DNA of 41,276 nt from Desulfonatronovibrionaceae bacterium. GTDB lineage: Bacteria > Desulfobacterota > Desulfovibrionia > Desulfovibrionales > Desulfonatronovibrionaceae. This document shows positions 1-41,276 of the stretch, piece after piece; the stretch's first letter is position 1; every line of letters starts with the position of its first letter. A program made the position numbers and the translations under genes. The notes below the pieces were generated by a model. That model saw only the letters and a list, made by a program, of their open reading frames with translations, was not told where the DNA came from and ran no database searches. Where the stretch lies: positions 1 to 41,276 of the forward strand of contig JBKHGE010000019.1 of assembly GCA_046539845.1 (NCBI GenBank). Direction: 5' to 3'.

Positions 1-381
1 ACTAGCGCTTATGTGGGTTTTAAATTGGGTTATGCTGAACTGGTTGAATACATCTCCCGGGCGGAGGCCATCTTTGTATCTCCCATAGTATTGGGTGAAC
101 TCATATTCGGATTCCGGAACGGCTCCAGGTTTTCCAAGAATTTGGAAGAGCTGGAGGTATTTCTGTCTCATCCCGCAGTTGAATCCATAAAAATGAGCCA
201 AATTACTGCCGACAGGTATTCAAGAATCGCCTTGCAGCTTAAGCAACAGGGAACACCCCTTCCTTCAAACGACATCTGGATAGCGGCCCAGACCTTGGAA
301 ACCGGGGCTGAACTTGTAACCATGGATAACCATTTTGATAAAATCTGCGGTCTTGTCTACCGCCTTTTTACTCGCCCTTAA
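1..381 (+). CDS. vapC: VapC-family PIN-domain toxin (5' end lies outside the window)
   Basis: Frame 1 is open from base 1 (TSAYVGFKLG..., just after the usual N-terminal 'DT' motif). PIN motifs SPIVLGEL, SNDIWIAA and LVTMDNHF are present. Confidence 0.88.
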   Translation, partial: TSAYVGFKLGYAELVEYISRAEAIFVSPIVLGELIFGFRNGSRFSKNLEELEVFLSHPAVESIKMSQITADRYSRIALQLKQQGTPLPSNDIWIAAQTLETGAELVTMDNHFDKICGLVYRLFTRP

Positions 382-424
382 ATCTTTACCGGGACAAAAA
401 ACAATCTCCATCTACAAATTTTAC

Positions 425-453
425 TTGCATTTTCTATATAGCCGAGGCACAAT
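425..453 (+). promoter_or_regulatory. sigma70-type promoter for the hipBA-like operon
   Basis: TTGCAT(425-430)-N17-CACAAT(448-453), 50 nt before the ATG at 504. Confidence 0.5.
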
Positions 454-455
454 TT

Positions 456-501
456 GTCTTATAAAAAAGACTAAAGCAAACACAGCACTTACAAGCAAGA
501 C
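456..501. promoter_or_regulatory. two candidate HipB-type operators
   Basis: Inverted repeat GTCTT-N6-AAGAC at 456-471 and a related copy caCTTAcAAgcAAGAC at 486-501, 30 bp apart. Confidence 0.5.
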
Positions 502-503
502 AA

Positions 504-845
504 ATGCCTAAAACAAAAACCCGCGCATATTCCAGATATACTCTTCAGGCGGTTCAGCTTCTGGGCCGGCTTATCCGGACCGCCAGAATCGAAAACCGCA
601 TGACCACCAGGGAACTATCCGAGCGGGCCGGGATATCCCGGGACATGCTGTACCGCATAGAAAAAGGCGATCCCAGGGCGGAAATTGGAGTGGCCTTTGA
701 ACTGGCGGCCATCCTCAAAATCCAGCTTTTTGAATCCGAGCGGGACACCCTACGGACCCAAATAAAACGGACCGAGGATAGATTAGCTCTATTGCCCAAG
801 GCCATACGGAGCCGGAAAAAAGAGGAAGTGCCGGATGACTTTTAG
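504..845 (+). CDS. XRE/HTH_3 transcriptional regulator, HipB-like antitoxin
   Basis: LIRTARIENRMTTRELSERAGISRDMLYRIEKG is an HTH-XRE signature. The gene overlaps the start of the hipA-like gene. Confidence 0.88.
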   Translation: MPKTKTRAYSRYTLQAVQLLGRLIRTARIENRMTTRELSERAGISRDMLYRIEKGDPRAEIGVAFELAAILKIQLFESERDTLRTQIKRTEDRLALLPKAIRSRKKEEVPDDF

Positions 846-2097
846 TACAGACATCCGGGAACCCAAAGAAGCATTCGTATGGATATGGCTTCCCGGACAG
901 ACGCAACCGGTAGTGGCCGGACGTTTGGCAAAAACCGAAAAAGGGCTGCAATTCAACTACGGAAAAAGTTTTTTGCAACGTCAGGATGCTATTCCCATCT
1001 ATTTGCCGGAGCTTCCGCTCAGGCCCGGCAGCTTGCCTCTCCCGCCCGGCCTTTCCATGCCCAATTGCCTGCGTGATGCCTCGCCGGACGCTTGGGGACG
1101 ACGCGTTATTATAAACCGAGTTCTGGGGAAACAAAATAAGAATATTGATCCCACCGCATTGGGGGAACTAACCTATCTGCTGGCTTCCGGGTCGGACAGA
1201 TCCGGGGCGCTGGACTTTCAAGCCTCTCCTACGGAATACAAACCCCGGCTTAGCGAGCAGGCATCCCTGGAACAACTCATTCAGGCCTTGGATTATGTGG
1301 AAAAGGGAAATCCCCTGCCTCTCGCATTGGATCAGGCCCTTATGCACGGGACCTCCCTGGGGGGAGCGCGTCCAAAGGCCCAGATAGAGGACGGCGGACA
1401 TAAATATGTGGCCAAATTTCCGAGCAGCACGGATATATATTCCGTGGTCAAGGCAGAGTTCATTTCCATGCGCCTGGCCGAGGTTGCGGGACTTAATGTG
1501 GCCCCGGTAAAACTGGTCAAGGCTTTGGGCAGGGACATTTTGCTTATCAAACGCTTTGACAGACGCAAAACCGAGGAGGGATGGCAACGAAAAGCCATGG
1601 TTTCCGGGTTGACTCTCCTGGAGCTGGATGAACTGATGGCTAGGTACGCCAGCTATGAGCAACTGGCGGAAGTTATCCGACACCGTTTTACCAACCCGAA
1701 ATCCACTCTGCGGGAAATGTTCGCCAGAATGACCTTTAACATCCTCTGTTCCAACACGGACGATCATGCCCGAAATCATGCCGCTTTCTGGGACGGCTCC
1801 GGTTTGAATCTCACCCCGGCCTATGATATCTGCCCTCAGCCACGCACCGGAAATGAAGCCACCCAAGCCATGCTGATCCATGGAGAGAATCGTTTCAGCC
1901 GCCTGGATGTGTGTCTGAAAGCCGCTCCGAATTTTTTACTGTCGGAAAAAGAAGCCCGGAGCATTATAGACGCCCAGATTGAGAGTATCCATAAAAATTG
2001 GAATCCGGTTTGCGATCAAGCAGAACTATCAAAGGTGGACAGGAATCTTTTCTGGAAACGACAGTTTCTAAACCCGTACGCGACGCGATTCTATTAA
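835..2097 (+). CDS. hipA: HipA-family Ser/Thr kinase toxin (N-terminal Couple_hipA-like domain plus HipA_C)
   Basis: Motifs DASPDAWG, GTSLGGARPK (P-loop), KFP, FDR, NTDDHARNH (catalytic loop) and LTPAYDI. Confidence 0.93.
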   Translation: MTFSTDIREPKEAFVWIWLPGQTQPVVAGRLAKTEKGLQFNYGKSFLQRQDAIPIYLPELPLRPGSLPLPPGLSMPNCLRDASPDAWGRRVIINRVLGKQNKNIDPTALGELTYLLASGSDRSGALDFQASPTEYKPRLSEQASLEQLIQALDYVEKGNPLPLALDQALMHGTSLGGARPKAQIEDGGHKYVAKFPSSTDIYSVVKAEFISMRLAEVAGLNVAPVKLVKALGRDILLIKRFDRRKTEEGWQRKAMVSGLTLLELDELMARYASYEQLAEVIRHRFTNPKSTLREMFARMTFNILCSNTDDHARNHAAFWDGSGLNLTPAYDICPQPRTGNEATQAMLIHGENRFSRLDVCLKAAPNFLLSEKEARSIIDAQIESIHKNWNPVCDQAELSKVDRNLFWKRQFLNPYATRFY

Positions 2098-2114
2098 AAG
2101 GAGAACCACAGAAC

Positions 2115-3293
2115 ATGTTTTTCGCGGACAAACCGTATGTATCCGATTTTTTTAAAAAGACAGTAAGAGACAACGCCATCCCGGTAGTGAAGACCGAGGC
2201 GGCCAAGGCCCTAGACCTCCTGCCGGGAACAAATATCATTGACGAAAATAAGGCCGCGGAGCTGGCCGAGGATTCAGCCAATCTCCGGGCCTATGCCCTA
2301 TCAGAAAACTCCATCGGCTGGATCGCGGAGCATCTTGGGCATACCGATCTTCCGCAAAAGATCGACCGCTTCAAGGACAAGCTCAAATTCCGGGAATTTA
2401 CCCGGGATATTTTCCCGGATTTCTATTTCCAGGGAGTATTTGCTGACGAGTTGCAGGAAGTGCGCGCGGAAGAACTGCATTTCCCGCTTATAATCAAACC
2501 GGCGGTCGGCTTTTTCAGCATGGGGGTCTTCAAGGTCGCCGCAGCGGCACAATGGACCGATACCGTTAAAGCGATCCGCGCGGAGCTTGAAAAAGTCCGG
2601 GACATCTATCCCCGGGAAGTCATGGACGCGAACCGATTTGTGCTCGAAGAAAACATTGACGGGGATGAATTCGCGGTGGACGTGTATTTCGATGCCACTG
2701 GCGAGCCGGTGGTCCTTTCCATATTCAGGCACACCTTTTCCTCGGACGCGGATGTAAACGACCGGGTGTACACGACATCCAGGGATATTATCGAAAACAA
2801 CCTGGAGGAATTCACTGCTTTCGCCCGCAGAATCAGCCGGGCCACAGGCATAATAAATTTCCCGGTGCACATGGAGATCAGGCGGGATAAAAACGGACAG
2901 ATCCTGCCCATAGAAATAAATCCGCTTCGCTTCGGGGGCTGGTGCACCACCGCGGACATGACTTATCACGCCTGGGGGTTCAATCCCTATCTTTACTATT
3001 ACCTGGACCAAAAACCGGACTGGACCGAGCTCCTCCGGGGAAAAGAAGGGAGTCTCTTCAGTATCATCGTTTTGGACAATTCCACCGGGATAGAGGCCGG
3101 GGAGATCCACGCCTTTGATTATGAGCGGCTTATGGCCGGCTTTGAAAACCCGCTGCAGCTCAGAAAGGTGGACTATACAAAGTACCCGGTATTCGGTTTT
3201 CTGTTTGTGCAGACCAGGGAGGAAAACTCGGGCGAGCTTGAATACATCCTGAATTCGGATCTCCGGGAATTTGTGGAGACAAAAGCCGGATGA
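2115..3293 (+). CDS. stand-alone ATP-grasp domain protein
   Basis: Motifs FKDKLKFR, PLIIKPAVGFFSMGV, VLEENIDGDEFAVD, PVHMEIR and PIEINPLRFGG. ATG 2115 has an AAGGAG RBS at the hipA stop, so it is preferred over the ORF-track start at 1998. Confidence 0.85.
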   Translation: MFFADKPYVSDFFKKTVRDNAIPVVKTEAAKALDLLPGTNIIDENKAAELAEDSANLRAYALSENSIGWIAEHLGHTDLPQKIDRFKDKLKFREFTRDIFPDFYFQGVFADELQEVRAEELHFPLIIKPAVGFFSMGVFKVAAAAQWTDTVKAIRAELEKVRDIYPREVMDANRFVLEENIDGDEFAVDVYFDATGEPVVLSIFRHTFSSDADVNDRVYTTSRDIIENNLEEFTAFARRISRATGIINFPVHMEIRRDKNGQILPIEINPLRFGGWCTTADMTYHAWGFNPYLYYYLDQKPDWTELLRGKEGSLFSIIVLDNSTGIEAGEIHAFDYERLMAGFENPLQLRKVDYTKYPVFGFLFVQTREENSGELEYILNSDLREFVETKAG

Positions 3294-3337
3294 CTGGAGA
3301 TAGGAGCTAGAGTTAATAACATGTATATTTTTACATC

Positions 3338-3390
3338 TTGACTACTTAATGTTTTGATGCATAGATGTATTTATGCAAAACATAAACATG
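3338..3390. promoter_or_regulatory. promoter/operator region of the RHH antitoxin with 8-bp-periodic ATGY boxes
   Basis: TTGACT -35 at 3338. Boxes ATGTTTTG/ATGCATAG/ATGTATTT/ATGCAAAA at 3349-3380. Inverted pair ATGTTTTG...CAAAACAT. Confidence 0.45.
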
Positions 3391-3403
3391 GAGAAAGACT
3401 CTT

Positions 3404-3640
3404 ATGGGCCGTATGACCATAAATCTTGATGATGAACTGCAACGCGCTCTCAAGGAGACCGCTGTCCGCCAAGGACAAAGCGTAAGCAAAATAATCGAGG
3501 AAAGTCTTCGGCTGCGAGGGATAAAATCCACGGAGACCGCCCGTCAAATTGTTGCTCGAGTTCGTCAGCAAGCCGGATTGAATGAAGAAGAAGCCCTTAA
3601 GATGGGCATTGAGGAAACCCAGGCCTATCGTTCGCAGTGA
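3404..3640 (+). CDS. ribbon-helix-helix (CopG-like) antitoxin
   Basis: MGRMTINLDDELQRALKETAVRQGQSVSKIIEESLR is an RHH signature. GGAG RBS upstream; GTGA overlap with the PIN remnant. Confidence 0.82.
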   Translation: MGRMTINLDDELQRALKETAVRQGQSVSKIIEESLRLRGIKSTETARQIVARVRQQAGLNEEEALKMGIEETQAYRSQ

Positions 3641-3771
3641 ACAAGCGAATTTTTGTAGTCGACACGAACATTCTTGTTGCCGGAGATAAATTACTTATCA
3701 GCAACCCTCCATCTCAAAATTCAGTTATCCCCCCGAGAAGCTGGGAGCATTTTTTCCAGAGAACATTCTGA
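3637..3771 (+). pseudogene. internally deleted PIN-family toxin (44 aa remnant)
   Basis: GTG-started in-frame ORF MNKRIFVVDTNILVAG|DKLLISNPPSQNSVIPPRSWEHFFQRTF*. The PIN N-terminal VVDTN motif is joined directly to a PIN C-terminal GDxLL...V.xP tail. Confidence 0.72.
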
Positions 3772-3781
3772 AATTACCGCC

Positions 3782-3823
3782 AAAAAAGGCCGCACCAGGG
3801 CAAACCCGGATGCGGCGTTTTTT
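3782..3823. terminator. bidirectional intrinsic terminator
   Basis: AAAAAA-gGCCGCA...GGG-caaa-CCC...TGCGGC-g-TTTTTT, located between convergent genes. Confidence 0.6.
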
Positions 3824-3978
3824 CAAGAACAGACGCGGATACATCCGCGCTTTAAAGCAAACCATTCCTTTTTCATTATCCTGCAGGTGGCTATGCGGAA
3901 ATTGTCGTCCGCCTCCATGTAGCAAAACTCCATTTTCTCCCCGAGCATTTCCGGTTAATACACTCCATGCATCAGTAC

Positions 3979-5745
3979 TCATTTTCTGATCAACTGCCGC
4001 CCCATACTGGCATCGAAGAACTTGCCTATCCCGTATTCCCGGCGGCGGAAAAACCTCTCCGGGCTGGGACCGATTATCTGCATCTCTGGATATTTCTGCT
4101 GCACTTCCAAAGCGATCTGCATCTCCTTGGTACATCCGGTGGAATAGGTGGCATCCTTGCCCGCCCAGACCGGGGGGATTTTTTCGCCCATGAGTTCAAA
4201 GCTGACCTCGATATCCGAAACAGTCTGGAAGCGCCAGACATCTATGAGCCCGCTGCGCTGGACGATCTCCCACATATACATGAGATCGTCCGCGTCCATG
4301 CCCGACTCAAAGTGCTCGGCCGGATTGATGATAAACGTCTTTTCCAGCTTCTCCCGCAGGTAGGCAATAAAGGTATTCAACACCGAGATGGCGGTCTGGG
4401 TCTGCCCGGGGATGCTGCCCACCACCGCGCTGTAGAACATGACCTTCTGCCCCTTGGTCCGGGCCTCGGCCAACCGCCGCTTGATTCCCTCCGCCTTGCG
4501 CACCAGCTCCTTTTCCGAATAAATGCGCACCCGGGGAGACTTGTGCTTGAAACTGAAATCCATCACGCCCTCGGAATCACGGTAAAAAGCCAGAACATCC
4601 CGGGTAAACTTATGCGAGTTGTGGATCAGGCGGCGGTAATTGCCGTTGCCCTTGGCAATGACCACGTCCGCCTCTTTCCAGGCCCGGGCAAAAGTCACCG
4701 AAGTACGATAGATATTCAGCCTCTCCCTGGTGCCGTCGGATATAACCACCACATCGTTGGCCCGCAGGGTATCCAGAAGCGTGTTCTTGGAGACGTTGCT
4801 GTCCTCGACCATACGTGCCTCGCTCAAATAATCAAAGAGCACCGGATCGTTCTCATAATCCCAGAACACCGGATAATCGTAATAAAACCCCTCCTTCAGG
4901 GCCAAAATCACCTTGTGCCCCAGCCGGACAAAGGCCCGGACAATCATGAGGTCAAAAAGGATCCCCCCGGCGGAGTTGGGCATATACAAGATTTTCTTGC
5001 CGCGATGGCTGTCCGGGCCGAAGACCTCGCTCATGACCTCCTCAAAATCGGCCCAGTCCCGGTTAATCTCCCTTTCCACCTCATGGGAAGCCGGGGAAAA
5101 ATCCTTTTCCTTCCAGATCGCGCACCAAGTGGAAAGAGAAAAAAGCCTCTTGAACTCCAGGATATCCAAATGCCAACGCAGGTCCTGGATCCTCTCACAG
5201 CCCATGGTCGAAGCCGGACAGGCGCTTATGAACCGTCTGAAAAGCGGGCTGTATATAAAGTCATGCGCGCGGCGGTTGAAGGCCTGTTTGCGTTCCTGAT
5301 ACGGGTCCTGCATGGTGCTCTGACTCAGATAAATGGTCAAAAGCCGCTTAAGGAGTCTGGAAGGAATCACGAACGGATAGCGCAATGAGTCCTGGAACTT
5401 GTGTCTGCACAAGGCGACAATCTTGCGGCGCAGGTAGTTATCCAAGGGGATATTGCGGATCACGCGGATCAGCTTGCGCCACGTGGCCCGGTACTCGTTG
5501 TACAGATCCGAGGTCATCTCCGAATTGAGCAGATTATCCAGCATCCAATCCGTACACGGCGCGAAAAACTGGCCCTCCTCCAGATCCACCAAAAAGCGGA
5601 GCTGATCCAGGGAGGCGTTCTTGTCCGGAGAAATCAAATGCTCCAGATCATTTTCGGTCATAAAGTGCAGAAGCCAGGCATCCAGGTACGGATCCCGGCC
5701 GTATCTGAGTTCGGTAATGGATTCTATCTCCGGCAGTTCACTCAA
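3979..5745 (-). CDS. ARMT1/DUF89-like domain protein with an extra C-terminal NDT/DUF4406-like domain
   Basis: DUF89-like segments KKILYMPNSAGGILFDL and ADVVIAKGNGNYRRL. C-terminal segment VMFYSA...INPAEH...YSTGCTKEMQIA. The TTG start overlaps the nadK stop. Confidence 0.72.
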   Translation of the reverse strand: MSELPEIESITELRYGRDPYLDAWLLHFMTENDLEHLISPDKNASLDQLRFLVDLEEGQFFAPCTDWMLDNLLNSEMTSDLYNEYRATWRKLIRVIRNIPLDNYLRRKIVALCRHKFQDSLRYPFVIPSRLLKRLLTIYLSQSTMQDPYQERKQAFNRRAHDFIYSPLFRRFISACPASTMGCERIQDLRWHLDILEFKRLFSLSTWCAIWKEKDFSPASHEVEREINRDWADFEEVMSEVFGPDSHRGKKILYMPNSAGGILFDLMIVRAFVRLGHKVILALKEGFYYDYPVFWDYENDPVLFDYLSEARMVEDSNVSKNTLLDTLRANDVVVISDGTRERLNIYRTSVTFARAWKEADVVIAKGNGNYRRLIHNSHKFTRDVLAFYRDSEGVMDFSFKHKSPRVRIYSEKELVRKAEGIKRRLAEARTKGQKVMFYSAVVGSIPGQTQTAISVLNTFIAYLREKLEKTFIINPAEHFESGMDADDLMYMWEIVQRSGLIDVWRFQTVSDIEVSFELMGEKIPPVWAGKDATYSTGCTKEMQIALEVQQKYPEMQIIGPSPERFFRRREYGIGKFFDASMGRQLIRK

Positions 5746-6604
5746 GAAAGTCCTCCCCGTTACTCAAAAAACCGCGCTCCAAAAGCCGGGCCACAAAATA
5801 TTCCGGCCCGGCAGTGGACAAAATGGTCATTTTTTTATCCGCCCGGCCGATTTCCAGCTCGTCCCCGGCCCGGATCTCATACCCGGCCTGACCGTCCACG
5901 GTCAAATACATGGAAGGATTTGTATCAGAGACAATAATCCTTATCCGGCTCTGTCCGGGGACAACCATGGGCGCGAACTTCTGCAGAAAGGGACACACCG
6001 GGGTAAGGATGAACGCGTCCACCTCCGGGTAAACCAGAGGACCACCCGCGGAAATATTGTATGCAGTGGACCCGGTGGGGGTGGAGACAATGATCCCGTC
6101 CGCGCGCATCTGCAAGTCCGGAGAGCTGTCCACCCGGAGATCGAACCGGTTCAAACGGGCCATACCGCTTCTGTTTATCACCAGGTCATTGATCCCTTGC
6201 CCCTGATAAACAATCTTTTGCCCCCGCCTCACTTCAAAATCCAGGACCAAACGGGGAGACAAAAAATACTCGCCCGCGAGCACCCGAGAGAGCTGTTTTT
6301 GCCACTGCCCGGGATCGATGTCTGCCAGAAACCCGACCTGACCCAGATTCACTCCCAAAAAGGGCACGGAATTGAATCCGATTTTTCGAGCCACGCTGAG
6401 CATGGTCCCGTCCCCGCCCAAAATAAGGATCAAGTCCGGGGAATTTTCGCCCAGATCCAGGGTCTTTCCCCGGACCTGGTTGTCCACGCAGACGACCCGA
6501 CAGTCGCGCCACTGCAGCCACTGCGAGATTTCCCCGCCCAGGGCGGCGGCCTTTTTATTCCCCTCCTTGGTCACCAAGGCTATCTCGGCGAAATACGAAC
6601 TCAT
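5738..6604 (-). CDS. nadK: NAD(+) kinase
   Basis: Motifs LGGDGTML, LGVNLGQVGFL, INDLVI and DGIIVSTPTGSTAYNISAGGP. Start is uncertain (6604, 6613 or 6646). Confidence 0.95.
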   Translation of the reverse strand: MSSYFAEIALVTKEGNKKAAALGGEISQWLQWRDCRVVCVDNQVRGKTLDLGENSPDLILILGGDGTMLSVARKIGFNSVPFLGVNLGQVGFLADIDPGQWQKQLSRVLAGEYFLSPRLVLDFEVRRGQKIVYQGQGINDLVINRSGMARLNRFDLRVDSSPDLQMRADGIIVSTPTGSTAYNISAGGPLVYPEVDAFILTPVCPFLQKFAPMVVPGQSRIRIIVSDTNPSMYLTVDGQAGYEIRAGDELEIGRADKKMTILSTAGPEYFVARLLERGFLSNGEDFLE

Positions 6605-6746
6605 AAGCGGCATGCTATCCCAGAACCCGCGGCCATTCAAGGGCAAATCCGCAGGTCAAGCGGCTTCAAGAAAGCCTCTTTTCCCCACCGGCCCTATACC
6701 TCCCAGACCCCTTAACCTCAAAATCACATTTTCTTTAAAAAAAACC

Positions 6747-6773
6747 TAAAGTTTTCTTAAACGCGGCCGATAG
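6747..6773 (+). promoter_or_regulatory. sigma28 (FliA) promoter
   Basis: TAAA(6747-6750)-N15-GCCGATAG(6766-6773) matches the FliA consensus TAAA-N15-GCCGATAA and lies upstream of the flgM unit. Confidence 0.85.
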
Positions 6774-6794
6774 AGATGATGAGTGAGTACAAAT

Positions 6795-7208
6795 ATGAGC
6801 GAACAAAATCCAATCCCAAAGAACGCGCTTAAGACCTATGACCGGCAGCTGGATACCGGACGCAAGCTGAACCGACTACGGAAATATTTGCGTAAGCGCC
6901 AAAAAAAAGATAATGTCTATCTGGGTGAGGAAAAAAGACGGCAAATGGTGGAGAAGATCTCCGCGGAGATAGTGGAAAACCTGCTCACTTCCAAAAGCGA
7001 TAATGAATTGGTCCGGGAAATCAAAAGGGAAATGGAGGAAAATCTGGGCACCAGCCTGTTTTTCTTCTACCCCCCGAACGGAGAAGAGATGCAGATCTTA
7101 AAGAGCGACCCTAAAGAGGACCAGGATATGACCGATAAAGAAAGGGAGAGGGTGATGCGTACTCTCTGGGAGACCACGGTCAGGGTCGTGGATCGAACAA
7201 TGCTTTAA
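6795..7208 (+). CDS. FlgM-associated hypothetical protein (resembles the Desulfovibrio DVU0524 family)
   Basis: LKTYDRQL...KRRQMVEKISAEIVENLL...LWETTVRVVDRTML, positioned directly upstream of flgM. Family assignment is from memory. Confidence 0.7.
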   Translation: MSEQNPIPKNALKTYDRQLDTGRKLNRLRKYLRKRQKKDNVYLGEEKRRQMVEKISAEIVENLLTSKSDNELVREIKREMEENLGTSLFFFYPPNGEEMQILKSDPKEDQDMTDKERERVMRTLWETTVRVVDRTML

Positions 7209-7231
7209 ACTCCTGATACAGGAGGCGGGAT

Positions 7232-7528
7232 ATGGAAATAAGCTCACTTTTAGCCAGTATTAAGGGCTACACACAACCTTCAGTGGACAAGGCGGCGGAC
7301 AAAAAGGCCGAGGCCAAGTCCGAAAATGCCGGCCATGAGGACAAGGTCTCTTTGTCCAATCAGGCCAAGCTCTTGCAGCAGACCCAAAAGAGCGCCTCAG
7401 AGAGCCCGGAAACACGCCAAGAAAAGATCGAGTCCTTTAAGGCCAGTATTGAGAACGGCACCTACAAGCCGGATAGCTCCAAAATAGCGGAGAAACTCTT
7501 GCAGGACGAGATCGACATCCTGATTTAG
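7232..7528 (+). CDS. flgM: anti-sigma28 factor FlgM
   Basis: Motifs DKVSLS and RQEKIESFKASIENGTYKPDSSKIAEKLL. GGAGG RBS. Confidence 0.92.
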   Translation: MEISSLLASIKGYTQPSVDKAADKKAEAKSENAGHEDKVSLSNQAKLLQQTQKSASESPETRQEKIESFKASIENGTYKPDSSKIAEKLLQDEIDILI

Positions 7529-8007
7529 CCGGTCTCCGTCTCCCCGTTTTTGCCTTCCCGTGTAGACAAGTCCCGGACATAGACCTGCGCTGGCTTGCCC
7601 AGCAAAAGTTGCGGCACCTGCAACCCAATCTTTTTTTTCTTGTTCACCAAAACGGGTCCGGCCAGATTGAGCGCAGTCTCTTCCGGCTTCCCCGGGGGGA
7701 TGGAAACCGAGACCAGAATGGTCAGGTCGTCTATCCTCCGCACCTTGAGGATCTTTTCCTCCGTGCTCCCCACCTGGACCTGATAGTCCGGGACAAACCC
7801 GAAGGGCTCAACCACAAAGAGCCCCATCTGGTGGTTATCCACGCTCTGCAAAAGCAAAAACGCAGAGTTTTCCCGGAGCTGGATCAAAACGAACTGCCTG
7901 AGCTGGGGATAACCCACCAGTCCACGCGGGAAATGGATGATCCTCTCCCGGTCTATCTTTATCCGCCCAACTTTGGAGGGTATGTCCATCATTTGTCCGC
8001 TTTCCAT
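7525..8007 (-). CDS. fliW: flagellar assembly factor FliW
   Basis: Motifs IHFPRGLVG, FLLLQSVD, VVEPFGFVPDY and LNLAGPVLVN; follows csrA. The start could be 7992. Confidence 0.9.
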   Translation of the reverse strand: MESGQMMDIPSKVGRIKIDRERIIHFPRGLVGYPQLRQFVLIQLRENSAFLLLQSVDNHQMGLFVVEPFGFVPDYQVQVGSTEEKILKVRRIDDLTILVSVSIPPGKPEETALNLAGPVLVNKKKKIGLQVPQLLLGKPAQVYVRDLSTREGKNGETETG

Positions 8008-8222
8008 AGATCCGCCACCATCAAAATGTCCTCGGTACCCGCCTGAACCGCCTGCACGTTTTCCGACTGTATCTTTTTGTATAATTCATCCCTGTATACC
8101 GGCATGTCCTCGGGCACCTTGAGCCCCAGACGCACCTGCCTGCCCTTCATCTCCAGGACGGTGACCTCGATCTCATCGCCCAGGTGGATGCTTTCGCCAA
8201 TTTTTCTAGTCAAAATAAGCAT
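7989..8222 (-). CDS. csrA: carbon storage regulator CsrA
   Basis: MLILTRKIGESIHLGDEIEVTVLE...VRLG...VYRDELY. Confidence 0.96.
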   Translation of the reverse strand: MLILTRKIGESIHLGDEIEVTVLEMKGRQVRLGLKVPEDMPVYRDELYKKIQSENVQAVQAGTEDILMVADLWKADK

Positions 8223-8236
8223 CTTTTCCAGCTCGG

Positions 8237-9748
8237 CTACAGGTAATTCATAAGGCTCATCTGCATGATCCGGGAGCTGGACTGCAGCGCCGCCCGATAG
8301 GCCACCTGCTGACTGCTCAATTTGGTCATGAGCTCGGCTATATCCACATCCTCCAGATTGCTCATCCTCTCCTTTTCATTGTTTATCAGCGAGGACATGG
8401 AGTTTTCGGCCACCTCCAGCCTGTTCTCCCTCGCGCCCACGTCTGCCAGGTTATTGGAGATATGCTTTATGTTTTCGCCCAGGCCCTCCAGACTTTCCTG
8501 GATCCCCTGCTGGTTGTTGGTCTTCAGATATCCGATAAACTCGCCCAGGGTCTCGAAGACATTGTCTTCAGAGCCGCGGCCGAACACGGTTTCTTCAAAA
8601 TTCCCTTCCTCGTCCTGAATAACTCCCCCGAACACCTCCTTGCCGATATTGTTCACTGGCAGGGACTCGTCCGGGGAGATCTGGAAATCGATCTTGGCCT
8701 TGTCCGGGCGGATGGAGAACTGATCTCCTTCCTGAATGCTGCCCGCGGTAACCTCCATTACCCCGCCGGGAAGCACATACTTATTTTCGCCCGTGGTTGT
8801 CTCATGCCCGGTGGACCAGTTGCTTCCCCCATCCGTGCTGTATGAATACTCCACATCCCCGGAGTCCAGGGAATCGATGCGAACCACTGTCCCGGAATCA
8901 AAATCCCCTTTGGCCTCTACATCCAGACCTGCAGAATTCACAGCCGCTTTATCCACCTGAACATTGTCCTCGCCATCCCCCAGATATCTGGCCGAAGGAC
9001 GGACCCAGAGCCAGGTCCCGGAGGAGTCTTCGGTGTCCTCGGAGGCCTCCACTTCATAGCCGTTATTCAATTCCACCTCGGTCCCGCCGAAGTTCATAGT
9101 GGTGTTGGAGGCGCTCAAGGCATCCGGATCCCCGGAAGCAACTTCGGTCCAGTTCTTTCCCCCATCCGCTGAATATCTGTAGCCGATATCGTCCGTACCA
9201 ACGGTTCCGGAATCCGAAAACTGCACCAAGACGTTCTGGCCCTTTTCCCCGGTTATGGAGACTATATCCTCGTCTTGAATATCCTGATTACTGCTTATAT
9301 TGAGCGTACGCTCAAAGGCGTTTCCGTCCACCTTCTGGCCGGCGAAGATACTCTTGCCCTCGTAGGTGGTATTGGAAAGACTGATCAGCTGCTCAAATAT
9401 CTGCTCCACTTCGTAGGCGAGCCCGTTTCTCTGATCCGCGGTGAGCGTGCCTGTGGCCGCCTGCTCGGCAATGGCCTTGGCCCGGGTCAGAAGATCGTTT
9501 CCCTGCATCAGGGTCTGGTCCGCCAGCTCCAGCCAGCCCTTGCCCGTATCGACGTTCTTTTTGAACTGTTCCAAAGCGGAAATGGAGTCCCGGTACTGCA
9601 TGACCCGGATGGTGCCCACCGGATCGTCGGACGGCTTGTTTATCTTTTTCTGACTGGCCGCCTGATTATTAAGCTCCATCAGCCTGGAGGACCCCAGATT
9701 CAGATTGCTCAGGAGATCGGCAAACATACTCTGGTGAGTGACACGCAT
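8237..9748 (-). CDS. flgL: flagellar hook-associated protein 3 FlgL
   Basis: MRVT...KKINKPSDDP flagellin-N domain and LEDVDIAE...SLMNYL C-terminus; downstream of flgK. Confidence 0.93.
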   Translation of the reverse strand: MRVTHQSMFADLLSNLNLGSSRLMELNNQAASQKKINKPSDDPVGTIRVMQYRDSISALEQFKKNVDTGKGWLELADQTLMQGNDLLTRAKAIAEQAATGTLTADQRNGLAYEVEQIFEQLISLSNTTYEGKSIFAGQKVDGNAFERTLNISSNQDIQDEDIVSITGEKGQNVLVQFSDSGTVGTDDIGYRYSADGGKNWTEVASGDPDALSASNTTMNFGGTEVELNNGYEVEASEDTEDSSGTWLWVRPSARYLGDGEDNVQVDKAAVNSAGLDVEAKGDFDSGTVVRIDSLDSGDVEYSYSTDGGSNWSTGHETTTGENKYVLPGGVMEVTAGSIQEGDQFSIRPDKAKIDFQISPDESLPVNNIGKEVFGGVIQDEEGNFEETVFGRGSEDNVFETLGEFIGYLKTNNQQGIQESLEGLGENIKHISNNLADVGARENRLEVAENSMSSLINNEKERMSNLEDVDIAELMTKLSSQQVAYRAALQSSSRIMQMSLMNYL

Positions 9749-9760
9749 AACTTCCTCCGT

Positions 9761-11869
9761 TTACGGCCGGATGGACAAAAGGGTCTGGACCATGGAGTCC
9801 GCAGTGGATATCAACTTGGCCGCTGCCTGATAGGACTGCTGGAATTTGATCAGGCTGGTCATCTCCTCGTCCATATTCACCCCGGAGACCTCCTCCTGAC
9901 GGTTGTAGAGATCCTCGGCCAAGGAATTATTGTAGTCATAGTTGAAATCAGCCATATCCTTATCCGCGCCAACTTTGCCCACCAGGGAGTCATAATACTC
10001 CTGCAGGGTCTGCCGGGTGGTACCCTCGGAGATGGTGCTTATGCTCACCTCTTCTTCCTGCAGGTTGGCTATGGCCCGGGCTATGGTATTGTCCCCGGAA
10101 TTGCTCTCGTCTTCCCCGTTTACGTGTCCGGCATTAATAAAGGCCACGTTGTTGCGTACCTGACTGTTGATCGCCAGATCAGCGGCATTAGAGCCTTCGA
10201 AAAAGGTGTTCAACCCCAATCCGGCCAAAAGCCCGCTGGTATCGTCGCCGAACGCGAAATCATATCCGTCTTCCGCCTCCAGCTGCAAACGCCCGCTGAC
10301 AATACTGGCCGAGATATGATCCACATTATCGAACGCGTCCCGGACGTCTTCCAGGGAATGCACCGAAGGATCAAAATTCTGAATCCCTGCTGTGCCGGTG
10401 TCAAAATCCAGCGGACCGGAGCTGTCCAGATCACCGTCAGAATCATAGACATACAGCATGGCGTTCCCGGATTTCAGCTTGTCCCCGAAATCCAGACCCG
10501 CTCCCGCATCTCCAAGCGCAGTGCCTTCATTAAGAAGCGAATAGGTGCCCAGGACATCGGTGAATCTCTGTTCCCCCGCGCCTTGGGCATGCTGCCTGTT
10601 CACCTCCCAGGCCAGACTCTCGGCGAATGCGTTCAGCTTTTCCTCGTATTCGCCCACATTGTGATCCCGAAAATTAAAATACCCGGCCAGGGAGCCGCTG
10701 GTCAGCCGCCTCTCATTGGAAAGCCCGTTGGGCAGCATCTGCGGGGTTATGTTCACCTTGGAGGAGGTATTTTTATACCAGTAAAGGGATTTCTTGGGGA
10801 CTATACTAAAACTATCCCCCTCACTCAGATCGGTGGTGGCAGGAGCGGAGGAATCATTGCTGTCCCCGAACCAGATCTCCACCTCACTGCCCGGAACCTT
10901 TATCCGGTTGTCATAGTCATCAGCCGCGAAAGTGTCGTTGCCGTTCTCGTCCTTGAGCCAGGTCCGGCCCCCATCTACAGAAATTTTGTATTCCGCGGTC
11001 CCGTCGGCAGCTCCTCCGTTGACCACCTCCACCTTATACTCGTTGCTGGAACTGCCCTGGAAATATATCTTGTCATCAAAAGAAGAGTCGGACTCAAGAT
11101 CGGCAAAGGACTGCGGTCCTTCAAAGGCCAGACGATAGGTATCCTGGCCGTCCACCAGGGTGTGTCCGGCCTTGGTCAGGATGGTCACATCCCCCTTGCC
11201 GTTGTCCACGTATTCTATGTCCATCTTTTCCGACAGCTCCCGGACCAGCTTGTCCCGCTTGTCCCGCAGGGCGTTGGCGTTTTTCTGCCCCTCCACCTCC
11301 TGGGTATTAATCTGCTTATTTATCTCGGCGACTTCATTGATTATCTCGTTAACCCGCTCCACATCCTGGTCAATATAATTGTCCATCTGGCCCTGGATGT
11401 CCTTGAGGTTGTCCACGGTCTGGTTCACTGTCCGGACCAGGGTCTCGGAATTCCCGAGCAACGCGGTGCGCACGCTTTCCGAATCCGGGCTGGTGGAAAG
11501 ATCCTGCCAATTCTTGAAAAACTTAGCCAGGGCCGCGTTCGTACCTCCGGTGTCGGATTCGTCAAAAAGTATCTCCACATCCCCCAGGCTCTGTTTGAGC
11601 TTATCCCACATCTCACGCTGTCCGGCCTGGGTATTGTACTGATTCTCGATGAACTGATCAAAATGGCGGATCACTTCCTTGGTGTCCACCCCGGTGCCGA
11701 TCTGTCCCGGACTAACGTTTAAGGAAGGTGACTCCTCCAGGAGCACCTCCTGCCGACGGTAGCCCTCGGTGTTCACATTGGCTATATTGTTCCCGGACAC
11801 CTCCAGGGAGGTCTGGGAGGCAAAAAGCGCCTTTCTGCCTATATCCAATATGGTCCCTATCCCGGCCAT
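9761..11869 (-). CDS. flgK: flagellar hook-associated protein 1 FlgK
   Basis: Motifs GNNIANVNTEGYRRQ and VSGVNMDEEMTSLIKFQQSYQAAAK. TGATG overlap with flgN. Confidence 0.95.
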   Translation of the reverse strand: MAGIGTILDIGRKALFASQTSLEVSGNNIANVNTEGYRRQEVLLEESPSLNVSPGQIGTGVDTKEVIRHFDQFIENQYNTQAGQREMWDKLKQSLGDVEILFDESDTGGTNAALAKFFKNWQDLSTSPDSESVRTALLGNSETLVRTVNQTVDNLKDIQGQMDNYIDQDVERVNEIINEVAEINKQINTQEVEGQKNANALRDKRDKLVRELSEKMDIEYVDNGKGDVTILTKAGHTLVDGQDTYRLAFEGPQSFADLESDSSFDDKIYFQGSSSNEYKVEVVNGGAADGTAEYKISVDGGRTWLKDENGNDTFAADDYDNRIKVPGSEVEIWFGDSNDSSAPATTDLSEGDSFSIVPKKSLYWYKNTSSKVNITPQMLPNGLSNERRLTSGSLAGYFNFRDHNVGEYEEKLNAFAESLAWEVNRQHAQGAGEQRFTDVLGTYSLLNEGTALGDAGAGLDFGDKLKSGNAMLYVYDSDGDLDSSGPLDFDTGTAGIQNFDPSVHSLEDVRDAFDNVDHISASIVSGRLQLEAEDGYDFAFGDDTSGLLAGLGLNTFFEGSNAADLAINSQVRNNVAFINAGHVNGEDESNSGDNTIARAIANLQEEEVSISTISEGTTRQTLQEYYDSLVGKVGADKDMADFNYDYNNSLAEDLYNRQEEVSGVNMDEEMTSLIKFQQSYQAAAKLISTADSMVQTLLSIRP

Positions 11870-12336
11870 CAAAGCCTCCCGCGGACCAATCCGGCCTCCC
11901 GTCTGCGCCTGCTGAACCTGGCCTGGGAGGAATACATATCCCCCTGCTCCACACAGACCTGTTCATAAAAGAATCCAAGCAGGGCGGCGCTCTGTTCGGC
12001 CAAGGCCCGGGCCAGGGAATTATTCTTGGAGGCCTGGGTCGCTGCCTTCTGCTCCTCCTCCCGGGCCTCGTCCCAAAGCCTTTTTATCTCTTTTTGCCCC
12101 TGGTGCTCCCTGAGCCAGAGCTCAAGGGAAAAGAAGCCGGACTCCCGGATATTTTTACTCAAAAGCTGTTTCTCGCGCATAAGCTGCTGCAAGAGGTCCT
12201 GCACGGAAAGCTCCACAGCGGCAATTTTTTTCGGATCATGCTCCTTTAAGGCGGAAAATTCTTCCTGCATCAGGGTGTGCAGAAGAGAAAAACCCTTTTT
12301 CAACCGAAACAGCACTGAATACAGATACTTGTTCAT
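11869..12336 (-). CDS. flgN: flagellar export chaperone FlgN
   Basis: Helical 155-aa protein immediately upstream of flgK, with LMQEEFSAL...NNSLA...GRL ending. Confidence 0.75.
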   Translation of the reverse strand: MNKYLYSVLFRLKKGFSLLHTLMQEEFSALKEHDPKKIAAVELSVQDLLQQLMREKQLLSKNIRESGFFSLELWLREHQGQKEIKRLWDEAREEEQKAATQASKNNSLARALAEQSAALLGFFYEQVCVEQGDMYSSQARFSRRRREAGLVRGRL

Positions 12337-12389
12337 TTCTACCCCGCAAAGCCCGGTTGTCTGTTCTTAAATGGCCCTAATACTCCGCC

Positions 12390-13418
12390 TCAGCCGCGCG
12401 CCTCGCCCACCGAGATCCCGGCCAGGGTACGATCCCTTATCATCTGCGGATTCCAGGCCTGATCCCCCTGTCTGAGTTCAAAATGCACATGGGGACCGGT
12501 GGACCTTCCTGTATCCCCGGATGTTGCAATTCTCTGACCATCGCGGACATATTCGCCCTCGCGGACCAGATTTTCCCGGTTGTGGCCGTAAAAACTCTTC
12601 CACCCGTTTTCGTGTTCCACTACCACCACCTTGCCGTAGCCGCCCTTCTCGCCGGAAAAAACCACCTTCCCCGGCCAGCAGGAGCGTATATCGCTGCCTT
12701 CCTCCGCACCTATATCCACCCCGGCGTGCCAGGCAGGCTCACCAGTAAACGGGTCATCCCGCCACCCGAACCCGGAGGTGACCCGGCCGTCAGCAGGCCA
12801 GTTCAGCTCGGGCATAAGCGTTGAAGAATACTCGCCTTTATCCAAAGCGGTGGACTCCGGAACATGCTCTGGCTTAAGTCCACCCGAGGGCTCTCCGTAT
12901 CTGAGCTCGATGTGTCTGGCCAGAATATCCGCCTTGGTCCGGGGATCCTCCACGCCCTGCATGATCGAATTGAGCTCGGAGAAATACTTTTCCTTGTCCT
13001 CGACTGCAGGAGCGCCTCCTTTGGATTCTTTGCCCGGGACCTGCACACTGGTGTCCAGTTCGGGTTCACTCTCCCGGCTGGCCTTCTCCAGCCTGGACTC
13101 GAGCTGATCATAGATCATGTCCCCCAATCCGATTCCGTCCTCGCGGGACATCATCTTGGCGAATTCCTGGTCGAACATGGACAGATACATATCCTCGTGT
13201 TTGTTGTGCAGATATCCCTCCTTGGGCACGGTGGACTTCATCTTCTCCCACATCTTTTTCAGAAAAATGGACTCAAAATCAGAGCAGGCCTCACGCAGGG
13301 CCTCTTTGGAATTGCCGCCGGATAGCTCCCGGGTAAGAGACCGGAGCCGGTCCTGTTCCCTGGACCCCTCCGCCTCTCTGGTCCCGGCAAGCATGTCTGC
13401 GTGCCCGGAAAATTCCAT
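12390..13418 (-). CDS. flgJ: FlgJ-like rod-binding domain fused to an M23 peptidase
   Basis: Rod-binding segment LREACSDFESIFLKKMWEKMKSTVPK...GIGLGDMIYDQL. M23 motifs TSGFGWR, HAGVD, YGH and STGPHVHFE. Confidence 0.85.
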   Translation of the reverse strand: MEFSGHADMLAGTREAEGSREQDRLRSLTRELSGGNSKEALREACSDFESIFLKKMWEKMKSTVPKEGYLHNKHEDMYLSMFDQEFAKMMSREDGIGLGDMIYDQLESRLEKASRESEPELDTSVQVPGKESKGGAPAVEDKEKYFSELNSIMQGVEDPRTKADILARHIELRYGEPSGGLKPEHVPESTALDKGEYSSTLMPELNWPADGRVTSGFGWRDDPFTGEPAWHAGVDIGAEEGSDIRSCWPGKVVFSGEKGGYGKVVVVEHENGWKSFYGHNRENLVREGEYVRDGQRIATSGDTGRSTGPHVHFELRQGDQAWNPQMIRDRTLAGISVGEARG

Positions 13419-14516
13419 CTAAATCACCTCCAGTTCAGCATGCAGGGCTCCAGCCGCCTTAAGCGCCTTGAGTATGGAAATTAGATCGCGCGGAGTGGCC
13501 CCTATCCGGTTCAGACCCTCGACCAGCTCGTTTATGGTTGCCCCGTCCACCATCATCAACTTTTTTTCATCCTCGACCACCTCCATATCCGTACGCGGGA
13601 CAACCACAGTCTCTCCATCCGAAAACGGAGCCGGCTGGGAGACCTGAGGCTCCTCCTGGACCACGATATCCAGATTGCCGTGGGCTATAGCTACCTGAGA
13701 GATGCTCACGGACTGACCTATGACCACGGTCCCGGTCTTTTCGTCCACTACCACCCGGGCCCTGTTCTCCGGGCTGACCTGCATGTTCTCTAGGGCGGCC
13801 ATAAACGGAACCAAATTACCTTTGAAGGAATCCGGAATCTCGATCTTGATGGTCGAAACATCCTCGGCCTTGGCAGTGTGTTCTCCGAAATTGGAATTTA
13901 TCTTACCCACCACCTGACTGGTGGTGGAAAAATCCTGGACATTCATGTTCACAGTTACGGTCTCCTGCCTGTTGTACTCAAAGGAAACCTTTCTCTCCAC
14001 TACTGCCCCGTTGGGGATGGTAGCCACAGTAGGCACGTTTTTGGTGGATGAGGCGGCCTCCCCGTCAGTAGAATATCCGCCGACCACCAGCGGACCCTGG
14101 GCCAGCCCGTAAATCTTTCCGTCCACACCTTTAAGCGGGGTCTGGACCAAAACTCCGCCCAGCAGACTCTTGGCATCGCCTATGGAAGACACGGATACAT
14201 CGATCTTGGTCCCCGGTTTGGCCGAGGCGGGCATCTTCGCGGTGACCATGACCGCGGCCACATTCTTGACCTTCAGATCGTCCTTATCTACGCGCACCCC
14301 CATGCGCTCCAGCATATTATGAATACTCTGGGAGGTGAAACTCATCCCGCTTTTGTCTCCGGTCCCGGAGAGGCCGACCACCAGGCCGTAGCCCACCAGC
14401 TGATTAGAGCGGACCCCACTGAAGCTGGCTACATCCTTCAGGCGAGTAGCCTGGCCGCTTTCCCCGGAAAGGACGAATACCGCCAGAACCGAAAGGACAA
14501 ATACTATTTTGCGCAT
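13419..14516 (-). CDS. flgI: flagellar P-ring protein FlgI
   Basis: Motifs RLKDVA...GVRSNQLVGYGLVVGLSGTGD and LKAAGALHAELEVI. Confidence 0.97.
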   Translation of the reverse strand: MRKIVFVLSVLAVFVLSGESGQATRLKDVASFSGVRSNQLVGYGLVVGLSGTGDKSGMSFTSQSIHNMLERMGVRVDKDDLKVKNVAAVMVTAKMPASAKPGTKIDVSVSSIGDAKSLLGGVLVQTPLKGVDGKIYGLAQGPLVVGGYSTDGEAASSTKNVPTVATIPNGAVVERKVSFEYNRQETVTVNMNVQDFSTTSQVVGKINSNFGEHTAKAEDVSTIKIEIPDSFKGNLVPFMAALENMQVSPENRARVVVDEKTGTVVIGQSVSISQVAIAHGNLDIVVQEEPQVSQPAPFSDGETVVVPRTDMEVVEDEKKLMMVDGATINELVEGLNRIGATPRDLISILKALKAAGALHAELEVI

Positions 14517-14609
14517 TTTTTGACCCGCTTTATTAAGAATACTGCTCTAAAACACATCTCTAAATCCTGGTTGCGGTTTTATATAATCCCGGCGGGACCC
14601 GGCCATGAT

Positions 14610-15365
14610 CTAAAACGGCCAGATATTGTCCAGAATCCTGGACAGCCATCCCGGCTTCTGCTTGTCTGTGAGTATGCCCTGTCCGTAAATATCTATATGG
14701 GCGTCAGCCAGATAGTCTGAGCTTATCTCGTTGTTCGGCCCGATATCCTCGGAACGGACCAAGCCGCGGACCACTACGATCTGAGTCTCGTCATTCACCC
14801 GAAGCTGTCTGGCTCCCTCGATCTGGAGCAGCCCCCCGCCCAGGTCCTTGACCACCCTGGAGGCCACAGTGGTTGCGATATCCGATTCCCTTTCAGTTGC
14901 CCCGTCGCCCTCGAATTCGCTCGAAGATCCGGCCCGGACAATGGGTGTGGATCCGATATCACCCTCCGGCCCGATATCCCGTCCGACTCCGAATACCGAT
15001 TTCAAGGGCACGGCCCGCATGCTGTCCTGCCCGAACAAATTCTGCACACCCAGATCCACACTGGAACTCCTTTCCGCGTCGGTGCTGGCCTCGTTTTTGG
15101 CGGACAGGGACTCGACCACGCTGACCCGGACAATGTCCCCGACATTCCTGGCCCGGTTATCACTGAACAGATATTCGCTTCTGGTATCTGCGAACAGGGA
15201 TCCGGGATTCTCCTCTTGCATTTGGGCCTGGCTTATCTCCGGAGGCTCGGGGGTCATGGCCGGCTCCGGTGTGCTTTTGTGCTTGGCCGGGGCACAGGCA
15301 AAAAGCATAACGCCTGCCACACAGATCACTACTGTACGCAGTATGATATTCATATCTTTCTCCAT
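14610..15365 (-). CDS. flgH: flagellar L-ring lipoprotein FlgH
   Basis: Lipobox-like FAC, LFSDNRARNVGDI, GLVRSEDI and QKPGWLSRILDNIWPF. Confidence 0.95.
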   Translation of the reverse strand: MEKDMNIILRTVVICVAGVMLFACAPAKHKSTPEPAMTPEPPEISQAQMQEENPGSLFADTRSEYLFSDNRARNVGDIVRVSVVESLSAKNEASTDAERSSSVDLGVQNLFGQDSMRAVPLKSVFGVGRDIGPEGDIGSTPIVRAGSSSEFEGDGATERESDIATTVASRVVKDLGGGLLQIEGARQLRVNDETQIVVVRGLVRSEDIGPNNEISSDYLADAHIDIYGQGILTDKQKPGWLSRILDNIWPF

Positions 15366-15372
15366 TTCTCCC

Positions 15373-16356
15373 TCATCGGGCTACCAAGGTCTCGCCGTCC
15401 CGAACCCTGGCAGTTACTTCCTTGTCGCTCTCCAGGTTTCTCACCTTAACCGTATCCCCCCTGCCTGCGTCGGCCAGGACCTCGACCGGCACGGAAAGGC
15501 GGATGAAATCGCCTCGATACAAGAGTTCGGCCTTTTCCCCGCGCTGGAAAACCGGGAGGGGATCCAATCTGTCCTTGGTCAGGCATTCCCCACGCCCCAT
15601 GGACCGGGAGGCCATCCAGCTGCCGCTCTTGCCGTCCCAGACCTCGCCTCGGATATAGGCCAGATTCTTGCGCTCAAAGCGCACCGCATCCATGGTCACC
15701 GGCTCCCGCCTTTTGAGCGGCCGGTCCGTGCAGGGCACTGTCTTCCACACATCTATAAACACCCCGGCGCTGTAGGTGTCGCGCACCTCGCCGTACCCGT
15801 CTTTGACCTTGATTCGAAAATTGTTCCGCCCCGGTTTTATCTTACCGGAGCCTTCATCCAAGACCAGCTCATCCGAACCGCTGGACAAAAATATTGCCTC
15901 TGGCAGCCGAAAATCCCTGAACTCCACCTCTTCGCCCAGATCCCGGACAAACGGAGTCAAAAAGCTGACAACCTTGTCCCTTAACTCTTTCGGTCCCAGG
16001 ACATTATCCCCCCTTTTTATAACCATCTCCTGGGGATACAGGCAGCGCTCGGCAACCAAGGACAGGCGGTTATCCATAGCCCGCTGCAGGCGGCCACGGT
16101 TTATGACCACACGTTTGCCTTTTCTCGGGGCCTTCCACAATTTCTTGTCCTTGAGTTCGGACCACAATTCCTGCCCGCTTTCGCTCACCGGCTCAGCCAG
16201 ATCCCCGAACCGGACATAGTCCCCGGGGATATTGGCATGCCTTTTGAGCATAAAATCCTGATCCGCGGCCCGGGCCGGCTCAGGGCCGGACAGAACCAGA
16301 AACGCCCCGATAAGCAGCCCGGGCAGTAAAAAGGCAACTACAACTCTGTTTGGCAT
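15373..16356 (-). CDS. flgA: P-ring formation chaperone FlgA
   Basis: Signal peptide and SAF-like C-terminus GRGDTVKVRNLESDKEVTARV; located between flgG and flgH. Confidence 0.88.
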   Translation of the reverse strand: MPNRVVVAFLLPGLLIGAFLVLSGPEPARAADQDFMLKRHANIPGDYVRFGDLAEPVSESGQELWSELKDKKLWKAPRKGKRVVINRGRLQRAMDNRLSLVAERCLYPQEMVIKRGDNVLGPKELRDKVVSFLTPFVRDLGEEVEFRDFRLPEAIFLSSGSDELVLDEGSGKIKPGRNNFRIKVKDGYGEVRDTYSAGVFIDVWKTVPCTDRPLKRREPVTMDAVRFERKNLAYIRGEVWDGKSGSWMASRSMGRGECLTKDRLDPLPVFQRGEKAELLYRGDFIRLSVPVEVLADAGRGDTVKVRNLESDKEVTARVRDGETLVAR

Positions 16357-16395
16357 ATCTGTCTCCGGAAGCCCGCTTGCTTTAGCAAATCGTTT

Positions 16396-17181
16396 TTACC
16401 TCTTCATGTTGTTGGCGGTCTGGAGCATCTGATCCGAGGTGCTGATGGCCTTGGAATTTATCTCATACGCCCTCTGACCGACTATCATGTTCACCATCTC
16501 GTCCACGAGCTCCACATTGGACATCTCCAAAAAGCCCTGGCCTATGGTCCCCACGTTCTCTTCACCCGGCACCCCCTCAACCGGGTCTCCGGAGGCCTCG
16601 GTGGGGAGGTACAGATTGCGGCCGTCACTGTTTAATCCGGCCGGATTGGCAAAGGTATAAAGGGGAATATCCATGGAGGCCAGTTCCTCGCCCTGCTTAT
16701 CCAATGCGGCCAGATGACCGTCCTCGCTGACCTCTATGTTCTGGGTCTCCGGAGGGACATTGAATTCCGGCTGTAAAGGATGACCGTTGGCCGTGACCAC
16801 CAAACCGTCCTCGTCCAGCTTAAAGGCCCCGGCCCGGGTATAGGCCTCTTCCCCATCCGGGGTGGTCACCTGGAAGAACCCGTCGCCCTCAATGGCCAGA
16901 TCCAAGGGATTTCCGGTGTTCTCATAGTCGCCCTGGGAAAACATCTTGTGCACACTCAACGGCCGCACTCCCATACCGATCTGCATGCCGGTAGGCGTCC
17001 GCTGCCCGGTGCCGGTCTCAGCCCCGGCGATCTTCAGATTTTGATACATGAGGTCCTCGAACTCGGCCCGGCTTTTCTTGAATCCGATGGTATTCACATT
17101 GGACAGGTTGTTCGAGGTGACATCAATATTCATCTGCTGGGCGACCATGCCTGAAGCCGCAGTCCATAAGGAACGCATCAT
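16396..17181 (-). CDS. flgG: distal rod protein FlgG
   Basis: MMRSLWTAASGM...NNLSNVNTIGFKKSRAEFEDLMYQ and QGFLEMSNVELVDEM. Confidence 0.96.
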   Translation of the reverse strand: MMRSLWTAASGMVAQQMNIDVTSNNLSNVNTIGFKKSRAEFEDLMYQNLKIAGAETGTGQRTPTGMQIGMGVRPLSVHKMFSQGDYENTGNPLDLAIEGDGFFQVTTPDGEEAYTRAGAFKLDEDGLVVTANGHPLQPEFNVPPETQNIEVSEDGHLAALDKQGEELASMDIPLYTFANPAGLNSDGRNLYLPTEASGDPVEGVPGEENVGTIGQGFLEMSNVELVDEMVNMIVGQRAYEINSKAISTSDQMLQTANNMKR

Positions 17182-17210
17182 AGTTTTTTCTCCTTAAAGG
17201 TATTTACATT

Positions 17211-17993
17211 TTAGGTATAGGACCCGACCTGCCGGATCACTTTGTCGTCAGCTTCCTTGGAAGTGGTCATGGATTTCTGCAGGGACTCGAAGGTGCGCAT
17301 GGTATCGATCATATTGACCATCTCCCGGACCACCTCCACATTGGAGCCCTCTAGATAACCCTGACAGACCCGGGCGTTCTCGGCCGGAATCTCCTGGGCC
17401 TGGGCATCCTCCCGGATGCGGAAAAGATTTTCCCCCTGCTTTTCCAGGGCGCGCAGATCCTCGAACGTCACCAAACCGACATCAGCGATCACATCCCCGT
17501 CAGCTATGATCTGGCCTTGGCCGTTGACCGTCACTCGGGCGTTCTCCGGAATCTCCACCTCACCGCCGTCCCCGAGCAGAGTATATCCCTGCGGGGTCTC
17601 CAGGGTGTTGGTCTCGGAGTTGATGCGGAAGCTGCCGGCCCTGGTGTAGGCCTCTTGGCCGTCCGGGGTCCGGACCCGGAAAAATCCCTCTCCGTCTATG
17701 GCCAAATCCAAAGGATTACCTGTATCTTGCAAAGACCCCTGATTGAAATCGATGTAATCGCCACTCAGACGGGTCTGGGACAAAAGCTTGGCATCCGGCC
17801 ACAATACCCGATCCTGCAGAGTCATGTTCGGATCCGCGTAATCCGAGGCAAAACGGATAAACTCGTCCTTGAACGAGCTTTGATCCTTTTTGAACCCGGT
17901 GGTATCCACGTTGGACAAATTATTGGCGATCATATCCATCCTATGTTCCTGAGTCAGGGCGCCGAAAAGTGCGGAATACATGCTGTTGTCCAT
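17211..17993 (-). CDS. flgF: basal-body rod protein FlgF
   Basis: MDNSMYSALFGA...IANNLSNVDTTGFKKD and QGYLEGSNVEVVREM. AAGGAGG RBS 6 nt before ATG 17993; the longer ORF-track start at 18683 is rejected. Confidence 0.9.
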   Translation of the reverse strand: MDNSMYSALFGALTQEHRMDMIANNLSNVDTTGFKKDQSSFKDEFIRFASDYADPNMTLQDRVLWPDAKLLSQTRLSGDYIDFNQGSLQDTGNPLDLAIDGEGFFRVRTPDGQEAYTRAGSFRINSETNTLETPQGYTLLGDGGEVEIPENARVTVNGQGQIIADGDVIADVGLVTFEDLRALEKQGENLFRIREDAQAQEIPAENARVCQGYLEGSNVEVVREMVNMIDTMRTFESLQKSMTTSKEADDKVIRQVGSYT

Positions 17994-18016
17994 AAACATC
18001 CTCCTTACCCATCTTA

Positions 18017-18033
18017 AGCAATTTTCAGGCCAA
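18017..18033 (-). promoter_or_regulatory. sigma54 (-24/-12) promoter of the flgF operon
   Basis: Minus strand TTGGCCTGAAAATTGCT has GG-N10-GC spacing and lies about 25 nt upstream of flgF. Confidence 0.78.
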
Positions 18034-18187
18034 CCAATCTGGCAGCTCCCCGGACCTAGCCCGGAAATCGCGGACAAAACGCCCCAAGCAGGAAGCGACC
18101 GGGCTTCGGCAAATCCTGCATACCGGAGCAAACCAGACAAACCGGTCCCAAAATCAGGGCAATAGACCGGGAAAGGGAAATGAACCC

Positions 18188-18216
18188 TTGACAAGCAAGG
18201 CAAAATGGACAAGATA
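18188..18216 (+). promoter_or_regulatory. putative sigma70 promoter for tRNA-Gly and the rimP operon
   Basis: Perfect TTGACA at 18188 with a weak -10 (CAAGAT/AAGATA) 16-17 nt later. Confidence 0.45.
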
Positions 18217-18230
18217 AACCTGTTTTCAGA

Positions 18231-18306
18231 GCGGGTGTAGCTCAGCTGGTAGAGTACAAGCTTCCCAAGCTTGGTGTCGCGGGTTCGATCCCCGTCACCC
18301 GCTCCA
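18231..18306 (+). tRNA. tRNA-Gly (anticodon CCC)
   Basis: GCGGGTG/CACCCGC acceptor stem, CAAGC-TTCCCAA-GCTTG anticodon arm, GGTTCGATCCC T-arm and encoded CCA. Confidence 0.97.
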
Positions 18307-18344
18307 CTCCGATTGAATTTCGGCTTCAGCCGCATCAATTCAAG

Positions 18345-18375
18345 GAGTGGGCCTTGCGGTCCACTCTTTTTTTTG
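18345..18375 (+). terminator. intrinsic terminator between tRNA-Gly and rimP
   Basis: GAGTGGGCC-ttgc-GGTCCACTC hairpin followed by T9. Confidence 0.8.
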
Positions 18376-18398
18376 AAGCGGAGGCTTGGTTTTTGACA

Positions 18399-18863
18399 AT
18401 GCAGGACGATAGACAAAAAAAGATACAAGAATTGATCCAACCCTTGTGCACGGCCATGGGAGTGGATCTTTGGGGCGTGGAGACCTCGTTTTCCGGCAGA
18501 CGTGGCCTGGTCCGCATCTACATTGATACCCCGCAGGGGGTCACTCTGGAGCAGTGCACCGAGCTGAGCCGGGAGGCGGGCAACCTGCTTGATGTAGAGG
18601 ATTTGATCCACGGCTCCTACAATCTGGAAGTGTCCTCTCCCGGCCTGGACAGGGTCTTTTTCACCCCGAAGCAGCTCGCTCAATATCTACAGCGCGAGAT
18701 CCGGGTCATCCTGCATGAGCCTGTGGACGGACGGAAAAAATTTACCGGGCCTTTGCTCTCTGTCTCCGGAGACCGGGTATGCATGCGCATTGAAGAGAGC
18801 GGGGAAGAATTCTGCTTTGATTTTTCTCAGGCTGGGAAGATAAAACTTTTATTCAGGGGATAA
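18399..18863 (+). CDS. rimP: ribosome maturation factor RimP
   Basis: VRIYIDTPQGVTLEQC...LLDVEDLI..SYNLEVSSPGLDR; upstream of nusA. Confidence 0.95.
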   Translation: MQDDRQKKIQELIQPLCTAMGVDLWGVETSFSGRRGLVRIYIDTPQGVTLEQCTELSREAGNLLDVEDLIHGSYNLEVSSPGLDRVFFTPKQLAQYLQREIRVILHEPVDGRKKFTGPLLSVSGDRVCMRIEESGEEFCFDFSQAGKIKLLFRG

Positions 18864-18931
18864 GCCCTAAAGAACACAGGGCAAAATCTTAACACCTTTT
18901 AATTCATTGTTCAGTTGCCCCGGAGGTTTGC

Positions 18932-20290
18932 ATGGGACTGGAGCTCAAAAAAGCCATAGACCAAATCAGCAAAGACAAAGGTATCGATCGGGATATGCTC
19001 GTGGATACCCTGGAAGAAGCGGTCCGCTCTTCCGTGCAGAAAAAATTCGACCGCGACCTGGATATAGAGGTCTCTTTTAACGAAGACAGCGGCGAAATGG
19101 AGGTCTATCAATTCAAAATCGTTGTAGACGAGGTCCAGGACCCGGATGCGGAGATAACCCTGGAAGAGGCTCAGAAACTCGATCCGAACGTGGAAAAAGA
19201 CGACGAGGTGGGCTTCAAGATCAAGGTCGAGGACCTGGGCCGGATCGCGGCCCAGTCCGCGAAACAGGTCATCATCCAAAGGATGCGCGACGCTGAGCAG
19301 GAGATTATCTACGAGGAATACAAGGAGCGCGTGGGCGAGATCGTCAGCGGTATAGTCCAGAGACGGGACCGGGGCGGCTGGATCATAAATCTGGGGCGCA
19401 CTGAGGCCCTTTTGCCCCGCGAGGAACAGATCCCCAAGGAAAGGTTCCGCCGCAGCGATCGGGTCCAGGCCTATCTGATTGAGGTCAAAAAGGAAGGACG
19501 CGGTCCGCAGATCATTGTCTCCAGGTCCCATCCGGAATACATGGCCGCCCTTTTCCGCCGCGAGGTCCCGGAGATATCCGATGGTACGGTAAAAATCATG
19601 GGCGTGGCCCGGGATCCGGGTCGGCGGGCCAAGGTGGCGGTAGTCTCCAGCGAAAGCAATGTGGATCCGGTCGGGGCCTGCGTCGGGGTCAAGGGTTCGC
19701 GCATACACAATATAGTCCAGGAGCTTCGCGGAGAAAGGATAGACATAGTCATCTGGAACCCGGATATCGCCACCTACGCGGTGAGCGCTCTGTCTCCAGC
19801 CCGCATTTCGCAAATCACTGTGGACGAGGAGGAAAAGTCCCTGGAAGTGATCGTGCCTGATGACCAGCTCACCCCGGCCATCGGTCGCAAGGGGCAGAAC
19901 GTAAAGCTGGCCTCTAAGCTTTTGGGCTGGTCCATAGACGTGTTTACCGAGTCCAAATACGGCGAACTTTACGAACACAAGAAAATGCTCCGCCAGGTGG
20001 CCAGTACTGCGGAACTCCCGGCTGAAGCCTTTGTTTCCGCGGGTTATGACCATATCGAACAGGTCCGGGAGGCCTCGGACGAAGAACTTATGGACATAAA
20101 CGGAATGACCCCGGAAAAGATAGACGATGTCCGGGCAGCCATAAATTTTCTGCAATACGATAGCAGTTTTTCCGGTAATCAAGATGGAGACGACTCCGGC
20201 GAACAAGGGGTCCGGGAAACAGCTGAATCCGGAGGAGTCGAGCCGGAGAACGACGACGCCAGGGCAGATGACGAAGACAAAGAAGAATAA
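18932..20290 (+). CDS. nusA: transcription factor NusA
   Basis: Motifs LGRIAAQSAKQVI, ARDPGRRAKVAV, DPVGACVGVKGSRI and AIGRKGQNVKLA. Confidence 0.98.
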   Translation: MGLELKKAIDQISKDKGIDRDMLVDTLEEAVRSSVQKKFDRDLDIEVSFNEDSGEMEVYQFKIVVDEVQDPDAEITLEEAQKLDPNVEKDDEVGFKIKVEDLGRIAAQSAKQVIIQRMRDAEQEIIYEEYKERVGEIVSGIVQRRDRGGWIINLGRTEALLPREEQIPKERFRRSDRVQAYLIEVKKEGRGPQIIVSRSHPEYMAALFRREVPEISDGTVKIMGVARDPGRRAKVAVVSSESNVDPVGACVGVKGSRIHNIVQELRGERIDIVIWNPDIATYAVSALSPARISQITVDEEEKSLEVIVPDDQLTPAIGRKGQNVKLASKLLGWSIDVFTESKYGELYEHKKMLRQVASTAELPAEAFVSAGYDHIEQVREASDEELMDINGMTPEKIDDVRAAINFLQYDSSFSGNQDGDDSGEQGVRETAESGGVEPENDDARADDEDKEE

Positions 20291-20519
20291 ATCCGGGCAT
20301 ACGCCCGTAAGGACCTGTATTATTTGCCGCAGAAAATTTTTCAAGCATGAGCTGACGCGTTACGCTTGCCCGGACAGGGAAGGAAAAGGGTTGATCCCGG
20401 ATCCGGAACAAAAAAGGCCCGGAAGGGGATTTTATCTCTGCGGTAGCGAATCTTGCCGTGAAAAGATAGCCAAGTTCAGGGGCTGGCGAAAAAAATGCAA
20501 GGGGGTAAAAAATGGCTAG
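20268..20519 (+). CDS. ylxR: YlxR/DUF448 (RnpM) protein
   Basis: Motifs PVRTCIICR and GRGFYLC; located between nusA and infB. Confidence 0.88.
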
Positions 20520-23094
20520 CAAGATGCGAGTAAGAGAGCTTTCCGCTGAGCTGGGGATGAGCAACAAGGAGATGATCCAGATGCTCCGGGACCTGGATAT
20601 AAAGGTCAAAAGCCATATGAGCGGGCTTACCGAGGAAGAAGTCCGGGAAGTGCGGGACAGATTTCAGAAAAAAACCGCTGAAGATATAAAAGAAACCAAG
20701 GCGGACTCAGGGGTAATAATCAGGCGACGCAAGAAGAAAAAGCCAGCTGCGGAATCCGGGAGTGAACCGGAAGCGGCCGGAGAAGAGCCCGGAGTTATAC
20801 CCCCCCCGGAAGAAGAGCCCCGAGAAAAGGCCCCGGCTTTGGAAAAAGAGGCCGGTCCGGAAACAAAAGAAGCAGAAAAAAAAGATGCCACCGCAGAAGA
20901 AGCGGTTGGGGAAGAGGAGCGGCAAAAGAAAAAACGGCCCCTGAAGAAGAAAAAACAACCCGAACCCAAGGTCCGGGTCATCTCTAAACCCGAGCCCCAG
21001 CCGGAGCCAGCCCCCTCTCCGGAAGGCGGGCAGGATTTAAGCCCCGAGGAAATGGCCCTGCGCCAGATCAAAGAGGAAGAGGAAAAATCCAAGGAATCCA
21101 AGGACCGGAAAAAGACCAAGAAAAAGGACAAGAAAAAGGACAAACGGGTTGTTGACGTCTCCAATTTCTACTCCGGGGAAAAAGAGACCGGCAAGGCAAA
21201 AAAAGACTTCAAGGCCCGGAAAAAGACTCCGGTCCAGGATAAAACCGGTGCAGCCGCCCGCAAACCCAGGGACAAATCCCGGCCGGCTGCAGAAGAGGAA
21301 GCCGCTACCCAAGCCAGCCAGCCGGTAAAAGCCTCCAAACGCAGGCTGCGCATTGACGAGGCCATACGGGTATCCGACCTGGCCGGACAAATGGGGGTCA
21401 AGGCCCAGGATATCATAAAGACCCTGCTCTCCTTAGGAGTCATGGCGACCATAAACCAGTCCGTGGACGTGGACACCGCAGCAGTGGTGGCGGCGGAATA
21501 CGGATACGAAGTGGAACGAGTGGGCTTTTCCGAGGAGGAATACATCGTCTCCCATCAGCAGGAGGACAAAGAAGAGGACATGCTCCCCAGGCCTCCGGTG
21601 GTAACCATCATGGGCCACGTGGACCACGGCAAGACCTCGCTTTTGGACGCTATCCGCCACTCCAATATCATCGGCAAGGAGACCGGGGGGATTACCCAGC
21701 ACATAGGCGCCTACTACGTATCCACCCCGGGCGGGGACCTGGTCTTCCTGGACACCCCCGGCCATGAGGCGTTTACCGCCATGCGGGCCAGGGGGGCGCA
21801 GGTAACGGACATAGTTGTCCTGGTGGTGGCCGCGGATGACGGGGTCATGGAGCAGACCCGGGAGGCGGTGAACCACTCCAAGGCAGCCGGTGTGCCTTTG
21901 GTGGTCGCGGTGAACAAAATAGATAAGGAAGGAAGCAACCCGGATCGGGTCAAGCGCGAGCTGGCTGATCTGAATCTGGTCCCGGAGGACTGGGGCGGAG
22001 ACACCATCTACAGCCACGTCTCGGCCAAGGAACAATCCGGTATAGAAGAACTCCTGGAAATGGTTCTGCTCCAGGCCGAGGTTTTGGAACTCAAGGCCAA
22101 TCCGAACAAACCGGCCCAGGGACATATTGTAGAGGCCAGACTGGACAAAGGTCGGGGCCCGATGGCCACGGTGCTTATCGAAGGCGGGACCCTGAATCAG
22201 GGCGACCCCTTTGTTTGCGGCCTGCACCACGGCAAGGTCCGGGCCATGTTCAATGACCAGGGCAAGAAAATGAAAAAGGCCGGACCGGCCACTCCGGTGG
22301 AGATCCAGGGCTTCAGCGGAGTCCCGGAAGCCGGGGACGAATTCGCGGTAGTCAAGGACGACAAGGCGGCACGCAAGATCGCCGAGACCAGACAGACCAA
22401 GCAAAGGGAAAAGGAACTGGCCAAGGAATCCAAGATCACCCTGGAGAGTTTTTTGGCTGCCAAGCAGGACGGAGAGGCCCAGAACCTGAACTTGGTTTTG
22501 AAATCCGATGTGCAGGGTTCTCTGGAGGCCATAACCGAGGCCTTGAACAAGCTCTCCACCAAGGAAGTCAGGGTGAATGTCATCCACGGCGGGACAGGGG
22601 CCATCTCCGAGTCGGACATTATGCTCGCCTCGGCCTCCTCGGCGATCATTATCGGATTCAATGTCCGGCCCACGGCCAAGATTCGAGAATCAGCGGAAAG
22701 GGAGCAGGTGGAGATCCGTTTCTACGACATAATCTACGACATGGTGAACGATATCAAGGATGCCATGGCCGGGATGCTCGCTCCGGTGATAAAGGAACAC
22801 TACCTGGGCCAGGCCGAGGTCCTGCAGACCTTCAGCGTGCCCAAGATCGGGACCGTAGCCGGGTGCAAGGTAGCGGACGGCAAACTGCAAAGAAACGCCC
22901 GGGTCCGCCTGCTGCGGGATGGAGTTGTTGTCTACACCGGAGCTTTGAGTTCGCTCAAAAGATTCAAGGACGATGTCAAGGAGGTCTCCAAAGGCCTGGA
23001 ATGTGGAGTTGGTCTGGAACGCTTCAACGATATCAAGAACGGGGACATCCTGGAGGCCTTTCTGGAAACCGAGGAAAAGGCCACCCTGGATTAA
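20512..23094 (+). CDS. infB: translation initiation factor IF-2
   Basis: Motifs [32 protein letters not shown] and [12 protein letters not shown]. Confidence 0.99.
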
Positions 23095-23115
23095 CCGCCC
23101 TCCCGGGACAAAGAG

Positions 23116-23403
23116 ATGTTTATCGGGGTTTTGAGCCTAAGGATCCGCCTGCACGCGGTGTTTTCACTCAAGGAGAAAAGGAAACTGAGTAACAGCATCC
23201 GGCAAAAGATCCGCAACAAATTCAATGTCTCGGTGGCCGAGATAGACAATATGGACGACAAGACCGAGCTTAGCCTGGCCATATCCATGGTCTGCAACGA
23301 GCGGAAAAGGATCGATTCCACGCTGAGCAAGGTTTTGTCCACTGTGGAGGCCTTAACCGACCAGGAAGTAAGTGCGGTGAACATGGAAATATTTGGAGCC
23401 TGA
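23116..23403 (+). CDS. DUF503 (YlxP-like) protein
   Basis: SLKEKR...KFNVSVAEID; located between infB and rbfA. Confidence 0.88.
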   Translation: MFIGVLSLRIRLHAVFSLKEKRKLSNSIRQKIRNKFNVSVAEIDNMDDKTELSLAISMVCNERKRIDSTLSKVLSTVEALTDQEVSAVNMEIFGA

Positions 23404-23409
23404 TTCCAT

Positions 23410-23727
23410 ATGCGCAAAGGAACAACCAGGAGATCATACCGGCTGGGAGACCAGATCATGCGCGAACTGGCCGAGATCGTGGTCAAGGACATACGCGATC
23501 CCCGCCTGGAATTCCTAAACATCACCGGGGTGCGCATGAACAGCGACTTGAACGTGGCCGAAGTCATGTACACGCATATAAACGGCCACACCCCAGATCT
23601 GGACCAGGCCCTGCACGGGGCCTCGGGCTTTCTGCGCTCCGAACTCGGCCGCAGACTGAAGCTCAAATATGTGCCTGAGCTTAGGTTCGTATGGGACGAA
23701 TTCCTGGAGAAAATGGTCTATGATTAG
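23410..23727 (+). CDS. rbfA: ribosome-binding factor A
   Basis: IRDPRL...ASGFLRSELGRRLKLKYVPELRF. Confidence 0.95.
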   Translation: MRKGTTRRSYRLGDQIMRELAEIVVKDIRDPRLEFLNITGVRMNSDLNVAEVMYTHINGHTPDLDQALHGASGFLRSELGRRLKLKYVPELRFVWDEFLEKMVYD

Positions 23728-24694
23728 TAGCGACCGGGAAAATATCGCTGCTGTTTTAAAAAACAGGGACAACTTTCTGGTCACCGCCCACATCAACCCG
23801 GACGGCGACGCCCTGGGTTCCATGGCTGCGCTCGGGTATATCCTTGAACGGCTGGGCAAAAAATTCGTTCTCTACAATGAAAGCGGGGTGCCGGAAAAAT
23901 TCCTTTGGCTTAATCTGCCCACGTCTGTGCATACCCGGCCTCCCCGCCAGCGCTTCGACTGGATCGTGGTTTTGGACAGCGGAGATGCGGCCCGGGCCGG
24001 AGACCGGATCTCCTCGTTTCTGGACAGGGAAAAGACGCTGAACATAGACCACCACCTAGGGAACCCCGGGTTCGGGAGGCACAATTGGGTGGAACCGGGC
24101 CGCTCCTCGGTCGGGGAGATGATCGCCCTGCTCGGCCGGGATCTGGGCATCCGGGCGGACGGCCCCCTGGCTGAAGCCGTGTATCTGGCCCTGGTCAGTG
24201 ACACCGGTTTTTTTACCTATGACAACACCACCCCGGAAGTCCTGGAGTTGACCGCCGAGCTCCTAAGGAACGGTCTGGATGCACCGGCCGTAAACCAGCG
24301 CATCCAGAATGGATGGAGTGTGGAAAAACTCAGGCTGCACGGCCGGATCCTGGAAAGGGCCGAGATGCACTGCGCAGGACGGGTGGGAGTGGTCAACATC
24401 AACCGGCAGGACTTTGCTGCCACCGGGACCTCGCTTGAGGACTGCGAAGGTTTGGTCAATTATCTGCGTTATGTCTCCGGCGTGCAGATAGCCATGAGCA
24501 TCCGCGAGGAAGACGAGGCCCGGATCAAATTCAGCCTGCGCTCCAGCGGAACGGTGGATGTGCAGAAAATCGCGGTCGCCCTGGGCGGGGGCGGACACAA
24601 AAACGCCTCCGGAGGCACACTGGAAATGGATATCCACCGGGCTAAAGACAGACTGCTGGAGATGATCCGGCGGAACCTGCCGGAAGAAGGATAA
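23720..24694 (+). CDS. nrnA: DHH/DHHA1 nanoRNase/pAp phosphatase NrnA
   Basis: Motifs HINPDGDALGS, NIDHH, SDTG and GGGGHKNASG; overlaps the rbfA end. Confidence 0.9.
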   Translation: MISSDRENIAAVLKNRDNFLVTAHINPDGDALGSMAALGYILERLGKKFVLYNESGVPEKFLWLNLPTSVHTRPPRQRFDWIVVLDSGDAARAGDRISSFLDREKTLNIDHHLGNPGFGRHNWVEPGRSSVGEMIALLGRDLGIRADGPLAEAVYLALVSDTGFFTYDNTTPEVLELTAELLRNGLDAPAVNQRIQNGWSVEKLRLHGRILERAEMHCAGRVGVVNINRQDFAATGTSLEDCEGLVNYLRYVSGVQIAMSIREEDEARIKFSLRSSGTVDVQKIAVALGGGGHKNASGGTLEMDIHRAKDRLLEMIRRNLPEEG

Positions 24695-24706
24695 AAAACT
24701 CAGGCC

Positions 24707-25618
24707 ATGGCTGCAAAAGGCAGACAACTGCATGGGGTTTTGGTCTTGTCCAAGCCCTCCGGGCCGACATCCACGGACTGCCTGAACCGGCTCAAAAGGC
24801 GTTTTCGCCCCACTAAGATCGGGCATGCCGGCACCCTGGACCCTTTGGCCGAAGGGGTCTTGCCCGTGCTCTTCGGGAGGGCCACCAAGCTGGCCCCGTA
24901 CATTACTTCCGGGTACAAGATATACAAAGGGGAACTCCTGCTGGGCAAAAGCACGGACACCTATGATATCCAGGGCGAAATAACAGAAGAAAATGATATC
25001 TCCGGGATCACCGAAGAGCAAGTTGCCTCGGAAATCGATTTCTGGCATACTTTCACTTCTCAGCAGGTACCGGCCTACTCGGCCGCAAAACACAAGGGAC
25101 AGCCGCTTTACGCCCTGAAACGCAGGGGGCAGGAAGTCCCGGAGAAAACAAAGGAAATTTCCATTTTTCGGGCCAAGGTCCTGGACATGGACCTTCCCCG
25201 GATCAGTTTCCGGGTATGCTGCTCGCCCGGCACCTATATACGGTCCCTGGCCCACAGCCTGGGGAGCCGCTTAGGGTGCGGGGCGGTGCTGACAAACCTT
25301 ACCCGGGAATGCAGCCATCCGTTTACCTTGGATCAGAGTATCGGACTGGACGAGATTATGGACCGGGATGTGAACGACCATCTGATCCGGCTCAGGGATT
25401 GCCTGCCGGACTGGTCCAGATTCCATCTTTCCTCCGAAGCAGCCAGACTGGTGGGAAACGGGGCTTGTCTCCCTATTTCCGCCACCCCAGGATTCCTTGG
25501 ATCCGAAGGGGACAAGGCGCTCTTGCTCGGTCCGGATGGACGGGCCCTGGCAATTGTCCAGGCCCATAAAACGGATGGGCAATTAAGGTGGGCCATTTTG
25601 CGTGGTCTATGGACCTAA
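24707..25618 (+). CDS. truB: tRNA pseudouridine(55) synthase TruB
   Basis: Motifs [23 protein letters not shown] and GTYIRSLA. Confidence 0.97.
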
Positions 25619-25664
25619 GTGGCCGGTTTCAAAAGCAACAAAAAAATTATTGGAGGATACTGCT

Positions 25665-25934
25665 GTGGTAATGACTCCGGAAAAGAAAGCCGAGATCATC
25701 GAGGAATTCAAAACCCACGAGGGAGACACCGGGTCTCCTGAGGTACAGGTAGCCCTGCTCACGGAAAGGATCAAGTACCTGACCGAGCATTTTAAGAGGC
25801 ACAAACAGGACTATCATTCCCGCACCGGCCTTTTAAAGCTGGTCGGAAAAAGAAGGAATCTGCTTAAGTACCTGAAAAAGAAAGACATCACCAGATACCG
25901 CAATCTCATACAGAGACTGGGACTGCGTAAATAA
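25665..25934 (+). CDS. rpsO: 30S ribosomal protein S15
   Basis: [14 protein letters not shown]...[14 protein letters not shown]...LGLRK. GGAGGA RBS before GTG 25665. Confidence 0.97.
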
Positions 25935-25992
25935 CCGGGCCGGCCCGGCAAAAAATTCTGTCGGGCCCAAGCTTTACGAGGAAAGCAGAATC

Positions 25993-28197
25993 ATGACATT
26001 TAGTTTTAACATCCACAAAGTCACAGCCGAAGCCGGCAGCTCAAACATTGAACTGGAAACAGGTAAACTGGCCCTGCAGGCGGACGGATCCGTACAGGCC
26101 CGCTACGGGGACACTGTGGTTTTGATCACTGCGGTCACCCAGCCGGTGGAGCGGGACATCAACTTCATGCCCCTGGTGGTCAACTATCAGGAGATGTCCT
26201 ATGCCTCCGGGAACATACCCGGGAACTATTTCCGCCGGGAAATAGGGCGGCCCAGCGAACGGGAGACCCTGATATCCCGACTCATCGACCGCCCTATCCG
26301 GCCGCTTTTTCCGGACGGTTTTAGGGACGAGGTCCAGGTGATAGCCACTGTCCTGTCCTCGGAACCGGATTTTGATCCGGATATCCTGGCCTTGACCGGG
26401 GCCTCCACCGCCCTGCATATTTCCCGAATCCCCTTTCTCGGTCCCATAGCCGGGGCCAGGATCGGCTACATAAACGACAAATTCGTATTCAATCCCACCT
26501 GCTCCGAGCTGGAAGAAAGCAAGCTGGATATAATCATGGCCGCGGCCCGGGAGGGAGTGGTCATGGTCGAAGGCGGGGCCAGATTCATTCCCGAGAGTAT
26601 GCTGGCCGATGCCATCTCCTGGGGGCACGAACGCATCCTGCCCTCTTTGGACGCCCAGGAGGAACTGCGCAGACAATGCGGCGCAAAAAAGCTAGAATTC
26701 GAGACCCCGCAAAGCGATCCGGAAGTGGAGGAATTCATCCGGGAATTTGCCAGCCGGGACTTGGCCGAGTCTCTGGAGGTCCCGGAGAAGATGCGGCGCA
26801 AGGAGGCCAAGGCCAAAGTGCGGGAAGAAACCGTGGCCCGGGCGGCCGAGAAATTCGGAGAGGAATCAACCAAACTGGCCCTGGTAAAGACTGCATTCGA
26901 AGAGCTGGAGAAAACGATAGTCCGCGAGAAAGTGGCCTCCACATCCACCCGCATCGACGGCCGAGGCCTAAACGAAGTAAGACCGCTGTGCATGGAGACC
27001 GGAGTCCTCCCCCGTACCCACGGATCGAGCATTTTCGCCCGCGGGGAGACCAAGGCCCTGTGCATAGCCACTTTGGGCAGCAGCTCGGACGAACAGCGTA
27101 TCGAGACCCTGGCCGGGGACAGCAGCAAACGGTTTATGCTCCATTACAACTTCCCTCCCTATTGCGTGGGTGAAGTGAAGATGATGCGCGGGCCATCCAG
27201 AAGAGAGATCGGACACGGCGCTCTGGCTGAACGGGCCCTGCAGCCCATCCTGCCCGACGCCGAGGAATTCCCGTTTACCATGCGCATAGTCTCTGAAGTC
27301 ATGGAGAGTAACGGTTCCTCGTCCATGGCCTCTGTATGCGGCGGATCCCTGGCCCTCATGGACGCCGGCATCCCGGTCAAAGACGCGGTGGCCGGAATCG
27401 CCATGGGACTGGTCAAGGAGCAGGATGAATACCGCATCCTTACCGATATTTTGGGGGACGAGGATCATCTCGGAGACATGGACTTCAAGGTCGCCGGAAC
27501 CAAAGACGGAGTGACCGCCATCCAGATGGACATCAAGATCAGCGGCATCCCGGCTGATGTGATGCGCAGCGCCCTGGAACAGGCCAAGGAAGCCAAGTTA
27601 CACATCCTGAATCAGATGGACAAGGTCTTGTCCCGGCCGAGGTCAGAACTCTCTCCCTACGCCCCGAAGATGGAAATCATCCAGGTGGACACGGACAAGA
27701 TCAAGGACGTCATCGGCCCCTCGGGCAAGAATATCAAGGCCATCACCAGCGAGACCGGCGCCAGCGTGGACATCGAGGACTCCGGAAAAATATCCATCTT
27801 CGCCCCCAGCGGCGAGGCCCTGGAAAAGACCAAAGAAATGATCTTGGTCTTTAATCAGAAACCGGAGCTGGGCAAAGATTACACCGGACAGGTGAAAAAG
27901 ATCCTGGATTTCGGTGCGGTGGTGGAAATCCTGCCCGGAGTGGAGGGACTGGTCCATATTTCCCAGTTGGATATAGACCACGTCAACAGCGTAAGCGACG
28001 TGGCCAATATCGGAGACGAAATGAAGGTAAAGGTCATCGAACTCGGAGATAACGGCAAGGTCCGTCTGAGCCGCATGGCCGTGCTCAAAGAGGAGCGCGG
28101 GGAGACCTTTAATATTGAAGACGCCCTCCCCGGCGGTGGCAAAAAGAGGGGACCCGGAGGGGGCGGCGACCGTTCCCGCCGTCCGAACAGGAGATAG
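25993..28197 (+). CDS. pnp: polyribonucleotide nucleotidyltransferase
   Basis: Motifs SRLIDRPIRPLFP, RREIGHGALAER and ESNGSSSMASVCG, plus KH and S1 domains. Confidence 0.99.
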   Translation: MTFSFNIHKVTAEAGSSNIELETGKLALQADGSVQARYGDTVVLITAVTQPVERDINFMPLVVNYQEMSYASGNIPGNYFRREIGRPSERETLISRLIDRPIRPLFPDGFRDEVQVIATVLSSEPDFDPDILALTGASTALHISRIPFLGPIAGARIGYINDKFVFNPTCSELEESKLDIIMAAAREGVVMVEGGARFIPESMLADAISWGHERILPSLDAQEELRRQCGAKKLEFETPQSDPEVEEFIREFASRDLAESLEVPEKMRRKEAKAKVREETVARAAEKFGEESTKLALVKTAFEELEKTIVREKVASTSTRIDGRGLNEVRPLCMETGVLPRTHGSSIFARGETKALCIATLGSSSDEQRIETLAGDSSKRFMLHYNFPPYCVGEVKMMRGPSRREIGHGALAERALQPILPDAEEFPFTMRIVSEVMESNGSSSMASVCGGSLALMDAGIPVKDAVAGIAMGLVKEQDEYRILTDILGDEDHLGDMDFKVAGTKDGVTAIQMDIKISGIPADVMRSALEQAKEAKLHILNQMDKVLSRPRSELSPYAPKMEIIQVDTDKIKDVIGPSGKNIKAITSETGASVDIEDSGKISIFAPSGEALEKTKEMILVFNQKPELGKDYTGQVKKILDFGAVVEILPGVEGLVHISQLDIDHVNSVSDVANIGDEMKVKVIELGDNGKVRLSRMAVLKEERGETFNIEDALPGGGKKRGPGGGGDRSRRPNRR

Positions 28198-28242
28198 GGC
28201 CAGATAAAACCGGCAGCTGCGGCAATGTTTCCGCAGGCCATG

Positions 28243-28282
28243 CAAACCGCCCGGCGCTTGTTGAGGCGGTTTGTTTATTTTT
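28243..28282 (+). terminator. intrinsic terminator after pnp
   Basis: CAAACCGCC...GGCGGTTTG stem followed by TTTATTTTT. Confidence 0.6.
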
Positions 28283-28304
28283 ATGCCCGAGATAAGGATA
28301 AGAC

Positions 28305-28724
28305 ATGTTTATAAAGGCAAACTTCGATCTATGTACCGGATGCAGGATGTGCCAGCTGGCCTGTTCAGAAAAAAACTTCGGCGGATACAATCCCCGTTTC
28401 TCCCTGCTCAGGATCGATCCCACCCCGGATCACCTCTGCCATTTCCCAGTACCCTGCAACCAATGCTCGAATCCTTTTTGCGCCAGGGTCTGCCCGGTCG
28501 GGGCCATCTCCAAGGACGACTCTACCCAGACAGTGCTCATTGACCAGGAGACCTGCATCGGCTGCGGCCTGTGTGCGAAATACTGCCCGGTGGGGGTGAT
28601 CATCCAAGAGCCAGAGGGGAAAAAATTTGTAAAATGCGATCTATGCAGCGGAGACCCGGTCTGTGTTTCCGCCTGCCCCACTGGGGCCCTGGAACTGGCA
28701 GACACCGGAGGCGGAAATGAATAA
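28305..28724 (+). CDS. 4x[4Fe-4S] ferredoxin-like electron-transfer subunit of AOR
   Basis: Four Cys groups: CTGCRMCQLAC, CNQC..C..VCP, CIGCGLCAKYCP and CDLC..C..ACP. Overlaps the aor start. Confidence 0.92.
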   Translation: MFIKANFDLCTGCRMCQLACSEKNFGGYNPRFSLLRIDPTPDHLCHFPVPCNQCSNPFCARVCPVGAISKDDSTQTVLIDQETCIGCGLCAKYCPVGVIIQEPEGKKFVKCDLCSGDPVCVSACPTGALELADTGGGNE

Positions 28725-30588
28725 CAGCTACCATAACAGCCTTGTGCATATTGATCTGACTGAATCAAAGGCCCGGGTCCTGGACCTGCCGGAGCAGCTG
28801 CGGGAAGAATATCTCGGTGGCAAGGGATTTGCGGCCAGACTTATGTATGATCTGCTCCCGGCCGGGACACCGGCCCTGGACCCGGCCAACCCGCTTCTGT
28901 TTTTGACCGGTCCCTTGACCGGGACCAGGGCCCCGTCCATGCGTGGCTGCATTGCCACCAAATCGCCGCTGACCGGAATTTTTCTGGACTCTTATTTCGG
29001 AGGGGAATTTTCCCAGGAGATCAAATTCGCCGGATACGACGGGATAATAATCACCGGAAAGGCCGATGAACCGGTATATATTACCCTAAACGATCAGGAA
29101 GTGGAGATCGTTTTGGCCCAGGATTTGTGGGGCAAAGACGCCTTGGAGACGAACCGGGAGTTAAAAACCCGGCTAAAGGATACAGGCGTCAAAATCGCCG
29201 GGATCGGTCCGGCCGGAGAGAACCTGGTTCCGTTCGCTCTTGTAAGCTGCGAGTACAACCGTCAGGCCGGACGAGGCGGAGCCGGGGCGGTCATGGGTTC
29301 CAAGAACCTCAAGGCCCTGGCTGTGCGCGGGAACAGGCTGGTCCGGGTACACGACCCGACGGGCTTCAGGGAGGCGGTATCCAGGGCCGAATCCGAGCTT
29401 GACGCCTCCGAAGAAATAGAAGTCTTGCGCAGGACCGGCACAGCCAGTGCCGTAGAGTTCGCCAATGAAGCCGGCCTGTTTCCGGTGAACAACTTCCAGG
29501 GCGGCTGGTTCGAAAAGGCGGAGCAGCTCGGGGACAAGGGCCAGTCCAGGCATTTATGGCTCCGGAATATCGCCTGCCAAGGCTGTCCCATCCACTGCAG
29601 CAAGGTCGGCGTGATCAGGCGGGGCAAATACGCAGGTGTTGTCTCGGACACGGTGGAATATGAATCAGCCGGACTGCTGGGGGCCAACCTGGGAATCTCG
29701 GACATCCGGGCCGTGACCCATCTGGCCAGCCTGTGCGACCGGCTCGGACTAGATTCCATGTCCGCAGGCGGGGCGATAGGATTTGCCATGGAGGCCTGCG
29801 AACAGGGACTTATCCCCTCCCCTCCGGGAATTGAGCTCCAATTCGGGAACGTAAAGGCGGCCGAATATCTTATCCGGGGCATGGCCCTGCAGGAAAATGA
29901 GCTGGGGATCCTTTTATCCGGCGGGGTCCGCCGGGCGGCGAAAAAAATCGGTCACAAAAGCGAAGAGTTCGCCCTGCACACCAAGGGATTGGAGACCCCG
30001 GCCTGGGGTCCACGCGGGGTGCTAGGCACCGGCCTGGCCTTTATGACCGCGGACCGCGGCGGATGCCACCAGCGAGGCCTGCCCGCGCCTATTGAGGCAG
30101 TTTACGGCCATTACCTGGGTGAAAAAATCGACCCCCACACAACCGCGGGCAAGGCGGCCATGGTCGTGCACATGCAGAACTATTCCGCGGGAACTGATGC
30201 CTTGGTAAAATGCGATTTCGCCACTGCCGGGATAAGCGACAGCACCTATGCCCGGATGCTCACTGCGGCCACCGGGATAAAACGCGGCCCGGAGTTCCTG
30301 CATCACCTGGGAGCCAAAATATGGAACCTGATCCGGACCTTCAATCTCCGGGAAGGCCTTGATCCGGCTGAAGACCGCTTGCCGCAAAGATTTTTGCGCG
30401 ACCCTGTGCCCGACGGCCCCCAAAAAGGGCAAGTCTATCGCCCGGACGATATCTTTGAAATGCTGCAGGACTATTATGGTTTGCGGGGCTGGGATGAAAA
30501 AGGACGGCCGAAGCCGGATACGCTGCAGGTCATGGGGATCGGGGAAGAACCGCTCCTTAGCCTGAAAGACCCCAAGGGCAATAAATAA
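28717..30588 (+). CDS. aor: tungsten-type aldehyde:ferredoxin oxidoreductase (AOR/WOR family)
   Basis: Motifs LGGKGF, KSPLTG, IGPAGEN, GRGGAGAVMGSKNLKA, CQGCPIHC, EYES, CDRLGLD and RGGCH. Confidence 0.93.
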   Translation: MNNSYHNSLVHIDLTESKARVLDLPEQLREEYLGGKGFAARLMYDLLPAGTPALDPANPLLFLTGPLTGTRAPSMRGCIATKSPLTGIFLDSYFGGEFSQEIKFAGYDGIIITGKADEPVYITLNDQEVEIVLAQDLWGKDALETNRELKTRLKDTGVKIAGIGPAGENLVPFALVSCEYNRQAGRGGAGAVMGSKNLKALAVRGNRLVRVHDPTGFREAVSRAESELDASEEIEVLRRTGTASAVEFANEAGLFPVNNFQGGWFEKAEQLGDKGQSRHLWLRNIACQGCPIHCSKVGVIRRGKYAGVVSDTVEYESAGLLGANLGISDIRAVTHLASLCDRLGLDSMSAGGAIGFAMEACEQGLIPSPPGIELQFGNVKAAEYLIRGMALQENELGILLSGGVRRAAKKIGHKSEEFALHTKGLETPAWGPRGVLGTGLAFMTADRGGCHQRGLPAPIEAVYGHYLGEKIDPHTTAGKAAMVVHMQNYSAGTDALVKCDFATAGISDSTYARMLTAATGIKRGPEFLHHLGAKIWNLIRTFNLREGLDPAEDRLPQRFLRDPVPDGPQKGQVYRPDDIFEMLQDYYGLRGWDEKGRPKPDTLQVMGIGEEPLLSLKDPKGNK

Positions 30589-30825
30589 AAATTCTCATTC
30601 AATAACCACGGTTTTTCTTGACCGGTATCATCCTTATCGCTAATTTGCGGATACAAAGCGGTCAAAATCCGCTTCTACTGGATATTCCGGTACTCCGAGC
30701 CCAGAACATGGAAAACGAGTCCCGGAATATTTTAATGCACCTATTTTCGCCGCCCGGACCCGGCGGCAAGCAAAGGTGACTCCAAGGATCCCGGGTAAAG
30801 CACGCCCTCGTCTAAGGACTGATAC

Positions 30826-31323
30826 ATGCTAAAAGACGGTGAAATCCGCGTCCTGCTGGTTGACGACGAACAGACCCTTCTCGAGTTTCTGGCCCGACGG
30901 CTGGAGCGGCAGGGCTTTACCGTCCACGTGGCTTTTTCCGGGGAAGAGGCCCTGGGAGAGGTCACCGAGAATCCCTATGATGTGGCTGTGGTCAATACCA
31001 ATCTGAGCGGCATGAACGGGATAAGGACCCAGAACATGCTCCGGGAGATCCAGCCCGATCTGCAGTGCATCGTCATCACTCAGATGGATTGCGTCTCGGA
31101 TGCTTTACCCTGGGAGACCCAACAATGCTCGTTTTGCCGTTTCTTGTACAAACCGGTCGACTTCCAGAGCTTGGCCTCGACTATTCAGGAACTGTACAAA
31201 GAAAGGCAGAAAGAAAAAAAGCAAAACCTGCAGGCAGAGCAGGGCTCTTTCCAATCCCCTCCATCCGGTTTGCGGGGGTTTTTGCGCAAGCTGAAGGGGC
31301 TCTATGGGATCCCTGGGCAATGA
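30826..31323 (+). CDS. atypical single-domain response regulator (receiver domain, phospho-Asp replaced by Asn)
   Basis: IRVLLVDDE...YDVAVVNTNLSGMNG...FLYKPV, followed by a C-terminal extension. Confidence 0.82.
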   Translation: MLKDGEIRVLLVDDEQTLLEFLARRLERQGFTVHVAFSGEEALGEVTENPYDVAVVNTNLSGMNGIRTQNMLREIQPDLQCIVITQMDCVSDALPWETQQCSFCRFLYKPVDFQSLASTIQELYKERQKEKKQNLQAEQGSFQSPPSGLRGFLRKLKGLYGIPGQ

Positions 31324-31557
31324 TCGAGTCAAAAATAGAGTTCTGCTGAACCGGGCCTTGACCGGCTGTTGAAAATACCCTTATAGCCCAGCCGTTTGAA
31401 GGCCCAAGGTACGGGACACAAGGATTCACGGCCTCAACATACTGAACATAATACTTCGTACTTATTGTTGCTTTGCCGCCGTTGGGCCTTTAAGGGCGGC
31501 CAGTTAAACCCGGCCGGGGCTCAGACGGGCCGGGGACAAACAAAAGAGAGGGAAAGC

Positions 31558-32115
31558 ATGAGCACTGTATCCCGGATCCCGGGAAACAGACCGGGCCCGG
31601 CCAAAGCAGCCGCCGGCCGCCTGACCCGGAAGACTGCCTCGTTTTTTTTGACCTTTTTCCTGATGTTCGGCCTGTGGATAGTGTTTTCCGGGGTATTTGA
31701 GCCCATGTTCTTGTCTTTGGGCGCGGTCTCCAGTCTTTTGGTAGCCGGGATGTACCATCAATTTTTGTTTCCTTATCCCCGGGCAATCTATCTGAAATTC
31801 GTGGTCGTGTTCACCGCATATCTGTTCTGGCTTCTATGGCAGGTGCTCAAGGCCAATCTGCACATTATGCGCCTCATCTTCCATCCCCGATTGATGGAGC
31901 TCATTGATCCGCATATCATCACCTTCAAAACACCGCTTAGAAATACCCTGTCTTTGACCACAATGGGCAATTCCATCACCCTGACCCCCGGGACCGTGAC
32001 CATTAATGTGGATACAGAAGGCAAATTCCAGGTACATTCCATTGACCGACCGTCCTCTCACGGACTGATTTCCGGACCCATGGCGCAAAAAATAAAGCGT
32101 ATATTCGGGGAATAA
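31558..32115 (+). CDS. mrpE: Mrp Na+/H+ antiporter subunit E
   Basis: VLKANLHI...GNSITLTPGTVTI...VHSI. Confidence 0.92.
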   Translation: MSTVSRIPGNRPGPAKAAAGRLTRKTASFFLTFFLMFGLWIVFSGVFEPMFLSLGAVSSLLVAGMYHQFLFPYPRAIYLKFVVVFTAYLFWLLWQVLKANLHIMRLIFHPRLMELIDPHIITFKTPLRNTLSLTTMGNSITLTPGTVTINVDTEGKFQVHSIDRPSSHGLISGPMAQKIKRIFGE

Positions 32116-32118
32116 CGC

Positions 32119-32391
32119 ATGGATCATTTTACTCTCTTTACCGCCCTTTTTCTATGCATGCTCATGCTCATATCCCTGTATCGGGCAGTCTTCGGTCCGA
32201 CTGTACTGGACCGACTCATAGGGGCCAACGCCATCGGGACCAAGACCGTTGTCCTCCTCCTGGTTATCGGCTTCTTATACGACCGGGTGGACATGTTCGT
32301 GGATATCGCTTTGACCTATGCCCTGCTCAATTTCGTGACCGTATTGGCCGCCTCCAAATACTTCTACAAAAAAAGAGGCCTGCGGAAATAA
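32119..32391 (+). CDS. mrpF: Mrp subunit F
   Basis: RAVFGPTVLDRLIG...DIALTYALLNF. Confidence 0.93.
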   Translation: MDHFTLFTALFLCMLMLISLYRAVFGPTVLDRLIGANAIGTKTVVLLLVIGFLYDRVDMFVDIALTYALLNFVTVLAASKYFYKKRGLRK

Positions 32392-32413
32392 CCGGAAAAG
32401 GGGTCTTACTCTT

Positions 32414-32749
32414 ATGCTCGAACTTATTTTAAACGCATTGGTTATATTCTTTCTGTGCTGCGGGCTTATACTCTTCACCGGCGGAGGAGTGGGTATTCTG
32501 CGTATGCCGGACTTCTACACCCGGGTGCACGCGGCCGGCAAGCTGGACACCCTGGGCACCCTGTTTATGATCCTGGGTCTGGCGATTTACAATATTGACT
32601 GGTCCCAACCGGAACTCAGCCAGATACTTGCCAGCATAAAGATGCTGCTTATCGTGGTCTTTATCTTTTACGCCTCGCCCACTGCCACGCACGCCATTGT
32701 TGACGCGGGCATCAAGGCGGGTATGCCCCCCTGGCAGAAGAAAAAATAA
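32414..32749 (+). CDS. mrpG: Mrp subunit G
   Basis: GILRMPDFYTRVHAAGKLDTLG...SPTATHAI. Confidence 0.94.
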   Translation: MLELILNALVIFFLCCGLILFTGGGVGILRMPDFYTRVHAAGKLDTLGTLFMILGLAIYNIDWSQPELSQILASIKMLLIVVFIFYASPTATHAIVDAGIKAGMPPWQKKK

Positions 32750-32760
32750 AGGAGGAGTCG

Positions 32761-33006
32761 ATGCATTGGCCCATTGACCTGATCATTTTGACTCTGGTCA
32801 TCATCTGCGCGGTGACCGCGATCTCGGTGCGCGACCTTTTGGGCACCGCGGTTCTCTTCGGCGCCTACAGTTTTATGATGTGCCTTTTGTGGGCCAATAT
32901 GGGTGCGGTTGACGTGGCTTTTACCGAAGCCTCGGTGGGCGCGGGGGTAAGTTCGGTATTCGTGATCGCCGCTGTATTCAGAACCACACGGAGAACAAAA
33001 GATTGA
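32761..33006 (+). CDS. Mrp-associated DUF4040 membrane subunit (MrpA C-terminal/MbhD-like piece)
   Basis: RDLL...GAVDVAFTEASVGAG. Confidence 0.85.
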   Translation: MHWPIDLIILTLVIICAVTAISVRDLLGTAVLFGAYSFMMCLLWANMGAVDVAFTEASVGAGVSSVFVIAAVFRTTRRTKD

Positions 33007-33830
33007 AGATCTTAGGTCTTGCCATAGTCATTGTCTGCGGGGCGCTACTTCTGTACGCCACTCAGGACTTCCCGGCCTGGGGGGACCCGACCGCTCCGGT
33101 GCATACCCATCTGTCGCCTCATTTCATCACCGAGGCCCTGCACGAAACCGGAGCGCCCAACTTGGTCACCGCTGTTTTGGCTGATTACCGCAGCTACGAT
33201 ACCATGTTCGAGACAGTGGTCGTATTCTGCGCCGGCATAGTGTGCATCCTTTTGCTGCGCACATATGTCCAGAGTACCCGGGGGCAGGAATACCGCCATG
33301 TGCCCACCGGGGTGATCCTGCATATCCAGAATCCGGAGAAAAGCCCTAAAAACATGCGCGAATTCGAATTCGTCGATAATATGTGGGTCCCGCAGGACCT
33401 AATAATCAAGACCTTGAGCCGCCTGCTCATACCATTCACCCAGATCTTTGCCCTGTATGTAGTGGCCCACGGGGACTTCAGTCCCGGGGGCGGATTCCAG
33501 GGAGGAGTCATTTTCGGGGCCAGTCTGATCCTTATGGCCATCTCCTTTGACCTGCGCTTTGCTTTGCGCAGGATATCGGAAAAGGTTCTCGGGCTGCTCT
33601 GCGCCCTGGGGGTGGTTATCTACTCCGGGATCGGAATGGCCTGCATGTTTCTGGGCGGGAACTTCCTGGATTACAGCCGGCTGGCTGCGGTTCTGCCTGT
33701 TGAAGAGCCCTATATCCGGGCCCTGGGCATGCTGGGCGTGGAAATCGGGGTCGGCTTCACGGTCATGGCGGTCATGGTCATCCTGTATACCAATATCGCC
33801 TCCCTGGGCCGGCACAGACAGGGGCTATAA
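33003..33830 (+). CDS. mrpB: Mrp subunit B (MbhE-like plus MnhB domains)
   Basis: Motifs NLVTAVLADYRSYDTMFE, HGDFSPGGGFQGGVI and EIGVG. Confidence 0.9.
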   Translation: MKILGLAIVIVCGALLLYATQDFPAWGDPTAPVHTHLSPHFITEALHETGAPNLVTAVLADYRSYDTMFETVVVFCAGIVCILLLRTYVQSTRGQEYRHVPTGVILHIQNPEKSPKNMREFEFVDNMWVPQDLIIKTLSRLLIPFTQIFALYVVAHGDFSPGGGFQGGVIFGASLILMAISFDLRFALRRISEKVLGLLCALGVVIYSGIGMACMFLGGNFLDYSRLAAVLPVEEPYIRALGMLGVEIGVGFTVMAVMVILYTNIASLGRHRQGL

Positions 33831-33916
33831 AAGCTCTCGCATTGCGGACAAGAATCCGGGCGGGCCGGAGGGTCGAAAACGTCCGCTCAAAAACACAATT
33901 GGTACGGATATCACAA

Positions 33917-34318
33917 ATGCCTGATCTACTTTCGGAAATTGTCAACAAATACAATTACTGGCTGTATATCATCCTCATGATGATCGGTCTGTACGCCATG
34001 ATCGCCAAGAACAACCTGATCAAAAAACTGGTGGGCATGAATATATTTCAAACCGCCATTATCCTGTTTTTCATATCCCTGGGCTACAAAAAAAACGCGA
34101 CCATTCCCATAATCTCCGGCGGACACGGCAAAGACGCGGCCCATCTAAGCATAGATGCGGCACAGTACATAAACCCCTTGCCCCACGTGCTTATGCTTAC
34201 GGCCATCGTGGTTTCCGTGGCCACTTTGGGCGTGGCCCTGGCCCTGATCCTGATGATCTACAAGCGGTATCAGACCCTGGAAGAAGATGAACTCAGAATG
34301 CGGATTAAACAGAGATGA
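33917..34318 (+). CDS. mrpC: Mrp subunit C
   Basis: NLIKKLVG...NPLPHVLMLTAIVV. Confidence 0.93.
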   Translation: MPDLLSEIVNKYNYWLYIILMMIGLYAMIAKNNLIKKLVGMNIFQTAIILFFISLGYKKNATIPIISGGHGKDAAHLSIDAAQYINPLPHVLMLTAIVVSVATLGVALALILMIYKRYQTLEEDELRMRIKQR

Positions 34319-35811
34319 GCGAACACTATCCGGTACTGATAATCCTGGCCCCGCTTTTGGCCGCTTTCTTGAACTCCGGCCTACTGTGGCTCAACAGGCG
34401 GATGTGCTACCCGATTACCGCGCTCGGGATCGGGGCCAGCCTTTACTTCTGCATAGGGCTTTTGCTCCAGGTCCTGACTACCGGGCCGGTCACCTATCAT
34501 TTGGGCGGCTGGGCCCCGCCCATGGGTATAGAGCTCAGGATCGACCACCTGAGCGCCTTGGTCCTCCTGCTTATCCCACCGGTAGCCCTGGTGAATATAT
34601 TGGCCAGCCGCAAGAATGTGCACGAAGAACTGACCTTTAAAAGCGGGGCCTTTTACACCGTATACCTGCTTTTTGTGGCCGGACTCCTTGGCATCGTGGC
34701 CACCGCGGATCTGTTCAACCTGTATGTGCTCTTGGAAATCACCTCTTTGGCCGCCTACGCCCTTTTGGCCATGGGCGACCCGGACCGGGCCCCGCTGGCC
34801 AGCCTGAACTACGTATTTCTGGGGGTGATCGGGGCCAGCTTCTATCTGCTCGGGGTGGGCTATCTGTATATAATGACCGGTTCTTTGAACATGGGTGATG
34901 TGCACTCCCTGCTCCCGCCGATCCTCGAGTCTCCGGCCATCATGGCTGCTTTTGTCTTCTGCCTGGTCGGTGTGTGGATCAAAATGGGGCTTTTTCCCTT
35001 GCATACCTGGATGCCCAATGCCTATGCCTATGCCCCGGTATCCTCCAATCGCCTGATTGCCCCGCTTATGACCAAGGTCATGGTCTACGTGATGATCAGG
35101 ATCATGATCTCTGTCTTCGGCCTGGACTATATCTTCGGGCAGCTGGCTCTGCAAAAATGGGTGCTTATTCTGGCCAGTGCGGCCATAATCGCAGGCGCGG
35201 TCATGGCCCTGGCCCAGAGGGATCTTTTGAAGATGGCCGCATACATCATTGTCTGCGAAATCGGCTATATGGTCGGCGGGGTGTGGCTTGGAAACAATGC
35301 GGGCATGACCGGGTCCATCCTGCACATAGTTAACGACGTGGTCATGACCTTTGCCCTGTTTCTGGCCATCGGGAACATAATCTATATACGGAAGAAAGCG
35401 GATTTTGAACACCTGCGCGGTCTATTCACCACCATGCCCTGGACCATGGCCGGACTATTTTTGACCGGGGCGAGCATCATCGGAGTCCCCCCGACCTGCG
35501 GGTTCTTCAGCAAATGGTATCTCTTGCTCGGGGGGATAGAGGCCGGGTCCTGGCATTTTGTCAGCGCCCTTATCCTGAGCAGTCTGGTATGGGCCATCCT
35601 TTTTTTCCGCATAGTGGAAATTGCCTTTTTCTCGGAAGAAAATCACTCCAGCCACGGCGGGCCCGACCCGGCCCCGGCATTAAACGAGGCCCCGGTATCC
35701 ATGCTTATTCCCCTCGGCTTGGCCGGAACCGCGGTCATAGCCTTAGGCATATGGTCCGGCTACATAGTGCAGTACGTCATTCTCCCCTTTACTCAACAAG
35801 GTATTAGCTGA
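34315..35811 (+). CDS. mrpD: Mrp antiporter-like subunit D (copy 1)
   Basis: Motifs DLFNLYVLLEI, IKMGLFPLHTWMPNAY and GFFSKWYL. Confidence 0.9.
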   Translation: MSEHYPVLIILAPLLAAFLNSGLLWLNRRMCYPITALGIGASLYFCIGLLLQVLTTGPVTYHLGGWAPPMGIELRIDHLSALVLLLIPPVALVNILASRKNVHEELTFKSGAFYTVYLLFVAGLLGIVATADLFNLYVLLEITSLAAYALLAMGDPDRAPLASLNYVFLGVIGASFYLLGVGYLYIMTGSLNMGDVHSLLPPILESPAIMAAFVFCLVGVWIKMGLFPLHTWMPNAYAYAPVSSNRLIAPLMTKVMVYVMIRIMISVFGLDYIFGQLALQKWVLILASAAIIAGAVMALAQRDLLKMAAYIIVCEIGYMVGGVWLGNNAGMTGSILHIVNDVVMTFALFLAIGNIIYIRKKADFEHLRGLFTTMPWTMAGLFLTGASIIGVPPTCGFFSKWYLLLGGIEAGSWHFVSALILSSLVWAILFFRIVEIAFFSEENHSSHGGPDPAPALNEAPVSMLIPLGLAGTAVIALGIWSGYIVQYVILPFTQQGIS

Positions 35812-35813
35812 TA

Positions 35814-37313
35814 ATGGATGCGATCGTCTCTCTACGCCCTCTGTTTGCGGTCCTGGTGTCTGCACTGATCATCCCGGTGCTTATGTCCAGCGGGAAGCAT
35901 CCGAACGTGCGCGAGGCCTGGACCTTTACCGCCGCGTTTGCCAAGTTCGGCCTGATTGTGTCCATGCTCCCCGGCGTTTTGCAGGGCCGGATATACATGT
36001 TTACCGTGAGCACCCCGTTTCCAGGCCTGCCCATTGAATTACGCGTGGACGCTTTGGGCATGCTCTTTGCCTTGGTGGCCTCGTTTCTATGGATATTCAC
36101 CACTCTGTATTCAATAGGCTACATGCGGGGACTGAAAGAGCACGGCCAGACCAGATTTTTCTCCTTTTTCGCCCTGTCCTTGTCCAGCACCATAGGCGCG
36201 GCTTTTTCCGCCAACCTGTTCACCCTGTATCTGTTCTACGAGATACTGTCTCTGTCCACGTATCCATTGGTCGTGCACCACCAGGACAGAGAATCCAAGA
36301 TCTCCGGCCGGAAATATCTGGGCTTTATTCTGGGCACTTCCGTGGGGCTGGTTCTGCCGGCCATGCTCATCTGCTATCACTACGCCGGGACCCTGGATTT
36401 TACCCCGGGCGGGATTTTGTCCGGTCAGGTCCCGATATCCATGCTCGTTCCCCTGCTTCTCTTGTTTGTCTTCGGGTTTGCCAAGGCCGCGATCATGCCT
36501 TTCCACCCCTGGCTGCCAGCGGCCATGGTCGCTCCCACCCCGGTCTCAGCTCTGCTCCATGCCGTGGCAGTAGTCAAGGTAGGCGCTTTCTCTGTGTACC
36601 GGGTAATTACCGGGATCTTCGGGGTGGACCTTTTGGCTGAATACGGGCTGAACGAAATCAGTATGTACTTGGCCGGGATCACCATAATCGGGGCCTCGCT
36701 TATCGCCCTGAGCCAGGACAACCTGAAACGCAGACTGGCCTTTTCCACCATCAGCCAATTGTCCTATATCGTCCTCGGCGCATCCATGCTCGGCGGCAGC
36801 GCTTTGCTTGGCGGGGCGCTGCATATCGCCAATCACGCGTTTATGAAGATCACCCTGTTTTTTTGCGCCGGGGCCATTTTTGTCCGGCACAAAAAGAAAA
36901 ACATAAGCGAACTTGACGGGATCGGATACAAAATGCCCTTTACCATGGGGGCCTTTGCCATCGGCGCCCTGGGTATGGTCGGTCTGCCACCAGTAGCCGG
37001 ATTCGTGAGTAAATGGTATCTGTGCCTCGGGGCCCTGGAAACCGGCCAGATCCTATTTCTGATCGTGCTTTTGCTGAGTTCGCTCTTAAATGCGGCCTAT
37101 TTCTTCCCCATACTCTATCGGGCCTTTTTTCGCCGACCAACGGAATGGAGACCGGGACAAAGGATAGAGACGGCTGAAGCACCGCTCACTCTTGTTTTCC
37201 CGCTTTGTTGCACCGCCTTTTACTCCGTAGTTCTGGGCATATATCCGGATCTTCCATTCCAGATCATGCAGCTGGCCCAAACAGCGGTCATTCAAATCAC
37301 ACCTGGAGGCTGA
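35814..37313 (+). CDS. mrpD: Mrp antiporter-like subunit D/A-type (copy 2)
   Basis: Motifs LYLFYEI, AKAAIMPFHPWLPAAMVAPTPVSALLHA, LKRRLAFSTISQL and GFVSKWYL. Confidence 0.9.
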   Translation: MDAIVSLRPLFAVLVSALIIPVLMSSGKHPNVREAWTFTAAFAKFGLIVSMLPGVLQGRIYMFTVSTPFPGLPIELRVDALGMLFALVASFLWIFTTLYSIGYMRGLKEHGQTRFFSFFALSLSSTIGAAFSANLFTLYLFYEILSLSTYPLVVHHQDRESKISGRKYLGFILGTSVGLVLPAMLICYHYAGTLDFTPGGILSGQVPISMLVPLLLLFVFGFAKAAIMPFHPWLPAAMVAPTPVSALLHAVAVVKVGAFSVYRVITGIFGVDLLAEYGLNEISMYLAGITIIGASLIALSQDNLKRRLAFSTISQLSYIVLGASMLGGSALLGGALHIANHAFMKITLFFCAGAIFVRHKKKNISELDGIGYKMPFTMGAFAIGALGMVGLPPVAGFVSKWYLCLGALETGQILFLIVLLLSSLLNAAYFFPILYRAFFRRPTEWRPGQRIETAEAPLTLVFPLCCTAFYSVVLGIYPDLPFQIMQLAQTAVIQITPGG

Positions 37314-37318
37314 CCGGC

Positions 37319-37801
37319 ATGAGCAGACAAGCATACATTACAGTGATAATCAGTCTGGGCATCTTTTGCCTCTTGGATCTGCTGCACACCCCAAAGCATC
37401 AGGGCGAATATTTCTGGCACGTCACCCCGGCGTTTAACGCCGTGTACGGCTTTCTGGGGTGCGCCTTGATTGTGGTGGTCTCCAAGGCCATAGGCAAATA
37501 TTGGCTCTGGGTGGAAACCACCTCGGTGCCGCTGCCCAAAAAGGCCTTTGCCGCAAATGCCCGGGAAGTCACGGTTGTCAACTGGTTTGTCACTGAAGGC
37601 GATCAGGTGCAGGAGGGGCAGGAGCTGGTGGAGCTAAAGATCGGCGCACGGCGACCGATAATCGGCTCACCCCAGTCAGGGACTATAATGCAGCGCTTTG
37701 TGGATCAAAACGATATTATCCGCCCCGGGGAAACCCTGGTCAATCTCCGGGTGGACGAATCCATGGAACAGGTTGACGACAGGGTGATCATCAATGGTTA
37801 A
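37319..37801 (+). CDS. small 2-TM Mrp-associated membrane protein fused to a biotinyl/lipoyl-like domain
   Basis: N-terminal hydrophobic helices (FWHVTPAFNAVYGFLGCALIVVVSKAIGKYWL). C-terminal VTVVNWFVTEGDQVQEGQELVEL...SPQSGTI...PGETLV. Overlaps the next gene's start. Confidence 0.8.
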   Translation: MSRQAYITVIISLGIFCLLDLLHTPKHQGEYFWHVTPAFNAVYGFLGCALIVVVSKAIGKYWLWVETTSVPLPKKAFAANAREVTVVNWFVTEGDQVQEGQELVELKIGARRPIIGSPQSGTIMQRFVDQNDIIRPGETLVNLRVDESMEQVDDRVIING

Positions 37802-39557
37802 TTCGTTTCCCCCGGCCGTATTGTTCATCGCCGCCGCCCTACTCATTCCAATGTTCAGAGGCACGGCCCGGAAGGTTTACATGCTGGCCGTCCCGATACT
37901 GGGATTTATGCAGCTGCTTTACCTGCCCGCTGGCTCCCATCTGACGGTCACTTTTTTGAACGCCTATGAACTGACCCTGCTCCAGGTGGACCCCATCCGG
38001 CTCTGTTTTGGATATGTATTTGTAATCATGGCCTTCTTGGCCACCGTGTTCGCCTTGCACGAGGAAAAACCCTACCAGCACATGGCCGCGTTTTCCTATG
38101 TTGGCAGCTCACTGGGAGTAGCCTTTGCTGGAGACTTCCTTACCCTGTTCATCTTCTGGGAGATCATGGCCGTTACCTCGGCAGCCATCATATTTCTGCG
38201 GAATATAAAGGCTGCCAGGGAGGCGGGAGCCCGCTATCTTTTGGTCCATGTGGCTGGCGGGGCCTGCCTGATGGCCGGGATCGTGTTCCAGCTCTTACAG
38301 ACCGGCTCTCTGGATATAGTCCGCCCCGAACCCGGATGGGCCTTTGGTTTTATCCTGGTCGGCTTCTGTCTCAACGCAGCAGTGCCCCCCCTGTCAGCCT
38401 GGCTCTCGGACGCCTATCCCGAAGCCTCGGTCACCGGATCCATCTATCTGACCGCTTATACGACCAAGACTGCGGTCCTGACCCTGGCCCTGGTCTTCCC
38501 GGGCACGGAGATCCTGGTCTGGGCCGGGGCAATCATGGCCCTGTACGGAGTGGTCTTTGCAGTCCTGGAAAACGATATCCGCCGCCTTTTGGCCTATCAC
38601 ATAATAAGCCAGGTCGGATACATGGTCTGTGGTGTGGGCCTGGGCACTGCCCTGTCTTTAAACGGGGTCACCGCACATGCCTTTTGCCACATTTTATACA
38701 AGGGACTGTTGTTTATGGGCGCGGGCGCGGTCATATACGCCACCGGCAAACGCCAGCTGAGCGAACTAGGCGGCATCTGGCGACTTATGCCCATCACCCT
38801 GACCCTGTATATGATCGGGGCCTTTTCCATCTCCGGGGTCCCAGGCTTTAACGGCTTTGTTAGCAAGACAATGATCATTAGCGCAGCCGGGTATATCCAC
38901 CGTCCGGCCATTGAGCTCATGCTTTTAATGGCCTCCATAGGGACCTTTCTGCACACCGGACTCAAACTGCCCTATTTTACCTTTATTCACCCCCGGGACC
39001 GGGGGCTGACTGTGTGCAAGCTGCCCAAAAACATGCTCTTTGCCATGGCCGGCGGGGCCTTTCTGTGCATCCTGATCGGGGTCTATCCACACATTTTGTA
39101 CCGTATCCTGCCTTTCAGTGCAGAATACCACCCCTACACTGCCGGCCATATCTTCAGCGAATTCCAGCTGCTGCTTGCCACCGGCCTGGCCTTTATGCTC
39201 TTTGTCAAACAGCTCGGCGGGCATCCGGCGATCACCCTGGATACGGACTGGTTCTACCGCAGAGGCGGCAGATGGCTGTATGCCTTTTTAGACAAGGGCC
39301 TAAACACGCTGCTCGCCCGATGTGAAACCGCGCTGGTCAAGACCAGCCAGGGCACGGCTGTCTTCTTTCGCGATGCCCTGGCCCGGATCCTCCTCTTTGT
39401 GATGGTTAATGTCTGGCTCGTTCAGGGATTGCGAGGCAGGTGCCTGGAATTCAAGAAATATAATCTGTATTCGGATGTAAAAGACGGCACCCTGCCCGTT
39501 GGGCTGGGAGCGGCTGTATCCACGCTGTTTATTGTCTTGATCTACGTGATGAGCTGA
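37794..39557 (+). CDS. mrpD: Mrp antiporter-like subunit D (copy 3, long C-terminus)
   Basis: Motifs FIFWEIM, LNAAVPPLSAWLSDAYP, RRLLAYHIISQVG, GFVSK and LDTDWFYR. Confidence 0.9.
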   Translation: MVNSFPPAVLFIAAALLIPMFRGTARKVYMLAVPILGFMQLLYLPAGSHLTVTFLNAYELTLLQVDPIRLCFGYVFVIMAFLATVFALHEEKPYQHMAAFSYVGSSLGVAFAGDFLTLFIFWEIMAVTSAAIIFLRNIKAAREAGARYLLVHVAGGACLMAGIVFQLLQTGSLDIVRPEPGWAFGFILVGFCLNAAVPPLSAWLSDAYPEASVTGSIYLTAYTTKTAVLTLALVFPGTEILVWAGAIMALYGVVFAVLENDIRRLLAYHIISQVGYMVCGVGLGTALSLNGVTAHAFCHILYKGLLFMGAGAVIYATGKRQLSELGGIWRLMPITLTLYMIGAFSISGVPGFNGFVSKTMIISAAGYIHRPAIELMLLMASIGTFLHTGLKLPYFTFIHPRDRGLTVCKLPKNMLFAMAGGAFLCILIGVYPHILYRILPFSAEYHPYTAGHIFSEFQLLLATGLAFMLFVKQLGGHPAITLDTDWFYRRGGRWLYAFLDKGLNTLLARCETALVKTSQGTAVFFRDALARILLFVMVNVWLVQGLRGRCLEFKKYNLYSDVKDGTLPVGLGAAVSTLFIVLIYVMS

Positions 39558-39642
39558 CAAACGGCCCTGACCACTATCCGCAAAAAAGCTTTGCTCCGCG
39601 GGTGGCCGAGCCTGAAGAAATATTTTCGGAGGAACACAAATA

Positions 39643-40125
39643 ATGGTTGATAAATACGAGTTGCGCAGGATCTCACTTATTCAGGACATGCCGGACAAAA
39701 TGCTCGATCTGCTGGGCGAAGCCGGGGAGCTTAAGATCTTCAGCGACGGGACCACCCTGTTCAGCCAGGGACAGGTCCTGGATAAATGCTACATGGTCTT
39801 AAGCGGTACCGTGCTTCTGGAGGTGAAGCCGGTCCAGGACGTGATAATCACCCTGGACAGCCTGGGTCCGGGCACCTGTTTTGCCCTTTCCAGCCTGATC
39901 CCGGACAGCGTAAGCCAAAACAGCGCGGTATGCGGGGAGAGCTGCGAGCTGCTCTGTCTGCCGGCCCAGAAATTGCGCGAGATATTTGCCGAGCACACCG
40001 ATCTCGGATACCAGTTCATGTACAGGATAACGGCCGCGTTCAAGGAACGCATGGAGCACAGGACCAGCCTGTTTTTGCGCGTTTTGCAGAACCATCCCGA
40101 CCTAAAGGAGCTTTTCTCCGAATAA
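39643..40125 (+). CDS. stand-alone cyclic-nucleotide-binding (CAP_ED-like) domain protein with no HTH
   Basis: LFSQGQ..KCYMVLSGTV...LGPGTCFA...ESCELL...LGYQFM. GGAGGA RBS. Confidence 0.82.
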   Translation: MVDKYELRRISLIQDMPDKMLDLLGEAGELKIFSDGTTLFSQGQVLDKCYMVLSGTVLLEVKPVQDVIITLDSLGPGTCFALSSLIPDSVSQNSAVCGESCELLCLPAQKLREIFAEHTDLGYQFMYRITAAFKERMEHRTSLFLRVLQNHPDLKELFSE

Positions 40126-40229
40126 CTCCCGGCCGTCAGGAGCAAAAGATAAAGACTGTTTTTGGACTGCTAAAATACTGAAGGTTCTTATCCGGGCTGA
40201 ATCAGGGTAAAAGGAAAGGGATTTTGTGC

Positions 40230-40307
40230 TGGTGCCCCCGCCAGGACTCGAACCTGGGCTAACCGGGATTAGGAATCCCGTGCTCTATCCGCCTGAGCTA
40301 CGGGGGC
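40230..40307 (-). tRNA. tRNA-Arg (anticodon CCT)
   Basis: Minus strand GCCCCCG TAGCTCAGGCGGATAGAGCA CGGGA-TTCCTAA-TCCCG GTTAGC CCAGG-TTCGAGT-CCTGG CGGGGGC ACCA. Confidence 0.95.
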
Positions 40308-40318
40308 GCAGACTGGAC

Positions 40319-40347
40319 TTGATATTTGCCTTTTTGGCTTCTGTCAA
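40319..40347 (-). promoter_or_regulatory. sigma70 promoter of tRNA-Arg
   Basis: Minus strand TTGACA-N17-TATCAA just upstream of the tRNA. Confidence 0.6.
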
Positions 40348-40420
40348 GATGCAAATACCTGCTTGCACCGCCCGCAGGACTGACCGGGCTGAATAGCAAA
40401 AAACGAAAAGCCCGGCGAAC

Positions 40421-41026
40421 TTATTTCTCCAGGGCCCTTCGGCAAAAATCCATTATCAGCCGCTTGGACTTGAGGGCTCCGGCCCTGGGGTCCTTGGAAA
40501 GGAGCTGGACCCGCAGATATCCGTGCAGCAGAAAGGACAGAATGCGGGCGGTCTCCTGGACATCGACATCCGCAAAACGCCCGCTTTTCACCCCTTTTTC
40601 CACCGCCTTTTCCAGGCTGGAACGGATCAATTTGTTCTGTTCAGTCAGCAGGGTTTTACACGGAGTATCCCTATCCTCCATAAGAAAAGGGCAGACCCGG
40701 CTCAACATCTGGGCCTCCTGGGGGTATTTGCGGATAAAATCTGCGTGGAACTTGAATACTTCCTCAAGCATCTCCAGGGGATCGTCGCTTTTATGCACAT
40801 ATTCCTCGAGCATCTCGTTGTATAGCTCATAGATACGGTGCATGATCTTGACCAACAGGTCATGCTTGGATTCAAAATGCCGATACAGGTTTCCCTCGGA
40901 CAGACCCGCTTCCACGGCTATCTCCGCGGTTGTGGCCCCGCGGTACCCATGCCGGATAAAAACAGACTGAGCGGCATGGACATAATTTTCCTTGACCTTT
41001 TTATTCTTTTCCTGGCGCTTACCCAT
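40421..41026 (-). CDS. TetR/AcrR-family transcriptional regulator
   Basis: AAQSVFIRHGYRGATTAEIAVEAGLSEGNLYRHFESKHDL. GAGGGG RBS before ATG 41026. Confidence 0.93.
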   Translation of the reverse strand: MGKRQEKNKKVKENYVHAAQSVFIRHGYRGATTAEIAVEAGLSEGNLYRHFESKHDLLVKIMHRIYELYNEMLEEYVHKSDDPLEMLEEVFKFHADFIRKYPQEAQMLSRVCPFLMEDRDTPCKTLLTEQNKLIRSSLEKAVEKGVKSGRFADVDVQETARILSFLLHGYLRVQLLSKDPRAGALKSKRLIMDFCRRALEK

Positions 41027-41116
41027 GGTATCCCCCCTCATTTTATAGTTTCGGTTAAAAAATAGCTGTTTTCTAATGCTCTGTCATTAATTTTCAGAAA
41101 AAAGTCCTTAATAATT

Positions 41117-41154
41117 CTATAAACGGTTTTATTTTAAAATAAACGGTTTAATAG
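41117..41154. promoter_or_regulatory. tandem palindromic operator candidates upstream of tetR
   Basis: TAAACGGTTTT (41120-41130) and TAAACGGTTTA (41140-41150) flank a central TTTATTTTAAAATAAA palindrome. Confidence 0.55.
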
Positions 41155-41276
41155 ATCTAAATTTTTTATTCGCATTAAACAATTCACTTTTGAATCTCCC
41201 GAGTTACTTTTAACCACCATGTCTTTTAGGCCGACCAGCGGACAATTCTAGTTAGTATTCATTTTATCTTTGCCCG

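Follow-up and report, generated by a model that had tools for sequence, protein, structure and literature searches.

Why does an Mrp-type antiporter operon carry, between two of its large antiporter-like genes, a small membrane protein that ends in a lipoyl-like domain devoid of the lysine to which lipoate or biotin would be attached? The question arises from a stretch of 41,276 nucleotides of a Desulfonatronovibrionaceae bacterium, hereafter called the window. The features that matter for the answer are as follows.

31396..32115, + strand: MrpE-like subunit (Pfam MNHE 7.5e-28; NCBIfam PRK12652; start codon uncertain, long N-terminal extension)
32119..32391, + strand: MrpF (Pfam MrpF_PhaF 7.1e-14, above cut-off)
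32414..32749, + strand: MrpG (Pfam PhaG_MnhG_YufB 1.6e-25)
32761..33006, + strand: MbhD-type subunit, the equivalent of the C-terminal piece of MrpA (Pfam MbhD 6.7e-18)
33003..33830, + strand: MbhE + MnhB-type subunit (Pfam MnhB 4.4e-26, MbhE 1.6e-8)
33842..34318, + strand: MrpC/NuoK-like subunit (Pfam Oxidored_q2 2.3e-20; NCBIfam PRK07375; true start probably later in frame)
34315..35811, + strand: antiporter-like D1, MrpD/NuoN-like (Proton_antipo_M 9.5e-49; PRK12662)
35814..37313, + strand: antiporter-like D2 (Proton_antipo_M 3.5e-53, Proton_antipo_N 1.9e-7, PRK08375.1-1 6.2e-199)
37319..37801, + strand: small subunit with C-terminal lysine-less lipoyl-like domain, 160 aa
37319..37516, + strand: two-helix membrane domain of the small subunit, residues 1-66 (hydropathy; stand-alone homologues between D2 and D3)
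37562..37747, + strand: predicted barrel-sandwich (lipoyl/biotinyl-fold) domain of the small subunit, residues 82-143 (PF00364, AF2, Foldseek)
37643..37648, + strand: G109-A110 in place of the lipoyl D-K (gap-free alignments; Ala in the acceptor-lysine column)
37794..39557, + strand: antiporter-like D3, 587 aa, with a C-terminal extension (PRK12668 1.5e-204)
39643..40125, + strand: stand-alone cNMP-binding-domain protein, 160 aa (Pfam cNMP_binding 1.6e-14)

The cluster is of the group-3 Mrp type, with the gene order E F G MbhD B C D1 D2 small D3. A Pfam scan of the 44 ORFs of the window found no E1, E3, carboxylase or carboxyltransferase family, in agreement with the original prediction that dehydrogenase and carboxylase genes are missing here.

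The 160-aa frame is a real gene and not an assembly chimera. It runs without interruption from the ATG at 37319 to the TAA at 37801 on the + strand, with a GGAGG 8 nt upstream of the ATG, and its placement between mrpD2 and mrpD3 is as first described: the D2 stop at 37313 leaves a gap of 5 nt, and the D3 start at 37794 gives an overlap, now put at 8 nt. A longer TTG frame from 37205 was rejected as the gene because the relatives begin at the identical Met, that of ATG 37319. The domain junction near 37510, for which a read-level check had been proposed, is crossed by contigs of three runs (X1, X2 and X3, of which X1 and X2 possibly represent the source sample) with no indel and no joint, and an identical two-domain gene architecture occurs in three further genomes; together these observations rule out a chimera.

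The membrane half of the protein represents a separate, so far unannotated family that invariably goes with the D2/D3 pair. Hydropathy places two hydrophobic segments at residues 3-25 and 35-61, matching the two transmembrane helices proposed earlier. Searches of Pfam and NCBIfam revealed no homology of this half to any of MrpA-G, and neither residues 1-74 nor nine stand-alone homologues gave a match beyond noise at E <= 10. The stand-alone homologues of residues 1-66 (69-96 aa, E down to 8.7e-16) have the two-helix layout too. In most genomes the stand-alone form carries a short acidic tail, (R/K)(E/K)EDYYD, right after helix 2; in the window protein, a linker and the barrel of 80 residues separate helix 2 from the acidic tail, which reads EQVDD. 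The small ORF is flanked by D2-like and D3-like genes in 43 of the 43 places that have both flanks, and these cover Mrp-type as well as complex-I-type operons. The order D2-small-D3 holds at 31/31 loci (30 distinct places), at seven of seven additional family loci with both flanks, and also at L053, L056, L090, L091 and contig C6 of the bacterium's own genome. Locus L057 reads D2-small-D3-small-D3; therefore, the small gene and D3 duplicate as a unit. Members of the two-helix family carry the database label 'hypothetical protein'.

Residues 82-143 are confidently predicted to form a lipoyl/biotinyl-fold barrel. PF00364 (Pfam Biotin_lipoyl) matches them at E 1.2e-7, scoring 31.9 bits where the cut-off lies at 22.1, and in phmmer alignments residues 76-146 match E2 lipoyl domains of known structure gap-free, at E values between 6.6e-6 and 7.5e-5. 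When residues 62-160 were modelled with AF2 on a 40-row alignment, the result was all-beta, with a pLDDT of 86.6 and a pTM of 0.74; an earlier full-length fold with a 5-row alignment was poor (pLDDT 48.3) and was discarded before the domain was refolded with 40 rows. With the domain model, Foldseek returned 61 PDB matches at E <= 0.001, the best of which are E2 lipoyl and BCCP domains (3crk_C, 2d5d_A, 1qjo and 2l5t among them; E from 2.7e-6, target-normalised TM up to 0.88). The distant two-domain members P0024, P0008 and P0013 also match PF00364 above its cut-off, at 35-38 bits. Pfam, AF2 and Foldseek, the first two of which had been suggested as checks, agree with the proposal of an Mrp small membrane subunit fused to a domain of this fold. 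Protein-atlas feature matches for the whole protein all lie below 0.9 and serve as leads only.

The acceptor lysine of such domains sits at the tip of a beta-hairpin, as DK in lipoyl domains and MKM in biotinyl domains. Here, the gap-free phmmer register puts G109-A110 in the place of D-K, at the very coordinates from which the original prediction had read the replacement, and the only nearby lysine, three residues before the canonical acceptor position as that prediction had it, is K107. Whether homologues retain the acceptor had also been raised: across 17 two-domain proteins the column holds Lys in 1/17 and Arg in 4/17. The sole Lys holder is the distant member P0024 (TEKG), and four members have ETDRG. 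With an identity of 0.17 in the six closest relatives and 0.06 in all 17, the acceptor column is the least conserved of the hairpin, and no part of the barrel is less conserved than the hairpin tip (identity 0.17-0.33). As judged from these alignments, the acceptor lysine is absent here and unconserved in the family.

The small subunit is predicted to dock on D3, with its barrel on loops that are presumably cytoplasmic. D3 was the only partner modelled, and the complex reached an ipSAE of 0.77 (best of three controls, 0.00), with at least 94% of contacts in common between runs and a partner pLDDT of at least 74. The ipSAE mark used is reached by 116/157 solved complexes and 2/215 mismatched pairs, counts that apply only approximately here because custom alignments were used; the alignment of the small chain is shallow over the barrel (17 rows), and stand-alone tails are misaligned into it. 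The score probably does not reflect structures known to the predictor, since no solved relative of the membrane half turned up (phmmer finds solved structures for residues 68-156 only). In the model, the two-helix hairpin packs against D3 membrane residues 366-386 and 450-475, and a barrel face made of residues 124-139 and 148-151 lies on D3 loops 137-140, 317-324, 406 and 477-483. The contacted loops outside the membrane are rich in Lys and Arg (K+R = 3, 3 and 6), and loops 48-61 and 441-452 have none; by the positive-inside rule, K/R-rich loops are cytoplasmic. The barrel residues at the interface are more conserved than the rest (identity 0.79 versus 0.63 in the six closest relatives, permutation 0.037), a modest contrast (p ~0.04) among related sequences.

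We consider it probable that the 160-aa protein is an accessory subunit of the group-3 Mrp complex, whose barrel, unmodified and cytoplasmic, sits on D3 as an immobile structural cap. The two-helix hairpin would pack against the membrane helices of D3, and in the window lineage the barrel would have been inserted between helix 2 and the acidic tail. Lacking the acceptor lysine, the domain would carry neither lipoate nor biotin and would be no swinging arm. Held on the cytoplasmic side with its conserved face against the Lys/Arg-rich loops of D3, such a barrel would stabilise or modulate the D3 face of the pump; the role that we infer for it is thus structural or modulating. Modulation or gating of D3 by the domain, if real, would offer a handle on the regulation of such pumps. 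A purely structural role leaves unexplained why a 5-residue tail suffices in most genomes. A comparison of D2 and D3 sequences brought out no clear indel specific to barrel-bearing clusters, and the variable C-terminal region of D3 alone differs.

The original prediction saw the barrel instead as a docking or regulatory module that links the antiporter to a soluble partner. Read in this way, the barrel would be an adaptor that brings in a regulator or enzyme from the cytoplasm, and the best candidate for such a partner is the cNMP-binding protein encoded just downstream of D3. This proposal is conceivable, though we find it doubtful. A cNMP_binding gene stands right after D3 at all four fusion loci (window, L005, L006 and L053) and at 0/17 Mrp-type loci from the rest of the phylum in which the small subunit stands alone, as well as at 0/4 same-family loci with downstream sequence (searched by BLAST only). 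Moreover, hairpin residues 105-113 lie outside the modelled D3 contacts and so may be free. However, in genome G405, of the same genus, a cNMP-binding gene (80% and 72% identical) follows D3 at two loci where the small subunit after D2 stands alone and has the tail KENYYQ. Because these two loci have the gene and lack the barrel, the cNMP protein is independent of the barrel, and its candidacy as a barrel-specific partner is weakened; it was the only candidate neighbour for the proposed link to a soluble partner, which has lost ground accordingly. Furthermore, the fusion genomes represent two genera of one order, so that four out of four amounts to at most two independent cases, and conservation within the barrel is lowest at the hairpin tip.

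A broader idea, to which we give little probability, would make the two-helix protein the universal partner of D3-type, lateral-arm-bearing subunits wherever a D2/D3 pair joins Mrp or complex-I-like enzymes. Its cytoplasmic tail would be a control point of the pump, elaborated here into a lysine-less barrel that lies over the cytoplasmic face of D3 and serves as a regulated cap or as a landing site for a signal protein, e.g., the cNMP-binding one. In the few distant members with the lysine in place, such as P0024, the domain might even continue to be lipoylated. If all this is true, an ion pump of the Mrp/complex-I type would have a regulatory module built into it.

The barrel might also be a relic, a captured lipoyl domain that no longer has a function and whose presence at the C-terminus of the protein is simply tolerated. 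The fusion is indeed rare, being found in 3/401 genomes of the class and 1/401 of the phylum sample; most genomes lack the domain, and the acceptor residue is gone. The barrel, however, evolves at a dN/dS of 0.08 (window versus L005) and 0.13 (L006 versus L053), near the values of the membrane half (0.06 and 0.02, respectively), with dS in these comparisons at ~1-1.5, i.e., near saturation. The two-domain architecture forms 13 clusters among 1.84 billion representatives and is kept down to 22-38% identity at a length of ~156-174 aa, one N-terminally truncated record of 131 aa excepted. The three distant members scanned still exceed the PF00364 cut-off, and a conserved patch spans residues 121-140. 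A relic is therefore quite improbable. These comparisons indicate a conserved fusion on which purifying selection acts (dN/dS ~0.1); the one-off free of selection against which the original prediction had warned is thus not what we find, given three more genomes with the fusion. A metagenome scan with the subgroup alignment A3 matched 194 stretches, none of them a relative. One stretch from a metagenome scan with P0012 alone (L030) was set aside as an unrelated lipoyl domain. The lysine-less fusion is a real, rare variant.

It is very improbable that the barrel lies in the periplasm and works like the lipoyl-like domain of HlyD/AcrA-type membrane-fusion adaptors, e.g., in oligomer packing outside the membrane. 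The models HlyD_D23 (E 0.023), RND_mfp and type_I_hlyD give weak matches below threshold that point that way, as do the precomputed Pfam labels of relatives, which include BSH families of adaptor proteins. These matches, however, fall far under their cut-offs (HlyD_D23, 14.4 versus 30 bits; RND_mfp, 15.7 versus 94.9 bits; type_I_hlyD, 14.2 versus 208 bits), and the protein terminates 17 residues past the barrel and shows neither the profile nor the coiled-coil and beta-barrel of the membrane-fusion adaptor family. With two hydrophobic segments the C-terminus shares its side with the N-terminus, Lys and Arg residues accumulate past helix 2 (K56, K60, K74, K75 and R82), and the complex model sets the barrel on K/R-rich loops of D3. 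The barrel thus probably resides in the cytoplasm, on a topology drawn from hydropathy and charge counts alone, in which the last 110 residues of D3 lack a clean alternation.

Scarcely credible is a carrier role, in which lipoate or biotin would sit on K107 or another lysine and the domain would ferry the group, or electrons, to the membrane complex or away from it. In its favour, two ligase genes are present in the bacterium's own genome, one for an LplA-type lipoate-protein ligase (LplA-B_cat 1.7e-69) and one for a further BPL_LplA_LipB protein; K107 lies three residues ahead of the canonical position, and P0024 has a Lys and four members an ETDRG there. Against it, the canonical column holds Ala110, and K107 has an identity of 0.33 in the six closest relatives, P0004 and P0005 having Glu instead. 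The window lacks E1, E3 and carboxyltransferase families, and the ligases have ordinary clients in GcvH (on contig C40) and a 1238-aa frame (on C44), which is the one other PF00364 match above cut-off in the rest of the genome and which we take for a pyruvate carboxylase. Lipoate and biotin ligases need the lysine at the exact tip of the hairpin, as is familiar from the lipoyl-domain literature, and this requirement also argues against a carrier role.

What is new, then, is a family-less two-helix protein that accompanies the D2/D3 pair in Mrp-type and complex-I-type operons and that, in a few lineages of sulfate reducers, carries a probably cytoplasmic lipoyl-fold domain without the cofactor lysine. 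A literature search on lipoyl or barrel-sandwich domains and Mrp found, in titles and the starts of abstracts among the papers listed, no lipoyl domain on an Mrp subunit; nor did the listings bring up a small extra subunit encoded between mrpD genes. One carrier of the two-domain protein, P0004, is assigned by NCBI to a described species, so biochemistry may be feasible.

Compared with the E2 lipoyl and BCCP biotinyl domains, the window domain has the fold and a recognisable sequence in common. It differs from them in having G-A for D-K where they possess the acceptor lysine, in its two-helix membrane tether, in its setting within an Mrp operon without E1, E3 or carboxylase, and in being predicted to stay fixed on a membrane subunit and not to swing.

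Among antiporters, the cluster resembles group 3 Mrp, for which a stand-alone mrpEFGBB'CD of Pyrococcus furiosus is described in the parts of two reports available to us (PMC8415708; PMC5703873). Like it, the window has no intact mrpA, keeps E F G, an MbhD/B-type gene, a B-type gene, C and D collinear, and has several D-type genes; unlike it, the window cluster has three antiporter-like subunits and the small subunit. The same parts of these reports make no mention of an extra small subunit or a lipoyl-like domain (PMC8415708; PMC5703873). In layout, the small subunit also recalls MbhI and the TM15-16 piece of MrpA/NuoL, likewise, in a split module of the group-3 type, a small membrane subunit that stands separately beside an antiporter-like one; according to a table in the accessible part of one report, the N-terminus of MbhI corresponds to TM15-16 of MbsH'/MrpA (PMC8415708). 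The likeness is one of layout, and D3 apparently has a C-terminal extension of its own. To our knowledge, MbhI has no barrel domain.

The resemblance to the Na+-pumping decarboxylases noted in the original prediction goes no further than a membrane anchor and the fold. The oxaloacetate decarboxylase is a membrane ion pump that has a PF00364-fold domain too, and the oadA model gives a weak match to the window domain (E 0.064). In the decarboxylase, however, CO2 travels from one catalytic site to another on biotin bound to a conserved Lys, whereas the window cluster has no such Lys, no carboxyltransferase and no OAD beta subunit.

Lysine-less barrel-sandwich domains also occur in ion-pumping redox complexes, at the N-termini of NqrA (PF05896) and RnfC (PF13375). 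There, the domain is not known to carry a prosthetic group and is a structural element on the cytoplasmic side of an ion-translocating complex. The window domain matches the two families weakly, below their cut-offs (E 0.036 and 0.17, respectively), and differs from both in that their domains are part of large soluble subunits of unrelated complexes and have no two-helix anchor. The domain on the small Mrp subunit would be another instance in which the barrel-sandwich fold is reused as a structural part of an ion pump.

The 160-aa frame between D2 and D3, two antiporter-like subunit genes of the Mrp-type operon, was predicted to encode a small subunit in which a membrane-tethered half is fused to a lipoyl-like barrel lacking the acceptor lysine, and the barrel was read as probably unmodified. 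Our analysis confirms the observation and bears out this view of what the protein is. The frame runs unbroken from the ATG at 37319 to the TAA at 37801, with GGAGG 8 nt 5′ of a start Met that is common to all relatives. The gap to D2 is 5 nt, and the start of D3 overlaps the stop end by 8 nt. By hydropathy, residues 3-25 and 35-61 form hydrophobic stretches, in agreement with the two transmembrane helices proposed. The surrounding genes are as follows.

Mrp-type cluster of the window and the gene after it
31396-32115: MrpE-like protein, upstream of D1
32119-32391: MrpF
32414-32749: MrpG
32761-33006: MbhD-type protein
33003-33830: MbhE+MnhB-type protein
33842-34318: MrpC
3′ of MrpC: D1, antiporter-like protein
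35814-37313: D2, antiporter-like protein
37319-37801 (+ strand): small subunit with barrel
37794-39557: D3, antiporter-like protein
39643-40125: stand-alone cNMP-binding-domain protein, about 160 aa, after D3 (in relatives, L090:3381-3863 and L091:3357-3839)

The operon is without an intact mrpA, and D2 additionally contains a Proton_antipo_N domain. The MrpE-like frame is 239 aa long with its MNHE domain from residue 88; its real start is probably further downstream, because the first ~70 residues are low-complexity and basic (homologues in the related loci L005 and L006 have 184-195 aa). Directly 5′ of the cluster, on the same strand (28305-31323), lie genes for a 4Fe-4S dicluster ferredoxin, an aldehyde:ferredoxin oxidoreductase and a single-domain response regulator, and the L005 cluster is likewise preceded by a response regulator, 52% identical to the window's. 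Besides these ferredoxin, oxidoreductase and regulator genes, the window has genes of flagellar, translation and toxin-antitoxin type; the last (PIN-domain, HTH and HipA-like, at the left end, 1-2097) have no relation to the fusion. Pfam, run on 44 ORFs of the window, found no 2-oxoacid dehydrogenase, carboxylase or carboxyltransferase, as had been stated for dehydrogenases and carboxylases.

The junction of the two domains is not an assembly artefact. In the sequencing runs X1 and X2, which may come from the source sample, single contigs contain positions 36900-38200 with zero differences, and in a third one, X3, a contig spans 37141-38200 with six substitutions, zero indels and zero joints. 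A 169-base contig of X4 also spans the domain border, and three other genomes carry an equivalent two-domain gene. The X3 changes within the ORF are a synonymous one at 37531 and D146A at 37755; they mark a near-identical strain, and they match the protein P0002 (99% identical).

The fusion is rare, yet it is no one-off. Of 61 relatives, 4 have two-domain genes (the own genome, a second member of its genus and two members of a different family within the order), as do 3 of 401 genomes of a class-wide sample. The four loci share gene order, their D2 and D3 being 72-91% and 73-86% identical to the window's. When a profile built from the five closest proteins was searched against 1.84 billion representative proteins, 13 entries among the best 150 matches covered both halves (length 131-174 aa; identity to the window's protein 22-51%; E 5e-61 to 2e-13), and every longer entry matched in the barrel only. 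Databases name the fusion by its domain only: the protein of L053 is identical in every residue to P0004, 'lipoyl domain-containing protein [Desulfohalobium retbaense]' at NCBI. The barrel is under purifying selection, with Nei-Gojobori dN/dS for residues 82-145 of 0.084 (window versus L005) and 0.129 (L006 versus L053), compared with 0.057 and 0.021 for residues 1-66; these ratios are rough because dS is 1.0-1.5 or more. Over the last 15 codons (37754-37801), which overlap the D3 start, dS is about 0.2 versus >1 elsewhere in the ORF, suggesting nucleotide-level constraint from a D3 ribosome-binding site or translational coupling.

The lipoyl/biotinyl fold is borne out by both sequence and model. 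Pfam Biotin_lipoyl matches residues 82-143 (31.9 bits, E 1.2e-7, cut-off 22.1), and in phmmer against solved structures residues 76-146 align gapless on E2 lipoyl domains (E 6.6e-6 to 7.5e-5). Residues 62-160, modelled from a 40-row alignment, are all-beta (pLDDT 86.6, pTM 0.74) with the last nine residues disordered. Foldseek against the PDB gave 61 matches at E ≤ 0.001 for the modelled barrel, the best being E2 lipoyl and biotin carboxyl carrier domains (target-normalised TM ≤0.88). The gapless register places the lipoyl D-K at G109-A110 (37643-37648) with K107 as the nearest Lys, exactly as the original prediction had it. Across 17 two-domain proteins, the modified-Lys column reads A, E, D, S, D, Q, T, G, D, S, S, R, R, E, R, K and R; Lys is thus retained in 1/17 (P0024, 'TEKG') and Arg stands in 4/17 ('ETDRG'). 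This column is the least conserved in the hairpin (identity 0.17 in the six closest, 0.06 in all), and K107 lacks conservation as well (0.33). The ETDRG and TEKG hairpins of distant members suggest that the barrel descended from a true lipoyl domain. Two ligases are encoded in the own genome, one LplA-type and one further BPL_LplA_LipB protein, along with ordinary clients, namely GcvH and a 1238-aa frame on contig C44 (PF00364 biotin/lipoyl domain above cut-off), a putative pyruvate carboxylase. Our literature search found no paper that connects Mrp or complex-I-like clusters with a barrel-sandwich or lipoyl domain; papers with 'lipoyl' beside Mrp or antiporter terms are, by their titles and abstract starts, on other topics.

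As to its role, the first candidate on this evidence is docking on D3 itself. D3 (587 aa; NCBIfam PRK12668, 1.5e-204) extends ~110 residues past the common core; this part, which includes the conserved motif LDTDWFYR and ends in a hydrophobic segment, we take to be a lateral-arm-type extension as in NuoL and MrpA. It was the sole partner modelled with the small subunit (alignments of 23 and 39 rows, respectively). The model scored 0.77, reaching the tool's mark, against 0.00 for the best of three controls; three runs shared at least 94% of contacts, with partner pLDDT of at least 74. That mark is reached by 116/157 solved complexes and 2/215 mismatched pairs, counts that hold only roughly here because self-built alignments were used. 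The membrane half has no solved relative in a PDB sequence search, which makes it unlikely that the model passed by memorisation. The model supports, but does not show, that the small subunit binds D3. In the small subunit, the predicted contacts involve residues 1-74 (both helices and linker), 124-129, 132-139 and 142 in the barrel, and 148-151 in the tail; on D3 they would fall in hydrophobic segments (253-258, 366-386, 450-475) and at residues 137-140, 317-324, 406 and 477-483. The hairpin is absent from this predicted interface. By the positive-inside rule, Lys/Arg-rich loops are cytoplasmic; since the latter D3 loops are Lys/Arg-rich (3, 3 and 6, versus 0 in loops 48-61 and 441-452), they are probably cytoplasmic. 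The small subunit has Lys/Arg after helix 2, and its two helices place both ends on one side, a pattern that agrees with this siting. Furthermore, in the six closest proteins predicted-interface residues of the barrel are more conserved than the others (0.79 versus 0.63; reached by 369 of 10,000 random draws).

Alternatively, the barrel could be an adaptor that recruits a soluble partner, the candidate being the cNMP-binding protein. A 160-170-aa protein made of this domain is encoded 3′ of D3 in all four fusion loci, compared with 0/17 Mrp-type loci whose small subunit stands alone (Pfam scan of ORFs of at least 90 aa starting ≤1.8 kb downstream; an eighteenth locus is without downstream sequence) and 0/4 same-family loci (BLAST only). 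However, in the same-genus genome G405 two loci combine D2, D3 and a stand-alone small subunit (tail KENYYQ) with a cNMP gene whose identity to that of the window is 80% and 72%. The cNMP protein thus goes with the Mrp clusters of this clade rather than with the barrel, and recruitment is possible but unsupported. This protein, named Crp/Fnr family in the sources, is without a DNA-binding domain and occurs after D3 in the own genus and a sister family (homologues 61-81% identical in other records). It may regulate these Mrp complexes.

The membrane half forms a separate family. Searched in 401 genomes from the phylum, the five-protein profile had a full-length match in the own genome only, and residues 1-65 alone matched many ~70-aa frames (E down to 8.7e-16). 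The small ORF lay between one gene that matched D2 best and another that matched D3 best in 31/31 loci (30 distinct places; D2 50-91%, D3 45-86% identical). Wider flanks were Mrp-type clusters in the window's gene order in 18 of 20 loci; the other two were complex-I-type clusters, in which NuoB/C/D/H/I/J adjoined D2-small-D3. Eight more own-family loci have this triad (five Mrp-type, two complex-I-type, one partial), as do L056, L090, L091 and a complex-I-type cluster on own-genome contig C6, so that it is present in all 43 places with both flanks on the contig. L057 reads D2-small-D3-small-D3; therefore, small subunit and D3 were duplicated as a unit, and this tandem duplication in an Mrp-type cluster (L057:8185-13822) would give four antiporter-like subunits. 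The stand-alone proteins (69-96 aa) end in (R/K)(E/K)EDYYD or near variants directly after helix 2. Neither they nor residues 1-74 of the window's protein have a Pfam or NCBIfam family, they are labelled hypothetical or uncharacterised in NCBI and UniRef, and look-alike atlas clusters, a lead only, have no family attached. Our literature search found no paper on this small subunit in Mrp or complex-I-like clusters. The own 2.3-Mb genome has further antiporter-like clusters: C16 (~16600-21000) carries a second Mrp-like set, and C11 (~28300-32800) a NuoB/D/H-like plus one antiporter-like set that may be a hydrogenase-type complex.

Lacking an intact mrpA, the window cluster fits 'group 3' Mrp as defined in PMC8415708 and PMC5703873, and its first seven genes are collinear with Pyrococcus furiosus mrpEFGBB′CD as given there. 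The own genome has a complex-I-type triad cluster besides the Mrp-type one. Such operons (C6 ~11800-22950, L056, L058, L072, L081 and L084) comprise NuoB/C/D/H/I/J, D2, the stand-alone small protein, D3 and two more antiporter-like genes. They resemble the complex I variants that a Manganitrophaceae preprint describes, in which NuoL is replaced by two MrpD-like subunits (10.1101/2021.11.15.468770).
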